The notes below the pieces were generated by a model. The model saw nothing but the letters and a program-made list of their open reading frames with translations, was not told where the DNA came from and did no database searches. From a virus (Duplodnaviria > Caudoviricetes), in IMG/VR virus record IMGVR_UViG_3300028591_000179, positions 1-64,000 of that record: a DNA stretch of 64,000 nucleotides, one strand, 5' to 3'. Within the stretch, counting starts at the first letter, position 1, and each line of letters opens with the position of its first letter. The position numbers were made by a program, and so were the translations under genes. Shown piece after piece: positions 1 through 64,000 of this stretch.

Positions 1-2
1 TT

Positions 3-761
3 GATGATTGCGCTAAGATATTAAAAGCACATAAAGTATTACTTTACAAATTAACTGATATGGGATTAGAGCCATTTGTGAATCGTGGTTGGATAATATT
101 AGAAAGACTATTTAGTACTTTTGGTGTAAATGGACTTTATGAATCTAATATTATTTTAAAAGAAAAGTTTGGTGATGTTGTAGAAGATTATAAAAAAGAT
201 ATTTTAATAAACTTTAATAATTTTTATAAAGAGGCTGCAAAAAGAGAAAATATTGTTGCCAATGCTGAACAAACACCTGTAGAAAGTATGTCTCCTAAGT
301 TATTTAAAGCCGATAATATATTGTTTGGTAATCCATATGATTTTCCTCAAATGTATGCTAATCAATTTGTCCCTACTTGGGTACATACAACAATTAAAGA
401 AAAATTTACAGAAGAAGGTAAATACGATAGTTATATGGATGGTGGTTCAATTGCACATTTACAAATTGGATCGGATTTAACTCCAAGTCAAGCAAAAGAA
501 ATCATTATGCAATCTGTTGAAGCCGGTTGTGAACATTTTGCTTTAAACGCTGTTTATTCACGTTGTAAAGAATGTGGGGCTGTAGAAAAGGCTAATTGGA
601 AAGAATGTCCGCATTGTCATTCTGAAAAGGTAGAGCATTTATCACGTGTTGTTGGTTTCTTTGTAGTAATGGATAATATTAATCCAACTCGTAGAGAAAA
701 TGATTGGAAAAAACGTACTTTTATTACAAAAGATGAACTAAATACTCAGCTTGGTAAATAA
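3..761 (+). CDS. nrdD: Anaerobic ribonucleoside-triphosphate reductase, C-terminal part (5' end outside window)
   Basis: Frame is open from the window edge. GGSIAHL motif, C-terminal Zn ribbon (CKECG...CPHC) and glycyl-radical loop SRVVGFF. Confidence 0.9.
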   Translation, partial: DDCAKILKAHKVLLYKLTDMGLEPFVNRGWIILERLFSTFGVNGLYESNIILKEKFGDVVEDYKKDILINFNNFYKEAAKRENIVANAEQTPVESMSPKLFKADNILFGNPYDFPQMYANQFVPTWVHTTIKEKFTEEGKYDSYMDGGSIAHLQIGSDLTPSQAKEIIMQSVEAGCEHFALNAVYSRCKECGAVEKANWKECPHCHSEKVEHLSRVVGFFVVMDNINPTRRENDWKKRTFITKDELNTQLGK

Positions 762-779
762 TTATTAAAATTGAGAATT

Positions 780-817
780 AATCCTCTAATGGTATTAAAG
801 CTGTTAGAGGATTTTTA
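780..817 (+). terminator. Intrinsic terminator after nrdD
   Basis: AATCCTCTAA/TTAGAGGATT stem followed by a T run. Confidence 0.75.
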
Positions 818-828
818 TTATAATTTAA

Positions 829-835
829 AGTTCTA
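829..835 (+). promoter_or_regulatory. Putative late promoter core AGTTCTA
   Basis: Recurrent intergenic motif, upstream of the 916 ORF and tail tube gene. Confidence 0.65.
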
Positions 836-915
836 TATGATATATAATTTTTTAGGAGTTTTTAAGTGCCGGTCTTAAATAAAATCTATAAAATAATAAA
901 AGGGAGGATTTATTT

Positions 916-1056
916 ATGAAGTTGTTGTTAGGAAAGAAACGAGTAGTCAGTATTGAACAACCTGGACTAAATAAGTTAAAGGCAAAACAAGTTGAACAAA
1001 ATAAAGAAGAAACTACTCCTAAAAAAAGAAAAACAGTAAGAAAAACTAAAAAATAA
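916..1056 (+). CDS. 46-aa lysine-rich protein (not in ORF track)
   Basis: AGGGAGG SD at 901; MKLLLGKKRVV...KKRKTVRKTKK*. Confidence 0.75.
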   Translation: MKLLLGKKRVVSIEQPGLNKLKAKQVEQNKEETTPKKRKTVRKTKK

Positions 1057-1097
1057 TTTTACTAATTAATTGTAGAATTAAATTATATAAATGTATC

Positions 1098-1104
1098 TGT
1101 TCTA
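1098..1104 (+). promoter_or_regulatory. Late promoter variant TGTTCTA
   Basis: 46 nt upstream of the tail tube start codon. Confidence 0.5.
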
Positions 1105-1150
1105 TTTATTAAATGAAATGTTTTAAGCTTTTAATAAGGAAAAAAATAAT

Positions 1151-1702
1151 ATGTTACATCCGTTAAGTAAAGTTCAGAATTTAAAAGATCCTTTGAAGAT
1201 GTTTGTTGCAACATTCCAAATCGTTTTTAAAGCTGGATCTCCATTAACTTCATTAATTAAAACTGATAATTTAGAGTTACGTTGTCAGACTTTTGGTTTA
1301 CCTACAATTAAGGGTGATCAAACCAAAGTTGAATGGGGCGGCTTTGAAAGACGTTATGCAGGTAAACAAACACGTGCCGGTGAATGGAAAGTTACTTTTA
1401 CGGAAGTTTGGGATTCTTCAATTACAGAAGCATTTAAAGTATGGTGTAATATGTATCATAATTATAAAAATGGTACTATTTCATTATTAGAGGCTTATTC
1501 CGCAGATGTAAACGTTGCTTTAGTTAATCCAGATGTATATGATCCAAAACCTGAAGGACTAACTCGTTACGATATGCGTTTATTTGATGTATTTCCTACT
1601 GATGTTTCATATCCTACAATCAAGGCTAGTGCTTCAGATCCTATTGAAATCACTACCACATTAAATTATAACTACTTCTTGATGGGTGATGAAAACGAAT
1701 AA
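1151..1702 (+). CDS. Tail tube protein, T4 gp19-like
   Basis: 183 aa; 'RCQTFGLP...YAGK...GEWKVTF.E......F..W' and 'LFDVFPTDV' pattern typical of gp19-type tube proteins. Confidence 0.8.
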   Translation: MLHPLSKVQNLKDPLKMFVATFQIVFKAGSPLTSLIKTDNLELRCQTFGLPTIKGDQTKVEWGGFERRYAGKQTRAGEWKVTFTEVWDSSITEAFKVWCNMYHNYKNGTISLLEAYSADVNVALVNPDVYDPKPEGLTRYDMRLFDVFPTDVSYPTIKASASDPIEITTTLNYNYFLMGDENE

Positions 1703-1722
1703 GTTCTTTCCTTAAAACAAAT

Positions 1723-1757
1723 AAAGCGTCATAGATTAATTTCCATGACGCTTTTTT
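1723..1757. terminator. Terminator between convergent genes
   Basis: AAAGCGTCAT/ATGACGCTTT stem with T tail. Confidence 0.75.
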
Positions 1758-1771
1758 ATATAAAAGATATA

Positions 1772-2683
1772 TTAAAATTCTATTTCCTTACTGCCTTCTT
1801 CAATTTCTTTTTCATCTTGTTCTTTTTTAAGATATTTATAAATTAATTCATTAGTATATTTACCATTTTCTAATATATCCATTTTTCTTTTAGCTACTTT
1901 AAAATCACCAGCACATATATATTTAAGTGTATCTAATTCAAAATCTTTTAATTTGAATCCTTTACCAAAATATGTTTTAATACCTGCCTTAATATTATCT
2001 TTTTTCATATAATCAAATTTTATTTTAAAGATAAATCTACGTAAAGAAGCATTATCAATTTTTTCTTTTAAGTTAGTTGTCATAATAAAAGGATAAGGGT
2101 GATCTTCCATTTGTGTTAATAATTCATTCACAGAAGATACATTAAATTCTTGTTTAGCGTATTTTCTATCAAATAAAAATGAATCTGCCTCATCAAATAA
2201 CAAAATAGCTTTCTTTTCTTTAGCTTCTTGAAACGCTGCCTGAATATTGGCTTCTGTTTGACCAACAAATTTATCCATTAAATCGGAGGCTCTTTTTTTA
2301 ATAAAAGGCATACCTAATTCTTGGGCTAAATATTCACCATAATATGACTTACCGGATCCAGATTGTCCATATAAAAGTAAGCCATAATTATATACTTTTG
2401 ATTTCTTTAATTTTTTTGTTAATTCTTCTAAATCTTGATTAACATTTGTCATTTTAAAATCATATTTAATTTTTGGACGCTTAACTTCTTCTACTTGTTC
2501 TTGTTGTCCTTTTCCTTTTTTACCATCATCACCTTTCATTACATCTTTTTCTATCATTTCACGTAATTCTGGTGGTAAACAATGTAAAATATTTGGATCA
2601 ACTACTGAAGTGATTGTGTATGTTGCAAATCCTCCTGGAAAACTACGTATATCATTATCTTTATTTGGGTTTTTATTTGCCAT
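1772..2683 (-). CDS. AAA+ ATPase (classical AAA clade); start moved to MANKNP
   Basis: Walker A GQSGSGKS, Walker B LLFDEAD, TTN sensor, 'LRRF' arginine finger; AAGGA SD before 2683. Confidence 0.9.
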   Translation of the reverse strand: MANKNPNKDNDIRSFPGGFATYTITSVVDPNILHCLPPELREMIEKDVMKGDDGKKGKGQQEQVEEVKRPKIKYDFKMTNVNQDLEELTKKLKKSKVYNYGLLLYGQSGSGKSYYGEYLAQELGMPFIKKRASDLMDKFVGQTEANIQAAFQEAKEKKAILLFDEADSFLFDRKYAKQEFNVSSVNELLTQMEDHPYPFIMTTNLKEKIDNASLRRFIFKIKFDYMKKDNIKAGIKTYFGKGFKLKDFELDTLKYICAGDFKVAKRKMDILENGKYTNELIYKYLKKEQDEKEIEEGSKEIEF

Positions 2684-2699
2684 GTATCTATCCTTACTT

Positions 2700-3221
2700 T
2701 TAAAATTCATCTAAGATATTGTTTAATCTATAATATTTTTCTACTATTTTATTACTTTTAGAGTGATCATAATTATACCAAGCAATAAAACATTCTGCGG
2801 TTCTTTCTGTAATTTTATTTTGATTAATTGAAATAAATTGTTTAAGTGCTAAATAAATAGCTTCTTTAGCTTTTATATAGTTTTTATTTAAATTTAAAAT
2901 TCGTTCTTTTAAATTTTCTTTATCTTCATTTGACATATTTAAAATACAGTATTTTAATTTATTGGTTATAATTGCTTCATCAATCATACTCATAAAATTA
3001 TCAAATTGTTCAATATCTTTGGTTGTTTCTATTGCTTTTGGTAAATTTTCATTAAACCAATTAATATCTAGATTACAATTTTTACTTTCTTCTTTCAATT
3101 GTTTTTCCTGTATTTTTATTTTTCTATAAGATTTATAACATCTAATTGAAATAACAATACCAAATCCAATAAAAAAGAGTTGAGTAATAATATTAAGTAT
3201 ATTTGAAATTAAAATTAACAT
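2700..3221 (-). CDS. Membrane-anchored hypothetical protein; start moved to MLILISN
   Basis: GAAAGGA SD before 3221; N-terminal hydrophobic helix. The track start (3305) lies inside a terminator. Confidence 0.65.
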   Translation of the reverse strand: MLILISNILNIITQLFFIGFGIVISIRCYKSYRKIKIQEKQLKEESKNCNLDINWFNENLPKAIETTKDIEQFDNFMSMIDEAIITNKLKYCILNMSNEDKENLKERILNLNKNYIKAKEAIYLALKQFISINQNKITERTAECFIAWYNYDHSKSNKIVEKYYRLNNILDEF

Positions 3222-3246
3222 ATTATTCCTTTCTTTTACTATTGTT

Positions 3247-3275
3247 AATATAAGGTTTATTATTTCAATTGTAAA
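3247..3275 (-). promoter_or_regulatory. Sigma70-like promoter
   Basis: TTTACA-N17-TATATT on the minus strand. Confidence 0.65.
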
Positions 3276-3281
3276 ACAAAT

Positions 3282-3315
3282 AAAGCACTCTATCAAAAAA
3301 ATCAATAGAGTGCTT
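3282..3315 (-). terminator. Terminator after Hsp20
   Basis: 12-bp AAAGCACTCTAT/ATAGAGTGCTTT stem. Confidence 0.75.
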
Positions 3316-3326
3316 TTCCCTACTTT

Positions 3327-3785
3327 TTAATCTTTAATTTCAGTAATTTCATACACTTTAGGCTTTTTCTCTTCAGGTACTTCAATTTTAACATTAATTG
3401 AAAGAATACCATTAAAATATTTTACATCATTTATATAAGCAAATTCTGGTAATTTTAAACTCCATTTAAATGATCTGGTAGTAATACCTTTATATAGATA
3501 TTCTTTACTTTCACATTTTGCTTCTTCTTTATCCTCAACATATAAAATACCATCTTCAGTTGAAACTTTTAAAGCCTCTTTAGAATATCCAGCAAGACTT
3601 AGTTCAACTGTAAATTCATTGTCATTTTCTTTACATATATTATATTTTGGAAATGAATCTTTACGATCAATTAAACTGACCGGTAAAGCATCTGAAAAAA
3701 ATGTATCAATAAATTGTGGAAAAGGTGTATTAATAAATTCGGATAAATTACCACGTAAAAGTGGCATAATTGAATTCTTACTCAT
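3327..3785 (-). CDS. Small heat-shock protein (Hsp20/IbpA-like)
   Basis: 'FPKYNI...F.VELSLAGY...LKV...GILYV...YLYKGITTRSF...F...GIL.I...PEEKKP.V.EI' alpha-crystallin pattern. Confidence 0.92.
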   Translation of the reverse strand: MSKNSIMPLLRGNLSEFINTPFPQFIDTFFSDALPVSLIDRKDSFPKYNICKENDNEFTVELSLAGYSKEALKVSTEDGILYVEDKEEAKCESKEYLYKGITTRSFKWSLKLPEFAYINDVKYFNGILSINVKIEVPEEKKPKVYEITEIKD

Positions 3786-3907
3786 TTTAAAATCTCCTAA
3801 TATCTAAGCAAGATTGTTAATTTTAATTAAATTGTAAACCCATACTTGGCATCTACAATATTATAGAACATTTCTTTTTATTAAATATACTAAATAAAGT
3901 TAAAATT

Positions 3908-3914
3908 AGTTCTA
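3908..3914 (+). promoter_or_regulatory. Putative late promoter AGTTCTA
   Basis: 30 nt upstream of the 3945-12761 plus-strand operon. Confidence 0.65.
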
Positions 3915-3944
3915 AATATAAGATATAAATTAATTGAAAAAATC

Positions 3945-4415
3945 ATGCGAACAAAATATAAATTTGATTCATTGAGTAGAGCTAGAAAACGCAGAATTTT
4001 AATGCCAAAAAAACCTCGGCAAACATTTGTAATTGCAGATAATGGCAAAAAAATTAAATGTGGTACAAGTGTCTCTGAAGCTAAATGGCTAGATAAATTA
4101 GGTATATTAACTAGAAGTAAAGTAATTATTTTATTTGGAAAAACATTTGTTGTAGATGGCTATGATCCAAAAACAATGACATGTTATGAATTTAATGGAG
4201 ATTATTGGCATGGGTCACATAAAGTTTATCCAAATAATAGAGATGTAATAGATAAATGGTTAAAAAAGTCACCAAATCAATTATATCAAGACACTTTAAA
4301 TAGATATAATCTATTCTATCAAGCTGGTTTTAAAATATTTTTTGTTTGGGAAAGTGATTATAAAAAAGGATTTTTAGGAAGATACTACAAAGGTAGTGGA
4401 GATAACTTGTATTAA
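3945..4415 (+). CDS. Vsr/DUF559-like (EDxHD-type) endonuclease, possibly a homing endonuclease
   Basis: 'VDGY...YEFNGDYWHG' and C-terminal 'GFKIFFVWESD'. Confidence 0.75.
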   Translation: MRTKYKFDSLSRARKRRILMPKKPRQTFVIADNGKKIKCGTSVSEAKWLDKLGILTRSKVIILFGKTFVVDGYDPKTMTCYEFNGDYWHGSHKVYPNNRDVIDKWLKKSPNQLYQDTLNRYNLFYQAGFKIFFVWESDYKKGFLGRYYKGSGDNLY

Positions 4416-4433
4416 GTAAAAGGAACAAATAGT

Positions 4434-5735
4434 ATGTCAATAAGAATAGGTACAAATAATTTAGGTACAACTTTTAAAAATAAGTCTAATCCAGAAATTA
4501 TATTAAATCAAAAACCAAATCAACACATTACTGCAAAAATTGAAAGATATTGGGAACAAATCGAATATGATAACAGTTTTGAATTAAGACCAGTTACTTT
4601 AAAAAATAAGCTACATTTGCATGTACATTCTACAAATTCACAATATGCTCATGGTCAATTGTCTTGGACTCCTAATACATTTGTAAACGGTACAGAAGCC
4701 ATAACTGATATGGAAGTAAATGTTACAGATGCTACTTATATAAATGTAACAATTCCAGAAGGTTATACGGCTTATTATTTTGGTCCAAATAATAAACTTT
4801 ATGAAGATACTAATTATGATAATCAAATTGAACCGGCTAATGTAACCGGTAAAGTTGCTTTATATAATGTAGATGATTATCTTTCTTCTAGTTCATCTTT
4901 TAATGGATTATGGTCAAGTTCAGTAGGTTTACAAACAATTACACATTTAGATTTAAGTTATTTAGATATTAGTAAAATTAGAAGTGTAAGTGGATTAATA
5001 CCAAGCTATGGTCATAATCCATGGGGTTCTGGTTCACCATTAACTACAATAAATATAAGTAACTGGTATTCAAATAATATTACAAATTTTAGTAGTATGT
5101 TTAATAACAGTGGTATTACAACAATTATTGGTCTTGATGCTTTAAGTACATCAAATGCAACAAGTATGTCTGATATGTTTAGCGAGTGTTCTAACTTAAC
5201 ATCATTAAATGTAAGTAATTTTGATACTAATAAAGTAACTTCTATGGGAAATATGTTTTCTATGTGCTCTAAATTAGCTTCTATTGATCTTACTAATTTT
5301 GATACCACCAATGTAAGTGATTTTTCATATATGTTTAATGGTTGTAATGCATTAACTTCTTTAGATTTAAGCGGTTTTCAAACATATAATGCCACAAATG
5401 TAATGTATTTAGCAGCTGAATGTAAAAATTTAAAAGTATTAGATATAAGTAATTTTGATACTACTAAAATTACTGATAGTCTTTATCAAATGTGGTTGGT
5501 TAATGCTAAATTAAATTATTTAATTATAGGATCACCAACCTTTAGAATGCCTTTAATTAGAAGTGATGCTATAGTAGTTCCTTCTACGTGTAAGATTCTT
5601 GTACCATCTAATTTAATTTCTACATATCAAAACGCAACTAACTGGGCTCAACATTCTGCAAAATTTGATGCTATTGAAAATTATGATATTGTAAGATCTA
5701 ATGGTCAAGTAACAGTAACCCCTAAGAATGCATAA
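4434..5735 (+). CDS. BspA/DUF285-type leucine-rich-repeat protein 1 (putative virion adhesin)
   Basis: Repeats of 'TS M..MF..C..L..LD.S.FDT..V'; termini conserved with the 5761 and 7569 genes. Confidence 0.85.
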   Translation: MSIRIGTNNLGTTFKNKSNPEIILNQKPNQHITAKIERYWEQIEYDNSFELRPVTLKNKLHLHVHSTNSQYAHGQLSWTPNTFVNGTEAITDMEVNVTDATYINVTIPEGYTAYYFGPNNKLYEDTNYDNQIEPANVTGKVALYNVDDYLSSSSSFNGLWSSSVGLQTITHLDLSYLDISKIRSVSGLIPSYGHNPWGSGSPLTTINISNWYSNNITNFSSMFNNSGITTIIGLDALSTSNATSMSDMFSECSNLTSLNVSNFDTNKVTSMGNMFSMCSKLASIDLTNFDTTNVSDFSYMFNGCNALTSLDLSGFQTYNATNVMYLAAECKNLKVLDISNFDTTKITDSLYQMWLVNAKLNYLIIGSPTFRMPLIRSDAIVVPSTCKILVPSNLISTYQNATNWAQHSAKFDAIENYDIVRSNGQVTVTPKNA

Positions 5736-5760
5736 TAATATACTAAGAAGGAAATAGAAT

Positions 5761-6894
5761 ATGTCAGTTAGAGTAGGAACTATTGATTTAGGTACAATTT
5801 ATAAAAATAAAGTTGATCCTGAAATTACGATAAATCAAAAGCCACATCAACAAATAAGTGTAAAATTAGAAAGAGTATATGATCCAGAAGTCTATACAAG
5901 TACATTTAAGTTGCAGCCAGCTATTTTAAAAACAAAAGCACATATTTATGTACATTCTATAGATTCTGGATATGCACATGGACAAGTTTCATGGACTCCA
6001 AATACGTTTGTAAATGGTAGTTATATTAATTATGATTTGACAGTTAATGTAACTGATGCTACACAAATTAGTGATGTAATTATACCGGAAGGTTATGAAG
6101 ATTATTATATAAATAGTATAAACTGGAAAAATGTATATGAAGATACCAATTATGATAATTCAGTATATTTACCAGATTTAACAGGTAAAGTTATAATATA
6201 TGATTTAAATAATTATATGAGTAATAATACTAGTTTTTATAACATGTTTTATGATAGCACTGGATATTCTACACAAGCTACCCATATAGATTTAAATAAT
6301 ATAGATACTAGCAAACTTACAAATTTGGGTCAAGCTTTTTATGGGTGTCGTAAGTTAGTTTCTTTAAATATAAATGAATGGGATACTAGTAGTGTTACAA
6401 GTTTTAGACATTTATTTATGTGGGATAGTGCTTTGACATCGTTAAATTTAACAAATTGGGATGTTACAAAAGTTACTGATATGGAAGATGTGTTTACAGG
6501 TTGTTCTAGCTTAACTTCTTTAGACTTAAGTAATTGGAATACAAATAGTTTAGAATGGGCAGGTTCAACATTTTCGCAATGTAATAATTTACTTGTGTTA
6601 GATATAAGTAATTGGAATACAAATAATATTACAAATAGATATGATGGAATGATTTCTTCTTTAAGTAAATTAGAATATTTAATTATTGGTTCAGAAACAT
6701 TTAAACTTCCATTAAAATCTTCAAATATGGTTTCAGTACCATCTACTTGTAAGATTCTTGTTCCATCTGCACTTATATCTACATATCAAAATGCTACAAA
6801 TTGGTCTGTTCATGCTAGTAAGTTTGATGCTATTGAAAATTATAATATTACTAGGACAAATGGTCAAGTAGCAGTAACACCTAAAAATGCTTAA
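5761..6894 (+). CDS. BspA/DUF285-type LRR protein 2
   Basis: 'L.SL.L..WD...VT' repeats; same N- and C-terminal domains as paralogues. Confidence 0.85.
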   Translation: MSVRVGTIDLGTIYKNKVDPEITINQKPHQQISVKLERVYDPEVYTSTFKLQPAILKTKAHIYVHSIDSGYAHGQVSWTPNTFVNGSYINYDLTVNVTDATQISDVIIPEGYEDYYINSINWKNVYEDTNYDNSVYLPDLTGKVIIYDLNNYMSNNTSFYNMFYDSTGYSTQATHIDLNNIDTSKLTNLGQAFYGCRKLVSLNINEWDTSSVTSFRHLFMWDSALTSLNLTNWDVTKVTDMEDVFTGCSSLTSLDLSNWNTNSLEWAGSTFSQCNNLLVLDISNWNTNNITNRYDGMISSLSKLEYLIIGSETFKLPLKSSNMVSVPSTCKILVPSALISTYQNATNWSVHASKFDAIENYNITRTNGQVAVTPKNA

Positions 6895-6909
6895 TGAGGT
6901 AAATAAAAA

Positions 6910-7557
6910 ATGAGTTTATATATAGGTGAAAATGAAATTCAGAGATTACATGTAAATAAGCATTTAATTAGAAAAAGAACTTATGTTGGAGATAATGGAT
7001 ATTCAACAGAAGAAGAAAGTGGTGGATCAAGTGACTCACTAGTACTAGCTATTGGTGATGTATTAGAAGATAAAGTTATGGTTGCTGGTTTTATTACTTT
7101 CCAAAATCAAGAATATGCTTATTGTATATTAGATTCTGAATTATGGGTATATTATGGTACTGTTTGGGCATCTAGTAATACTTCTACTGGATTGACTAAT
7201 CAAAATGCAACAGGTACTTATAATATGAGTCAATTAAAATCAAAATATAACAACAATTTAAATAATTATCCGGCATTTAAATACTGTGATGACTTAGAAG
7301 CTGTAGAAATTGATGGAATTTCATATAAACCCGTATTACCTAGTTATGCGGAAGGTATTGGAATGTATGAAAATATTGATGGCTTTAGTTCTGGCTGGCA
7401 AGGTATGTGGACCTCTACTGAAGATACTGTATCAAATGCATATGCAATTAGAAATGGTGGTACAGTAGCATCAAATCAAAAAAATTATTCAATGAATGGT
7501 ATTACTCCAATTATTGAAATTCCAGTTAATTCAAATCATGAAATAATTACTTTATAA
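6910..7557 (+). CDS. Putative fibre/receptor-binding protein with C-type-lectin-like C-terminal domain
   Basis: 'AFKYC...LPS..E...W.ST....AY....G...K....PII' pattern; MSLYIG N-terminus. Confidence 0.5.
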   Translation: MSLYIGENEIQRLHVNKHLIRKRTYVGDNGYSTEEESGGSSDSLVLAIGDVLEDKVMVAGFITFQNQEYAYCILDSELWVYYGTVWASSNTSTGLTNQNATGTYNMSQLKSKYNNNLNNYPAFKYCDDLEAVEIDGISYKPVLPSYAEGIGMYENIDGFSSGWQGMWTSTEDTVSNAYAIRNGGTVASNQKNYSMNGITPIIEIPVNSNHEIITL

Positions 7558-7568
7558 GGAATAAAAAT

Positions 7569-8738
7569 ATGTCAATAAGAATTGGATCAATTGATTTAGG
7601 TACAGTCTATAAAAGTAAACCAAATCCACAAATTACTATAAATCAAAAACCAAATCAAACAATTGTTGCAGAAGTTGAAAGATACTGGGAAAAAGAAACA
7701 TATAATAATAGTTTTGAAATGATTCCAGTTAATCTTAAAAATAAATTACATGTATATGCACATGGTAATACTGGTTATGCTCATGGTCAATTATCATTTA
7801 CTCCAAATACATTTGTAAATGGTGGTGAATTAACTTCTGATTTAACAATTAATGTTACAGATGCTACATCTATTCCAGTGTCTATTCCAGAAGGATATGA
7901 AGATTATTATTTTTATAATTCTAAAACTAAATTTTATGAAGATACTAATTATGATAACTATATTGAAAATGCCTATCTTACTGGAAAAGTAATTTTTTTT
8001 GATTTAAATGGATATTTGTTAACAAATCATGTTCTTGATCAATTGTTTCACAATACTCAATTAACACATCTTAATCTAAGTAATTTAGATATTACAGGTT
8101 GTACAAATATGACTAACTTTTTTTCAAGTTCGCCTAATTTGCAATATATAGAAGGATTAGAAAATTTAAATACTAGTGAAGTTACTGAGATGCAAGGTAC
8201 ATTTGGAAATGTAAAAGCAACTTCTTTAAATATTTCTGGATGGGATACAAGTAAATTGCAAAACATGAGTTACATGTTTAGTGGATGTAGCGTAACAAGT
8301 TTAAATTTAACTAATTGGAATGTTTCTAAACTTAATCGTATGGAAAATGCTTTCTATGGTAGTGGATTAACATCTTTAGATTTAAGTAAATGGAATACTC
8401 CATGCCTTACGAGATGTGATAATCTTATTGGATCAACTCAAATACAAGTTTTAGATGTAAGTAATTTTGATACTACTAAGGTTACTTATTCTCATGCCAT
8501 GTTTATGAATAGCAATTTACGTTATTTGATAATAGGTTCTCCTGTATTTAAGTTTCCTCTTCCTAGTTCTTACATCGGGGTGAACTCAAGTTGTAAGATA
8601 TTAGTTCCGCAATCACTTATATCTACATATCAAAATGAAACAAATTGGTCTCAACATGCCAATCAATTTGAACCAATAGAAAATTATACGATTACAAGAT
8701 CTAATGGACAAGTAACAGTAACTCCTAATAATGCTTAA
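7569..8738 (+). CDS. BspA/DUF285-type LRR protein 3
   Basis: LRR repeats with the conserved termini of paralogues 1 and 2. Confidence 0.85.
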   Translation: MSIRIGSIDLGTVYKSKPNPQITINQKPNQTIVAEVERYWEKETYNNSFEMIPVNLKNKLHVYAHGNTGYAHGQLSFTPNTFVNGGELTSDLTINVTDATSIPVSIPEGYEDYYFYNSKTKFYEDTNYDNYIENAYLTGKVIFFDLNGYLLTNHVLDQLFHNTQLTHLNLSNLDITGCTNMTNFFSSSPNLQYIEGLENLNTSEVTEMQGTFGNVKATSLNISGWDTSKLQNMSYMFSGCSVTSLNLTNWNVSKLNRMENAFYGSGLTSLDLSKWNTPCLTRCDNLIGSTQIQVLDVSNFDTTKVTYSHAMFMNSNLRYLIIGSPVFKFPLPSSYIGVNSSCKILVPQSLISTYQNETNWSQHANQFEPIENYTITRSNGQVTVTPNNA

Positions 8739-8752
8739 TGAGGTAAAACATT

Positions 8753-10972
8753 ATGGTAGGATACCCTTGGACATTTACATTAACACCAACAACAATAAAT
8801 GAAATAACGGTAACAGATGGTACTAACACTGTCATTTTAAATAGAGAATCTGTTGGTAAAACTGATACTGGTTTTGCAACAAATTCGTTTGTTGAAAGTC
8901 AATATGTAACTATTTCTGCTGTTGGTTATGAAAATCTCCAGAATGTTGCTGTTGGTACATCAAGTGTTACTATGGTAGCTATGCCATCAAAAGACATTTC
9001 ACAATTATCTGATGGTACTAATACATATATTATTAAAGATGCTACAGCAAGAGAAGGATTAAGTAGTAAGCAGGATACATTAACTGTTGGCACCGGAATT
9101 GATATTACAAACAATACAATAAGCGTTACTAATCCGGTGTTAGTAAATTCAACAACTCAGACAAATAGTGTTGGAATAGATGGAACTATAACTGGAATTA
9201 AAAGTGTTGCGATTGGTTATGGTGCTTCTTCTATCAGAGAGTCTGTATCTATTGGATATAATGCAAAAGGTGGTTCATATTCTATTAGTATAGGATCTGA
9301 GACAGATTGTACAAATGCAAATTCTGCTAGTAAAAGAATGGCTATAGGATTTAATGTCAAAAGTAACGCTAAAAATGCTATACAATTAGGATTTAGTCCA
9401 ACAGATACTTTAGCTGGAGCTACAAATTCTGATGCTAATACTGTAAAAATAGCTAATTCTAATGGTAACTTTGAAATTATGTCTGCTGATGGTACTATTC
9501 CTGTGGCTCGTTATAATGTAATGACTGGAGCAGATGGCATAAATGCTGGTACTTTAGGTGCTGTGCCAGCCCCCAGTGCTACAGATAATACCAAATTTTT
9601 ACGAGGTGATGGTACTTGGGCAGTGGCAGGATCTGATGAAAATTCATTTTTTCCAGAAGAATGGGGTAATATTAGTTATATAAATCAAACTGTTAAACCA
9701 AGTTCAGATAATACTCGTTATTATGATTATGCTTGGAGTATTAGATTTACAAATGGGTATACATTACCTGTAATTATTAATAGATATACTATGTTACCAG
9801 AATGGGATTTAAGTGCTGTAGAATTAACTGATGTTACTAATTATAATAGTGCTTGGGCAGTAAGTGGTGTAGTATATAATATGTATGCTTATGATCATCC
9901 TCAATATATGAAATGGACTAGAGATGGTAGAGATTATGTAACAAGAAATTATAGTATTGCAAAAAGTAATAATTGGGATGAAGGACATTTAGTAAATGAA
10001 CATACAAGCGTAACTACTTCAAGATTTACATTTACAATAACGGGTAATACATTTGAAGCTCTAGATACATATACTAATAAAAATTATAAATTATCAGAAG
10101 ATCCAATACTTCAAGCTGTTAATTATTTTAATACTTATTTATTAAATTGTTATTCTTCTAATCAAGTGGTTCATTCAATTATAAAATTTATGCAACGTAT
10201 AGTATTAGAAGGTTCAACACCATATTTATTAATTGAAAATAATAGTCTTACAAAGGGTACAAAACCAAAAGCATCACAAAGTACAACTATACGTTTTTTA
10301 GATGGTGGTGGTGGAATGAATACTTCTTCAAATGGACTTGGTGAAATTGTTGAAACTATAAATACATCAAATGATGTATTATTATCTATTACAGCATATC
10401 CAAATACAGCTAATGCAACGACACCTGAATGTGGTATAGTTATTTTTAATCCTGTATCTACATCTAGTAGTTCTAGAAGTATTTATCCATCAAGTAATAA
10501 TGCTATTGAATTAGGTTCAAGTTCACGTTTATGGAAACAATTATTTGCTGGAACAACTACAATATCTACTTCAGATGAAAGATTAAAACAACAAATTACA
10601 GAAATACCAGAAAAAGTATTAAAAGCTTGGAGTGAAGTTAATTTTTATCAATATAAATTTAATGATTCTGTAGAAGAAAAAGGTAATAAAGCAAGATTTC
10701 ATACTGGTGTAATAGCTCAAAGAATTAAAGCTACTTTTGAAAAATATAATTTAAATGCTTTTGATTATGGATTGCTATGTTATGATGAATGGGATGCTGA
10801 AGATCCAATTTATGATGAAGACGGTAATATAAGTGTTCCTGGCCAAGAAGCAGGTAATAGATATAGTATTCGTTATGAAGAATGTTTGTGTGTAGAAGCT
10901 GCTTATCAAAGATATAGAGCAGATAAATTAGAAGAAAGATTAAATATTTTAGAAAATAAACTAGGATTATAA
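8753..10972 (+). CDS. Tail fibre with YadA-like head repeats and C-terminal S74 intramolecular chaperone
   Basis: 'SVAIGYGA/SVSIGYNA' repeats, FLRGDGTW, 'SDERLK...GVIAQ...YSIRYEE' chaperone. Confidence 0.88.
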   Translation: MVGYPWTFTLTPTTINEITVTDGTNTVILNRESVGKTDTGFATNSFVESQYVTISAVGYENLQNVAVGTSSVTMVAMPSKDISQLSDGTNTYIIKDATAREGLSSKQDTLTVGTGIDITNNTISVTNPVLVNSTTQTNSVGIDGTITGIKSVAIGYGASSIRESVSIGYNAKGGSYSISIGSETDCTNANSASKRMAIGFNVKSNAKNAIQLGFSPTDTLAGATNSDANTVKIANSNGNFEIMSADGTIPVARYNVMTGADGINAGTLGAVPAPSATDNTKFLRGDGTWAVAGSDENSFFPEEWGNISYINQTVKPSSDNTRYYDYAWSIRFTNGYTLPVIINRYTMLPEWDLSAVELTDVTNYNSAWAVSGVVYNMYAYDHPQYMKWTRDGRDYVTRNYSIAKSNNWDEGHLVNEHTSVTTSRFTFTITGNTFEALDTYTNKNYKLSEDPILQAVNYFNTYLLNCYSSNQVVHSIIKFMQRIVLEGSTPYLLIENNSLTKGTKPKASQSTTIRFLDGGGGMNTSSNGLGEIVETINTSNDVLLSITAYPNTANATTPECGIVIFNPVSTSSSSRSIYPSSNNAIELGSSSRLWKQLFAGTTTISTSDERLKQQITEIPEKVLKAWSEVNFYQYKFNDSVEEKGNKARFHTGVIAQRIKATFEKYNLNAFDYGLLCYDEWDAEDPIYDEDGNISVPGQEAGNRYSIRYEECLCVEAAYQRYRADKLEERLNILENKLGL

Positions 10973-12441
10973 TGACAATAATTTCTGAATTAAATACTTT
11001 GCAAAATAATCTCTCTAATGCTTATGATGCAATAGAAGAAAAAGGTGGCATTTTACCTACTAATAAAAATATGAATAATTTAGCAGATAGTATTGCAAAT
11101 ATTCCAGAAGCCAATTATACTTTGATGGGTAATGAATTAAGAAGAGCTTATTGCTGGTCAAAAACTGAAAATTTAAATGGTATGTGTCAATTATATGATG
11201 TTGAATATAAAAAATTTTCAAATTCTTTTCAAGCTACAAATATTAATATTTATGAGTTTGGATCATATACACACAGAAGAGATAATGCTAGTTATTATTA
11301 TTACGCTATAATAGATGGAAAATTATACACTATTACTACAAGTTCTTCTGAAATTACTATGACACAGCAAGGTTCTGGAACTGGATGGGAAGATGTATTA
11401 AGTAACACAAAATTTGTTAGAAACGGTTATATTTATAATTCTTATGCCAACGCTAATAATGAAACTTCACCTCTTATGGCTGCTATTAATCCAAAAAGAA
11501 ATTTAGCAAATCGTGATAATCTTGGTTATTTTATAAATGATGGAAAATTATATAATACATCTGGAAGTAGAATTTTATCCAATGTTTCAGACATATCTTT
11601 AGTATACGTAGATTATTTAACAAGTTCACAATTATTATATATAAATTCGAGCGGTAATATATATAAAGCATCTCCATCAGATTCTTCTGGAAAATTAATA
11701 TCAAATCATATTATAACAGATCTTAGACCATTTGGTTTTAGTACATATGCAATTGCTTTTATTTATAATAAAACAAATGTTTTAATTTGGAATAGCTATC
11801 TTGGTTCACTTGCAGCTACTTTTACATTTGATACAGATGTTAAAGCAATAAAAATGTCTAATAATAATGCAAATCCATTAATTCTATTAAAAAATGGTGA
11901 TTTGTATAGTATTTATAATCAGGTTAAAACATTAGTTTTACAAAATATTAAATGTTTTTTAACAAATGATTTTGCTCATGACTCTGCCGTTCATGCACGT
12001 GTATTTTTAGCGTTGTCAAATGATAATAAAATATATAAAATAACACGAGATACGTATTCATCATCGTGTACTTATGAAATAATAAATACTTTTGAATCTA
12101 ATGTAAGAGTAATTTCTGATGAAAATGCTGATGGTAATGTATACATTGCTTGTTTAAAATATACCGGTGATGAATATATAAAGGAAAAGATGTTTACTAC
12201 AAAATATATAAATGAAGTAACAACTGCTTATACAACTAATTCATATCAAGATTTAATTAGTTATCTGGTAACTACAAAAAATATATCTGAAATTACTGTC
12301 AATAACAAAACATATAGTAGAGATGGCTCTAATGATTTAGTATTTGATTTTATACCTGAAGATCTAGAAAATCATATATTTACAGATACTGATTTGTTAC
12401 AGTCATATTTAAATGCAGGTATTATACAAGGAAATGGATAA
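10972..12441 (+). CDS. Putative fibre-associated structural protein, beta-propeller-like body
   Basis: N-terminal 'AYDAIEEKGG...NLADSIANI' coil seen in phage fibre proteins; repeated 'Y.I.DGKLY' strands. Confidence 0.5.
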   Translation: MTIISELNTLQNNLSNAYDAIEEKGGILPTNKNMNNLADSIANIPEANYTLMGNELRRAYCWSKTENLNGMCQLYDVEYKKFSNSFQATNINIYEFGSYTHRRDNASYYYYAIIDGKLYTITTSSSEITMTQQGSGTGWEDVLSNTKFVRNGYIYNSYANANNETSPLMAAINPKRNLANRDNLGYFINDGKLYNTSGSRILSNVSDISLVYVDYLTSSQLLYINSSGNIYKASPSDSSGKLISNHIITDLRPFGFSTYAIAFIYNKTNVLIWNSYLGSLAATFTFDTDVKAIKMSNNNANPLILLKNGDLYSIYNQVKTLVLQNIKCFLTNDFAHDSAVHARVFLALSNDNKIYKITRDTYSSSCTYEIINTFESNVRVISDENADGNVYIACLKYTGDEYIKEKMFTTKYINEVTTAYTTNSYQDLISYLVTTKNISEITVNNKTYSRDGSNDLVFDFIPEDLENHIFTDTDLLQSYLNAGIIQGNG

Positions 12442-12761
12442 TGAGATTACAACAAGTATTAGATGAAGCTATAGAATTATTACAGCATCCAGAATTTAAA
12501 AGTTATGGAGCATTACAAAAAGCTCGTTATCAACATAGCAAATCTGAGGAAGAATTATTTTTACGTAGTAATATGTATAAAGGATCAATAGGTAATTCAG
12601 AGGCTACTAAAAAAGGACATATTACCAGAAAAAAGAATCCAAATTATAAAGAAGATATAAAAAAAGCCGCTCAAACTCGCTCAAACTGGTATAAAGATCC
12701 TGAAAATCTTAAAAAGTTTAAAGAAAGATTAAAACGGCGTAAAAAATCTAGCGATCAATAA
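12441..12761 (+). CDS. Small basic hypothetical protein
   Basis: Translationally coupled last gene of the operon; K/R-rich. Confidence 0.6.
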   Translation: MRLQQVLDEAIELLQHPEFKSYGALQKARYQHSKSEEELFLRSNMYKGSIGNSEATKKGHITRKKNPNYKEDIKKAAQTRSNWYKDPENLKKFKERLKRRKKSSDQ

Positions 12762-13155
12762 CTTTTAATTTATTCATATAATCAATAAGATTAAAAATAT
12801 TATCTTTATCTTCTAATGATAATGATTGATTTTTTGCTTTAATTTTTTTAAGGTAAGGTTCCATTTTTTGATCATAGAATTTTTTTCTCATGCTTAAATG
12901 TGCCTTTTTTGCCTCAATTATATCATCAAAGTAATAAGAATGTTTAAAACAAGAAGATTCTTCATTTTTTCTAATTGTAACATTAAAATAATATCGAACA
13001 GGTCTTGCTAACACGATATTAACATTTGATGTTTTTGGTAATTCTGGATTGTAATGTGATTTTCCTATAGTACTCAATTCTAAGATATTATTTTTTATTT
13101 CAGGATGAGTATTAAAGTGTTCTTGATATTGTTTATAACCGATTGAAGTTGACAT
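12748..13155 (-). CDS. Hypothetical protein
   Basis: GGAG SD; tiles the minus-strand operon. Confidence 0.6.
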   Translation of the reverse strand: MSTSIGYKQYQEHFNTHPEIKNNILELSTIGKSHYNPELPKTSNVNIVLARPVRYYFNVTIRKNEESSCFKHSYYFDDIIEAKKAHLSMRKKFYDQKMEPYLKKIKAKNQSLSLEDKDNIFNLIDYMNKLKVIDR

Positions 13156-13183
13156 AATTATTTACTCCTCTATTATGGTTTTA

Positions 13184-13582
13184 TCAATCTTCTTTTATAT
13201 CCTTTCCATATATTTTTATGTCATTTGGTTCAAAACGTTTTATAACATTCATAATTGACCAATGATCAAACAATGGATTTTGTGCTGCTAATTTATTAAG
13301 TTCTTCTTGATGTTTATTAATAAATTGCTGTGCATCTTTTTTAGATTCAAAACATAAACCAGAGTATAATTGTTTTCTTCCCTCTATATAACTTTTATCA
13401 TTTTTACGGCTAATTGCAGTATCCCAAGGTTTCCATTTAGACTCACCATTTTTAATTGTTACTTTTTTAGTATTTGCACAATATTCAATAAAACCTTCAC
13501 GGGGTGCTAAATTTCGTTTAAACTTGGTTTCTCTATTGCCACAACGATTCCAAGTGTTCATACGTATTTTAACTAAACTCAT
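13184..13582 (-). CDS. Hypothetical protein
   Basis: GGAG SD; 132 aa. Confidence 0.6.
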   Translation of the reverse strand: MSLVKIRMNTWNRCGNRETKFKRNLAPREGFIEYCANTKKVTIKNGESKWKPWDTAISRKNDKSYIEGRKQLYSGLCFESKKDAQQFINKHQEELNKLAAQNPLFDHWSIMNVIKRFEPNDIKIYGKDIKED

Positions 13583-13717
13583 TTGATTAAAATCTCCATA
13601 TAAAACATAATTAACAAACTAAACAATTGTTATAATATCAATGTAATTATGAAAATAAAACCAAATTCATACTTTCATTAACGTAAATTTACCAAATAGT
13701 AAATACTAGTGACTAAA

Positions 13718-14356
13718 TTATTGTTTTTTAATAATAATTTTTACATTACCAGCGTTTACAGTTACACCATCTGCTTCAGGTATAAGTCCAAATTGAATTG
13801 GCTTATTATCTTCTTGTACTTTATTTATATTGGTTTTAAAAGTATGTGATAAAAGTGCTTTTAATTCATATTTATTCAAATCCCAACCCCAAGTACCAGA
13901 AATTATAGAATAAATTAATTCATTAGTTTCTTTATTTATTCTATATTTTATTAAAAGATTTTGAGGCTTTTCTTCACTATTAATTTCTGGATTTTTTGTA
14001 AACTGAATTTGATTGGTAAAATCTGTATATAAATACCAATCAATATTTAAATCATTTAATAATCCTTCAAACAAATCTTTATTTATACGTTTGTGAATAT
14101 CTTTTTGATAAAATAACAACTGTAAATACTTAGCTAAAGAAAAAATAGTTTTCATATTATCTCTATAAGTTTTTTGTACTTGTAATTCATTTTTTTCTAA
14201 AAACGAATCTATTAATGATTGAGATATTTCTTCAAATACTGGTAAATTTTTTATTTTTTCATCATTTGAAATTTCAAATAAATCTTGTTTTACCTCATCT
14301 ATAATTTTCTTTAATTCATTATCAATAAATTGTTCATATGATTCTAAACTATCCAT
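13718..14356 (-). CDS. Hypothetical protein
   Basis: AAGGA SD; 212 aa. Confidence 0.65.
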   Translation of the reverse strand: MDSLESYEQFIDNELKKIIDEVKQDLFEISNDEKIKNLPVFEEISQSLIDSFLEKNELQVQKTYRDNMKTIFSLAKYLQLLFYQKDIHKRINKDLFEGLLNDLNIDWYLYTDFTNQIQFTKNPEINSEEKPQNLLIKYRINKETNELIYSIISGTWGWDLNKYELKALLSHTFKTNINKVQEDNKPIQFGLIPEADGVTVNAGNVKIIIKKQ

Positions 14357-14361
14357 TTTAA

Positions 14362-14556
14362 TTATTCCTTATTATTTGTAAAATTAACATTTGTAGTAAT
14401 AGAATCAGAATTTGATAAAGTTATAGCTGTTTTTATAATATCATCTTCAGATACTGAATAATCAAATACAGATTTTAATAAAACATTATTATCAGCTGTT
14501 TTATCTTTAATTTCAAGTATCCATGAGCCATCAATTTTATAAAAATTAAAATCCAT
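14362..14556 (-). CDS. Hypothetical protein
   Basis: GGAGG SD; 64 aa. Confidence 0.6.
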   Translation of the reverse strand: MDFNFYKIDGSWILEIKDKTADNNVLLKSVFDYSVSEDDIIKTAITLSNSDSITTNVNFTNNKE

Positions 14557-14589
14557 TTTATCCTCCTATAAATTATAATTTATAGAAGT

Positions 14590-15582
14590 CTAAAGATTAT
14601 CCGTTTCTATAAATAAATTTGGATTAAATTTCCATTCTTTAGTAAATGGTTCATTATAAGGTATATATCCGCATGGATTTAAAATATACTTTACTTTTCG
14701 TTTACCAAATTCAAAAGAATTTCTATTATGTACATGACCTGAAATTATTAATTTAATTCCAGGTAATTTACTATCAATCCAATTTTCAAGATTTGAGGTA
14801 TAACTAGCATTTAATAATCCTTTTTTATATTTTGGATCTATACATTTTGGAGACAAACAGTGATGTGTCATAAGTATAATTTTAGCATTTGGATTTATTT
14901 GTAAAATTTCATCATGACATCTTTTTACTTCTTTTTTAGCCAATTTATGAAGCTCTAAATAATATTCAGGTGTTAATGATTTATAAGTATTTTCATTTCC
15001 CCATTTAAAATCATTTAACCTTGATCTAGCTTCTGACATTGTTTCTATTTGTATTGCTTTAGTATTTAGTTTTTCATATGGTTTAAAATCACTGGCTAAA
15101 CCATATAATTCGCTCCAAATATGCCACGCATAAGCTTTTTTGTTTAATTCTTCTAAAGTAAGATCACAATATTTATAATCAGTATAAAAAGTACTACCTA
15201 TAATTGCTACATTTGGATAATCAATCCACATCCAATCATTTTCTAAATAATGCCAAAACATATGTTCTTTAGGAAATTCTTCTTTGAGTTTATGTTTTAA
15301 ATCTAAAAGTATAGGCTTAGTATAATTTTCATCTGTAAAATATACTATATGATTACCATCAATAAATATTACCTTTTGATCTTTAAAAAATGATTCTAAA
15401 AATTCTTTGTGCTTTTCAACTCCTTCACAAATATCTCCAGCAATAAGAGTAACATCAGCTTTTTCTTGAAATTTTTTACCAAAATAATGCCATAATCCAG
15501 ATTGTTTATATGTTTTATTCCAATCTGGACCATTTATTCCTTTAGTATAATGTAAATCTGATATTATTCTACACTTGACCAT
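14590..15582 (-). CDS. Calcineurin-like metallophosphoesterase
   Basis: Ordered motifs SDLH, AGD, GNH, THH, GHVH. Confidence 0.92.
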   Translation of the reverse strand: MVKCRIISDLHYTKGINGPDWNKTYKQSGLWHYFGKKFQEKADVTLIAGDICEGVEKHKEFLESFFKDQKVIFIDGNHIVYFTDENYTKPILLDLKHKLKEEFPKEHMFWHYLENDWMWIDYPNVAIIGSTFYTDYKYCDLTLEELNKKAYAWHIWSELYGLASDFKPYEKLNTKAIQIETMSEARSRLNDFKWGNENTYKSLTPEYYLELHKLAKKEVKRCHDEILQINPNAKIILMTHHCLSPKCIDPKYKKGLLNASYTSNLENWIDSKLPGIKLIISGHVHNRNSFEFGKRKVKYILNPCGYIPYNEPFTKEWKFNPNLFIETDNL

Positions 15583-16021
15583 CTTTATACTCGTAATATA
15601 ATAAATCTCTTATAGTTTTTAATTCATCTTTAGTTAATTCTTCTTGTTTTCCATAATTGAAACATAAATGCTCTAATTTTTGTAAAAGCAATCCATGTTT
15701 ATATTGTACTTCTTTTTTATAATTTAATATATGATTTATTCCATCATTATAACCATCATTATAAGTACCGTACTTATGAATTTCTCCATAAGCAGTATCT
15801 ATTTCATCTTCATTTATATCAACATCGGTTATGTATGCATCTAAATTAAAATTAATATCTTTTAATTTTTCTAAACTTTCTTTAATCTGATCTGCTTCAT
15901 TTTGTGTAATTATTTTATTTTCAACTTTCTTTTCTAAAGTTTTTAATATTCTATTACAATTTGTGACATCAAATTGTATTTCAACATCTTGATTAGAATT
16001 AACATTTATACTATGATACAT
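15569..16021 (-). CDS. Hypothetical protein
   Basis: Tiled ORF coupled to its neighbours. Confidence 0.6.
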   Translation of the reverse strand: MYHSINVNSNQDVEIQFDVTNCNRILKTLEKKVENKIITQNEADQIKESLEKLKDINFNLDAYITDVDINEDEIDTAYGEIHKYGTYNDGYNDGINHILNYKKEVQYKHGLLLQKLEHLCFNYGKQEELTKDELKTIRDLLYYEYKDGQV

Positions 16022-16210
16022 CTATTTCACTTTCTTATTTATTTTTCTTTGCATTGCCCGTTGAGTACGTCTTTCTTTTCTATTTAATTTTCTATATATT
16101 GGAGTATTACCTAAATCTTTGGCAGTCCAAGATCCATCTTCTTTAAAATCCATACCCAATAAATCATTTAAAGATTTTTCTTCTTTTTCATTTTTAGTTT
16201 CTTCAGTCAT
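16022..16210 (-). CDS. Hypothetical protein
   Basis: Tiled ORF; basic C-terminus. Confidence 0.6.
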   Translation of the reverse strand: MTEETKNEKEEKSLNDLLGMDFKEDGSWTAKDLGNTPIYRKLNRKERRTQRAMQRKINKKVK

Positions 16211-16623
16211 TACAGCATATCCTTTGTAACATTAATAAAATTTTTATTATTTGGTAAAATAATCAATACTTGATCATTTTCTAAATCATTATTTATTTTT
16301 GGTGCCCATTGTAAAGCATCCATTGCGGCCATTGATTCTAATATATTTGTTTTATACATTCTAGACCATTTATTTTTAGTTTTTTTTAGATTATCTTTTA
16401 TTAAAGAATCTAGTTTTAAAATAGTATTATAATTAGCTTGTATATTAGCATAATGATATTTTTTAAATTCATTTTTTTCTATCATTTTTTCAATATCATT
16501 CATTATTCCTACATTTTTATATAAATCATAATAACATAAAATTTTCTTATTTTTATATATTTTATCATTTATATTATATATATTAGTTGTTTTTTTAAAA
16601 AAATTTTTAATAAAATTAAACAT
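16210..16623 (-). CDS. Hypothetical protein
   Basis: Tiled ORF. Confidence 0.6.
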   Translation of the reverse strand: MFNFIKNFFKKTTNIYNINDKIYKNKKILCYYDLYKNVGIMNDIEKMIEKNEFKKYHYANIQANYNTILKLDSLIKDNLKKTKNKWSRMYKTNILESMAAMDALQWAPKINNDLENDQVLIILPNNKNFINVTKDML

Positions 16624-16633
16624 TCACTTATCC

Positions 16634-16993
16634 TTATACTTTACATAGTTTATCTAATTTATCATCTTTTGTATAACATTTAAAACTATATACAACATCA
16701 TTAGTTAACTTAATTGTGCTTTGTAATAATTCTGGAAACGAATCTATACAAATAGCATATCTATGATCTAAATAATCAGAAATATCTGCTAATTTTAAAG
16801 ATTTACAAAAAATATCAACATTTGTTATACTTTTAATATAATCTAGAAAATCACGGTCACATAAATAAATATATGATTGTTTTGGAAAAGAATAATTAGT
16901 ATTAACTATTGAAAAAAATTTAACATTAATTAAATCTTTTCTTCTTCCATATTTATTATAAATATCTAATTTTGTTTTATCACACAAAAACAT
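16634..16993 (-). CDS. Hypothetical protein
   Basis: Tiled ORF directly after the RNA ligase. Confidence 0.6.
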   Translation of the reverse strand: MFLCDKTKLDIYNKYGRRKDLINVKFFSIVNTNYSFPKQSYIYLCDRDFLDYIKSITNVDIFCKSLKLADISDYLDHRYAICIDSFPELLQSTIKLTNDVVYSFKCYTKDDKLDKLCKV

Positions 16994-18220
16994 TTATTTA
17001 TTCCGCTCTTTTTCTAAAAATTCAATTAAATTTTCATATTTAATATTATCAATATACCTATCATAATTCGGTTTTTCTTTAATACCTTCAAATACAGCAA
17101 AATAAGTATTAGGATATTCTTGATTTACTTCTTTTGCAAATATTTGTTTAGCAATTTTTTCAGATTTTACAGACTCTAAAATAGTTTTATATTTTTCTTT
17201 ACCTATTTTACCATACTTTTCTAATATATTTTTATATTCAATTAAATTTGCTTGTATCTTTATTATTCGCTTATTTAATTCTGGAAAAATTTGTAAAGCA
17301 TCATCTATAGTTCCATCTCTCATACCATTTAAAATTTTTGCATCAGTAGTATCAAACATATTACGATAACCTTTTAATCGTATATAATCAACACATTTAA
17401 TTTTGACACGATTAAAATATTTATCTACAACAACTACACCTTCATCCTTATCACCTTGATAACTATTACACAATTTTAGTACTTCATCAATATTATGTAA
17501 ATCAAAATATTTTACAGTATTAAAATTATTTATAACTGGAATTAAAGATTTTGCAGTATTTAAATCATACTCATTTTGACTAGATAAATTACGACAGCCT
17601 AAATATATCAGATCTGTTTTTGGATTATCAACTAATATTCTTAATTTAGGAGATATTAATTCAAACATATAAGTACAATTATAAATAAAGTCATCCATAT
17701 TAACTTTATTTTTATTTAAGCAATAATCAATTAAATCTTGAATAGTTACACAGTCTTTTGTTTCAATCTCATCATATTTAGAAGGTATTTTAATTATTTC
17801 AGATGCCTCTAAATTTGTATTCCATCCATTATTAGTTACCCAAAACCATTTATTATCATAATAAAATAGTTTAATCAAAATACCATCTACTTTCTGCTCA
17901 ACTAAAGCAGATTTCCAATCTATTTCTGGACAAAATTCTTGACCCATGTTACCAAATTTTGTAAATGGAGCACAAACCATATATGGATTATTAGGATCCT
18001 TTATAGAAACAATACAACCTCTACAAAGTCTTACATATTCATCATTAAAATCACTAAATAAACCGTCATATGATAGCATATATAATTCTGGATATAATAA
18101 ATTATTATCCTTATCTTTAAAAGGACATTGCTTAATCTTAATTAATCTTGGAGCTTCTTCTAAAAAAGCTTTCCAATTTGAATTTGTTTTAATAAGATCT
18201 AAAAGTATATCATATATCAT
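16994..18220 (-). CDS. RNA ligase, T4 Rnl1-like
   Basis: 'PFTKFGN', adenylation motif EQKVDG, FELISP, EGVVV, RVKIK. Confidence 0.9.
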   Translation of the reverse strand: MIYDILLDLIKTNSNWKAFLEEAPRLIKIKQCPFKDKDNNLLYPELYMLSYDGLFSDFNDEYVRLCRGCIVSIKDPNNPYMVCAPFTKFGNMGQEFCPEIDWKSALVEQKVDGILIKLFYYDNKWFWVTNNGWNTNLEASEIIKIPSKYDEIETKDCVTIQDLIDYCLNKNKVNMDDFIYNCTYMFELISPKLRILVDNPKTDLIYLGCRNLSSQNEYDLNTAKSLIPVINNFNTVKYFDLHNIDEVLKLCNSYQGDKDEGVVVVDKYFNRVKIKCVDYIRLKGYRNMFDTTDAKILNGMRDGTIDDALQIFPELNKRIIKIQANLIEYKNILEKYGKIGKEKYKTILESVKSEKIAKQIFAKEVNQEYPNTYFAVFEGIKEKPNYDRYIDNIKYENLIEFLEKERNK

Positions 18221-18254
18221 TACTTTATTCTTTCATTTTTAACAAATATATAAG

Positions 18255-18761
18255 TTATTTATAATTTTGTAAAGCAAAATCTTTATAATTTACTATGTAA
18301 TTTTTTGTTTCACCTTGTATTCCATACCCTAATTGTCTATTCATTCTATCTATTACATTTTCTGGTACTAAACTAATTCCCATTCTAGCAGCATTTCTGG
18401 TTTTACAAACATCTATATTTACATCTTCAAAAGAAACAATAACTAAATTAACACCATATTGTTTACATAATTTATTATATCGATTTAAATATCTTTCTAA
18501 AGTATTAGTAGCATCAAAGACAGTATATTTATTTTTCTGTAATGATTCTTCTAATAACTTAAAAGCAATTTTCCAAATTTTATGTTCATTTAAAGGTTCA
18601 ACACTTCCTCTATACTTGGTTAAAGCTTTATGCATTTCTTGTCGACGTAATTCATCTGGAGAAATAACAATTAAGTTATCAACTCCAGTAAAAGTATTAA
18701 GAATAAAAGTAGATTTTCCAGCACCGGGTAATCCTCTCATTACAAATAAATATTTATTCAT
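18255..18761 (-). CDS. Polynucleotide 5'-kinase (P-loop, AAA_33-like), no HAD phosphatase domain
   Basis: MRGLPGAGKST, 'SPDELRR', 'VFDATN', 'CKTRNAAR', 'VPENVI.RM'. Confidence 0.85.
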   Translation of the reverse strand: MNKYLFVMRGLPGAGKSTFILNTFTGVDNLIVISPDELRRQEMHKALTKYRGSVEPLNEHKIWKIAFKLLEESLQKNKYTVFDATNTLERYLNRYNKLCKQYGVNLVIVSFEDVNIDVCKTRNAARMGISLVPENVIDRMNRQLGYGIQGETKNYIVNYKDFALQNYK

Positions 18762-19683
18762 TTACTACATCCTTTTTATATCCAAGATCTTCTGCATATT
18801 TTTTCATTTTAATTAAAATTTCTTCTTCTTCTCTTTTTTTAAATTTTTCTACTCTTTCATCTATTATATTTTTTAAAGGCTCTGGTAAATTATCAAAATC
18901 AAATTGCTCATTATTAATTCTTTTGCTAATTGCCCAATTTAATGATATATTTTTTAAATTTTTATATTTTTTACCTTTTAAAGTTTCCAAATCAATATTA
19001 TTATCATTTGCAGCCAAATATAATTTTATTAATGGAAAATAAACTCCATTACCAGATCTATTTTCTAATATTGCCAAAAATTCTTCTAAAGTTTTAGCTT
19101 TATATAAAGATGAAGAATCAATTAAAGTTTGATTTTTATCCCATCTTAAGGCAATTGCCTTTAAATCTTGATAACTTATAGTCTCAAGAATTTGTGGTTT
19201 AATTACATCTTTATTACATTCTAAATATTTTTTAATCAAAGTAATATAAGGGCCAGCCGTTCCAATATTATTTTTAATAAACTTATACCAATTCATTCCA
19301 TCATATTCACTAACACTTACTATTACTTTTTGAAGCTCTTCTTCTTGTTTTTCGGCTACTTGCTTATCATGTTCTTTTTTCCAAGCAAGCATTTTTTTAT
19401 TAATGTGTTTTAATTCTGATGGATCTAATTTTTTTTGAATAATATTAGAAATTATTTCATTTAACAAATATTTATTATTATTTGGCTTACCATTTTCATT
19501 ATGAAAATATTCATAACAACCGTCATAATAAGTATAATGATGTCTAATGTAATTAACTTTTGCAACAAAAGATAAAGAATTTTCATCATTAATTATATCA
19601 TTTATACTTCTAATTCCAATTGTTTTTATATAAGATTTAGATCTTTTTGCTAATTTTCTTTTTAATCCAAAATCTATTGACAT
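18754..19683 (-). CDS. Hypothetical protein with DUF2293-like motif and two helical repeats
   Basis: 'VNYIRHHYTYYD'; 'LIK.YL...L..I.L.W' occurs twice. Confidence 0.55.
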   Translation of the reverse strand: MSIDFGLKRKLAKRSKSYIKTIGIRSINDIINDENSLSFVAKVNYIRHHYTYYDGCYEYFHNENGKPNNNKYLLNEIISNIIQKKLDPSELKHINKKMLAWKKEHDKQVAEKQEEELQKVIVSVSEYDGMNWYKFIKNNIGTAGPYITLIKKYLECNKDVIKPQILETISYQDLKAIALRWDKNQTLIDSSSLYKAKTLEEFLAILENRSGNGVYFPLIKLYLAANDNNIDLETLKGKKYKNLKNISLNWAISKRINNEQFDFDNLPEPLKNIIDERVEKFKKREEEEILIKMKKYAEDLGYKKDVVNE

Positions 19684-19750
19684 TTTTTAATTCCTTTCAA
19701 TTATTCCTTTCTTAAAAAAACAAATAAGAATCATTTCTTATTATATTTAT

Positions 19751-19779
19751 ATTATATATTAATAAACTATTTGTGTAAA
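19751..19779 (-). promoter_or_regulatory. Sigma70-like promoter
   Basis: TTTACA-N17-TATAAT. Confidence 0.75.
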
Positions 19780-19784
19780 ACAGT

Positions 19785-20090
19785 TTACTTATTTAATAAA
19801 GCTATTCTTAATATTGTCAAATAATCATCTTTATATAATTTTTTTAATGTTTTAAGTTCATCAATAAAATTTTTATTATTTGCAATTTCTAATAGTTTTT
19901 TATAAATAATAGATAATATAAGATTTGCATCTATATTTTCTAATTGCTGATATAAAGTTGGTATATATCTATATATATTATAAATTGTTATTATCTCATT
20001 TGGACTAAACATTTGCCCATCATTAGTATGAAAAGTTGTATCTGATGGTAAATCAGGATGAGTATACGATATTATTGAGGCATCACACAT
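19785..20090 (-). CDS. Hypothetical protein (tandem paralogue set)
   Basis: C-terminal helical region resembles the 20090 and 20404 ORFs. Confidence 0.6.
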   Translation of the reverse strand: MCDASIISYTHPDLPSDTTFHTNDGQMFSPNEIITIYNIYRYIPTLYQQLENIDANLILSIIYKKLLEIANNKNFIDELKTLKKLYKDDYLTILRIALLNK

Positions 20091-20404
20091 TATTTTATCT
20101 CTTTTACTAATTCATTTAATTTATTACTTTGTTCTTTTAATAATCCCATTTCTATGGCAATAACAGTATATCTATAATTTAATTGATATAGTTTTAAAGT
20201 TGATTCATATATATCTCTATTTTCTGGATAACTGTTATAATATAATTCAAATATTTTTTTATACCATGTATCTAAATTTTCATCTTTTAACTTATCATTA
20301 ACATAACCAACAGTAGCTATTTCATCAAAAGAATTAGGACTTTTTATAGAAGTATAATAACATTTATTACTATTTGGAGTATTGACAACAATAGAATTAT
20401 TCAT
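20090..20404 (-). CDS. Hypothetical protein (tandem paralogue set)
   Basis: Coupled ORF; 'WYKKIFE...LKLYQLNY..VIAI.MG'. Confidence 0.6.
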   Translation of the reverse strand: MNNSIVVNTPNSNKCYYTSIKSPNSFDEIATVGYVNDKLKDENLDTWYKKIFELYYNSYPENRDIYESTLKLYQLNYRYTVIAIEMGLLKEQSNKLNELVKEIK

Positions 20405-20655
20405 TATAATTTATCTCCCATTGCTAAAATTACTAATTTATAATTTTGATATACTTTATATAAAGATTCAAATTCAGATTTTAATTCTTCATGTGAATTT
20501 AATAGAGCTTCATATAAATTTTTCCAATTTTCTTCCTCTATACTTTGTGCTGTTGGTATAGTATGAGGATATAAACTACTAAAATCTATATTTGTTAACT
20601 TTTGACAATGTGCAAATGCAAATGATAAATCTAAATCAAATTTATCTGGACCCAT
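20404..20655 (-). CDS. Hypothetical protein (tandem paralogue set)
   Basis: 'WKNLYE...LYKVYQNYKLVILAMG'. Confidence 0.6.
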   Translation of the reverse strand: MGPDKFDLDLSFAFAHCQKLTNIDFSSLYPHTIPTAQSIEEENWKNLYEALLNSHEELKSEFESLYKVYQNYKLVILAMGDKL

Positions 20656-22600
20656 AATTTAATTCCTCCTTTAAATCTTCAAGAGTACATATTCTAACAT
20701 TGGCTTTTCTTGCTTTTTCTATTTTGCTAGAAGTACCCATAATATCTTTTACTACTAAACAATTTACATTTTTATTCCATTTATCTGAAGCATTTCCTCC
20801 ATTTTTATTAATATAATTTTCTAATGCTTTGTCACGAATACCAGAAAAACATATATTATATTTAGCACAAACTGTTGATTCTATTTGATTTTTTGGATTT
20901 ATAAATTCTATACCATAACTATGTAATTGCATATGAATTTTAGTCATATACCATAAATGTTCATATTCTAAATATTGACTAATTCTAGACTCTCCAAATC
21001 CTTCAATATTTTCTAGTTTTTCTTTAGTCATTCCTTCTAAAGTATTATATTTATTCCAAACCAAATTTAATACTCTTTCACCAATATCTGGGCCAAAACT
21101 ACCACAAGCGGCGGCGAATTGTGTCTCTATAAAGGTACTTTTTTTGGCTTTTAAACTAGCTTCTATCTTTTTTCCATTCTCACCTATTAATTTTGTAATT
21201 TCACCTTCTGGAAGCTCATAAATACGGTATGGATGATCGTATAAATTTAAAAATTGACTAAAAGCATCATATATCTTTACACAGTTTCCATATCCTAATT
21301 GTTCAATATCAAGTTTTTCACCAAAATACTCTAAACGTCTTATACCCATTTCTCTAGCATATTCCGGAGTATCATTTGACCAAATATATACTAGATCTAC
21401 ACCTTCTATTTTAGTTTGACATTTTGGTAAATTATAATTTTTAGATGGTATTAATACTTCTTCTAATTTTGGAATTACTAAACCGGCTCTTTTAAATTTA
21501 ATTTTAGCACCGATACCACATTTTGTTTTAATTACATTTTCATAATTATGTGCTGTAATATTAGTAATTTTAGCACCAGCAACTTCTACTGGTTCAATTT
21601 CTAATACTGGAGTAAAAATACCCCAACGACTTATTTGCCAATTTATATTAGTAACAATAGATTCAGCTATATTATCATGAATACCTAATTTAAATTTTCT
21701 ACTACATTTTGGATTTATAGTTCCTCCAACAAATCCATCTTCAATATTATCTAATTGTGTAAGAATAATACCATCTAACTCATAATCAGAAAATTTAAGT
21801 CTTGTTTTAACTAAATCAATCATATTTTCATCAGTTAATGTTTCGGCTGACATAACTTGATAAAAAGGTACTTTAAACCCTTCATTTTTTAAGAATTCAA
21901 ATGCCTTTAATGTACCTTGATCTTTAGAAGTCCAATAAGCTACAAATTCTGTTTGTTCAAAAATATAAGGTTTAGTTTCTTTACTATTTAATGCTCCTGC
22001 TATAGTATTTCTACCATTTTTTTGTTTTTTGCCACTAACTTGCTCTAATAAATTTAATATTGTTGGTATTGCAATTTTTGGAAATAATAATTCACCTCTA
22101 ATTATTATTTTATCTTTATAATTTATCTTTTTAGGAAATCCTACATTTTGAACATGTCTCATAATATCTTTACCTTTGGTTCCATGTCCGCGTGTAGCAG
22201 CAATAGTTAACTCACCATTTTCATAAGTAAGAATTAATGAACATCCATCTAACTTATCTGAAATTAAAAATTGTTCATGACCCTTAATCCATTTTTCTAA
22301 ATCACCTTCTTTTAATTCTTCCATACTACCCATTGGTATTTCATGAATAATATCTTGACCATAACCAGTATTATCAGAGGTTAACTTAGTAAAAAATTCA
22401 TCATTTGGCCATATTATTTTAGCTTTATTATAAATATTATCATAAAACCAATCGTCCACAACATTTGAATCAAAATTTTCTGGATAAAAATTTAAAGTGT
22501 TGGCTAAAATTTGCCAATCATTATCAGTTAAAATGTAAAGATCACCTTCTGAATACGCTTTATTACATTTTTTTAATAACTGTTTAAGTTTTTCATTCAT
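20642..22600 (-). CDS. ligA: NAD+-dependent DNA ligase
   Basis: SDKLDG adenylation motif, 'TRG.G..G.DI', ELDG, OB fold, HhH repeats, C-terminal BRCT (FSGIR). Confidence 0.93.
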   Translation of the reverse strand: MNEKLKQLLKKCNKAYSEGDLYILTDNDWQILANTLNFYPENFDSNVVDDWFYDNIYNKAKIIWPNDEFFTKLTSDNTGYGQDIIHEIPMGSMEELKEGDLEKWIKGHEQFLISDKLDGCSLILTYENGELTIAATRGHGTKGKDIMRHVQNVGFPKKINYKDKIIIRGELLFPKIAIPTILNLLEQVSGKKQKNGRNTIAGALNSKETKPYIFEQTEFVAYWTSKDQGTLKAFEFLKNEGFKVPFYQVMSAETLTDENMIDLVKTRLKFSDYELDGIILTQLDNIEDGFVGGTINPKCSRKFKLGIHDNIAESIVTNINWQISRWGIFTPVLEIEPVEVAGAKITNITAHNYENVIKTKCGIGAKIKFKRAGLVIPKLEEVLIPSKNYNLPKCQTKIEGVDLVYIWSNDTPEYAREMGIRRLEYFGEKLDIEQLGYGNCVKIYDAFSQFLNLYDHPYRIYELPEGEITKLIGENGKKIEASLKAKKSTFIETQFAAACGSFGPDIGERVLNLVWNKYNTLEGMTKEKLENIEGFGESRISQYLEYEHLWYMTKIHMQLHSYGIEFINPKNQIESTVCAKYNICFSGIRDKALENYINKNGGNASDKWNKNVNCLVVKDIMGTSSKIEKARKANVRICTLEDLKEELNYGSR

Positions 22601-22908
22601 TAATAGCTCCTTTCTAAAAGATGTATAGTTTTACCAAATCTTTTGAGATGATCATCTCTCAAAGTAGTAATATCCATTTGTTTAGATAATGCAACAATTG
22701 CATCAACCATATTTAAATAATAAACTATTTGATCCGAATCCGTTACAATATAACTTTGTTTAATAATAAAAAACATTTTTGTTGAAAATTCATAATATAA
22801 ACCAGAAGGTTTAGAATCTTTACGATTACTATCCTTTGTTAAAAACAATCCATCTAAAACCTTACCGTTTTCCATTCTATGAATTTTACGAATATACCAT
22901 TTATCCAT
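22600..22908 (-). CDS. Hypothetical protein
   Basis: AAGGA SD; coupled to ligase. Confidence 0.6.
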   Translation of the reverse strand: MDKWYIRKIHRMENGKVLDGLFLTKDSNRKDSKPSGLYYEFSTKMFFIIKQSYIVTDSDQIVYYLNMVDAIVALSKQMDITTLRDDHLKRFGKTIHLLERSY

Positions 22909-22924
22909 GTTTAATCCTTTTTGC

Positions 22925-22967
22925 TTTACTTTATTTTAAATATAAGCTATCCTATAAAAAATGTAAA
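22925..22967. promoter_or_regulatory. Overlapping divergent sigma70-like promoters
   Basis: Plus: TTTACT(22925)-N17-TATCCT. Minus: TTTACA(22967-22962)-N17-TATATT. Confidence 0.65.
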
Positions 22968-22987
22968 ACAAATTAAAGGAAATATAA

Positions 22988-23422
22988 ATGAGATGGATTA
23001 ATCATTTTATAGAAATGGCTCAATTAGTATCTACTATGTCAAAAGACCCAAATCATAAAATAGGAGCAGTTATAGTTGACCAAAATAATCGAGTTATAAG
23101 TACTGGATTTAATGGATTTGCACACGGCATAAAAGATTCTAATGAACGTTTAGAAAACAAAGATATAAAAAGACTATTAATGCTACATGCCGAAGAAAAT
23201 GCTATATTACATGCTAAACAAGATTTAAAAGGATGCTATATTTATATTTATGGATATCCACCTTGTGTACATTGTATGTCATTAATTATTCAATCCGGTT
23301 TAAGTTGTATATATTATAAAAATTCTAGAAAAGATAATACAATTTCTGATTATTGGAAAGAAAACCTAGAATTATCTAAAAAATTAGCAGATGAAGTACA
23401 TATACCAATTGTTGAATTATAA
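22988..23422 (+). CDS. dCMP deaminase (deoxycytidylate deaminase family)
   Basis: 'SKDP..KIGAVIV', 'GFNG', HAEENA, PCVHC. Confidence 0.92.
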   Translation: MRWINHFIEMAQLVSTMSKDPNHKIGAVIVDQNNRVISTGFNGFAHGIKDSNERLENKDIKRLLMLHAEENAILHAKQDLKGCYIYIYGYPPCVHCMSLIIQSGLSCIYYKNSRKDNTISDYWKENLELSKKLADEVHIPIVEL

Positions 23423-23429
23423 TATTAAA

Positions 23430-23457
23430 AAATCCCTCAATTAATTTTGAGGGATTT
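23430..23457. terminator. Bidirectional terminator
   Basis: AAATCCCTCAA/TTGAGGGATTT between convergent genes. Confidence 0.75.
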
Positions 23458-23461
23458 AATT

Positions 23462-23704
23462 TTATTTACCATCTATTACACTCGTTACTGTTTTTGCTTC
23501 CATTGTTCTATTCCAAACTTTTATACATTGTTTTGTATTTAATGCTAAGAATTCATATAAATCATAATGTTTACAATGTGGACATCTAGCATAATACATT
23601 TCATCTATTTCATCAATTCGCGGATAACTAATTATTCCATGTCTTTTACAATGTTTACAAGGAGCAGCTCCTCTTTTATCATATTGTATATCTTTTTTTC
23701 CCAT
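23462..23704 (-). CDS. Zn-finger protein, Lar (restriction alleviation)-like
   Basis: PCKHC...YARCPHC...'I.VWNR' matches the Lar-family layout. Confidence 0.55.
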   Translation of the reverse strand: MGKKDIQYDKRGAAPCKHCKRHGIISYPRIDEIDEMYYARCPHCKHYDLYEFLALNTKQCIKVWNRTMEAKTVTSVIDGK

Positions 23705-23712
23705 AAGTCCTC

Positions 23713-23991
23713 TTAAATCTTTCCCAATTTTTCTAGCTCCAATGTAATAACATTAGCTATTTCTTTTCTTTGTTGATTAACATCTAATCTTTCAATACTA
23801 CTAGCCATAGCTCTAACCAATCTTAATGTTTTAATAACATTATCTATTTGACGTCTTAAAAATATAATTTCATCACGCTGTTTATCATAAACTCTATGTA
23901 ATTTATTATACATTTTTTTATGATATTCATTTTCTAATTGAGCCAGAGTAGTTTCAAATTTATCTGTGGTTTCTATATTTTCCATAAGCAA
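23713..23991 (-). CDS. Hypothetical coiled-coil protein
   Basis: AAGGAG SD. Confidence 0.6.
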   Translation of the reverse strand: MLMENIETTDKFETTLAQLENEYHKKMYNKLHRVYDKQRDEIIFLRRQIDNVIKTLRLVRAMASSIERLDVNQQRKEIANVITLELEKLGKI

Positions 23992-24106
23992 TCTCCTTTA
24001 AATTTATAAATATCTTATAACTTCAAACAAGTAAAGCCTTTAATGAAAATAAAGACCTAACTTAATAGGCCTTTATCTTATGGAAATTAATTAATAATTT
24101 TAGACT

Positions 24107-24718
24107 TTAATCTTTGATTTTATTAATAGCATTTAATATAGCCATAGCTGCCGAATATTGACTTTTATTAATCAAATCAATTGTTACATTTTTTAAAATT
24201 GATTCATCAGACTGAGTTTTAGAAACAATTGTTTGAATAGGAGCAATCGTCTTTTCTGAAGATTTTTCTTCTGCATCCTTATAATTAAACAAAGTTAAAG
24301 TTTCTCTTTTTGTTTCTGGTTTAGTGAGCGTATATTCATTACCATCTCTACCAATATATTTACCATGTGTTTTAAAATTGAAACCAAGTGTCCATGGAGT
24401 AATTCTTAAATATTCTGCGGCTTCTTTAATTGAATTAAATTTTCTACCGGTTTCAGAACAAAAAACTACTTGAGATCTACCTTTTCTATTTGAGTAAATA
24501 GACTTAACACTAGTCTTAATCGGTTTAGTCTTAATAGACATTCTAGTTGGATAAGATCTATTATCTACTCTTTCAATATGATATCCATTAACTTCATCTT
24601 TACCAAATCTAAGAGTATCTGTAATCTTCCAAGGATTAACACCTAAAAAATCTGCTGCATCTTTGATAGAATCAAATACTTCATTATCTACTCTAATTTT
24701 TACACAACGCTTGTTCAT
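24107..24718 (-). CDS. NUMOD1-like repeat DNA-binding protein, no nuclease domain
   Basis: 'FDSIKDAADFLGV' and 'FNSIKEAAEYL' modules; paralogue of 56282-56899. Confidence 0.7.
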   Translation of the reverse strand: MNKRCVKIRVDNEVFDSIKDAADFLGVNPWKITDTLRFGKDEVNGYHIERVDNRSYPTRMSIKTKPIKTSVKSIYSNRKGRSQVVFCSETGRKFNSIKEAAEYLRITPWTLGFNFKTHGKYIGRDGNEYTLTKPETKRETLTLFNYKDAEEKSSEKTIAPIQTIVSKTQSDESILKNVTIDLINKSQYSAAMAILNAINKIKD

Positions 24719-24786
24719 AAAATTTCTCCTTTAAAAATTATTTATACTTTATTATATAAACAGTTTAATTATAAAAGTAAAACCAT

Positions 24787-25134
24787 TTATATATATTTTT
24801 TTAATATTTCTTTTGTTATAGATTTATTTGTATATTCTGCTACTAATTTTGAATAATCTTTCTTATCTATTTCATCTTTTATAAAGGCATATCCAGAATT
24901 AACTAAAACAACTTTATTAAAATTATTTTTCTTTAAATATTCTAATAAATCTAATACTGTTTCATCTTCCATTTCATAATCACTAATTATTAAATCCGCA
25001 TTAGTAATCATATTTTGAGCAATTGCTTCAGATGGTTTAAAAAACGTTACTGCACAATGCCCAAGTTTTTTTACCATTATATATAAACATTTAGCATAAT
25101 TTTCATCATCCTCCAAAATTAATACATTAGCCAT
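24787..25134 (-). CDS. Single-domain response regulator (receiver domain)
   Basis: 'VLILEDD', phosphoacceptor in 'ISDYEM', 'VNSG', C-terminal 'NKS'. Confidence 0.85.
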   Translation of the reverse strand: MANVLILEDDENYAKCLYIMVKKLGHCAVTFFKPSEAIAQNMITNADLIISDYEMEDETVLDLLEYLKKNNFNKVVLVNSGYAFIKDEIDKKDYSKLVAEYTNKSITKEILKKYI

Positions 25135-25183
25135 AAATCTATTCCTTTATTATCTTAACTTATAATTTATATATACTATAAGT

Positions 25184-25672
25184 CTATAAAGATGTAAAGC
25201 CATTAGATTTTTTAGATTCAATAAAATCAAAGCCTATGATGTTTTTATTATAATATTGACTGTCTTGAATAAATATATTATTTTCATTATCTTTTGTAAA
25301 TTTTCTATATGGTAAAGCTGGACAAATATAATATTTACGTGTTTTATTATTATAAGTATCTTTTATATATTCAACTACTGCATAATTTAAAGGTTTGTTA
25401 CCATATTTTATTTTTAAATATCCAATGAATTCTAATTTAAACTTTATCCATAAATATCTTTTACAAATTGATTCTGTATTAGCTAAATATTTTTGTTTAT
25501 TATGAACTAAATTGTTACCCATTGCTGGAGAGGAATAGTACGGTAAATTATGTAATCTATACATTTCATTAGCTTGATATAAATAAAAATCTTCCGAGAA
25601 ATAAATTAATTTTCTAATTATTTTATCTCTACCGTTTCCTTGTATATATAAACCAATAAAATCATTTTCCAT
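25184..25672 (-). CDS. Hypothetical protein
   Basis: 162-aa ORF in the minus-strand run. Confidence 0.55.
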   Translation of the reverse strand: MENDFIGLYIQGNGRDKIIRKLIYFSEDFYLYQANEMYRLHNLPYYSSPAMGNNLVHNKQKYLANTESICKRYLWIKFKLEFIGYLKIKYGNKPLNYAVVEYIKDTYNNKTRKYYICPALPYRKFTKDNENNIFIQDSQYYNKNIIGFDFIESKKSNGFTSL

Positions 25673-25675
25673 AAA

Positions 25676-25918
25676 TTAATCCAATTGTAAAATTTCACTT
25701 AGCATTTTATGCATTTCTTTTAAAGTATTATTTAAATCCATTATAATTTTAAAATATTCATGCTTATCTTTTTCACTAATATCTTTTTTATTATAAAGAT
25801 GAACATAACTATCTCTTATTTCCCATGAGGTCATCATATTATCAAAAACAGATTTAATTAATTTTTTCATATCTGCCTTTGATACCTCATTATTATTTAA
25901 TGGTTTATTCTTAATCAT
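25676..25918 (-). CDS. Hypothetical protein
   Basis: AAGGAG SD. Confidence 0.6.
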   Translation of the reverse strand: MIKNKPLNNNEVSKADMKKLIKSVFDNMMTSWEIRDSYVHLYNKKDISEKDKHEYFKIIMDLNNTLKEMHKMLSEILQLD

Positions 25919-26070
25919 GTTAAATGACTCCTTTTATTATCTTTAATTTATTTATAAACTATATGTTTCTTAAAGTAAAACAATTTTTATTAACTTTTTA
26001 TTAATAAAGACTAAAACTTTAGGAGATATATTTTATTATATATTAATAAGTAAAACCGTTTTTTCAATAT

Positions 26071-26077
26071 AGTTCTA
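26071..26077 (+). promoter_or_regulatory. Putative late promoter AGTTCTA
   Basis: 35 nt before the 26113 ORF. Confidence 0.65.
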
Positions 26078-26112
26078 TCTTATATATTATAATAAAATAA
26101 AGGAAAATTTAA

Positions 26113-26358
26113 ATGGCTATCTATCATAAATTCTTATATAACTGTATGCTAAATAACTATGATTTAGGTGATATTACAGATGAAGAGGCATTTGCGCAAG
26201 GATATAAGAAATTAAATCCAGAAATGCCAAATGATGGTAAAATATATACAGCCAAATCGGTAAAAGAAAATGGTAACTTTTTGAATGTCGAATGGGAAGA
26301 AATAACTATGCCTGAAGACAATCAAGAAACATTATCAGAAGATTTACCAAACGAATAA
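26113..26358 (+). CDS. Acidic hypothetical late protein
   Basis: AAGGA SD; own AGTTCTA. Confidence 0.7.
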   Translation: MAIYHKFLYNCMLNNYDLGDITDEEAFAQGYKKLNPEMPNDGKIYTAKSVKENGNFLNVEWEEITMPEDNQETLSEDLPNE

Positions 26359-26359
26359 A

Positions 26360-26911
26360 CTAATAGTTATGACAAGTACAAAGATCATGAGTCTTAAGAT
26401 CATGATACATACCTTGTTTTATCTTACCACAATGAGTACAAATTGCTTGATATAATCTATTTCTACTGTTATAAGCATTTTTACCAGTATCTATTAATAA
26501 AAAATCACCAACTATTTCATTATTATGTTTGGCTATTAATTTACCATTAGTATGATGATTACAAGTACATCTAGGTACGCTATTTAATTTGGTACAAGAA
26601 ATCCATTTTATATTATTACAATTTTCGCAATGCAATTTATATCTTAATTTTTCTTTTTTATAAGTATAGCCAATTACTTTATATCCTCTAAAAACTTTGT
26701 TTTCTACTAACTTAAATTTTTCATTAGCTGTTTTTGCTTTCTTACACTTTGAACATTCACAAGAATGTTTAATAGTCCAAATAGGGCCAGAACGTGTATA
26801 TCCACAATTTAAACAAGTTGCTTTATACACAGCAATATTATTTCTACGTTTTAATAATTCATTTATTTTAAAATCGCCTATTATCTTATTAATATAATTA
26901 ACTTTTAACAT
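26360..26911 (-). CDS. Cys-rich triple Zn-ribbon repeat protein
   Basis: Three 'IGDF...Y.A.C..C...C.C' units, like N-terminal modules of phage HNH endonucleases; no HNH core. Confidence 0.6.
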   Translation of the reverse strand: MLKVNYINKIIGDFKINELLKRRNNIAVYKATCLNCGYTRSGPIWTIKHSCECSKCKKAKTANEKFKLVENKVFRGYKVIGYTYKKEKLRYKLHCENCNNIKWISCTKLNSVPRCTCNHHTNGKLIAKHNNEIVGDFLLIDTGKNAYNSRNRLYQAICTHCGKIKQGMYHDLKTHDLCTCHNY

Positions 26912-26994
26912 TTTACTTTCCTATATTATACTTTTTATTATATTATGATATTACAATTTATATATAAGTAAAACAAAATATTATGAAATTATCA

Positions 26995-27001
26995 AGTTCT
27001 A
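26995..27001 (+). promoter_or_regulatory. Putative late promoter AGTTCTA
   Basis: 29 nt before the 27031 ORF. Confidence 0.65.
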
Positions 27002-27030
27002 AATGATATTGATATTATAAGGAAAATAAA

Positions 27031-27297
27031 ATGTCTAGATTCAGTAAAATTGTTAAAGCAAAATTAAAAGAAGAACTAACCATAAATCCATTAGTACAGG
27101 AATTAAATACAATGCATGAAAAAATTGATCAGATGCAAGAAACAATAATTGAAAAATATTCCAGTGCTAATTTTGATAGAGAAAATCATAGAGCTGAGTA
27201 TTATAATGAAGTAACTTCTGCATTATCAGATGCCAGATTAGCTATTTCTAGAGCAAGCGATTATTTAAATGCTTTAACTGAGGATGAAGTATTTTAA
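27031..27297 (+). CDS. Putative internal head protein (MSxF leader family), helical
   Basis: MSRFSKIVKAKLKE leader; own late promoter and terminator. Confidence 0.6.
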   Translation: MSRFSKIVKAKLKEELTINPLVQELNTMHEKIDQMQETIIEKYSSANFDRENHRAEYYNEVTSALSDARLAISRASDYLNALTEDEVF

Positions 27298-27327
27298 AAA
27301 GGGACCAATTAACTGGTCCCTCTATTT
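27296..27327. terminator. Bidirectional terminator
   Basis: AGGGACCA/TGGTCCCT stem with A and T flanks. Confidence 0.75.
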
Positions 27328-28462
27328 AAACTGTTAAATTTTTTATCTTTATATTTTCTAACAAATCTGCATATTTAAATCTATATGTGTCATCTATTTT
27401 TATTAGTGTAGAATAAACTTGAGTTGCATTTTTTAATTTTTCATATATTACATTTGCACTTGTTATACCTTTATCTCTATCTTTATATAATCTATTATAT
27501 CTTAAGGCTATTTCTTTTTTATTAAGTGTAACAGTTGATATCTCTAAATTTTGTTCTTCTGCAAAAGATTTAAACACACCATATAAATCAATCATAAAAT
27601 TAGAAACTTTATCTTTAGCTAAACTTAATTCTGTATTATATTGTATTTTTACTTTTTTATACAAAATATTTTTAATAGCCTGTAGATTTTTGCTTACATA
27701 AGAATAAAGTAATTTTTTACCAGTTGATAACATATTATATCTTTCCATTTCATTTAATCTTTCAAAAAGCACTAATACAAACCATCTAGCTATATTAGTA
27801 TTTATATTAAATTTTAATCTTTTAGATACTTCAGTTAACTTTGAAGTATTTTCAAGGTCTAGTTTAGTTAATTTTTCTTTTTCTTTGTCATACTCTGTTT
27901 TAGTTAAAATATTTTTATTTAATTGCTCATCTAAAACTTTATATTTTATTGTATAAAGAGTACGCAAAAATTTAATATTTAAAGCATTTTTATAATCTTC
28001 TGTTAAGCTACTATTCATACACTCATCTATACTATTAAACTTAGTATAATTTTTAGATGTTGGTTTAATATTATTTATTTTTAAATACTTATCTAAGCGT
28101 TCTTTTGCAATATTATAAAACTCATTAAATTGTTCTTGGTTTAAAACGTTAGAACAATAATAAAAAATTAAATTTTTTATATCTCTTGAATACCTAAAAT
28201 ATAAATGATATATACACAATAAGTAATCAATTTTTTTAGTTTTTTCAATAGTAAATTCAATTAGTTGTTCATTTTTTGGTTCTTCTGAATTTAAAACTGG
28301 TAATACCTCAAAACAAGTCTTTCTTACTTTTGTAAGCCTATTTACTTCATTTTGATTATAACTTTTTATAGTTTTAATATATGCATATAAATCAGAATAT
28401 GAATAATTTTCTGGTTTAAACGCTTTAGTAATACAATTTATTTTCATTTTAAATCCTTTCAT
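27326..28462 (-). CDS. Hypothetical protein
   Basis: 378-aa ORF, no motif recognised. Confidence 0.7.
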   Translation of the reverse strand: MKGFKMKINCITKAFKPENYSYSDLYAYIKTIKSYNQNEVNRLTKVRKTCFEVLPVLNSEEPKNEQLIEFTIEKTKKIDYLLCIYHLYFRYSRDIKNLIFYYCSNVLNQEQFNEFYNIAKERLDKYLKINNIKPTSKNYTKFNSIDECMNSSLTEDYKNALNIKFLRTLYTIKYKVLDEQLNKNILTKTEYDKEKEKLTKLDLENTSKLTEVSKRLKFNINTNIARWFVLVLFERLNEMERYNMLSTGKKLLYSYVSKNLQAIKNILYKKVKIQYNTELSLAKDKVSNFMIDLYGVFKSFAEEQNLEISTVTLNKKEIALRYNRLYKDRDKGITSANVIYEKLKNATQVYSTLIKIDDTYRFKYADLLENIKIKNLTV

Positions 28463-28518
28463 TATAGATTATGTATTACATATAACATATACTATTTATT
28501 ATGTAAAGCCAAAAAAAA

Positions 28519-29115
28519 TTAATAACCTTTAAGCTTAGCTAATCCATATAATTCATTTATATCATTTATTTTAAACCAATACTTATTTCTATCCTTTTTT
28601 ACAAAATCTAATTTATATGCTGTTTTTACAAAATTAATTACACTATTTATTACAAAAGAATCCATATTATACATAAGTAAACATATATAATTTTCTTTTA
28701 TTTTATCATAATTTTTAGTATAATATAAATCATCAATATGCAAACGTCCAAACATTAACGGCGAAAATTTATATCTCTTAAATAAACTATCTTCAACAAA
28801 ATCTTCTATAATATCTCGTAAACCCTCTTTAGTTATTTTACCTTTATTTATAAAATAATCATATAAATCACTTGGAATTAACCAATGAGCAGAATATTCT
28901 TTGAAATCTAAATATTCTAATTTTTTTACTAAAGGATTTTTTGTATTTTCTAATATACTTTTAGCATATCTACTATCATTTCCTTTTTTATTCCAAATAT
29001 ATAATAAAAATTCTTTATCTCCTATCTCCTCTATATCTAATTGATATTTATTAGATATTTTAAATTCTTCTCTTACTCCATTTAAATACTTAATAAAATC
29101 TAAACGACTTATCAT
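28519..29115 (-). CDS. Hypothetical protein (C-terminal motif family)
   Basis: Ends 'WFKINDINELYGLAKLKGY'. Confidence 0.65.
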   Translation of the reverse strand: MISRLDFIKYLNGVREEFKISNKYQLDIEEIGDKEFLLYIWNKKGNDSRYAKSILENTKNPLVKKLEYLDFKEYSAHWLIPSDLYDYFINKGKITKEGLRDIIEDFVEDSLFKRYKFSPLMFGRLHIDDLYYTKNYDKIKENYICLLMYNMDSFVINSVINFVKTAYKLDFVKKDRNKYWFKINDINELYGLAKLKGY

Positions 29116-29133
29116 ATGAATTCTTTCAATAAA

Positions 29134-29514
29134 TTATTTTAAAGAATATGTTTTGTTTTCTAGATATTCTTTATTAATATCAATTGCTTTCATTAAATAC
29201 TCTATAATTTTATCAAGATATGTCGAATTAAATCTTTTACTTTTTAAAAACCTTCTTAACTCATTAAAATTATTATTTAATTTATCAATACCAAATGTAG
29301 ATTCTCCAATATACATAACTATACTATCATTTGCACAATAAGTTATATTTGAATGACGAATTTTTTTATTAGTTGGTTTATCACCAATATTAATATCCCA
29401 TCTACCTGGATATACTTCTACTAATTCAATACCTTCTCTTTTATATACATTTTCATCATTAGTAATCACTATAGATTCTAATACTTTTGGTATAATTATT
29501 TTTTTATTAGACAT
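29134..29514 (-). CDS. Hypothetical protein
   Basis: AAGGA SD; own sigma70-like promoter. Confidence 0.65.
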   Translation of the reverse strand: MSNKKIIIPKVLESIVITNDENVYKREGIELVEVYPGRWDINIGDKPTNKKIRHSNITYCANDSIVMYIGESTFGIDKLNNNFNELRRFLKSKRFNSTYLDKIIEYLMKAIDINKEYLENKTYSLK

Positions 29515-29546
29515 TTTTAATTCCTTTCAAATTTATTTATATATTT

Positions 29547-29575
29547 AATATATACTATCTCAAGTAAAAAGTAAA
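29547..29575 (-). promoter_or_regulatory. Sigma70-like promoter
   Basis: TTTACT-N17-TATATT. Confidence 0.65.
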
Positions 29576-29619
29576 ACAATTATTTAGGGCTTTCAGTTTA
29601 TTAAACAAAATTTCTTAAA

Positions 29620-29626
29620 AGTTCTA
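29620..29626 (+). promoter_or_regulatory. Putative late promoter AGTTCTA
   Basis: Upstream of the 29709 ORF. Confidence 0.65.
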
Positions 29627-29708
29627 GTATGTATATTAATCTTTTATAAAAAAGAATATAAGAAAATAGTTAATAATTTATTGAATAATTTATTTAAAAG
29701 ATAAAAAA

Positions 29709-30368
29709 ATGACTTTACATATTGGTAATAATCTAGTAAAAATAAATCATAATAATACATATGCATCTTTAGTTAAAATACCATTTGTTCCTAGTATTCC
29801 AACTATGTTAGGTTCTCGTCTTGATAACAAAGCAACAGTTGTAGGTGTATTACAAGATCATGAAGGTAATGATTATGTATTAGCTGTAGTAGATGCTGCT
29901 TATAGAAGTGGCTCACCAATACTTAGATCCCCAAAAGGTGCTTCAAGTTTACCTTGGCATAGACTTGAAAAAGACGCTTTAGCGGATCGTCATACAGGAA
30001 AATATTATACTGATGTTATAATAGCTGAAACATCCATAAATCAAAATGATGCAATCTATTTTGCCACAAATGCATGTAGTATCTTTTTAAAAAATATGGA
30101 ATATAAATCTGTATTACCATCGTTATATGAATTAACATGTATATACGATAATAGAATTGAATTAGATAAACATGATCCGACATTAAATGATTATCCAGAA
30201 AGATCCTTAACAAATTTTACATTTGGTAGTACGGGGTCTAGATCATCTACGGCAAGACAAAGTACTGGTCAATATATGTGGATTAAGAATTCTGATGGAA
30301 CAAATAATATACTTGAGTATAGACAAAGTAGTGGTGTGTGTCCTGTGTTTTGTATTCCATTATCATAA
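29709..30368 (+). CDS. Putative receptor-binding protein, C-type-lectin-like domain
   Basis: 'LPSLYEL.CIY.NR..LD..DPT...S.ST......W....G....GVCPV'; MTLHIG N-terminus. Confidence 0.55.
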   Translation: MTLHIGNNLVKINHNNTYASLVKIPFVPSIPTMLGSRLDNKATVVGVLQDHEGNDYVLAVVDAAYRSGSPILRSPKGASSLPWHRLEKDALADRHTGKYYTDVIIAETSINQNDAIYFATNACSIFLKNMEYKSVLPSLYELTCIYDNRIELDKHDPTLNDYPERSLTNFTFGSTGSRSSTARQSTGQYMWIKNSDGTNNILEYRQSSGVCPVFCIPLS

Positions 30369-30416
30369 AATTTAATTAGATAATTTTTATATATTTATTA
30401 AAACCTTGAAAGCCTT

Positions 30417-31136
30417 TTAATATTTATTTATACGTAACATTGCATTAGTTAAATTAATATCTTTTATTTTATAAATACTTAAGTTTGAAAGTAAATTTGT
30501 ATCTGTATATACTGTGTTATAAAAATCAATATTTAAATATTTTAATTTATTCTTTAATTCTCTTTTAAAACCTTTTAATTCATCTGAATTAAATGCAATA
30601 TGAGTTGAATTTAAAGCGCCAAATATTCTTATTACACCCTTCATTCTTCCTTTAAAATAGTATATTAAATAACTAACGATTTTAAAACTTAATTCAAATT
30701 GTTCAAATGCTTCATCTATATCTTGATCGGTAGATTTTTTAAGTATTTTATTTATATAACTTGGTTTTAAACATAAAAATCTATTATCATCTATTGTTTC
30801 TATTTTAAATCCTGATATATCACATTTATATTCTTTTAACCAAAATAAAATTTCTTTTGGTTTAGTAATCATTTTTAAATTTACTTTATTATTTTCATTT
30901 ATAGATTTATTACATAATGCACAAACTAGTCTATTATTAGATTCATTATTTTTATCATAGAATAATTGTAAGCAAGTAAGGTCATCAAAACCAAAATATT
31001 TATTTATTATATATATTAAAATAATTAGAGCCTTAAAACTCCAAGTTATCTTATTTTCATTTTTATTTTTATTTGATTTTAAACAAGTGTGTAAATTACA
31101 CCATGTATATTCATAACTATTATTCCAGTCTGACAT
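30417..31136 (-). CDS. Hypothetical protein, paralogue of 36824-37519
   Basis: Shared 'ILFWL.EY..D.SGF.I...FL.LKP.YIN.IL' and 'I.DIN.TNAMLRI'. Confidence 0.75.
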   Translation of the reverse strand: MSDWNNSYEYTWCNLHTCLKSNKNKNENKITWSFKALIILIYIINKYFGFDDLTCLQLFYDKNNESNNRLVCALCNKSINENNKVNLKMITKPKEILFWLKEYKCDISGFKIETIDDNRFLCLKPSYINKILKKSTDQDIDEAFEQFELSFKIVSYLIYYFKGRMKGVIRIFGALNSTHIAFNSDELKGFKRELKNKLKYLNIDFYNTVYTDTNLLSNLSIYKIKDINLTNAMLRINKY

Positions 31137-31150
31137 TATATCATTCCCTA

Positions 31151-31792
31151 CTATTCATATACATATAATGGACAAATACTATCAAAAGCATGTTTTTCAA
31201 TTAATTTATTATTTCCCATTAATCTAAAAAATCCAGAATATACATCTGTCAAGTTATTTAAATTTAATGTTAAGCGTATACATACCCACTTTTTAGAAAA
31301 ATATTTATATGGTAAATCTACTTTATCATATTCTTGATTTATATCTGGTTTTTTATCATATCTATGCGAATAATCTATTATACATTTTACATTTATTAAA
31401 TTATTCAAACCATAATCATTAATCATTTGTTTTAAATCTTTATATGCTTTCTTTACTTCTTTTATTTGATCTGATACCAAACCATCTAAGCTTGGAAAAA
31501 TTAAATTATCACTAACACATAAATTATTTTTCTTATCATAAATTACACAATATGGTTCAAGACTAGGTCCTTTTTCCATTCCTGACCAAGTATTATATTC
31601 TTTATGAAAAGGAAAATTTGCATTAAGTAATCCATATAAATAAATCAAAATATTAAAAATTATATTTTCATTTTTAGATACTAAAGAATTTTCCTCAAAA
31701 GTATAATTATAAGAATCTTCAGATAAAAAAACTTCTCTAATATGTTTATTATTATGTATTTTATATCCACAATTTTCAGTTTTGTTAAACAT
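31151..31792 (-). CDS. Hypothetical protein
   Basis: AAGGA SD; own promoter. Confidence 0.65.
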   Translation of the reverse strand: MFNKTENCGYKIHNNKHIREVFLSEDSYNYTFEENSLVSKNENIIFNILIYLYGLLNANFPFHKEYNTWSGMEKGPSLEPYCVIYDKKNNLCVSDNLIFPSLDGLVSDQIKEVKKAYKDLKQMINDYGLNNLINVKCIIDYSHRYDKKPDINQEYDKVDLPYKYFSKKWVCIRLTLNLNNLTDVYSGFFRLMGNNKLIEKHAFDSICPLYVYE

Positions 31793-31822
31793 TTATATAT
31801 TCCTTTCATTAACTATAAATTT

Positions 31823-31851
31823 AATATAGCATTGAAATAAAACAAAGTAAA
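31823..31851 (-). promoter_or_regulatory. Sigma70-like promoter
   Basis: TTTACT-N17-TATATT. Confidence 0.65.
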
Positions 31852-31861
31852 ACCATTTAAA

Positions 31862-31868
31862 AGTTCTA
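31862..31868 (+). promoter_or_regulatory. Putative late promoter AGTTCTA
   Basis: 34 nt before the 31903 ORF. Confidence 0.65.
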
Positions 31869-31902
31869 ATAGTTATATAAATTTTATTTAAGGATAGATA
31901 CT

Positions 31903-32187
31903 ATGTCAAATAAATATAAAGAAGATTTTATAAAGAAGGTAAATAAATTATTAAGTGAAGGTGAAGATTATTCTTGGATGGATGATGACGATGAATTACC
32001 TCAAACAGAATATACTCCAAAACAAGAAGAAGCTATTGATATGTTTGATGAATATTTACAAAAATTAAATGAAGGTCTTATTTCAAGAAAAAATTTTGCT
32101 CAAATTGCTAGTGAATTATACAATAATTTACCAGAATATGATTATCTTAGAAGTAAAGATGCAAAATTACCACAAAAGTATAATTAA
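31903..32187 (+). CDS. Acidic late protein, possible leader variant (…KLLSE)
   Basis: AAGGA SD; late promoter. Confidence 0.65.
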   Translation: MSNKYKEDFIKKVNKLLSEGEDYSWMDDDDELPQTEYTPKQEEAIDMFDEYLQKLNEGLISRKNFAQIASELYNNLPEYDYLRSKDAKLPQKYN

Positions 32188-32211
32188 AAAATAATATTTG
32201 GAATATTAAAA

Positions 32212-33321
32212 ATGGGTTTATTTGTTGGTCAAACTGAAGTAAGAATTAATCGTAATGATTCATATGGATCTTTAATAAAACCACAAAAAGTAATTGAAAT
32301 TGAAAATTGGGTAAATTCTAAATTAGAAAGTAATGGCATTTTAGGTAATGATACAGAAGCATTATGGATTTCTGAGCATGACTATTTTGAAAATTATAAC
32401 TTTTATGAATTAATGGATGAAAATCTTCAATATAATGTTTTTTATTTAGATACCTTAGAAACAAATAAAGATATACCAATTATTTTTTATACACCAAAAC
32501 AAGTCCAACTAAATGAATTTGTTATTGCTGGAAATTCATTAGATGATAATAATTTAATTTTTGAAATATATGGAAGTAATGAACCTTTTGTAGCAGATTA
32601 CGAACAAGATTTATCTATTGATTATTTTGCTTCTAATGATTCTTTATGGACAGAAATTAGTTTTAATAAGATTGTTACAAATGAAAATGTTAAATTTACT
32701 TTTAATAATGAAAATTTTTATCATTATTATAAAATAGTAATTCGATTAAATGCATCAGTAGAAACTACATTTTCAGAATTTAGAATGACTGGTAATAATA
32801 TAAAAATGCCTCCTACCCCTATGGAAATTTATTTAAGTAATCATGAAGTAAAAGAAATTAAAAATACTTCTGATACAGCTACTTCATCAACAGAAGTAGT
32901 AGTATTTAATGCTTCTACCGGTGGAAAGGGTAATTTTAGTGGAGTATGTAGTAATTTAGTAAATTTAGAAACACTTATAATTAAAAAAGTTAGTGGTTCT
33001 GGTTGGAATCATTATCAAAATGCTTTTAATAATGATACAAAATTAAAAAATGTTATATTTAATGGCAGTATGACTATGAGTGGGTCTGGACATTTAACTG
33101 GAATATTTAATGGATCAAATAATATAGAAAAAATTTATATAAATAAAAACTATAATCCTCCAGCAAATGTTATGAATCAAATCTCTTCTAAAAATTGTAT
33201 AGTATATACCGATTATACAAGTGAATCTGATAATTATATAAATACCTATTTTTCTGTAAATAAAATAGTTTATAATTATTCTATAGATGATTTCTTTACA
33301 TTATTAAATAATGAATTTTGA
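32212..33321 (+). CDS. Putative adhesin: anchor, discoidin-like domain and LRR-like C-terminus
   Basis: N-terminus matches 29709; 'FYHYYKIVI...FSEFRM'; 'AF.N...LK.V.F' repeats. Confidence 0.55.
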   Translation: MGLFVGQTEVRINRNDSYGSLIKPQKVIEIENWVNSKLESNGILGNDTEALWISEHDYFENYNFYELMDENLQYNVFYLDTLETNKDIPIIFYTPKQVQLNEFVIAGNSLDDNNLIFEIYGSNEPFVADYEQDLSIDYFASNDSLWTEISFNKIVTNENVKFTFNNENFYHYYKIVIRLNASVETTFSEFRMTGNNIKMPPTPMEIYLSNHEVKEIKNTSDTATSSTEVVVFNASTGGKGNFSGVCSNLVNLETLIIKKVSGSGWNHYQNAFNNDTKLKNVIFNGSMTMSGSGHLTGIFNGSNNIEKIYINKNYNPPANVMNQISSKNCIVYTDYTSESDNYINTYFSVNKIVYNYSIDDFFTLLNNEF

Positions 33322-33728
33322 TTTCTTTCTTTAACTTTATCATAATTTTTATCAAAATATTTATAATCATCATTTTGCAAATCTCTATATTTGTAATTTT
33401 GATTTTTATCAAAATGATCACGATAAAAACCTTTAATCCTATTATGATCTGGATTAGTTCTTAAATCTTCTATATAAGCTTGACTATCTTTTATTTTATT
33501 TAATAAATTTATAATTTTTTTATTTTCAGGATATTCATTTTTTATTGTTACAATTAAATAATAAGCCTTTCCTAAAAAACCTAAAGCTTTACTTAAATTT
33601 TCTTGTTCATTTTGGAGTTCTTCATTATCAATATCGTAATTTAAAGCTTGCATTCTACTAGGATTACCATCATCTTCTTCTAATTTTTCACAAGCCTCTC
33701 TAAAAGCCTTTATATATTTATTAACCAT
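33276..33728 (-). CDS. Hypothetical late protein, possible leader variant
   Basis: Minus-strand AGTTCTA 37 nt upstream; AAGGA SD. Confidence 0.65.
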   Translation of the reverse strand: MVNKYIKAFREACEKLEEDDGNPSRMQALNYDIDNEELQNEQENLSKALGFLGKAYYLIVTIKNEYPENKKIINLLNKIKDSQAYIEDLRTNPDHNRIKGFYRDHFDKNQNYKYRDLQNDDYKYFDKNYDKVKERNQNSLFNNVKKSSIE

Positions 33729-33765
33729 TTAATGATTCCTTTTAAATTATTATTAATATGTTTAT

Positions 33766-33772
33766 TAGAACT
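33766..33772 (-). promoter_or_regulatory. Putative late promoter AGTTCTA
   Basis: TAGAACT on the plus strand. Confidence 0.6.
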
Positions 33773-33901
33773 ATAAAAACTTTTAATTACCTGTTATATT
33801 TAGTATTCATATTTATATTCCCATTAACAATTCTAACTCTTTTACAAAAGAATACATTTATATACTTAATTCTACAAATAAAAATTACTAAAAATATTTA
33901 A

Positions 33902-33908
33902 AGTTCTT
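33902..33908 (+). promoter_or_regulatory. Late promoter variant AGTTCTT
   Basis: 35 nt before 33944. Confidence 0.55.
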
Positions 33909-33943
33909 ATGTATAATAATAAATATATCAATGAAAATAAAAA

Positions 33944-34786
33944 ATGTCAAAGTTTAAAAACATAATAGAAAATATATTAAAAGAGCATAGCATCAATTTA
34001 AATGAGGATGCTAAAAAAGATTATGCTTTAATAAAAGAAGCAAAGGTTGTTTACAATATGTTTTTAAAAGATTTACAAAAAAAGATGAAATATGTCTTAG
34101 AAGAATTAAAATCACAAGAAGATAGTGATTCTTGTGAAGTAAATGATTTAATTATTAAACTAAATATTTATGATTATAACTCTACATGTGGTAGTTATGA
34201 TCCTTTTATGAATAGTATTCAATTATCATTAAATTCACTTAAGAAAAAAACTAAATTAAAAAATGTAGAAATAAATCCTGATACTGTTAATGAATCTATA
34301 ATATATACTATTTTAAATTCTAATTTCACTAAAGAAGTTTTTTTACACGAATATCAACATTATAAACATAACCAATACAGATATTCAAATCGAGATTATG
34401 AATCGATTAAATTTCCAAATAGTGATACTTATTATACTTATAGGCATGATGCTAATGAAAACAATTCTTATACAATGGAAGATTTAAATAATATAATTAA
34501 ACAATTTAAAAAAGAAATAAACAACAATTTATCTAAAAACAATATAAAGGATAAACTTAATTATTTTATATCCAATTTATATAATCAATATATTCATACT
34601 GATATAAATCCAAAAAAAGTACCATATGATTCAAAGTCATCAAATTTAAGTCAATTCTTCTTTACATATAATAAAAAAAGATATATTAATCGAATTTATA
34701 ATTTACTTTATTATTTATTTATAGAAGATAATATAACCAGAGCAAGAAAAATATATAATGAAATAAAAAAAGATATATTAGAGTAA
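33944..34786 (+). CDS. Putative zincin metallopeptidase with MSxF leader (internal head protein)
   Basis: FLHEYQH (HExxH) plus downstream NE; paralogue of 37712. Confidence 0.7.
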   Translation: MSKFKNIIENILKEHSINLNEDAKKDYALIKEAKVVYNMFLKDLQKKMKYVLEELKSQEDSDSCEVNDLIIKLNIYDYNSTCGSYDPFMNSIQLSLNSLKKKTKLKNVEINPDTVNESIIYTILNSNFTKEVFLHEYQHYKHNQYRYSNRDYESIKFPNSDTYYTYRHDANENNSYTMEDLNNIIKQFKKEINNNLSKNNIKDKLNYFISNLYNQYIHTDINPKKVPYDSKSSNLSQFFFTYNKKRYINRIYNLLYYLFIEDNITRARKIYNEIKKDILE

Positions 34787-34793
34787 TAGATAA

Positions 34794-36179
34794 ATGTCAA
34801 GGTTTAGAAACATAGTAGAATCAATTATATATAATAGTAATATTTTATTTGAATCTGAGCAAAAAATAAATTGGATTTTGTCTCAACCTAAACTTGTCCA
34901 AGCTTTAGAAAATAGAATTCAAAATGATTCTAAAACTCCAAATAATATAACAGCTAAACAATTATTAAAAAATTTTGATAATAGTTCAATTGTAATTGGA
35001 AAATTTTTGCCTTGGGTTGTAAAAATGTATTCTAATAATGAATTTGAATATACTGATTTAGGGTTAATAAATAACTATCTCGGAAGCTTTGTAAAAAATT
35101 CAAACAAATTAGAAAAAAAAGATATAAATCAATATAAATCTTTAGAAGAATTAAATAATGCTTTAGAAAATATAAAAGATGTTAAAGGATCTCGCGAAGT
35201 ACAAAGAGATGCTAAATCTGGTGCAGAAAAAATTTATGAAGACAATAAATGGATTATACTTATCCCGCACACTAAAGAAGCCGCAATACAATATGGTAAA
35301 AATACTAAATGGTGTACTGCAGGAATAAATAATAATATGTTTGACTATTATAATGAAGATGGACCTTTATATATTCTTATAAATAAGCAAAATCCTAATG
35401 AAAAATATCAGTTTCATTTTGAAACAAATCAATATAAAGATGTAGAAGATCGAGAAATAGATTTAAAATCTTTTTTAGAAGAAAATCCAGAAATAAAAAT
35501 TTTTTTTGCATCTATTAAAAATCTTGATAAGACTGATATTAAAAATTGGATATGGCTTAATGGGACTAAATTAAATTATAATGATTACTTTGAAGAAGTT
35601 AAAAAACATGGTTTTGTATTAAAATATGTACCAGAAGAAGTAAAAGATTATAAAATGTGTTTAGAAGCTATTAAACAAGCTGGATATCGTTTAGAATTTG
35701 TACCAGAAAAATTAAAAGATTATAATATGTGTTTAATTGCAGTTAAAAGTAAGGCTACTGCATTAAAATATGTACCAGAAGAATTTAAAGATTATAAGTT
35801 ATGTTTAGAAGCTGTTAAATCTGGAGGTTATATGTTAATAGATGTTCCAGAAGAATTTAAAGATTATAAGTTATGTTTGACAGCTGTTAAATCTGATGGT
35901 TGTGCCATAGTAGATGTACCGGAGGAATTAAAAGATTATAATATGTATTTAGAAGCTGTTAAATCTGATGGCTATACATTAGAATGTATACCTGAAGAAT
36001 TTAAAGATTATCAAATGTGTTTAGAAGCTGTTAAAAGTAAAGGTGAAGCATTAAAATATGTTCCAGAAGAATTAAAAGATTATAGAATGTGTTTAACAGC
36101 AATTAAAAAAAATAATAGTGCATTAAATTATACATCAAAACAATTTAAAGAAAAACTTAAACAAAAAATCGGAATATAA
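34794..36179 (+). CDS. MSxF-leader protein: PcfJ-like domain plus DUF4116-like 24-aa repeats
   Basis: 'W.IL.P.T.EAA..YG..TKWCTA...F.YY...GPLY...KYQFHF'; '[YV]VPEE.KDY..CL.A[VI]K' x7. Confidence 0.7.
   Translation: MSRFRNIVESIIYNSNILFESEQKINWILSQPKLVQALENRIQNDSKTPNNITAKQLLKNFDNSSIVIGKFLPWVVKMYSNNEFEYTDLGLINNYLGSFVKNSNKLEKKDINQYKSLEELNNALENIKDVKGSREVQRDAKSGAEKIYEDNKWIILIPHTKEAAIQYGKNTKWCTAGINNNMFDYYNEDGPLYILINKQNPNEKYQFHFETNQYKDVEDREIDLKSFLEENPEIKIFFASIKNLDKTDIKNWIWLNGTKLNYNDYFEEVKKHGFVLKYVPEEVKDYKMCLEAIKQAGYRLEFVPEKLKDYNMCLIAVKSKATALKYVPEEFKDYKLCLEAVKSGGYMLIDVPEEFKDYKLCLTAVKSDGCAIVDVPEELKDYNMYLEAVKSDGYTLECIPEEFKDYQMCLEAVKSKGEALKYVPEELKDYRMCLTAIKKNNSALNYTSKQFKEKLKQKIGI
35619..36122 (+). repeat. 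Seven 72-nt (24-aa) tandem coding repeats
   Basis: Recurrent 'ccagaagaatt.aaagattata.' units. Confidence 0.85.
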
Positions 36180-36181
36180 TA

Positions 36182-36817
36182 ATGTCTCAATTTAAAACTA
36201 TTATAGAAAATATTTTAAAACAACATAATATTACTTTAACCGAAGCTAAAGTAATTAAAATATCTTTTGATGAATTGGGTAATGATTCTGGTTATAGTTA
36301 TGAAGATATAATAACTTATAATATGCCACCATATTTACCGATATATAAAAATCCAACGCAATCTGAATTTTTTGATATTTATAATCATTCTATAGAAAAA
36401 GATATACGTGGATTAATTGTTAATGATGATATTTATATATGGGATAGTTATTGGGCATTACATAATAATATATGGCAATTATTAAATATTGATCCAAATA
36501 TAAATACTTGTGCTTTTTTGTATCATGATAATAAGTTAGAATTTGGTGATATATTAAATAAAGATGGTATGTATATAAAAGATATAAACTTAGCTAAATC
36601 CATAATGCTTAATAATAAATGGTTTGTAGATACTTTTGGTAAAAATTTAATTAATAATGCCTTACCACATCATACTTGGGAATTTGAAGAAGATACTATT
36701 AAACAAGGTAATTCTTGGGTAAATAAAGGAAAAGAAGGTACTCATGGTACCTTCAAAACTAAAAAACAAGCTGATACTCAAAGAAAGGCTATGTTTGCAA
36801 ATGGATATAAAGGCTAA
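36182..36817 (+). CDS. MSxF-leader hypothetical protein
   Basis: MSQFKTIIENILKQHNITLTE; C-terminal 'KQG.SW...G..GTHG.F.TKKQA..Q.KA' module. Confidence 0.7.
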   Translation: MSQFKTIIENILKQHNITLTEAKVIKISFDELGNDSGYSYEDIITYNMPPYLPIYKNPTQSEFFDIYNHSIEKDIRGLIVNDDIYIWDSYWALHNNIWQLLNIDPNINTCAFLYHDNKLEFGDILNKDGMYIKDINLAKSIMLNNKWFVDTFGKNLINNALPHHTWEFEEDTIKQGNSWVNKGKEGTHGTFKTKKQADTQRKAMFANGYKG

Positions 36818-36823
36818 ATCATA

Positions 36824-37519
36824 TTAATTACCTGTTATACGTAACATTGCATTTGTTGTATTTATATCAGTTATTTTAAAAATATAAATATCTTGACTAT
36901 TAAGTCTTTCATCATAACCTTTAGAATAAAAATCAATATTAATATATTTAAATTTATTTTTTATCATTCTAATATCATCTGCTGAATTATATACAATATA
37001 AATATTATTTGAATTACTATAAATTTGAAACGTAGAAAGAACTTTTTTATAAGTCATAAGTATATAATTCATAAGTTTAGAAACTAATTCAAAATATTTA
37101 AAAGCATTTTCTATATCTGTATTAGTAACTTTATGTAATATTTCATTAATATATTTTGGTTTTAAATATAAAAAATCTTCACCATCTAATTGTTTAATTT
37201 CAAAACCAGATGTATCAATTTCATATTCGGTTAACCAAAATAAAATAGTTTGTGGATTAGTAATAACATTTATTTTAAGATTACCATACTCATCTTCATA
37301 TTCATCATAAAATTTACAAATAAAATCACAACAATTATTATCATATAGTAAAACTAAATTAGAATCTTTTAAATATATATTTATTAGAGATGTTAAAAAA
37401 TAAATAATTCTAATACTATCTCTTATATCATTATAATTATTATTAGATTTTATATAACTAGATTTAGAACGACAGCTATATGTAAATTTATATTTATAAT
37501 CATTATTCCATTTAGTCAT
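36824..37519 (-). CDS. Hypothetical protein, paralogue of 30417-31136
   Basis: End-to-end similarity by eye. Confidence 0.75.
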   Translation of the reverse strand: MTKWNNDYKYKFTYSCRSKSSYIKSNNNYNDIRDSIRIIYFLTSLINIYLKDSNLVLLYDNNCCDFICKFYDEYEDEYGNLKINVITNPQTILFWLTEYEIDTSGFEIKQLDGEDFLYLKPKYINEILHKVTNTDIENAFKYFELVSKLMNYILMTYKKVLSTFQIYSNSNNIYIVYNSADDIRMIKNKFKYINIDFYSKGYDERLNSQDIYIFKITDINTTNAMLRITGN

Positions 37520-37544
37520 TTTAAATTCCTTTCTATTAATATAT

Positions 37545-37574
37545 ATAATAGCATATAAAAAGAAATAAAGTAAA
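37545..37574 (-). promoter_or_regulatory. Sigma70-like promoter with extended -10
   Basis: TTTACT-N18-TATTAT with TG before the -10. Confidence 0.55.
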
Positions 37575-37648
37575 GCTGTTTATTCATCTTTTCATTCTTG
37601 TAATAGAAATACTAAATAATAAAAGTCTACTAAATAAAATTCCTTAAA

Positions 37649-37655
37649 AGTTCTA
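37649..37655 (+). promoter_or_regulatory. Putative late promoter AGTTCTA
   Basis: Upstream of 37712. Confidence 0.65.
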
Positions 37656-37711
37656 ATGTATATGTATATTTTATCTTAAAAAACATAGTTAACATAATTC
37701 AAAAATAAAAA

Positions 37712-38563
37712 ATGTCAAAGTTTAGAAATATAGTAAAAAACATATTACAAGAAAATAATATTGTTATTAATGAAGATGCTAAAAACGATTATGCCTTAAT
37801 AAAAGAAGCAGAAGTAGTTTATAATATGTTTTTAAATAAGATAAAACAAGATAGTGAATATGTAATTAATTGGTTAAATAAATATGGAGATGTAGTAATA
37901 TTACCTCCTAATAATAATAATGAGTGTCCTTCTCTCAAAATATGTAGTTATAAAGGTCCTTCTGGCGAATTAGCTTTTTGTGATGAACTTGGTATAACTT
38001 TATATTTAGAAGGCTTATTATATAATAGTTGGTATAAAAAATATTTCTTAAATCATAATGTAACAATAGATATTTTATTAAAAGCTCTTAAATTACCTCA
38101 AATTAAATCTTCTTTTTTACACGAATATCAACATTTTAAATATCATACAACAGATAAAACTAAAGATTTACCATATAAAGTAAATTGGAAAAAAGATTAC
38201 AATAAATATAGACTAAATCATAATGAAAATAATTCTTTTACTATGGAAGATTTAAATCATTTAATAACAGATTTTAAATTTGAATTAAAACATAAAAATA
38301 TTGATCTAAATAATAAAAAAGAAGTATTAAACTATTTATCTCAATATATACAAAATTTATATGCTCTTATTGGAATGAAATCAGCATACGATGGACATAG
38401 AATAACAAATTTATCAGAACAACCTATGTATACAAAAGATACACATATGGAAAAACAATACTATAAACGTATATACAATATATTATATTATTTATTTGTA
38501 GAAGATAACATAAATAAAGCAAGACAAATATATAATCAAATAAAAAAAGATATGCAAGGGTAA
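37712..38563 (+). CDS. Putative zincin metallopeptidase with MSxF leader, paralogue of 33944
   Basis: FLHEYQH, 'NENNSFTMEDLN', 'RIYN.LYYLF.EDNI..AR.IYN.IKKD'. Confidence 0.7.
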   Translation: MSKFRNIVKNILQENNIVINEDAKNDYALIKEAEVVYNMFLNKIKQDSEYVINWLNKYGDVVILPPNNNNECPSLKICSYKGPSGELAFCDELGITLYLEGLLYNSWYKKYFLNHNVTIDILLKALKLPQIKSSFLHEYQHFKYHTTDKTKDLPYKVNWKKDYNKYRLNHNENNSFTMEDLNHLITDFKFELKHKNIDLNNKKEVLNYLSQYIQNLYALIGMKSAYDGHRITNLSEQPMYTKDTHMEKQYYKRIYNILYYLFVEDNINKARQIYNQIKKDMQG

Positions 38564-38572
38564 TAATAACTA

Positions 38573-39244
38573 ATGAGTATATTTAGAAGTATAGTAGAAA
38601 ATATATTACAAGAAATGACTTACCCAAGTAATTTTGATTTACAATATTTTTCAACTATTCCTACATTTAAAGATCGTATTAAATATTGTAAAGACAGATT
38701 AAAACTTATTGGAAACGGTACATCACGTATAGCATTCCAAGTTGATGACAAAAAAGTACTTAAAATTGCAAAAAACTCAAAAGGGATTGCACAAAATATA
38801 AAAGAAGAAGATTGGGGTAGAAATCAATATGGTTGCTTTGCTAAAATATATGAAGCTGATACAAATAATCATACATGGATAGAAATGGAATTAGCAAGTA
38901 AAGTAACTTTTAAAAACTTTATTGAACATTTTGGATTATCTGCAAAATCTTTATTACCTGTATTTGAATATGTATATAATACCTACACTGATATAAATAA
39001 AAATAATAAACTTCCAGAAAAAGAACAAATAGAAGAATTTTTAAAAAACAATATATATAATAAGAAAAATAAAGAATTATATAATCTTTACCAATATATA
39101 TTAGATTACCAACCAGATAAATTAACTATAAAAGATTGGTGTCGATCAGATAATTGGGGTAAAGTAAATAGAAATGGTAAAGAATACTATGTTATTATAG
39201 ATGATGGATTTGATGAAGATATATGGAATAAATATTATGCTTAA
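38573..39244 (+). CDS. Protein kinase-like enzyme with MSxF leader
   Basis: Gly loop IGNGTSRIAF, beta3 VLKIAK, alphaC 'QNIKE', catalytic 'DWCRSDNWG', 'IIDDG'. Confidence 0.7.
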   Translation: MSIFRSIVENILQEMTYPSNFDLQYFSTIPTFKDRIKYCKDRLKLIGNGTSRIAFQVDDKKVLKIAKNSKGIAQNIKEEDWGRNQYGCFAKIYEADTNNHTWIEMELASKVTFKNFIEHFGLSAKSLLPVFEYVYNTYTDINKNNKLPEKEQIEEFLKNNIYNKKNKELYNLYQYILDYQPDKLTIKDWCRSDNWGKVNRNGKEYYVIIDDGFDEDIWNKYYA

Positions 39245-39311
39245 AAATTTCAATAAATAAAATCATAATATATAAAAAATAAAAAAATATCATACATTAC
39301 AATCACTAATA

Positions 39312-39318
39312 TGTTCTA
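39312..39318 (+). promoter_or_regulatory. Late promoter variant TGTTCTA for MCP
   Basis: Only copy of the motif in the 295-nt intergenic region. Confidence 0.55.
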
Positions 39319-39538
39319 TATATACATAATATTAAAGTTAAATCTCAATTATATATATTAAAAAACATATAATTAAAATGCTACGAGATTTAAACTACTA
39401 CTCTGGATTATAAGTCAACATAAGTTATATAAGATTAATTAAATTTATTCATCACTGCTTATACCTTCTTATACAAAATAACAAAATCATATATTAAACT
39501 TAAATTTTCAAAAAACAAACAAAAGGATATAATATAAA

Positions 39539-41152
39539 ATGTCTATTATGAGAAGAATTGAAAATAACGGTCTAGTAGAAAAAACTCGTAGCGAAAAAAT
39601 TGCAAACGGTATTTCTCATGCTGCTAACGTATTACACGAGTCTACTTTAGGTCGTCGTTGCCCTAACTTATTAAAGGGTATTGAATCAGAAAGCAAAGAA
39701 GCACGTTATCAAGCTGCTACTATGGTTCAACTTATCGAAAACATGGCTGAAAAATATGCTAAAGAACAAGGCGTACAAATCTTACACGAAGATACAGCTG
39801 GTACTGCAGGTCCTGCTACTACTGCTGCTACGGCTATGTTGACTCCTGGCGTATCAACTTTAACTCCGCAAGTAGTTGATATTGTTAATGTTTTCTATCC
39901 GCAAATGGTTTCTAATTACATTGCAGATATTCAAGCATTAGATCGTCAGTCTGGTATGATTTTCACCATTAAGACACGTTACAGTCAAGATGCTGCTGAT
40001 GTTGAAGCTGGTGACATTGTATTTGAAAAGCCTACTGATGGTACATATACTTCTGAAATGTTGGCATATAATCCTGATAAAACAACGATTGAAGAAGATG
40101 CTGATAAGAAAGTATACAAAGTACATGCTGAATTGAATAGTGCTTTACCTGAAGATGCAACAGTAAAAGTACGTGCTGGTTCGTTTATTGTTCGTGTTGA
40201 TGGTAAAGAAATTGCACGTGACTATGGTAATGGTTCTGCTAATTTGGATGGTACACAGAAGAAAGCAGAAGATGTATATGGTAAGTACAATGTAATTGGT
40301 CGTGGTGTATCTGGTACAGTTGATGCTGGTTCTGGTGTTGCTGAATTAGAATTAGATGCTAGTATGTATGCTGAAGCTGTTGAATTTGGTACATTTACGT
40401 TTGAAGCTGCTGTTGATACTGAGACTGATGTTGATTTGATTCGTAAGATTCAGTTCGATATTCCTGCTCAACCAGTATTAGCAAAAGAACACCCGTTAAT
40501 GAGTTCTTACAGTGTTGCATCTTCTTTGATTATGAATGCACACTTAGCAATTGATACTGATGAATTAATTGCTAACCAAATTGCTGGTACGATTCGTTGG
40601 GAACGTGACTTGTTATTGATTCAATCTGTTTATGCTGCTGCTGCTTCTAAGCTTGATTTAACATTTGATTGTTCTGCAAATGGTGCTAACTTAACATTAC
40701 AACAAAGATATAGTGCATATACAACAACGATTAGTACAGCTCGTGGTATTATTCAAGAGGTTGCTGGTCGTGGTACTGTTGAATTTATGATTGTAAGTGC
40801 TAAGCAAGGTTTAACAATCGTTGAAAATATTGAAGGCTTTAAGGCTGCTCCTGAAGCTAAGAAACCGATTGGTCCGTATTTAGCTGGTACATTACGTGAA
40901 GGTACAATTGCTGTTATTGCTGTTCCGTATACTAAGACATTACCGAGTGATCAAGTTGTATTTGGTTTCAAAGGATTCCAACTTGGTGATTCTGCTATTG
41001 TTTTGGCTGAATGGATTCCGTTGTACTTCACACCTACTTTCCAAGCTCCGAACTTAAAGAATCATAAAGGTGCTATGTCTTTCTATGATTTGTTCATGAA
41101 TAAGCCGGAATACTTGGTTAAAGGTGCTATTGCTAACTTTAACAATGCCTAA
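39539..41152 (+). CDS. Major capsid protein, T4 gp23-like
   Basis: 'A.QAATMVQLIEN', 'QALDRQSG.IF...RY', late 'G.Y..G...G.I.V...PY', 'G..LAEWIPL...T.....L...G....Y'; highly expressed codon usage; strong terminator. Confidence 0.88.
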   Translation: MSIMRRIENNGLVEKTRSEKIANGISHAANVLHESTLGRRCPNLLKGIESESKEARYQAATMVQLIENMAEKYAKEQGVQILHEDTAGTAGPATTAATAMLTPGVSTLTPQVVDIVNVFYPQMVSNYIADIQALDRQSGMIFTIKTRYSQDAADVEAGDIVFEKPTDGTYTSEMLAYNPDKTTIEEDADKKVYKVHAELNSALPEDATVKVRAGSFIVRVDGKEIARDYGNGSANLDGTQKKAEDVYGKYNVIGRGVSGTVDAGSGVAELELDASMYAEAVEFGTFTFEAAVDTETDVDLIRKIQFDIPAQPVLAKEHPLMSSYSVASSLIMNAHLAIDTDELIANQIAGTIRWERDLLLIQSVYAAAASKLDLTFDCSANGANLTLQQRYSAYTTTISTARGIIQEVAGRGTVEFMIVSAKQGLTIVENIEGFKAAPEAKKPIGPYLAGTLREGTIAVIAVPYTKTLPSDQVVFGFKGFQLGDSAIVLAEWIPLYFTPTFQAPNLKNHKGAMSFYDLFMNKPEYLVKGAIANFNNA

Positions 41153-41182
41153 TTAAAATTTAGTGTATTAAGTATAAGCATT

Positions 41183-41380
41183 AAAAAATCCCCTCGGAGG
41201 AAATTCGGGGGGATTCTTTTTACGTCAAAGAGGTAAATAAACTTTCAAACAACCTCAAATGAAAGGCAAGCAAATAAACTACCTTAATACCTAATTGCAA
41301 CAAAAAATATTACTTTAGCTTATCTGTTATCGGTTACAAGATAGTTTGATCAGGAGATAACCAAACGTCTTGATAATTAT
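41183..41380 (-). ncRNA. Candidate small RNA 1
   Basis: Promoter-like TTTACA at 41409-41404, hairpins 41337-41372 and 41230-41256, no SD-led ORF. Confidence 0.35.
41187..41220 (+). terminator. MCP terminator
   Basis: AATCCCCTCG/CGGGGGATT stem with T tail and upstream A tract. Confidence 0.85.
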
Positions 41381-41512
41381 ATTTATATCATAATTTTTTT
41401 ATTTGTAAAGCATTTTTTTTGACCATAGAATCATTTTTTTAATAATATAGTAGGGAAAGCTAAAAAATTAGAAAGTATGTATTATATGGTCATTTATGGA
41501 GATATTTGAAAT

Positions 41513-41690
41513 AAAAAAAGACCCAAATATAAAACCAATTTGGATCTTTGTCGAAGACTTTGACTTGACTAATAAAGTTGCCAGAAGAATTATGCAATTT
41601 ATAGTCGAAGCTGTTGATAAAGAAAAGAAATTGGCTAATGATAATTGTTTGCTTTATCTCTGCTATCTTTTTCTTTATACATTATTATAT
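41513..41690 (-). ncRNA. Candidate small RNA 2
   Basis: Promoter-like TTTACA at 41716-41711; minus-strand terminator 41546-41513. Confidence 0.4.
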
Positions 41691-41893
41691 ATAACATAAA
41701 AAATTTGATTTGTAAAGCATTATTTTTTTAGACAAAAGATTAATTTATGGACTGACCGTTTATTGATTTTGCTCCGGGAAAAAATAAAACTTTTTTGAAT
41801 GAGTTTTCTTTTAAATCAATGACTTAACATTTTGTCAATTTTCCATACAAAAACAAGCATTCTAATAAATATTTTTGATTAATTGCTTATTTA

Positions 41894-41900
41894 AGTTCTA
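41894..41900 (+). promoter_or_regulatory. Putative late promoter AGTTCTA
   Basis: 26 nt before the SD-led ATG at 41927. Confidence 0.6.
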
Positions 41901-41926
41901 GTATAATGCAATATTTGGAGATAGTT

Positions 41927-42148
41927 ATGGAAGAATTTATAGAGTATTATGAAGATATAGATGCTGTTAATAATATCTTAAACTCAAATGAATATATTAA
42001 ATTTACAGTTAATGAATGTACAGTAAATGCATTAAATAAAAAGGCAGATTTTATAAATAAATGTTACAATAGTATGTGGTTACCTTTGTGCATAAAATAC
42101 CATCCTACAGTACGTGTATATGATAAAGTGTTTTATGTAAAAAAATAA
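41927..42148 (+). CDS. Hypothetical protein; start moved to MEEFIE
   Basis: GGAG SD at 41917-41920. Confidence 0.55.
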   Translation: MEEFIEYYEDIDAVNNILNSNEYIKFTVNECTVNALNKKADFINKCYNSMWLPLCIKYHPTVRVYDKVFYVKK

Positions 42149-42193
42149 GTCATACTTTTATATATGACTTATTCTTGTAAATATTTCTACTTA

Positions 42194-42661
42194 TTAATAT
42201 GTATAACGCATAGCACAATATACATTAATGTGTTCCATACCTTTTGCATCTCTGCTTACAAATGATTTAGTTTTAGCATAGCGAATAGCTTTTGGTTCAA
42301 CTAATTCAAAACCTTCTTCAGGATTAAACGGATTAGGAACAACTAAACCTGCACCCGCTGAAGCTGAGTCAGAAGCAGAACCAGATTCTTCGGCTCTAAT
42401 AGCAACTTCATTCATAACGTCAGCCCAAGACAAAGAATCCATAGGTTCCTCATCGGCATCTAAGTTCTTGTAGCTCATAACAACATAGTGTGATACTTCT
42501 TCACCAGAGGCATTACTAGCATTAGAAGCAGAACCAGAAGCTGAACCAGATCCAGATTCTTCAGATGCATAAACTGTTTCATAGATAGAAGCAGCTAAAG
42601 ACATTGTATCGTCTTCATAGACAGAGCCAGAAGCGATCATTTTATTAGACAGTACTTTCAT
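42194..42661 (-). CDS. Late acidic protein with Ser/Ala/Gly linkers, possible virion decoration protein
   Basis: MCP-like codon usage; AGTTCTA at 42745-42739. Confidence 0.7.
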   Translation of the reverse strand: MKVLSNKMIASGSVYEDDTMSLAASIYETVYASEESGSGSASGSASNASNASGEEVSHYVVMSYKNLDADEEPMDSLSWADVMNEVAIRAEESGSASDSASAGAGLVVPNPFNPEEGFELVEPKAIRYAKTKSFVSRDAKGMEHINVYCAMRYTY

Positions 42662-42737
42662 CGTATTATATTCCTATTATTTAAAACGCCTTTTGGAAAT
42701 ATGTATTTGCTAAGACGGCGCGTTATCTTAGTATTTA

Positions 42738-43001
42738 TTAGAACTTAGGGTTTATACGAAGATAAGCTGCTAATAATTCTATATTGTCTTTATCTAATAA
42801 TATAACATTATGATCTTCAAATGCTGTAAAATTTATATAATATTTTAGTCCAAGACTTCTTATAAGGCTTATGGGTTTAGCGAAATTAAGTACTTTTAAT
42901 TTTAGAGCATATTTTTTTAGTTTACTTACATACATTATTGATACAGATACTTTATTCGCATAGAAAGCATCATATATAATTCGTGTTATTGCCTTACTCA
43001 T
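42738..43001 (-). CDS. Hypothetical protein (C-terminal motif family)
   Basis: Ends 'DNIELLAAYLRINPKF'. Confidence 0.6.
   Translation of the reverse strand: MSKAITRIIYDAFYANKVSVSIMYVSKLKKYALKLKVLNFAKPISLIRSLGLKYYINFTAFEDHNVILLDKDNIELLAAYLRINPKF
42739..42745 (-). promoter_or_regulatory. Putative late promoter AGTTCTA
   Basis: 77 nt upstream of 42661, overlapping the end of the 42738 ORF. Confidence 0.55.
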
Positions 43002-43302
43002 TTTGTCGTGCCTTTATAATATTTTGTATACGAAGAGCACTCCAGAATAATTCTATTTGCTCCTTGTTTATATATATTTGTTTATTTCTTATTTTATATT
43101 TTACTGGATATACCTCTATGATTCCTTTAGTTACATAAGCTATAGCTAAATCTTTAAAGTTATCTAATGTATATGGAAAACTTATAATTATACCATTTTT
43201 TTTAGAGTCTTGAGAAACATTGGCAAGACCTAAATATGGAATAGGACTTAATACTAATCTAATAAGTTCTTGTATATCCTTAATAATTTGTTCATTTACC
43301 AT
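42994..43302 (-). CDS. Hypothetical protein (C-terminal motif family); start moved to MVNEQ
   Basis: GGAG SD; 'EQIELFWSALRIQ'. Confidence 0.6.
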   Translation of the reverse strand: MVNEQIIKDIQELIRLVLSPIPYLGLANVSQDSKKNGIIISFPYTLDNFKDLAIAYVTKGIIEVYPVKYKIRNKQIYINKEQIELFWSALRIQNIIKARQNE

Positions 43303-43390
43303 TTGTTTCTCCATCGATTAACTTAAATACATTGAGGTGATAACTATATAGGAGACATAGTATATAATTACCACCTCCATTTATTATGTA

Positions 43391-43522
43391 CTAGTCTAAT
43401 TTTACCGGTCTAGTACATACAGCACACATTTCTTCTTTTAATCTAATACATTCAGCCAAACAATCACTAAAATATTGATAAGGTTGAGGGATTATTTTAC
43501 CATTTAATTCTACATACCACAT
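43391..43522 (-). CDS. 43-aa Cys-rich protein (not in ORF track)
   Basis: AAAGGAG SD; MWYVELNGK...CLAEC...CAVCTRPVKLD*. Confidence 0.7.
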   Translation of the reverse strand: MWYVELNGKIIPQPYQYFSDCLAECIRLKEEMCAVCTRPVKLD

Positions 43523-43535
43523 TTTTTTACTCCTT

Positions 43536-43802
43536 TCAATTTGCTAATAACATATAACCTGCTAAACAATCTGCAGTTTCTTTATAAAATTTTAGCCAAT
43601 ATATATTTCGTTTATCATCTAACCAAATACTATCAGCTATTCTTGCTAATTTATTAAATTCATGCATATGCTTATGATAACTTGCCTTGCTAATACCTAT
43701 AGTAAATGTTGCTGATTTAACTCGGTATTTGCGAAGGAGAATGTGTGTATCATAACGCTTTTGCATAAATCGCCGAAAATCATATAATGGATTGCTAGAC
43801 AT
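43536..43802 (-). CDS. Hypothetical protein
   Basis: Tiled ORF. Confidence 0.6.
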   Translation of the reverse strand: MSSNPLYDFRRFMQKRYDTHILLRKYRVKSATFTIGISKASYHKHMHEFNKLARIADSIWLDDKRNIYWLKFYKETADCLAGYMLLAN

Positions 43803-43803
43803 T

Positions 43804-44730
43804 TTATGCGTTCCTTGCCATTTTTAGTTTCATATAATATACTAATACATGTGCAGCCGCTGATTTACTTTCCCAACAATCATTCTTATAATCATATATT
43901 CTTGAATTACCTTGTTCATATAATCTTAATAATTTACAGGTAGCTCTGCATTCATTATCTTCTTCTTCATTTTCAAATAGCGGTACATATTTCATTCTTT
44001 CTTCATGAGGACATCTACTACCATTTCTACGTTTATGGTACTCATCTTCAGCTGCTTCATACCGTAAATAAAAATCCTTGACTAATTTACCTACCTCTAA
44101 TACCTCATCTGGCATACCTATATTTTCGAATATAGCTATCCACTTTGGGTTTCTAAAAGTTTTTTCCGGACCAACACTATAGTAATGCTGTGAATATGTA
44201 TCATATACATATGGTAAATCTACTAAGTCTAACCATTCCTCAAAAGATTTATCTGGAAATACTTCTTTGATTAATTTATCTTTTCTTTTCCATAACTGTA
44301 AAAATTCATAATTAAACGTTTGCTTTGAATCTAATATGCCATATGTATAATATGTTACAGGCCTAATTGCCATCTTAGCTAACCATGAATTAGTTATAAT
44401 GTCACGGATTTTCTTACAGCTTTTAATCATAGGAATAGTTAATGGGGCTTGAGCTTTTAATGCTGTCTCTATTTTTTCTAATGTAATTTTCTCTGTAGGA
44501 TAATCTTTTAATGTTCTACCGTCAATAGCTAAATTATCATCAATTGTAAAATTTAAATATTCTTTACAATGGCGAGGATCATTTTTACCACAATAACTTT
44601 TCCATTCTCCGTTATCTTGTAAACCAAGTATTTCTGAAAACTTTTTATATACTGCTGTACGATTAGTATTGTTTATTCCATATTCACAGAGATGTATTAA
44701 GTTAGTTAATTCTTTAATATCTATGCCCAT
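43804..44730 (-). CDS. Hypothetical protein
   Basis: GGAGG SD; 308 aa. Confidence 0.75.
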   Translation of the reverse strand: MGIDIKELTNLIHLCEYGINNTNRTAVYKKFSEILGLQDNGEWKSYCGKNDPRHCKEYLNFTIDDNLAIDGRTLKDYPTEKITLEKIETALKAQAPLTIPMIKSCKKIRDIITNSWLAKMAIRPVTYYTYGILDSKQTFNYEFLQLWKRKDKLIKEVFPDKSFEEWLDLVDLPYVYDTYSQHYYSVGPEKTFRNPKWIAIFENIGMPDEVLEVGKLVKDFYLRYEAAEDEYHKRRNGSRCPHEERMKYVPLFENEEEDNECRATCKLLRLYEQGNSRIYDYKNDCWESKSAAAHVLVYYMKLKMARNA

Positions 44731-44749
44731 TTATATTCCTCCTATTAAT

Positions 44750-44784
44750 AAGGTCTTAAGATTATTACCTAAGACCTTGTTTTT
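44750..44784. terminator. Hairpin or terminator
   Basis: AAGGTCTTA/TAAGACCTT stem. Confidence 0.55.
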
Positions 44785-44789
44785 ACTAA

Positions 44790-44855
44790 TTATTTCTTAC
44801 GACCACCGCGTTTTTTACTATTTAAAACTGATCTAATAAATTGTGTTTTTGTCAT
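44790..44855 (-). CDS. 21-aa basic peptide (not in ORF track)
   Basis: GAAAGG SD; MTKTQFIRSVLNSKKRGGRKK*. Confidence 0.6.
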   Translation of the reverse strand: MTKTQFIRSVLNSKKRGGRKK

Positions 44856-44909
44856 TTATATTACCTTTCATATATAATCGTAAAAGACTTAATTATCTTT
44901 TATAACTAT

Positions 44910-44938
44910 ATTTTACTTTAATTAACTATATATGTAAA
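44910..44938 (-). promoter_or_regulatory. Sigma70-like promoter
   Basis: TTTACA-N17-TAAAAT. Confidence 0.7.
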
Positions 44939-44968
44939 ACAGTTTATGCATTTAATATGTATTATGTA

Positions 44969-45259
44969 TTAGTCACCATTAGGCCAACGAGCACAAACTT
45001 GTTTATCTGTATCATCTATATCATCATCGGTATCTAATCCAAGAAAAGATTCAGCTTCATGCTTTGCACTTTCTAAGCTATTAGCAAACCAAGAATCTTC
45101 ATCTATTTCAAATTCACATTCATTTGATAACTCGTCTAAATAATCTATGAAATCATCTTTATCATAAGAGTTTAAGAATGTCCAAGTTTCACTTTTACCA
45201 TCTGGTTTTGTAACTGTAACCGCATACATCATAGTCATTGATACTTCACTCATATTCAT
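44969..45259 (-). CDS. Acidic hypothetical protein
   Basis: AAGGAG SD. Confidence 0.65.
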   Translation of the reverse strand: MNMSEVSMTMMYAVTVTKPDGKSETWTFLNSYDKDDFIDYLDELSNECEFEIDEDSWFANSLESAKHEAESFLGLDTDDDIDDTDKQVCARWPNGD

Positions 45260-45265
45260 TCTCCT

Positions 45266-45526
45266 TTAATTAGTTGTAAGGGCTGGACCAATATAGTCTT
45301 CTGAATTATTCATTAATTCCCAATAATCATTCCAGTCAATTGTAAATACTTTATGTGTATCATCATTTAAAATACATCTCATTTTACTACCATCGTGTGA
45401 TTGACGAAAACCACAGATTGTTCCAGGCATAAATAGCTTTCTACCTTTTGTGGTTTCAATAGCTAATTTATTAGGAGCTCTTAATATTCTACGTCTATCA
45501 TAACATTCTAAACTTTTAAGTACCAT
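45266..45526 (-). CDS. Hypothetical protein
   Basis: GGAGG SD. Confidence 0.65.
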   Translation of the reverse strand: MVLKSLECYDRRRILRAPNKLAIETTKGRKLFMPGTICGFRQSHDGSKMRCILNDDTHKVFTIDWNDYWELMNNSEDYIGPALTTN

Positions 45527-45542
45527 TTATTCCTCCATTTAT

Positions 45543-45899
45543 TTAACAATATATTTTTCCCATTGGATATATAATATCATACAACTTATCTAAATATTTA
45601 ATATCAAGAAAGCATGTTGCATAAGTATAACCTTTTGGAATTTCATATTCAAGTTTTATATTAGTTAATTTTTCTATATTTGTTATTACATTTTTTAGAT
45701 CATCAATAGTAATTTCTGGAATATGCCAAAAACTAATTCCGCGTAATCTAAAACCAAGCTTCTGTGACTTATCAATAAAGTTATATACATCAACCTCTAA
45801 ATAACTATCCTTATCTAAGAGATTAAACTTATATAACAATTTGATTAAACTATCACGTAGCTCTATTGCTTTTTTAGCTTCTGGACTCACTATAAACAT
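45543..45899 (-). CDS. Hypothetical protein
   Basis: Tiled ORF. Confidence 0.6.
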   Translation of the reverse strand: MFIVSPEAKKAIELRDSLIKLLYKFNLLDKDSYLEVDVYNFIDKSQKLGFRLRGISFWHIPEITIDDLKNVITNIEKLTNIKLEYEIPKGYTYATCFLDIKYLDKLYDIIYPMGKIYC

Positions 45900-45912
45900 C
45901 TCCTATTCCTTT

Positions 45913-46197
45913 TTATTCTTCTGGCATTTGATGGGTTTCCATAACAGATGCTAACGTTTCAAATTTAATACTTGGATCAATTACAGTATTCTTTAAATCA
46001 ATTTCAACTATACGAGCAGCCGAATTGATTAAATCATCAACTCCAGTTGTAACTTCATTATAATCATTAATATAATCAAGAATCTTTTCTGCTTCTTTTT
46101 TATTATCAGTTATAATGTTTTCGATATAATCTGGATCTAAAGCATATAAATCATTTTCAGTTGTATTATACGATTGAATTATATAAAGCTTTGCCAT
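45913..46197 (-). CDS. Acidic hypothetical protein, related to the 58894 and 59156 ORFs
   Basis: 'MAKLYII...NKKEAEKI.DYIN...VEIDL'. Confidence 0.65.
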   Translation of the reverse strand: MAKLYIIQSYNTTENDLYALDPDYIENIITDNKKEAEKILDYINDYNEVTTGVDDLINSAARIVEIDLKNTVIDPSIKFETLASVMETHQMPEE

Positions 46198-46198
46198 A

Positions 46199-46420
46199 TT
46201 AGTTCTCCTTTATTTCTTCTACATTTTCTACTTTAAAATCTTCATATGAATCACCTGGATCACAATATTCATCATAATCATCTGCGAAATCGCCATTGTC
46301 ATCAGCAGCTAATTTCTTAGCCTTAGTTTTTGCGGCCTTAAGTGATTCAGCTTCGAGTTCAAAAACATATGTTGAGTATTCTGTTCTTTTACCGGTAATT
46401 GTTACTGTATATTTTTTCAT
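46199..46420 (-). CDS. Acidic hypothetical protein
   Basis: 'YTVTI...ELEAES...A' pattern. Confidence 0.65.
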   Translation of the reverse strand: MKKYTVTITGKRTEYSTYVFELEAESLKAAKTKAKKLAADDNGDFADDYDEYCDPGDSYEDFKVENVEEIKEN

Positions 46421-46605
46421 TAATTATCTCCTTTTAAATTTGTGGTTACTGGTGTATCAGCATAACAATGACTTAACTTAAGTATTTCAGTATCATGTTT
46501 AATTTGATTTACATCATTATTAATATTAGTTATCATGGTTATTAGCCAAATAACTATAATTATTTGAATAAATCCAACTATAGGATTACAATCATCATCT
46601 TTCAT
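46420..46605 (-). CDS. Small membrane protein
   Basis: Single hydrophobic segment; AAGGAG SD. Confidence 0.6.
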   Translation of the reverse strand: MKDDDCNPIVGFIQIIIVIWLITMITNINNDVNQIKHDTEILKLSHCYADTPVTTNLKGDN

Positions 46606-46826
46606 TATGTATTTCTCCTTTCATTTAGTTCATAGGTTCCAGTAAAATCATTAGTATATACTACATTGAATTTAAATAACTTATCGTCTATTGTTTTCTT
46701 TAATGCTAAATCATTTGTTGACCAACCAGAAGATTCACCCCTATAGGTAATGTCTGTTAAAATTTTTACAACTGCTGCGTTTACAGATATTTCATCTTCA
46801 AGTCTTTTATGTGCTTGTCTAATCAT
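46605..46826 (-). CDS. Hypothetical protein
   Basis: GGAGG SD. Confidence 0.65.
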   Translation of the reverse strand: MIRQAHKRLEDEISVNAAVVKILTDITYRGESSGWSTNDLALKKTIDDKLFKFNVVYTNDFTGTYELNERRNT

Positions 46827-46835
46827 ATTAACCTC

Positions 46836-47066
46836 CTATATACTATATGTTTTAAGTAGTTTAGATGAAATAATTTCGCCTTCATCATCCACAGTATCTC
46901 TACTGATTTCGATAACAGAATGCATATCTTCTTCACCATTCGTTCTTATAAGTTCACGATAATAATCAACCTTATTTACAGCTTCTTCATAAGTATTACA
47001 TTCTGTACCATAAGTTATATCATGGTAATTATTAAAACAATTAATGGAATATTCAGTTTGGCTCAT
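46836..47066 (-). CDS. Acidic hypothetical protein
   Basis: GGAGG SD. Confidence 0.65.
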   Translation of the reverse strand: MSQTEYSINCFNNYHDITYGTECNTYEEAVNKVDYYRELIRTNGEEDMHSVIEISRDTVDDEGEIISSKLLKTYSI

Positions 47067-47256
47067 TATTATCCTCCGTTGTTTGAGATGTTTTTAAATT
47101 AAAAGCATTCACTGCTTCTTGTTTAGTATCAAAAGGTCCTAAGATCCATTTAAGATTTGGGTTTGTTAAATGATTAAAGATTAAACCTTCCCTATTATTA
47201 GCCCTAACTCTAAATACTTTTTCGTTAGTGGCATAATATTTAAAGTATTGGGTCAT
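47053..47256 (-). CDS. Hypothetical protein
   Basis: GGAG SD; 'GPFDTKQEA'. Confidence 0.6.
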   Translation of the reverse strand: MTQYFKYYATNEKVFRVRANNREGLIFNHLTNPNLKWILGPFDTKQEAVNAFNLKTSQTTEDNNEPN

Positions 47257-47275
47257 ATTTATTTCTCCTATTAAA

Positions 47276-47623
47276 CTAGTCTAAGATAATAACTGCGACT
47301 GTGCTAAATGGTTCAAAGAAATGGATAAAATCAAAATAATCAATACCTTCATCAACATCCATTCCATAATAAGTAACACAAGGATCTTCATCTTCTGATT
47401 CATGCTTTGTAAATACTGTTGCATGATTACGATCTGAAATATCATATTCGAAATCATCACATTCCTTTTCACTTACATGTATATAACCAGTTTCAATACC
47501 ATTTTTAAAACTTTTTAATACAAATTTAGTATCCTTTGATTTACTAAGTTCTTCTTCAATCTTTGCAATCTTTTCTTTAATTACATTTAATTCATCTAAA
47601 ATTCTATCATTATTCATTGCCAT
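47276..47623 (-). CDS. Acidic hypothetical protein
   Basis: Tiled ORF; N-terminal coiled coil. Confidence 0.65.
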   Translation of the reverse strand: MAMNNDRILDELNVIKEKIAKIEEELSKSKDTKFVLKSFKNGIETGYIHVSEKECDDFEYDISDRNHATVFTKHESEDEDPCVTYYGMDVDEGIDYFDFIHFFEPFSTVAVIILD

Positions 47624-47627
47624 TCTC

Positions 47628-47972
47628 CTATATAAAGTATTTTCTATTTATTTGAATTGGATAACCAAGTAACCTAATTAAACCAAATAAGTTATTTATT
47701 TCATCTTCGGAATAATATCTAAAGAGTATATTTTTAGTAAAACCTAAATCCAAATTTTCTTCTTCAAGTTTATCTAGGATACCTAATCTTTCATATGTAT
47801 CGTTATAAATTTCAAAGTAGTTTTGAGATGTTACTCTTTGTGATATATAAAACGCTCGTTTATTAATATCCCAATTAATATAGATATCTTGTTGAGTAGC
47901 TAATTTTATACATGCATAATAACAAACCTTATCATATTTGTTATCGGGATATATATGTAATCTTAATATCAT
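47628..47972 (-). CDS. Hypothetical protein (C-terminal motif family)
   Basis: 'DEINNLFGLIRLLGY'. Confidence 0.65.
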   Translation of the reverse strand: MILRLHIYPDNKYDKVCYYACIKLATQQDIYINWDINKRAFYISQRVTSQNYFEIYNDTYERLGILDKLEEENLDLGFTKNILFRYYSEDEINNLFGLIRLLGYPIQINRKYFI

Positions 47973-47987
47973 TATATTACTCCTAAC

Positions 47988-48021
47988 AAAAAGGGATGAG
48001 ATATAATTACAACCTCATCCC
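47988..48021 (-). terminator. Intrinsic terminator
   Basis: GGGATGAG/CTCATCCC stem with U tail on the minus strand. Confidence 0.7.
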
Positions 48022-48045
48022 AATAATTAAATTATCTATACTATA

Positions 48046-48456
48046 TTAAATAGATGCCTCTTTAAAATATAGTCTATCTCCATTGTTTAAGTCAAAATCA
48101 TATGATTGATTGTATCTTGCACAATTGACATAATTACTAAAGACCTTACCCATATTTTTAGTTTTACCAATGTGTTTAATATCACCAGTTGTATTATCTA
48201 CTACTTTAATATAGCCTGACTTATTATAATAGTATTTTACATTATCACGATTAATGTTTACGGCTCCAGTAAAATCAACAGTTTCTTTCCAATTTACTGT
48301 AGGTTTTTTAACAGTTTTATTGGTTACATCTTGAAGTTTCTCTACCTTGAAAAAGTTTTTAGCTCGACCTTTTTCATTCCAAAATTTAACTGCTTCATCT
48401 TCTGTATTAAACTTAACTACATTTTTATCATTATTCTTTTGAATTACTGCAAACAT
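48046..48456 (-). CDS. Hypothetical protein
   Basis: AAGGAG SD. Confidence 0.7.
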   Translation of the reverse strand: MFAVIQKNNDKNVVKFNTEDEAVKFWNEKGRAKNFFKVEKLQDVTNKTVKKPTVNWKETVDFTGAVNINRDNVKYYYNKSGYIKVVDNTTGDIKHIGKTKNMGKVFSNYVNCARYNQSYDFDLNNGDRLYFKEASI

Positions 48457-48473
48457 ATATTTTCTCCTTTAAA

Positions 48474-48926
48474 TTAATTGTTGATATCTTCAGTTGTTTC
48501 ATGTAATAATCTTACCTTAGAAAAGTCAAGATGATTATATGAATACGGACTTATATTATTTTTAACCTTAAAACCGGTTAAATTCATTTCTTTTTCTAAT
48601 TTTGGAAAAAGAACATCCTCATAATAATTTTTAATTAATTGCATTATTACATCTCGATTCAAACTAACATCACGACCATGGACATCTAAACCATATTCCT
48701 CAAGCTTTGTTTTTAAACCCGAACCAAGTTTATTTAACCAGAAGTCACTAGTTTTTCTTTGAATCTTAGCTTTAATAGTGCAATAAGCATCAGAATATAA
48801 ATTCTTGTATACACTTTTATCGTGTTCATTCCAAGATTTACGTTGTGATACATCTAATTTAAATAATCTACACTTATCAGCTAATAGATTATCAAATTCT
48901 TCTTTAAAAGCACCTTCAAATGCCAT
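48474..48926 (-). CDS. Hypothetical protein
   Basis: GGGAG SD. Confidence 0.7.
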   Translation of the reverse strand: MAFEGAFKEEFDNLLADKCRLFKLDVSQRKSWNEHDKSVYKNLYSDAYCTIKAKIQRKTSDFWLNKLGSGLKTKLEEYGLDVHGRDVSLNRDVIMQLIKNYYEDVLFPKLEKEMNLTGFKVKNNISPYSYNHLDFSKVRLLHETTEDINN

Positions 48927-48938
48927 ATTTATTCTCCC

Positions 48939-49208
48939 TTAATTACTTAATCTCTTCATAACTATTGGCATTATATCTTTTTGCCATTCGTTGTGATGTT
49001 GTTGAATTACTAAAAGCTCTTCTTCAGTAATATTATATTCTTCAACTAACCTTTGTTGAGCTTTATCTTTAATATTTTCAAAACCTTCTTCATCAGGATT
49101 ATTATTCATTAAGCTTGTTCCAACATTATTTAATTCATCAAAATAATGTTTAACCATATACTCAGCTTCTTTAATATATATTTCTTTTAATTTCTCTACA
49201 GAACGCAT
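48939..49208 (-). CDS. Hypothetical protein
   Basis: AAGGAG SD. Confidence 0.65.
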   Translation of the reverse strand: MRSVEKLKEIYIKEAEYMVKHYFDELNNVGTSLMNNNPDEEGFENIKDKAQQRLVEEYNITEEELLVIQQHHNEWQKDIMPIVMKRLSN

Positions 49209-49275
49209 TATTGTCTCCTTTCAATTTTTTCTAATATACTACTTTCTACAAATAGTAAAGCCATTTTTCTACAAT

Positions 49276-49710
49276 TTATTTTATATTAATTTCACTATTT
49301 TCATAAAACTGTTCGAAATTAAATTTATAAACCACATATGCTTTTTCATCTTGTGTACTCATAGGTAATGCCATAAGTCTAGCATATGCTTTCTGAGTTG
49401 ATAATAATTCGTTGCGTGAACCATCCCTAAATTCTTTTAAAGCAAAGAAACAATCAAGCATAAATGGAGGTAAGAATTGTTGAATTAATTTCTGTGTTGT
49501 ATAATCAAACTCATTAAAATACCATTGATTTAGTTTAATACATGATAAACATTTATCAGAAGGGAATGGTTCTGTTGTATCCCATTTTTTTATAACTTCA
49601 AGAAAAGTATTATGATTATTTGAAGTAGAAGGATATAAACTATTGTTTGTCTTTATATCAGATTCACCTTCAGCATTCATTAATACATCTAATATTTCCG
49701 TATTATTCAT
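49276..49710 (-). CDS. Hypothetical protein; start moved to the SD-led Met
   Basis: AAGGAG SD inside the end of the upstream gene. Confidence 0.6.
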   Translation of the reverse strand: MNNTEILDVLMNAEGESDIKTNNSLYPSTSNNHNTFLEVIKKWDTTEPFPSDKCLSCIKLNQWYFNEFDYTTQKLIQQFLPPFMLDCFFALKEFRDGSRNELLSTQKAYARLMALPMSTQDEKAYVVYKFNFEQFYENSEINIK

Positions 49711-50290
49711 CATCATCTCCTTGTATACTTTTTTCAAATAGTTTAACTTTACTTTTATATTTTCTACTTACTTGCCAATAATGTTTAACCAAACTTCTTT
49801 TATATAATCCTCCAGAAATTTTATCTAAACATTTAAAATATAAACTACAACAGATTGTATATTGATTTTCATCAGCATTCTTTTTCAGTTCTTTTAGTTT
49901 TATGTCATAAGCAGCTATAGCATCATTTCTATTCTCGTACGTACCTACTAATTCACCAGCTGCCACTAATTCATATTTTATTTTAACAAGAGGATTACAA
50001 TTATAACGGTCAGGACCAAATCTATTAATCAAATATTTAAGTGCTTTTAAATATGATATAAATTTTTCATTTGTTAAATAACCTACACTATAAATATCTT
50101 GATTACTAGTTGGATTAAATTCACGATATTTACGTTTTCTTATACTAAAGTCTTGAGCTATTTCAATCATATCACCATTGATTACAATAGCTGCTGTACC
50201 ATTATTTATCTGTCTATCCGAAGATACAAACAACCAATTATATTCTGCACAGGTATCTTGGATAACACTTAAACTTAAACTATCAATCAT
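49703..50290 (-). CDS. Hypothetical protein
   Basis: AAGGAG SD. Confidence 0.65.
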   Translation of the reverse strand: MIDSLSLSVIQDTCAEYNWLFVSSDRQINNGTAAIVINGDMIEIAQDFSIRKRKYREFNPTSNQDIYSVGYLTNEKFISYLKALKYLINRFGPDRYNCNPLVKIKYELVAAGELVGTYENRNDAIAAYDIKLKELKKNADENQYTICCSLYFKCLDKISGGLYKRSLVKHYWQVSRKYKSKVKLFEKSIQGDDDE

Positions 50291-50307
50291 CTGTATCTCC
50301 TTTCATT

Positions 50308-50664
50308 TTAACAAATAGATATTTTAACTTCCTTTTCAATTTTAACTTTAATTAATTCTTTAGGTAATTTATATACGTCGTGTAATTCTTCATAGCATTC
50401 TTGAATTAATAACACAAGATCTCTTGTAATATGTTTATATTTAGGATCGCTTATATTAGCATTTGTTTTTACACAGTATCTAATATATACATCATCCATT
50501 GCTTTAATCATTTCTTCAGGATTATCTCCTGATTGATAACGACCTAACATTGGATGTACACATAACATATTCCATATTCCTGAACGTCTGATTGATTCAT
50601 AAGCCCAATACATTTCTTGAGGAATACAAGTAGCTATAACACCATATTTACGTAACTTATCCAT
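50308..50664 (-). CDS. Hypothetical protein, DUF5049-like motif; start moved to MDKL
   Basis: 'YESIRRSGIWNM'; AAGGAG SD. The track start lies in a hairpin. Confidence 0.6.
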   Translation of the reverse strand: MDKLRKYGVIATCIPQEMYWAYESIRRSGIWNMLCVHPMLGRYQSGDNPEEMIKAMDDVYIRYCVKTNANISDPKYKHITRDLVLLIQECYEELHDVYKLPKELIKVKIEKEVKISIC

Positions 50665-50710
50665 TGTATACTCCTTATTACTTACTACCTGGGAGAATGC
50701 ACCTAATATG

Positions 50711-50746
50711 AAATGAGGACTGCTCAGGGGAACAATCCTCATTTTT
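50711..50746 (-). terminator. Hairpin or terminator after the vWA gene
   Basis: 12-bp ATGAGGA(C/T)TG stem. Confidence 0.6.
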
Positions 50747-50764
50747 ATTTAACCTTATTAAGTA

Positions 50765-52105
50765 CTAAGCATTTACATTAAACGGATAAACCTCAGACTT
50801 AATATATTTCGGTGGCACAAAATCATCATGACCCATACACATAAAGATACATGGACATGGACTTGTCTGTTCGGTATCACCATCTAATTCATCATAAAAA
50901 TCAGACATGATTATTAACAAATCAAGTTTATCACCTTTATACTTTTCATTAATAAATCTAAAGTTATCTTTCATATATGTTCCACCATCAGATTGATATG
51001 TAAACTTATATAAATCAGATTTATTCTGAGCAGTAAAAGTTCTGAATGTTTCAGGATGTACCTTTGTGCTGCAACACCATGCATCAACTTGAAACTGTTT
51101 AAACTGAGATAAAATTGTAAACAAATGATTCATCATCGTATGCAATTCATTATCACCAATCGAACCAGAAGTATCAACAGCTACACCAATGTGCATCTTA
51201 GGAACTCGTCCAGAAGAAGGTAAAATCAATTTATTTGCAATACCTGCACGACTCGGTCTATTCCAAGTATAATTATCTTTCATCCAACCACGAATATACT
51301 TTGTAAGAGCTCGTCTCCAATTAAATGGTTCTGGCTTAAATGTTCTTTCCAGTAATCTATCAATTGCTGATTGACCGACACCAGCTTCACGACCTCCAAA
51401 CACATCTGCCATCTTGGAAATAACTTCATTTCTTACTGTATCATTCATCATTGGAATATGATTATCAATACCAAAGCTTAAACCGTCAACATGATTTCCA
51501 TCACCTTTCTTATCATCAAAGGTAAATCCACCAGAAGACATGTTTTGTTGTTTTTGCTTGAATTCTTCATAAAGATCTTTGTATATATCTTCTGCAGACA
51601 TATCACAATACTTTGAATCATATAAAACCCATTCAGGCAACTTACCAACTTCAGCATGTTCTTGTCGACCCTGACTATTGGTTTTTTCATTATTATGTAA
51701 CAAACTATTAATCTCATAGTCTGTTGCCATATTCCAGAGTTGCCACTTATATTTTAATTCTTCAGAAGCTCCTCCTTTATATAAACCAATTTTTTCACCT
51801 CTGTCATATGTTAAACCCATAAGATGCATTAACTCATGACACAGAATAAACATCATTTCTTTTTTATGTATTGATCTATCGTAGGTTTTACCAGACTCAC
51901 CAACTTCAATTGGATCAGCATTATGTTTTTCTACAATAGCTTCATTAACATAAATACCTGTTCCATCAGTCCAAGCACATGCATCATGATTTTCATTATT
52001 TACAATTTGGACTCCAATACGTGTTATTAGACTAGCAAATACCGGAAAGTCTAATACTAAATCTATCAAAGCCTGTTCAACAATTTTTTCAGTCTCACTA
52101 GTCAT
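50765..52105 (-). CDS. DUF2201-type metallopeptidase-like domain plus vWA domain
   Basis: CHELMH (HExxH), 'NMATDYEIN', MIDAS-like 'VDTSGS', 'GGT', 'SD'. Confidence 0.88.
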   Translation of the reverse strand: MTSETEKIVEQALIDLVLDFPVFASLITRIGVQIVNNENHDACAWTDGTGIYVNEAIVEKHNADPIEVGESGKTYDRSIHKKEMMFILCHELMHLMGLTYDRGEKIGLYKGGASEELKYKWQLWNMATDYEINSLLHNNEKTNSQGRQEHAEVGKLPEWVLYDSKYCDMSAEDIYKDLYEEFKQKQQNMSSGGFTFDDKKGDGNHVDGLSFGIDNHIPMMNDTVRNEVISKMADVFGGREAGVGQSAIDRLLERTFKPEPFNWRRALTKYIRGWMKDNYTWNRPSRAGIANKLILPSSGRVPKMHIGVAVDTSGSIGDNELHTMMNHLFTILSQFKQFQVDAWCCSTKVHPETFRTFTAQNKSDLYKFTYQSDGGTYMKDNFRFINEKYKGDKLDLLIIMSDFYDELDGDTEQTSPCPCIFMCMGHDDFVPPKYIKSEVYPFNVNA

Positions 52106-52119
52106 TCTTTATTCTCCTT

Positions 52120-52509
52120 CTAATCGTCGTTGCTACCGTTAATTATATGTTCAAAGAATTTCTTCAATGCTTCAGAACCACCGCTATCTAAAGCATCTTG
52201 AATCATTTCTCTACGCTTTTCTTCAGAAGTATTATCCCAACCATTTGCTATAATTGCATCTGACTGGTGTTGAGCTTTTTCTTTTTCAGCTTTCAAATAC
52301 TCTTCTTTATCAAGGACTTCCATCTTGGATACATCCTCACCGTTTTCATTCTTAGCTTTATTGATATGTTCTTCAGCTAATTCTTTAGAAGAATATTCTG
52401 TTGCTAAATCAATATGACCTACACGTTCAACAGATACATATATATCAAATCTTTTTACATAATCTTCCATACGTAAAAAATGATCTTCTTCTTTTATTAT
52501 ATATGGCAT
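52120..52509 (-). CDS. Hypothetical protein between the AAA and vWA genes
   Basis: GAAAGG SD. Confidence 0.7.
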   Translation of the reverse strand: MPYIIKEEDHFLRMEDYVKRFDIYVSVERVGHIDLATEYSSKELAEEHINKAKNENGEDVSKMEVLDKEEYLKAEKEKAQHQSDAIIANGWDNTSEEKRREMIQDALDSGGSEALKKFFEHIINGSNDD

Positions 52510-52584
52510 AACATTTCCTTTCGCTTATTAATACAAGGGGATAACATTATTTCTAACATTATCCCCATTGACCTTAGTTAATCT

Positions 52585-53823
52585 TTAATTCTTTAAAGAC
52601 ATTGTAATTAACTTTACAAGTTCTGGTGCATCCATTACTGGATTGAATGTCTTAAGCTCTCCTTCCAATCTCTTTAAGCGAGACAGCTGAGTTATATTGA
52701 TAACCTTATTTGATACCTTTTGTAAATTCTTTGTTGCATTTACAAAGTTCAAACAATATTTTCTGCACAACTTACTGTCTGTTGTATTCGAGATAGTTGC
52801 CATACAAGCCATCTGAACTGCCCAGAATTGTTCAAGACTATTTTCATCACGGAAGTCTTTACCTTGTTCAAGAATTTCGTGCCAGTCTTGATATTTAGAT
52901 TTATCTTTAAGCCAAGTAAAGAACTTAGATGCCAAGGACAAACCTAAACGACCTGTGCAGTACATTTGTTTTTCCAACATCGAAAAACCACCAGATTGTT
53001 TCGTACCTTCAGGTAAAGCTAATACCTTACCAACAACTTCCCAAGATCTTGGAGTAACCGATACATCTGTAAACATTGCATCAGACAGATTACCAACTTT
53101 CTTTTTCATACCCTCACGATCAAATAACATATCCTGACCTTGAGTCTTTAAGAAAGTCATAACATCCAAATTGCCACCAGAATTCAATGAATAATCAATC
53201 CACGAATTAAAATCTGGCACAATATTAAAGTGCGTAAATCTGTTAGCCAATGGAATACTAAACTCTGTTACTGTATTATTATAAGCAGATGTATTCGCAG
53301 AACCGATGATCAAATATCCATCAGGTACTTTATAATCACCTAATGCACGATCTTGAATGAGTTGGAAAGCTGCATTCAAAATTGCAGCCTGACCTTGGTT
53401 CATTTCATCCAAGTGAATTACACCACCAGAAAATTCACCATTATTTTTTGGCCACATATTCGGAACAGCCCACATTGTCTGAGTTTCACCTTTTTCATTA
53501 GTGAAAGGCATCGGAATACCAATCATATCAACAGGTTCTTTCATCGACAATCTAACATCACATACATTCGGATTCCACGGCTTTACGTTTTCACCCTTTG
53601 CAATTCGTTTTTCATATTCACGAACCTTATCTGCATTCCATTGCTTTACCGATTGAGATTTACCAATTCCTGGACCACCCCATTGCATAACAGAATCGTT
53701 AATAGCTAATGCAATGTCATACATTCTTTTTACACCTGGAGTTTCTTTATTATCACTATCATACGTGCTGTCCAAAGTAAATTCCGGCATTAAAAACTTA
53801 TCTTGAATATCTGTTTTAACCAT
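52585..53823 (-). CDS. MoxR-like AAA+ ATPase
   Basis: WGGPGIGKS, 'DVRLS', LDEMNQ, 'NAAFQLI.DR.LG.Y..P', 'LANRF.H'. Confidence 0.9.
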   Translation of the reverse strand: MVKTDIQDKFLMPEFTLDSTYDSDNKETPGVKRMYDIALAINDSVMQWGGPGIGKSQSVKQWNADKVREYEKRIAKGENVKPWNPNVCDVRLSMKEPVDMIGIPMPFTNEKGETQTMWAVPNMWPKNNGEFSGGVIHLDEMNQGQAAILNAAFQLIQDRALGDYKVPDGYLIIGSANTSAYNNTVTEFSIPLANRFTHFNIVPDFNSWIDYSLNSGGNLDVMTFLKTQGQDMLFDREGMKKKVGNLSDAMFTDVSVTPRSWEVVGKVLALPEGTKQSGGFSMLEKQMYCTGRLGLSLASKFFTWLKDKSKYQDWHEILEQGKDFRDENSLEQFWAVQMACMATISNTTDSKLCRKYCLNFVNATKNLQKVSNKVINITQLSRLKRLEGELKTFNPVMDAPELVKLITMSLKN

Positions 53824-53874
53824 ATCATGTCTCCTTTTAAAAAATGGTTGTTATTATTACAGTTATTGGAATGA

Positions 53875-53907
53875 GGAAGGTAAGATCAACTGTATATCTT
53901 ACCTTCC
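53875..53907. other. Perfect 12-bp hairpin in the AAA gene leader
   Basis: GGAAGGTAAGAT/ATCTTACCTTCC; no U tail on the minus strand. Confidence 0.6.
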
Positions 53908-53919
53908 GTTAATTAAGAC

Positions 53920-54975
53920 CTAAGCAGTCAGTTCTTCAGCATTCTCCTCTGAGTCACTAAAACACTCAGGATACATTGCGCGGAAAATTAACTGATAATT
54001 GTATCCATAGAATTTAATCATGGTACTCATATCTGCTAATAAACCAGTCATTGCTTTACCTATATTTTCTCTTGAACATACAGCAGCTAATTGAAATAGC
54101 TTACGTATGGATCGAGGATATCTGAAAGTCATTTCGACTGATTCATTACCTGTTAATTCTTCATCAGGTTTTTTCATTTTATACAATCGTGCCGCAACAG
54201 CAGGATCTCGTTGTATAATTAAATCAAGATATTGCATATAACTAAAATCTACAGAAACAATTCTGCTCATAAAGTCTTCAACATCTGATTCAACAGGTTT
54301 ATACTGACTGATCCACTTTTTGCGATTTTCTTCAGACCAACCGTTTTCACAGAAAAACAATTCATCAAATAAATCGCAATCGACATTCCTCTTGATATAA
54401 TTATGAGACAGCTGCGAACTATCTGACCTAAACTTTGCAAGAATAATTTCTTTTGGAACAATATGCATAAGCTTATCTACATTTTCTATACTAGTACCAG
54501 ATAAATCCAAATATTCATAATTAATATCGTCGTAATCATCTGTGTTTAATAAGATTTCACTAAAACTAAGATTTGGTTTATTACCATATCTTGTTCTATT
54601 TTCAATCTTATTTTTAACTTCAGCCTGTAAAGCAGCTAAAGTATCTATTGGTGGTAGATAAAACAGAAAAGCTGAATCTCTTTCTGTTCCATAATGTTTA
54701 ATTGCCGCTTTTACATCTTTATTTGAATACGTTTCTGAAGATAACTGATTAACTACCATAAGAATCTTCATGATATGAGCCAGATATAACGAATAGCTAC
54801 AATCTGACATTATTTTATCATGTAATTCTTTTACAATATCTGCTGTAAAATTATCTGGTATTTCAACATGTTTAATACGACACGGAGCTTCTAAATCGAT
54901 CCAGTCAACATTTTCTCTAATGTATTCCAGACCAACTTGATCCAGACCATCTAAAAACTCTGTTAATGATTTCAT
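53920..54975 (-). CDS. Hypothetical protein
   Basis: GAGGAG SD; 351 aa. Confidence 0.75.
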   Translation of the reverse strand: MKSLTEFLDGLDQVGLEYIRENVDWIDLEAPCRIKHVEIPDNFTADIVKELHDKIMSDCSYSLYLAHIMKILMVVNQLSSETYSNKDVKAAIKHYGTERDSAFLFYLPPIDTLAALQAEVKNKIENRTRYGNKPNLSFSEILLNTDDYDDINYEYLDLSGTSIENVDKLMHIVPKEIILAKFRSDSSQLSHNYIKRNVDCDLFDELFFCENGWSEENRKKWISQYKPVESDVEDFMSRIVSVDFSYMQYLDLIIQRDPAVAARLYKMKKPDEELTGNESVEMTFRYPRSIRKLFQLAAVCSRENIGKAMTGLLADMSTMIKFYGYNYQLIFRAMYPECFSDSEENAEELTA

Positions 54976-54998
54976 GTCATTCTCCTCTAATTACAAGA

Positions 54999-55349
54999 TT
55001 AAAACAAACCTAAGATCTTCTTTTTAGTTTCATCTTCTCCTTTGGTTACAGCATAGTTTTCACAACTTACAGTACGATAAACTGATTTCTTTTTATATTG
55101 TTTCATCAGTTCCTCAACCTCAGGATGTTCTTTACACAATTTTTTAGTATCGGTAATATCTTTTTCTACAGTTGCTACAGCTACACAACCTACACCTTCA
55201 GCAATATATTTACCGTCGTCGATGTCATCTGTTACATACTCATCTTTCAAAGTATCGTATTTAGTACTTGCAACCTTTTTTACAGTAGCAGCTGATACCA
55301 ATTTTTTAATTTGATCTACAGTTAAACCTTTGTTTATATTTTTAAGCAT
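54999..55349 (-). CDS. Hypothetical protein
   Basis: AAGGAG SD. Confidence 0.7.
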   Translation of the reverse strand: MLKNINKGLTVDQIKKLVSAATVKKVASTKYDTLKDEYVTDDIDDGKYIAEGVGCVAVATVEKDITDTKKLCKEHPEVEELMKQYKKKSVYRTVSCENYAVTKGEDETKKKILGLF

Positions 55350-55375
55350 GATTGATCTCCTTTCGATTTCATGTG

Positions 55376-55463
55376 ATTAAAAACAAGAGGCTACAAGCGG
55401 TTTAAACTCATAGCCTCAGACCTTGATCATTTATACTCTGATCACGAGTTAAGTCTGTGGAGG
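55376..55463 (-). promoter_or_regulatory. Candidate terminator/antiterminator element
   Basis: Two overlapping, mutually exclusive stems; the downstream stem has a U tail. Confidence 0.5.
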
Positions 55464-55476
55464 TATGACTTATTCT

Positions 55477-55950
55477 TTAATATATATCACCTCTTTCCCA
55501 ACGCTCTTTTTCATCAGCATCTGCTTGAGCCTTGGTTACAGGTGGTACAGGAATTTCACCAGTTCTTTCTTGTAAAATTGCAATTTGTTTTAACGTTAAT
55601 CCGGTCATCATTTTTACATATTTTAAATAAACAGGTGCTCCGATATAACCAGAATGAAAGCACTTTACATATCGTCTTTCATCAACAGGTTTTATACCAT
55701 ATTCATCTGCTTCGTCCGTATCTAACTTAAGTGCTTGATTATACGCAGTTTCTTGCGCCTTCTCAATATTTCTTCTTGATAACCTAGATTTACGACTACT
55801 TAAATTATTCCATAATCTACGCTTTTCTTTTTCTGGATCATCAAACTTTTTACCTTCACGACCGTGTTGACGACCTAATATAACATCTAAGTCATCCAAT
55901 TCTTTTTGAATCTCTTCAATCGTGTAGTCTTTATATTTCTTTGTACTCAT
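55477..55950 (-). CDS. Hypothetical protein with a bZIP-like basic region
   Basis: 'KRRLWNNLSSRKSRLSRR'; AGGAG SD. Confidence 0.7.
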   Translation of the reverse strand: MSTKKYKDYTIEEIQKELDDLDVILGRQHGREGKKFDDPEKEKRRLWNNLSSRKSRLSRRNIEKAQETAYNQALKLDTDEADEYGIKPVDERRYVKCFHSGYIGAPVYLKYVKMMTGLTLKQIAILQERTGEIPVPPVTKAQADADEKERWERGDIY

Positions 55951-56058
55951 TTTTGTCTCCTGATTTATTTAAACAAAGTCAATATACATCTAAAAGTTTA
56001 ATAATGTACTAACAAACAAAATATTTTTTTAAGTTACGCACATCTTCTTCATTCTCCT

Positions 56059-56304
56059 TTAGATATTAAGTTGATCACAGCATTCTTCGTATAATGTACG
56101 ATTATATTTAGCTGCTTGTTTTAAAGTATCATAGAATGTTTTACTGTTAACTTGATTACTATTTCCAATAAACTGTAAATGATTATAATTACATTCATTA
56201 CTGTAACTTGGATCTAGATATAAAGTTAACAGTTTATTTTGTAATTCTAAACCAGATTTATTCTTATCTACAGGATATTCTTTAATTGCGTAATTTATCG
56301 GCAT
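56059..56304 (-). CDS. Hypothetical protein
   Basis: Tiled ORF. Confidence 0.5.
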   Translation of the reverse strand: MPINYAIKEYPVDKNKSGLELQNKLLTLYLDPSYSNECNYNHLQFIGNSNQVNSKTFYDTLKQAAKYNRTLYEECCDQLNI

Positions 56305-56899
56305 GATTCACCAACACTTTCAATAAAGTATTTGCAGTATTATAATCATTCTTATTTATATATTGTATAACAAGATTTCTGATGATAATTTCTGCTGTTT
56401 GTTTCGGTGTTACATCTACCAATTCATCAATTTGTTCTGCCAATGTTTTATCTCCTTCTTTTAAATTATCGACTTTAAGAAACTTTTCATCATCATCTGC
56501 TTCTTCAATGTCTTTTACTATAACCTCTGGACATTTACCTCTGATTAATCCTTTTGGCATATGTTTACGGATTTCAGATTTTTCACTTAATCTGTAATAC
56601 CTGTTGCCGTTTTTATCGATATAACAATCGTTTTCAGCAATCGCATTACTAATATCAGAAGCATTAACTTTTAAATGCTTACTTAAATCGGTTAATGTAT
56701 TAAATACTTCTTGTGTTTCAATACACATTAACTTTGTAAAGATTCTATCTCTAGAAAGTTTTTTAACATTGAAACCATTAATATTAACTTCTTTCTTATC
56801 TAATAAGATTTCAGTTAATTTCCAACTAGGCAATTCAAGAAACTCAGCTGCTTCTTTAATTGTATTAAATTCTTCATTATCAATCATTACCTTTGACAT
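56282..56899 (-). CDS. NUMOD1-like repeat DNA-binding protein, paralogue of 24107-24718
   Basis: 'FNTIKEAAEFL', 'FNTLTDLSKHL'; shared C-terminal 'I.N..I..INK..Y..A..LL'. Confidence 0.7.
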   Translation of the reverse strand: MSKVMIDNEEFNTIKEAAEFLELPSWKLTEILLDKKEVNINGFNVKKLSRDRIFTKLMCIETQEVFNTLTDLSKHLKVNASDISNAIAENDCYIDKNGNRYYRLSEKSEIRKHMPKGLIRGKCPEVIVKDIEEADDDEKFLKVDNLKEGDKTLAEQIDELVDVTPKQTAEIIIRNLVIQYINKNDYNTANTLLKVLVNHADKLRN

Positions 56900-56922
56900 A
56901 TATACTCTCCTTAGTTAGTCGG

Positions 56923-57198
56923 TTAATCCAAATGATCTTCTTGACAAGGTTTACCATCCCACACAGAACCTAAATAAGATCCTATTTTCTTTCGAATGAT
57001 TTTACCTTTAGGTCTGTCAAAATCAGGCACAACCAAAGGTCTAAAGCAATCACGAGTGCTTGGATGAAACTTACTATCATATTCTTGTAAGAATATTGAT
57101 TTATCAGTTACTCGCACAACTTTATAAAAGCTATATAAAACCATGCTATAACCATAACACTTAGCGATTACATCATCTACATTATATACTTCACTCAT
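56923..57198 (-). CDS. Hypothetical protein; start moved to MSEVYN
   Basis: GGAG SD; 'YGYSM...FYKVV..T.KS'. Confidence 0.65.
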   Translation of the reverse strand: MSEVYNVDDVIAKCYGYSMVLYSFYKVVRVTDKSIFLQEYDSKFHPSTRDCFRPLVVPDFDRPKGKIIRKKIGSYLGSVWDGKPCQEDHLD

Positions 57199-57282
57199 TT
57201 TTAAATCTCCTATACTAAAGCAGGCGATAAACAAAAATATTTATCGCCCTGTTAATAACTTATCGATGTCCTTAAATTAACA

Positions 57283-57816
57283 TCAATAACCACGTAATCT
57301 TAAAGCAGCTACAAGCTTACCAAAAGCATCTTCTGAATAATATACATGAGCATCTGTAACTTGTTCAGCTTTAATACCAAAACATTTATCAATGTCTTCT
57401 GATATTTCATAACCACCTTCAACTAATCTACCATTAAGCGATAATTCAAGGCAATACGATACATTTGGAGAAGTTAATCTATGAACATCAACTTCTTCAA
57501 AATCTAGATTAATAGTTTCACCATCTTCTAAATCATAGAAGAAACGCGTAAATATGTCTTGCAACTCATACATATCATAAGCCATTCCTTGTTCTTTAGA
57601 AGCTTGAACACTTGTTAACATTTTTTCAATGTTATGAGCGCTAGATACCTTACCAGACTTCGTATATAACAAACCAATTTTTTCACCAAGAGTATTGGAA
57701 GCTATTACACTATAATTATATCTATTTATTTTAGTTACATGTTGTACCTTAAGATATAATCCACCTTTAAGTTTTATTACCATGCCTTCTGACAATTTAT
57801 CCAAATTCATAGTCAT
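57283..57816 (-). CDS. Hypothetical protein
   Basis: AAGGAG SD. Confidence 0.7.
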   Translation of the reverse strand: MTMNLDKLSEGMVIKLKGGLYLKVQHVTKINRYNYSVIASNTLGEKIGLLYTKSGKVSSAHNIEKMLTSVQASKEQGMAYDMYELQDIFTRFFYDLEDGETINLDFEEVDVHRLTSPNVSYCLELSLNGRLVEGGYEISEDIDKCFGIKAEQVTDAHVYYSEDAFGKLVAALRLRGY

Positions 57817-57820
57817 CTCC

Positions 57821-58048
57821 TTAATTTTGTTGATACATTACAGTATATTTCTGTTTATAATCCAAATCTTTACATTTTTCGATATGTTCAGCTAATACAC
57901 CAATATTCCAAGATGGATCAATTGCTTCAGACCTACCAAAGTGCGTATATACCCAATCATATATAATTGCTTCAGTCTTTGATACTTCTTTTGGTACAAA
58001 CAATTCATTTTCATCTTCTTGAATATTATTAGTACCTTTATTCTCCAT
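57821..58048 (-). CDS. Hypothetical protein
   Basis: AAGGAG SD. Confidence 0.65.
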   Translation of the reverse strand: MENKGTNNIQEDENELFVPKEVSKTEAIIYDWVYTHFGRSEAIDPSWNIGVLAEHIEKCKDLDYKQKYTVMYQQN

Positions 58049-58050
58049 CG

Positions 58051-58251
58051 TTATATCTCCTTTACTTCATATTCATTTAAAACTTCTGGATTTAATTCAT
58101 CATATTCTTCCCTACTCAAATCCTTAATCATAGGACATTCTAAGGGATCATGAATTACATCATCGATATCTTCTTCATCCTCATCAATAGTTATTGTTCT
58201 TTCATATTCATATACTTCTTTAAATTTTACAACATACTTCTTTAAATTCAT
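58051..58251 (-). CDS. Very acidic hypothetical protein
   Basis: Tiled ORF. Confidence 0.6.
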   Translation of the reverse strand: MNLKKYVVKFKEVYEYERTITIDEDEEDIDDVIHDPLECPMIKDLSREEYDELNPEVLNEYEVKEI

Positions 58252-58252
58252 T

Positions 58253-58468
58253 TTACATACTCACTGGACCTGTTTCGCAATGACCAAAGCTCTTGCGAAT
58301 TATTTTTGGTTTACAAGGATTACTTTCATCGATAAACTCGTAAGTTTCATTCGATTGACCCTCATAGTAATGATGTTCATAATATCCTGTACCGCTTTTA
58401 AGACATTTTGCAATGATCTTATTAGCCTTTTCTTCAGGGATATCTTTTAAATACTTAGGTATCGCCAT
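58253..58468 (-). CDS. Hypothetical protein
   Basis: AAGGAGG SD. Confidence 0.65.
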   Translation of the reverse strand: MAIPKYLKDIPEEKANKIIAKCLKSGTGYYEHHYYEGQSNETYEFIDESNPCKPKIIRKSFGHCETGPVSM

Positions 58469-58484
58469 TTCTTACCTCCTTTAA

Positions 58485-58907
58485 TTAATCGTGTGCCCAA
58501 GATTTCCAAGATGATAATACATAATTATAATCAGCAACAATCTGTTCGGCAATATTTTCAAAATCACTGTCTTGATATAATGCAATTTCTGTATCATATA
58601 CATCACCAGTTTCTTTATCATATACCTGATTGAAATCGATGTCATAATCAGTTTGCATAATATTATCTACTGACTGATAACCAACTTTAACAGATAATCT
58701 ATAACCATCATCATAGTACTTATCAGCTTTATGTTCATCATATCCTGGTGACCAACCAAGAACAATATAAACGTTTTTATCTATTTTATTATCTTCTATT
58801 GTATACTGACAAAATGTATAACAACCACCTTCATCTTTATGATCTGCAAGATTATCTGCAGCTTCTTTAAACTGCTTAGCAAGTTCTTTTACATCAATCT
58901 TCATCAT
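58485..58907 (-). CDS. Acidic hypothetical protein; start moved to MMKIDV
   Basis: AAGGAG SD inside the upstream acidic tail. Confidence 0.7.
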   Translation of the reverse strand: MMKIDVKELAKQFKEAADNLADHKDEGGCYTFCQYTIEDNKIDKNVYIVLGWSPGYDEHKADKYYDDGYRLSVKVGYQSVDNIMQTDYDIDFNQVYDKETGDVYDTEIALYQDSDFENIAEQIVADYNYVLSSWKSWAHD

Positions 58908-59163
58908 ATTCTCCTTCTTTATATCTTGCATTAAAGTCTGCTTTTAAAGCTTCTACATTATCAAGATTATCTAAATCTATTTCTGCAATTTCAAATTCAC
59001 ACCATATTTTACATTTCTGCGAATAATATTCATTTATGAAATCACAAAAACTTTCAGCTTCTTTTTTAGTTTTGAATTCAGCATGGACTGTACCAATATC
59101 ATCAAAATTAGGCTCACCACATGTTGGATCAATGATACCTCTTACTTGATAAATCTTAGTCAT
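58894..59163 (-). CDS. Acidic protein, MTKIY paralogue; start corrected
   Basis: GAGGAGG SD in the upstream tail. Confidence 0.7.
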   Translation of the reverse strand: MTKIYQVRGIIDPTCGEPNFDDIGTVHAEFKTKKEAESFCDFINEYYSQKCKIWCEFEIAEIDLDNLDNVEALKADFNARYKEGEYDED

Positions 59164-59590
59164 CATCTTCCTCCTCGTCATATTCATCATAATATTCTTT
59201 TTGCTCATCAAGATATTCTTTTATTGTTACTGCAGTTTCTAGATTATCTAAATCTATTTCTGTAGTATAAAACGTAGCATCATCAAAGCGATCAGGATCA
59301 TTCCATAATTCGTGTTCTTTTGTTTCAGCTGCATCTTTATTATCAAATATCCAAGTTTTTATTTCACGTGGTGTTATTGCTCCAACAACACAGTATAACA
59401 TATTATCTTTGATATTTAAATTTGTAATATCAATTTCTTTAAGCTCATATTCGTAATCAAATGACATATTATCATAAAAATCACAAATTTCTTTTTTACT
59501 TTTTTCAGCCTCTGCTTTGGTACCAAATACAAATAAATCTGGTGTTGCATAAGAAGTAGGTATTCCTTGTACGAAATATATTTTAGTCAT
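59156..59590 (-). CDS. Acidic two-module protein, MTKIY paralogue; start corrected
   Basis: Two 'F.TK.EAE / F.NK.AAE...EID' modules; D/E tail. Confidence 0.7.
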   Translation of the reverse strand: MTKIYFVQGIPTSYATPDLFVFGTKAEAEKSKKEICDFYDNMSFDYEYELKEIDITNLNIKDNMLYCVVGAITPREIKTWIFDNKDAAETKEHELWNDPDRFDDATFYTTEIDLDNLETAVTIKEYLDEQKEYYDEYDEEEDDD

Positions 59591-59849
59591 CATCTTCCTC
59601 TTCATCATCTTCATAATCATCTTCATCTTCTTCATAGTAATCTTCCAACCAAACAGCTAACTTTTCACAGTTACCTTCAAGATCAGTTGGCATGATACCA
59701 TTATGATATACATTAGCTACTTCTTTTTGATTTTCAGCAAATTCTACAAACTCAACTGCTGTGTTTCTATCTTTAAATACGTGAAGTGAACTGTGTCTGT
59801 CTTGAGTCTCAACAACCACAGCATATACATGTTCTTGTTTTAACGGCAT
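59583..59849 (-). CDS. Acidic protein with D/E tail
   Basis: Ends YYEEDEDDYEDDEEEDDD. Confidence 0.7.
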   Translation of the reverse strand: MPLKQEHVYAVVVETQDRHSSLHVFKDRNTAVEFVEFAENQKEVANVYHNGIMPTDLEGNCEKLAVWLEDYYEEDEDDYEDDEEEDDD

Positions 59850-59865
59850 TTATTTATTTCCTTTC

Positions 59866-60537
59866 TTAGTAAGCTGGATTAACATTTTCAAAGCTAATGT
59901 TATATTTGGCTTCCATCTTTTCACACCAGTTACGAGCTTCATCATAATCAGCAGTAATTAAACTTTCAGGCTCACCATTTTCATCGATAGCTATTTGATC
60001 TTTATAGTTATCATATACCATATATTCATTAAATTCACCATTATATGCTGCTGTTAACATATTTGCTACGTTATCTGGATGTTTAGCTGAATAATAATCT
60101 TCAACATTTTTCTTCAAGCCAATAAAACCTAATTGACTTGAATCAAATCTGCATACATGATTTCCTGTTTTATTAACAGAAAATGAAGTGCCAGAGTGTA
60201 TATAAGCGCCAAGCACAAATGATTCATATTCTCCTTCTCCAAATTCTTCATCAAGTTTTTTCTGAAAAATTTCACGATCTTCTTCTAAAGTTTTACCTGT
60301 AAGATCATCATAATCAATTTCAAATGTCGTAAGATCTTTATAATCACCTCTTGGTACATAAATTTTACAACATGCTTTTATATTATCAACTGTATCATTA
60401 CACATAAAATCACAATCACCACAAATATATGGCGAATATCTTGGTTCTTCATACGTCTCAGTTACTTTAACTTTACCAGTTGTTTCATCTAAAACTTTTT
60501 CAATATTTATATTTTCTTTCATATTAACCTCATCCAA
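59866..60537 (-). CDS. Acidic hypothetical protein
   Basis: 'YIHSG..FS...FDS.Q.GFI'. Confidence 0.7.
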   Translation of the reverse strand: MDEVNMKENINIEKVLDETTGKVKVTETYEEPRYSPYICGDCDFMCNDTVDNIKACCKIYVPRGDYKDLTTFEIDYDDLTGKTLEEDREIFQKKLDEEFGEGEYESFVLGAYIHSGTSFSVNKTGNHVCRFDSSQLGFIGLKKNVEDYYSAKHPDNVANMLTAAYNGEFNEYMVYDNYKDQIAIDENGEPESLITADYDEARNWCEKMEAKYNISFENVNPAY

Positions 60538-60736
60538 TTAAACTGTATAAACAATCTAAATATATTTTAAATTCATCTACAGTCATGTCGTTTTCATTTG
60601 CTTCTCTTTCAAGATCTTCATCACTTAGAGGTCCATCACACAAAAAATCAGGATAGTGACCAGACTCTCTAAACATCAAATAATCTTCTTTAGCTCGCTT
60701 GATTATTTTACTTCTGGAATCATTATTATTTGCCAT
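60530..60736 (-). CDS. Acidic hypothetical protein
   Basis: AAGGAGG SD. Confidence 0.65.
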   Translation of the reverse strand: MANNNDSRSKIIKRAKEDYLMFRESGHYPDFLCDGPLSDEDLEREANENDMTVDEFKIYLDCLYSLIG

Positions 60737-60945
60737 AAACAACCTCCTTCCTCGTCACCAACTAATGTATGGCGACTATCAGCTTCTGTCAACTTATAAC
60801 AATCGTTTACATTTAAATAATATGCAATATCTGACTGCATAGCTTTCTCAGCATCTTCTCTATTTGTATACGCACCTTCAAGACGAGCTAAATGATCTGT
60901 TGTATCCCCAAGGTCTGTATATATAACTGCATATATCGTACTCAT
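60703..60945 (-). CDS. Hypothetical protein
   Basis: 'IYAVI...GAYTNREDAE'. Confidence 0.65.
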   Translation of the reverse strand: MSTIYAVIYTDLGDTTDHLARLEGAYTNREDAEKAMQSDIAYYLNVNDCYKLTEADSRHTLVGDEEGGCLWQIIMIPEVK

Positions 60946-61166
60946 TCTTTATTCTCCTCTATGCTCTTTAATAAATAATGTTTTTTACCACTTACCATAG
61001 TTACATATAAAAGATGCAATGTCTTATTATCTTTTTTAATGGTTATATCAACTGCTGATTCAATACAATTTTCATTGATATACATCTTACCTTTTTCTTC
61101 AATATGAATATCATAATCATACATATCACCAGTTATTACTTTTTCATATACTGTATATTCTTTCAT
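60942..61166 (-). CDS. Hypothetical protein
   Basis: Coupled ORF. Confidence 0.6.
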   Translation of the reverse strand: MKEYTVYEKVITGDMYDYDIHIEEKGKMYINENCIESAVDITIKKDNKTLHLLYVTMVSGKKHYLLKSIEENKE

Positions 61167-61561
61167 TAATTTGCTACCTCATGAGATTCATTTACTATCA
61201 TATCCATAACTTCAGGTTCACAAATTAAAAAACCATGTTTATTCATAAAGTCTTTAAATTCTTTTTCTTTAACAGCCTTTCTTTTAATGAATACATATCT
61301 TTTACCAAATATTGGACCATGTTCACCACGTTCAGCCTCAATCATCGGAACAATACCTTTTTTCTTAAACTTTTCTTTACACTTATCACAAGGTTCTGGA
61401 CTTGTAATCTGTGTTTTACGAATTCCTTTTTTCGGAATCATTTCATCACCACTTCTAAAGAAATGAGGTTGTAAAAGTAATTGTTTAACTTCATTACAGT
61501 ATAAACATAAATCCATACCTACGAATTCATGCTCGCCATCATCTTTACAATTTTTACACAT
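61166..61561 (-). CDS. Zn-binding hypothetical protein
   Basis: CxxC x3; AAGGAG SD. Confidence 0.65.
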   Translation of the reverse strand: MCKNCKDDGEHEFVGMDLCLYCNEVKQLLLQPHFFRSGDEMIPKKGIRKTQITSPEPCDKCKEKFKKKGIVPMIEAERGEHGPIFGKRYVFIKRKAVKEKEFKDFMNKHGFLICEPEVMDMIVNESHEVAN

Positions 61562-61573
61562 ATTGTATCTCCT

Positions 61574-62002
61574 TTACCAATTAGCTTCTTCATATGCTTC
61601 AAACAATTTATTTACCAAACTATCTTTAGGCTTATAATTTGGAAAATAACTTTTAGCAATCATCGTGGCTTCACTATAATCACCAGTGTAACCACATTCA
61701 AAATTACTAAACTCATCTGTAAAAATCTCATCACCAGAACATTCTCGCTTAATCTCTTCATTTATTTCATTCAATTTATTATAATACGTTTCGAATGCTT
61801 GAGGCGTACCAATTGCTCCATAATCTGTAATGAGTAATTCTTTTAGTTTTAATTTCTGTTCAAACTCTTCTTTGTTGAGATTATGTCTTTTTAAATAATC
61901 TCCGAATTGTTCATTACCAAAAGCATACTCAATACCGTCAGAAGAAATTGTACTTTTCTTATTTTTTAATTCACGATATTTCTTAGTACTAGGTAATTTC
62001 AT
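61574..62002 (-). CDS. Hypothetical protein
   Basis: 'EFSNFECGYTGDY'; AAGGAG SD. Confidence 0.7.
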   Translation of the reverse strand: MKLPSTKKYRELKNKKSTISSDGIEYAFGNEQFGDYLKRHNLNKEEFEQKLKLKELLITDYGAIGTPQAFETYYNKLNEINEEIKRECSGDEIFTDEFSNFECGYTGDYSEATMIAKSYFPNYKPKDSLVNKLFEAYEEANW

Positions 62003-62014
62003 TTTATTATCTCC

Positions 62015-62212
62015 TTATTTTTTTAATGGTTTCAATTTATCTGCTGAATATACATTTACAAATTCAACATTTTTTAAATTACGATATTGTCTTTCAACTT
62101 CTCTAGCTTCTGCTCTAGTATCAACAATATCAACACATACCATATTATTTTCACATAATTCACAACCACATGAATCATATGCCACTAATATAATATATTT
62201 TTGCTTTGTCAT
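62015..62212 (-). CDS. Hypothetical protein
   Basis: GAGGAG SD. Confidence 0.65.
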   Translation of the reverse strand: MTKQKYIILVAYDSCGCELCENNMVCVDIVDTRAEAREVERQYRNLKNVEFVNVYSADKLKPLKK

Positions 62213-62215
62213 TTT

Positions 62216-62761
62216 TTATTCTCCTCTATAATATTCATCATCTTCGTAATCATCTTCATCTTCGTCGTCATCAAAGTCATAACTTTCATCGGATACAATT
62301 CCTGAAGAAGTACTAAATGTATCACTACCATCCTTAATCGTAATCATTGTCCATGTACGATCTGATTTATCAATCTCAATTACTGGATCATTATCAACCT
62401 GTATTAAAGCTGCACCTCCATTTTCAATTAAATGTTCATTATTATTATTTATTAAACCAATAGCTACTTTATCATTATATTCTACTATACAAACGTTTCC
62501 ACTGTCTGCAAAAAATCTTGAATTTATAACCTTATTACTATTATTATCACAAAATACTGCATTACTCCAATCTCCATAACCTGTATCAGATACAACAGCA
62601 TCTTTTGTATGTGTATATGCTCTTAATGCATCAGTAACACATTTTTCAAATATTTCTATTTCATTTGCTCTATTCTCATTCGTAAACGCTTCCTTACAAC
62701 ATTTAGTCCAAATGTCACTCGGTAATATATAACATGGATCTGTAATCAAATATTTTTTCAT
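62216..62761 (-). CDS. Hypothetical protein with acidic tail
   Basis: 'ITDPCY...TGYGD...F.ADSG.V' motif seen in phage proteins; D/E/Y tail. Confidence 0.7.
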   Translation of the reverse strand: MKKYLITDPCYILPSDIWTKCCKEAFTNENRANEIEIFEKCVTDALRAYTHTKDAVVSDTGYGDWSNAVFCDNNSNKVINSRFFADSGNVCIVEYNDKVAIGLINNNNEHLIENGGAALIQVDNDPVIEIDKSDRTWTMITIKDGSDTFSTSSGIVSDESYDFDDDEDEDDYEDDEYYRGE

Positions 62762-62820
62762 TAATGTCTCCTATGAAATTAAAACTAAAAACATAATAAT
62801 TTATTAATTTTTACTTACGA

Positions 62821-63105
62821 TTAGTATTCTTTCTCATATTTATAATACCAATCACTATTTGCGGCCTCAACAAATGCTTTTTTAACAACTTCTTTTAAAG
62901 TCTTTTGATCATTGAAATAACCTCGTTTAATTCTTAATAACAAACCTTCATTACTTTTATATCGACTACCTTTATATAATGCTCCTTTATAACCAAAATC
63001 AGGAACATTATATCCTCCATATATATCAATAACTCTATTCATTACTGGTCTATATGCTTTTATTTGATTTAATATTTCTTCATCTGTAAACCTCGTATCA
63101 TCCAT
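62821..63105 (-). CDS. Hypothetical protein; start moved to MDDTRF
   Basis: GAGGA SD. Confidence 0.65.
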   Translation of the reverse strand: MDDTRFTDEEILNQIKAYRPVMNRVIDIYGGYNVPDFGYKGALYKGSRYKSNEGLLLRIKRGYFNDQKTLKEVVKKAFVEAANSDWYYKYEKEY

Positions 63106-63106
63106 T

Positions 63107-63163
63107 TTATTTTCCTCTAATTGCATTTGTTACACCATTCATAATAATAAACTTTTCATACAT
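63107..63163 (-). CDS. 18-aa micro-ORF (not in ORF track)
   Basis: AAGGAGG SD; MYEKFIIMNGVTNAIRGK*; stop abuts the next start. Confidence 0.5.
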   Translation of the reverse strand: MYEKFIIMNGVTNAIRGK

Positions 63164-63237
63164 AACTTGCCTCCTTCCATTAGTTAACTAACAATTCAAG
63201 GAAACACCATAATTACTTATGATGTTTCTATCAACTG

Positions 63238-63492
63238 TTAACTACAAATAAGTTTATTCATTAGATCAATACCACTCAATTCACGAGATAAATGTATTTT
63301 AATCTTTTCAATCGGTATACCGTATACTTGTGTTAACAATGATAACCGATCAATTACATCATTAACATTATCGAATCTTTCTTGCGATCTTACATCAAAA
63401 CGCATAGGTTTCTTAAGTCTACACGTGTCTACATTAAAAACATACTCAATAATGTACGTTTCTTTAATATCTTTATCATATAACTTACTCAT
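63238..63492 (-). CDS. Hypothetical protein
   Basis: Coupled ORF. Confidence 0.6.
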   Translation of the reverse strand: MSKLYDKDIKETYIIEYVFNVDTCRLKKPMRFDVRSQERFDNVNDVIDRLSLLTQVYGIPIEKIKIHLSRELSGIDLMNKLICS

Positions 63493-63665
63493 TTTGTTCT
63501 CTCTGATGCAAAGTTAGATTCGAAATATTTATCTGATGTCCAATATTTGATGACGTTCGTATAACTTCCAGAATTCGTTTTTTCAGGAGTTATTATTAAC
63601 AGTACTAACATCGTTATTAAACCAAACAATACTAGACCAATTAATACGTTATATATATATTTCAT
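63489..63665 (-). CDS. Small membrane protein; start moved to MKYIYN
   Basis: GAGGA SD; one TM helix. Confidence 0.6.
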   Translation of the reverse strand: MKYIYNVLIGLVLFGLITMLVLLIITPEKTNSGSYTNVIKYWTSDKYFESNFASERTK

Positions 63666-63678
63666 ACTTTCCTCATAC

Positions 63679-63712
63679 AAAAAAGGCTGATGAATAACAA
63701 CATCATAAGCCT
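63679..63712 (-). terminator. Intrinsic terminator
   Basis: AGGCT..GATG/CATC..AGCCT stem with U6 tail on the minus strand. Confidence 0.6.
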
Positions 63713-63727
63713 CATTACCGACAGCTT

Positions 63728-63973
63728 TTAATCGAACTGCATCAAGAATATGTTTATACTCTTGAATGCCGTTTTCATAGCATCCTCAAGTTGATACTTA
63801 TTAAGACCGCTTGCAATGTGTCCATATGCGAAGTACCCTTCGAGTTCTTTCATCTGAAAAGTATACTCAGCCTCGCTGTCTTTCATAAATAATGTCGGGT
63901 ATTCAAGACATTTAATACCAACAACAAGATTACCTTCACGCGTTTTACGTACAGCCTTCATTTCACCATACAT
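63728..63973 (-). CDS. Hypothetical protein
   Basis: 81-aa ORF ending just before a terminator. Confidence 0.6.
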   Translation of the reverse strand: MYGEMKAVRKTREGNLVVGIKCLEYPTLFMKDSEAEYTFQMKELEGYFAYGHIASGLNKYQLEDAMKTAFKSINIFLMQFD

Positions 63974-64000
63974 AATTACGGCATTAGCACATTTTCTAAG

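What the first reader, a model, noticed from the sequence alone, without database searches (positions are those of the whole stretch)
27031..41152. Candidate capsid-packaged effector arsenal: one N-terminal targeting leader on unrelated cargos
Seen: six late ORFs begin with nearly the same peptide. They are 27031 MSRFSKIVKAKLKE, 33944 MSKFKNIIENILKEHSINLNE, 34794 MSRFRNIVESIIYNSNILFE, 36182 MSQFKTIIENILKQHNITLTE, 37712 MSKFRNIVKNILQENNIVINE and 38573 MSIFRSIVENILQE. Looser variants are 31903 (..KLLSE) and 33276 (..KLEE). Similarity stops at a hydrophobic-x-Glu site, after which the cargos differ (kinase-like, two HExxH peptidases, PcfJ-like/repeat, unknown domains). All lie in AGTTCTA-led units. 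The MCP has matching VLHE|S and ILHE|D sites. Established: T4 internal proteins and Alt enter the prohead via a short N-terminal targeting sequence, are cut after Glu by gp21, and are injected with the DNA. Inference: this is a modular 'zip-code + payload' system for delivering enzymes into the host at infection.
Basis: partly seen in the sequence, partly recalled or inferred. Interest (0 to 1): 0.85.

Follow-up and report, generated by a model that had tools for sequence, protein, structure and literature searches.

The report
Shared capsid-targeting leader on phage proteins
Six otherwise unrelated proteins encoded next to the T4-like capsid gene of an uncultured giant phage carry the same 14-21-residue N-terminal tag ending in a glutamate. 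It is most likely a T4-style address label that loads enzymes into the phage head, a known mechanism found here in a new lineage.

Summary
A profile of the first 14 residues hits exactly six ORFs in the 74.8-kb contig, always at the N-terminus (25-29 bits; next best 10.5). After the leader only 33944 and 37712 are paralogues, so there are five cargo families.

Orthologue comparison fixes the module boundary. The kinase-like cargo (38573) and the HExxH cargo (33944/37712) always begin right after a Glu. The leader in front varies by lineage: short type 1, long type 1, or a second NKY...KL-x-E type also present at 33728(-). Some relatives are polyproteins joined at the same Glu sites.

The MCP is gp23-family, with two conserved L-x-E propeptide sites. 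Two near-complete relatives (237 and 227 kb) encode a gp21-like head-maturation protease and a T4-type portal. One of them has eight leader ORFs.

An AGTTCTA promoter-like motif precedes leader operons, tail genes and the protease gene.

The best reading is a T4-type capsid targeting sequence cut by the prohead protease. Packaging, cleavage and injection are inferred, not shown. The contig itself lacks the protease, being about 31% of a genome. Conserved CTSs on diverse internal proteins are established for T-even phages, so this is a new variant of a known kind. The same pattern recurs with lineage-specific leaders in other large-phage contigs.

The parts
26995..27001 (+). AGTTCTA promoter-like motif, 36 nt upstream of leader ORF 27031
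27031..27297 (+). Type-1 leader protein, 88 aa. The leader is 27031-27072 (14 aa, ends K-L-K-E). The cargo is a small acidic helical protein (74 aa, pI 4.4).
   Evidence: Leader HMM 25.7 bits; no family assignment; pI.
31903..32187 (+). Possible weak relative of the type-2 leader (94 aa), preceded by AGTTCTA at 31862. Membership is uncertain.
   Evidence: Visual similarity only; below 8 bits with the type-2 HMM; promoter motif.
33276..33728 (-). Type-2 leader protein (150 aa). The leader is about 33675-33728 (N-K-Y-I-x-x-F-R-E...K-L-E-E), preceded by AGTTCTA at 33766-33772 (-).
   Evidence: Type-2 HMM 34.2 bits. The same leader occurs on three G002 ORFs near its MCP, and on P0050 and P0053, which are orthologues of the HExxH cargo.
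33902..33908 (+). AGTTCTT variant of the promoter-like motif, 43 nt upstream of 33944. It heads the operon 33944-34794-36182.
33944..34786 (+). Long type-1 leader (21 aa, to 34006) plus HExxH cargo (280 aa); paralogue of 37712.
   Evidence: Leader HMM 26.4 bits; 40% identity to 37712. HE-x-x-H and a downstream Glu are invariant in 21 family members. The cargo start right after Glu is conserved in orthologues.
34794..36179 (+). Type-1 leader (20 aa, ends I-L-F-E, to 34853), then an N-terminal domain of unknown family, then DUF4116 repeats (461 aa).
   Evidence: Leader HMM 25.3 bits; PF13475 DUF4116 7.3e-43; no PcfJ match.
36182..36817 (+). Long type-1 leader (21 aa, ends T-L-T-E, to 36244), then an unknown domain, then a C-terminal 43-aa DUF2188-like module (211 aa).
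   Evidence: Leader HMM 26.8 bits. The body is fused behind an HExxH domain in P0053, joined at the same L-T-E site. The C-terminal module is 93% identical to G002 49594-49722. DUF2188 is a structural lead only.
37649..37655 (+). AGTTCTA promoter-like motif, 64 nt upstream of 37712. It heads the operon 37712-38573.
37712..38563 (+). Long type-1 leader (21 aa, to 37774) plus HExxH cargo (283 aa).
   Evidence: Leader HMM 28.8 bits. Orthologues carry a short type-1, long type-1 or type-2 leader on the same cargo start. The AF2 model has pLDDT 74 and pTM 0.48 with no clear PDB fold. Per-member Pfam hits to zincin families are weak.
38573..39244 (+). Short type-1 leader (14 aa, to 38614) plus a protein-kinase-like cargo (223 aa).
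   Evidence: Leader HMM 26.9 bits. In the AF2 model (pLDDT 90) the leader forms a separate helix at residues 3-14. Foldseek finds APH(2'') and ULK1/TBK1 kinases at E 3e-5 to 1e-3, TM 0.37-0.42. Gly-loop, Lys, Glu and Asp positions are invariant in 30 homologues.
39539..41152 (+). Major capsid protein, T4 gp23 family (537 aa). It has an N-terminal propeptide with L-H-E sites ending at nt 39640 (residue 34) and nt 39790 (residue 84).
   Evidence: PF07068 1.4e-21, with homology starting at residue 105; phrog_138; sites conserved in 5 relatives. A TGTTCTA variant of the promoter motif lies upstream in G000 and G001.

Best explanation
The shared N-terminus is a capsid targeting sequence of the T4 kind. 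It is a short amphipathic helix with hydrophobic residues at positions 4, 7, 8, 11 and 12. The proposed steps are as follows. The helix docks newly made proteins onto the scaffolding core of the assembling prohead. A gp21-family head-maturation protease then cuts it off after the Glu of a (L/I/M)-x-E site, at residue 14 or 20-21. The mature cargos stay inside the head with the DNA. These cargos are a kinase-like enzyme, two HExxH proteins, a DUF4116-repeat protein and two unknowns. They probably enter the host at infection. Shown here: the leader is a discrete, protein-level conserved module. It has an exact boundary after Glu and is exchangeable between leader types and between cargos. It sits in promoter units shared with structural genes, in a lineage with a gp23 MCP, a T4 portal and a gp21-like protease. 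Inferred: binding to the core, cleavage, retention in the virion and injection.
For: (1) The leader is specific and non-random, and it is conserved as protein rather than DNA.

(2) There are five unrelated cargo families in this contig. The 14 type-1 leader proteins of this phage and relative G001 fall into 10 cargo families, of which only 2 are shared. This resembles the variable internal-protein sets of T-even phages.

(3) The boundary is precise. 45 homologues of the kinase-like cargo begin their conserved body right after a Glu, whatever leader precedes it. The HExxH family does the same.

(4) The modules are interchangeable. The same HExxH cargo carries a short type-1, long type-1 or type-2 leader. 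G002 uses only type 2, on three ORFs near its MCP.

(5) Polyproteins exist: HExxH plus the 36182 body, two HExxH domains, and one protein with an internal leader copy. All are joined at x-x-E sites. Kinase-domain fusions behind other domains occur as well.

(6) The MCP has two conserved L-x-E propeptide sites of the same form.

(7) G001 and G002 encode a ~994-aa protein whose N-terminus matches head maturation protease (phrog_207 1.1e-11; PF03420 7.9e-5). The next gene has one of the highest L-x-E densities in each genome. Both genomes also have a T4-type portal.

(8) AGTTCTA precedes the leader operons, a tail-tube gene and the tail-fibre operon here. In G001 it precedes the protease gene, the tail-tube operon, the four-gene leader operon and the operon holding leader ORF 116138.

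(9) AF2 models the leader as a separate helix followed by a low-confidence linker. Its hydrophobic moment is 0.49-0.64, against about 0.3 when shuffled.

(10) The pattern replicates. In 9 other large-phage loci the kinase homologue shares a lineage-specific leader with a neighbour whose body is unrelated.

(11) There is precedent. The T4 CTS is about 10 residues, with targeting residues at positions 4 and 7 and cleavage after Glu10. It packages foreign proteins, and T-even internal proteins are diverse behind a conserved CTS (PMC9026906; PMC3012670; PMC8442874).
Against: No protease, scaffold or portal gene lies on this contig. CheckV rates it 31% complete, so the machinery is inferred from relatives with 68-76% identical MCPs. 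The Peptidase_S77 match in G002 is below Pfam's cut-off.

There are no virion proteomics for any close relative. The nearest cultured MCPs are 37% identical.

The cargos are not depleted in (L/I/M)-x-E. 38573 and 33944 are among the richest in the contig, so the minimal motif cannot define cleavage on its own.

About a quarter of all ORFs have such a motif at residues 12-22 by chance.

Mature cargos are near-neutral to mildly basic and larger than the small basic T4 internal proteins.

The XacN1 kinase homologue ORF170 lies among replication genes. The main text of that phage's gel-band proteome paper does not mention it; its supplements were not searched.

In G001 most leader genes sit 30-40 kb from the MCP, beside genes with no clear structural role.
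Confidence: 0.65

Rival explanations
1. The leader is a docking helix for some other phage or host structure, not for the capsid interior. Candidates are a tail or baseplate part, a chaperone, a membrane site or a phage compartment. The Glu boundary would then be only a domain linker, or a site for another protease.
For: Only sequence modularity is shown, not location. Some leader genes in G001, and the XacN1 homologue, are not in clearly structural neighbourhoods. In the same contig a different shared N-terminus marks fibre-like proteins, so N-terminal docking modules are used for other assemblies too.
Against: The invariant Glu at the module boundary, including inside polyproteins, fits the after-Glu specificity of gp21-family proteases (PMC9026906). 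The same site form occurs in the MCP propeptide. The genes share a promoter motif with the head protease gene and lie next to the MCP in G000, G001 and G002.
Confidence: 0.17
2. The leader marks prohead core or scaffold components that are degraded and expelled during maturation, like T4 gp67, gp68 and gp22. They would not be payloads that are kept and injected.
For: Cargos are rich in (L/I/M)-x-E sites. G001 ORF 116138 lies about 4.5 kb downstream of the portal gene in a structural operon. The small acidic helical protein 27031 looks more like a core component than an enzyme.
Against: At least one cargo is a well-folded kinase-like domain with conserved catalytic-type residues. The HExxH family keeps an invariant metal-site motif. 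Enzymes are unlikely to be mere scaffold. The cargo repertoire differs sharply between close relatives, unlike essential core proteins.
Confidence: 0.1
3. The shared 5' ends are a by-product of recent duplication or cassette recombination, or a translation or mRNA signal. The peptide itself would have no function.
For: The region contains paralogue pairs (33944/37712 and 30417/36824) and a 93% identical module shared with G002. This shows active shuffling.
Against: Nine of 14 columns keep the residue while changing the codon. The leader persists across relatives with 50-70% identical cargos. Two unrelated leader sequences occupy the same position on the same cargo. Helical amphipathicity is preserved.
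Confidence: 0.05

Closest known systems
[quoted passage not shown]
   Same: A short N-terminal peptide shared by otherwise unrelated proteins of one phage, ending in a hydrophobic-x-Glu site. Hydrophobic residues sit at positions 4, 7 and 8, as in the T4 CTS. The MCP is gp23-family with a propeptide. A gp21-like protease is present in relatives. The payload set varies between relatives.
   Different: The leader is 14-21 residues against about 10 and has no detectable sequence homology to the T4 CTS. Two unrelated leader types are interchangeable on one cargo family. Some cargos are joined into polyproteins at the same sites. Cargos are mostly 190-440 aa, enzyme-like and not strongly basic. The protease domain is fused into a ~994-aa protein. 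The genome is an AT-rich, ~230-kb uncultured lineage whose MCP is at most 37% identical to any cultured phage. Nothing is experimentally shown.
Propeptides of inner-body and ejection proteins in phiKZ-like giant phages (phiKZ gp175, SPN3US gp245, 201phi2-1)
   Same: Jumbo phages with many head proteins cut after Glu by a diverged gp21 homologue. The propeptides are proposed to target proteins into the prohead. The identical N-termini of SPN3US gp53 and gp54 have been noted as CTS-like (PMC5694885).
   Different: Those propeptides are mostly over 100 residues and are not a common short tag on many unrelated proteins. This phage has a T4-type MCP and portal rather than the phiKZ type, and a short leader reused on many cargos.
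Phage P1 Dar system (DarA, Hdf, DarB and others packaged into the head)
   Same: Anti-defence enzymes are loaded into the capsid during head morphogenesis and delivered with the DNA (listed).
   Different: From general knowledge, P1 packaging depends on an ordered protein-protein hierarchy rather than a common cleavable N-terminal tag. This comparison was not tested here.

Membership tests
T4-type capsid targeting sequence system | A short N-terminal peptide shared by otherwise unrelated proteins of the same phage | tested here: met
   Six ORFs score 25-29 bits against a next best of 10.5. They form five cargo families. G000 and G001 together hold 10 families.
T4-type capsid targeting sequence system | The leader ends at the prohead-protease consensus (L/I-x-Glu) and the mature protein starts right after it | tested here: met
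   Met at sequence level only. Every leader has such a site at residue 14 or 20-21. The conserved cargo start follows a Glu in 45 kinase-family and 21 HExxH-family homologues with different leaders. Cleavage itself was not observed.
T4-type capsid targeting sequence system | A gp23-family major capsid protein with a cleavable N-terminal propeptide | tested here: met
   PF07068 at 1.4e-21, with homology starting at residue 105. Two L-x-E sites at residues 34 and 84 are conserved in relatives. Cleavage is inferred.
T4-type capsid targeting sequence system | A gp21-family (Peptidase_S77) prohead protease encoded by the phage | tested here: inconclusive
   None found on this contig, which is 31% of a genome. 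Relatives G001 and G002 have a ~994-aa protein whose N-terminus matches phrog_207 head maturation protease at 1.1e-11, and PF03420 at 7.9e-5, below the cut-off.
T4-type capsid targeting sequence system | A scaffolding core (gp22-like) to which the leader binds | tested here: inconclusive
   There are only candidates. The gene after the protease in G001 and G002 has one of the highest L-x-E densities in each genome but no PHROG match.
T4-type capsid targeting sequence system | Proteins are physically packaged, processed and injected | not testable with these tools
   The phage is uncultured and has no proteome. The main text of the XacN1 proteome paper does not mention the kinase homologue ORF170.
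T4 internal proteins and Alt (sequence homology of the cargos) | The cargo is homologous to IPI, IPII, IPIII or Alt | tested here: not met
   No Pfam or PHROG match of any cargo to such families.
Protein kinase-like fold (38573) | A bilobal kinase-like fold with a Gly-rich loop, a beta-3 Lys, a helix-C Glu and catalytic and metal-binding Asp residues | tested here: met
   AF2 pLDDT 90. Foldseek against PDB finds APH(2'') at 3e-5, plus ULK1 and TBK1, probability about 1 but TM only 0.37-0.42. G49, R52, K64, N68, E78 and G196 are invariant in all 30 homologues; D188 and D210 are conserved in at least 90%. Activity and substrate are unknown.
Zincin metallopeptidase (33944, 37712) | An HExxH motif with a third ligand, on a zincin fold | tested here: inconclusive
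   H137, E138, H141 and E172 are invariant in 21 members. Single members hit SprT-like (3e-4), M90, M35 and DUF6782 below threshold. The model has pTM 0.48 and no significant PDB match. The Atlas gives TM 0.36-0.42 to Peptidase_Mx1, a lead only.
DUF4116 repeat proteins (34794) | A match to PF13475 above its cut-off | tested here: met
   E 7.3e-43, 144 bits, four stretches.
PcfJ-like (34794 N-terminal domain) | A match to PF14284 | tested here: not met
   No match at E up to 0.1 in hmmscan, or up to 10 in the whole contig.

The most novel reading that the evidence does not exclude
Cleavable N-terminal 'zip codes' may be a general feature of many uncultured large phages, not only of T-even phages. 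Each lineage would have its own leader, and sometimes two interchangeable ones, co-evolving with its scaffold and protease. Payload genes would be freely shuffled, fused into polyproteins and exchanged behind the leader. The leader would then be a sequence-only marker that reads out the packaged and injected proteome from metagenomes. That proteome would include a widespread kinase-like enzyme, seen here in over 300 metagenome loci.
Probability: 0.4. Interest if true: 0.72.

Novelty: new variant of a known kind. Interest (0 to 1): 0.58.

Why it matters
If the leaders are true capsid-targeting tags, the proteins a giant uncultured phage delivers into its host could be listed from sequence alone. 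Here that list includes a kinase-like enzyme and a putative metalloprotease, both candidates for host take-over or anti-defence functions. The leaders also define a natural, exchangeable packaging tag with a precise cut site. Such a tag could be tested as a protein-loading handle in phages other than T4. Leader swaps and Glu-joined polyproteins give comparative evidence on how such payload sets evolve. The principle itself is established for T4, so this is an extension of known biology, not a new mechanism.

Tried and rejected
- **Peptidase_S77 and T4 portal on the contig:** neither was found on the window's contig. This is uninformative because the contig is a fragment.
- **Degenerate DNA pattern for the type-1 leader:** a scan of IMG/VR returned only relative G001.
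- **Word-index protein search with residues 1-40 of 36182:** it found one near-identical protein only. It could not be used to list leader-bearing proteins.
- **Fold assignment of the HExxH protein:** Foldseek against PDB gave nothing below E 0.9. VIA-align wide gave Z of 5.5 or less on the helical C-terminal half only. No fold is claimed.
- **PcfJ label for 34794:** rejected.
- **Depletion of cleavage motifs in cargos:** not seen; the cargos are rather enriched.
- **MCP N-terminus as a leader copy:** it looks loosely similar (M-S-I-[ML]-x-x-I-E), but the leader HMM gives it no N-terminal match. It is not claimed.
- **G001 155662-156468(-):** it clustered with the leaders by its first six residues only and is not an HMM hit. 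It was excluded.
- **XacN1 virion proteome paper:** searched for ORF170 and ORF171 in the main text, with no mention. The supplements were not searched.

Full report
**Setting.** The window is the first 64 kb of a 74,772-bp IMG/VR viral contig (26.5% G+C, no terminal repeat). CheckV rates it 31% complete. ORF 39539-41152 is a T4 gp23-family major capsid protein: PF07068 at 1.4e-21, phrog_138 at 4.3e-22. The closest cultured MCPs are only 37% identical (Xanthomonas phage phiXF1, Pseudomonas phage QdP_Psa3). IMG/VR holds eight relatives with 68-78% identical MCPs. Two are near-complete: G001 (237 kb, 98%) and G002 (227 kb, 95%). I fetched both in full. Elsewhere the window carries a tail tube gene, a tail-fibre operon, an NAD-dependent DNA ligase and an RNA ligase. 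This is a fragment of an uncultured, AT-rich phage of about 230 kb with T4-like head genes.

- The six ORFs are as described.
- A profile of their first 14 residues was run against every six-frame segment of at least 30 aa of the contig. It scores the six at 25.3-28.8 bits, always at the N-terminus. The next best segment scores 10.5 bits.
- Blind clustering of all ORF N-termini returns the same six as the largest cluster.
- In 9 of the 14 columns the same residue is written with different codons, including Ser as TCN and as AGT. Selection therefore acts on the peptide.
- The consensus is M-S-[KR]-F-[RK]-x-I-[VI]-E-N-I-L-x-E, with hydrophobic residues at positions 4, 7, 8, 11 and 12. The helical hydrophobic moment is 0.49-0.64, against about 0.3 for shuffles.
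- AlphaFold models the leader as a separate helix (residues 3-14 and 2-14) followed by a low-confidence linker.
- Beyond residue 14 only 33944 and 37712 are paralogues (40% identity). The rest are unrelated.
- Four leaders continue to residue 20-21 with a second hydrophobic-x-Glu site. In 34794 and 36182 that second site is the only one.

**Where the module ends.** This is the most informative result.
- The kinase-like cargo of 38573 has 45 homologues. In nearly all of those within about 35% identity, the conserved body starts with the same four residues right after a Glu. The peptide in front varies with lineage: short type 1, long type 1 plus a few residues, several unrelated leaders, or only six residues.
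- A metagenome scan found 316 loci with this family, in contigs up to 371 kb. Among the 74 loci examined, nearly all place a Glu directly before the conserved body. In some the body sits behind other domains within one ORF.
- The HExxH cargo of 33944 and 37712 behaves the same way. Nearly all homologues start the body with D-A-x-x-D after a Glu.
- The leader in front is short type 1 (P0048), long type 1, variants of these, or a second, unrelated leader N-K-Y-I-x-K-F-R-E-x-I-A-K-L-D-E (P0050, P0053).
- That type-2 leader is also on the minus-strand ORF 33276-33728 of this window, and on three ORFs close to the MCP of G002. G002 has no type-1 leader at all.
- So two different leaders are interchangeable on one cargo, and the joint is always after a Glu.

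**Shuffling and polyproteins.**
- P0053 joins an HExxH domain to a 36182-like body at the same L-T-E site that ends the 36182 leader.
- P0050 joins an HExxH domain to the 43-residue C-terminal module of 36182.
- P0057 has two HExxH domains joined at L-K-E.
- P0071 keeps a complete type-1 leader inside the protein, right before the HExxH body.
- The 43-residue module is 93% identical between this phage and G002, whose MCPs are 71% identical.
- G001 has eight type-1 leader ORFs. Four are in tandem at 11-13.8 kb and two at 21-22.5 kb. One is in the portal-to-tail-tube module at 116 kb. One lies 2 kb upstream of the MCP.
- The 14 type-1 proteins of the two phages fall into 10 cargo families, of which only 2 are shared.

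**Maturation machinery.**
- The contig itself has no match to Peptidase_S77 or to the T4 portal.
- G002 and G001 encode a ~994-aa protein, 49% identical between them.
- Its first ~250 residues match phrog_207 'head maturation protease' at 1.1e-11, and PF03420 at 7.9e-5, which is below the cut-off.
- The next gene in both genomes ranks among the highest for L-x-E density (third in G001, fifth in G002). It is a scaffold candidate without a family match.
- Both genomes have a T4-type portal above the Pfam cut-off.
- The MCP has L-H-E sites after residues 34 and 84. Both are conserved in five relatives, and a variable linker follows the second. Homology to gp23 starts at residue 105.
- gp21-family proteases of T4, phiKZ and SPN3US all cut after Glu following a short motif (PMC9026906).

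**Regulation.**
- AGTTCTA is not over-represented by count.
- However, 14 of its 15 copies in the contig are intergenic and lie 13-323 nt upstream of a co-oriented ORF.
- It precedes 27031, 37712, the type-2 ORF at 33728(-), 31903, the tail tube gene 1151 (phrog_45, 7.5e-17) and the tail-fibre operon at 3945. 33944 has the variant AGTTCTT.
- In G001 it precedes the protease gene, the tail-tube operon, the operon that holds leader ORF 116138, and the four-gene leader operon.
- The MCP has the variant TGTTCTA upstream in both phages.
- The leader genes thus belong to the same promoter class as structural and head-maturation genes. That this class is 'late' is inference.

**The cargos.**
- 38573 is a protein-kinase-like domain. 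The model has pLDDT 90. Foldseek finds APH(2'') phosphotransferases and ULK1/TBK1 at E 3e-5 to 1e-3, with TM only 0.37-0.42. Gly-loop, Lys, Glu and Asp positions are conserved.
- 33944 and 37712 keep an invariant HE-x-x-H and a Glu 31 residues downstream of the motif's second His, in 21 members. Single members hit four zincin families below threshold. No fold could be assigned. They are possible metalloenzymes, not shown peptidases.
- 34794 has DUF4116 repeats (7.3e-43). No PcfJ match was found.
- 36182 is of unknown function with a DUF2188-like tail, which is a lead only.
- 27031 is a small acidic helical protein.

**Generality.**
- In 39 non-redundant metagenome loci of at least 10 kb, I compared the first 15 residues of the kinase homologue with all neighbouring ORF N-termini.
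- In 7 loci the best within-locus match beat the best match in every one of the 38 other loci (about 1 expected). In 11 loci p was 0.1 or less (about 4 expected).
- In nine such pairs the two proteins share a lineage-specific leader of 13-19 residues and nothing else.
- In the cultured jumbo phage XacN1, the kinase homologue ORF170 and its neighbour ORF171 also share an N-terminal motif ending in Glu-Ala. The main text of that phage's gel-band proteome paper mentions neither.

**Interpretation.** The anatomy matches the T4 capsid targeting sequence. That sequence is about 10 residues and is shared by the internal proteins. Its targeting determinants are at residues 4 and 7, and it is cut after Glu10 by gp21. 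It can package foreign proteins, and T-even phages carry diverse internal proteins behind a conserved CTS (PMC3012670; PMC9026906; PMC8442874; PMC5694885). I therefore read the leaders as CTS-type tags, with confidence about 0.65.

The steps not shown are binding to the core, cleavage, retention and injection.

Points against:
- The machinery is missing from this fragment.
- No proteomic data exist for this phage or a close relative.
- The cargos are not depleted in the minimal motif.
- About a quarter of all ORFs have such a motif at residues 12-22 by chance.
- The cargos are unlike the small basic T4 internal proteins.

Rivals:
- A docking helix for another assembly (0.17).
- Core proteins that are degraded rather than delivered (0.10).
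- A by-product of recombination or a nucleic-acid signal (0.05). Codon variation and the leader swaps argue against this one.

**Novelty and score.** The principle is known, and this case is not a sequence homologue of the T4 CTS or of its cargos. What is new:
- The lineage.
- The longer leader with an optional second site.
- Two interchangeable leader types.
- Glu-joined polyproteins.
- The kinase-like and HExxH payloads.
- The sign that lineage-specific leaders of this kind are widespread in large uncultured phages.

I rate it a new variant of a known kind, with interest 0.58.

Noticed in passing
window 829, 3908, 26071, 26995, 29620, 31862, 33766(-), 37649, 41894, 42739(-); contig 66037, 67760(-), 69428(-), 71216(-): AGTTCTA, often as A-A-G-T-T-C-T-A followed by a TAT-rich stretch, behaves as a promoter-like element. 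14 of its 15 copies are intergenic and upstream of co-oriented ORFs, including tail tube, tail-fibre and fibre-like genes. It is conserved in relative G001 before the protease gene and structural operons. The MCP has a TGTTCTA variant in both phages.
   Followed up: partly
window 30417-31136(-) and 36824-37519(-): A pair of paralogous minus-strand ORFs (239 and 231 aa) of unknown function sits among the leader genes. They have a shared N-terminus and no PHROG match.
   Followed up: no
window 29709-30368(+), 32212-33321(+), 4434-5735, 5761-6894, 7569-8738: A different shared N-terminal module (M-x-[IL]-x-[IV]-G...) occurs on fibre- or LRR-like late proteins with different bodies. This is a second example of N-terminal module reuse in this phage, probably a virion attachment domain.
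   Followed up: no
window 36686-36817 versus L024:9594-9722 (G002 49594-49722): A 43-aa C-terminal DUF2188-like module is 93% identical between two phages whose MCPs are 71% identical. It also occurs behind an HExxH domain in P0050, which points to recent exchange of small modules.
   Followed up: partly
G002 179010-181994 (L009, L031); G001 about 148869-151832 (-): The head-maturation protease domain is the N-terminal quarter of a ~994-aa protein. The function of the remaining ~740 residues is unknown; it may be scaffold-like.
   Followed up: partly
L122 (Xanthomonas phage XacN1) 5582-5986 and 5986-6633: ORF171 and ORF170 (the kinase homologue) of a cultured 385-kb phage share an N-terminal motif ending in Glu-Ala. 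This could give a culturable system for testing the leader idea.
   Followed up: partly
L071 and L093 (metagenome loci), kinase ORFs of 372 aa: In other large-phage contigs an HExxH-containing domain and the kinase-like domain are fused in one ORF, joined after a Glu. L102 has a GNAT-like segment between the leader and the kinase.
   Followed up: no
G002 25242-25655(-), 96518-96796(+), 223721-224089(+): Three dispersed small ORFs share another N-terminus (M-F-x-[FK]-L-K-K-L-F...). Its meaning is unknown.
   Followed up: no
window 26360-26911(-): A 183-aa protein is made of repeated Cys-x2-Cys / Cys-x-Cys units (zinc-ribbon-like repeats). It lies directly upstream of, and divergent from, leader ORF 27031.
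   Followed up: no
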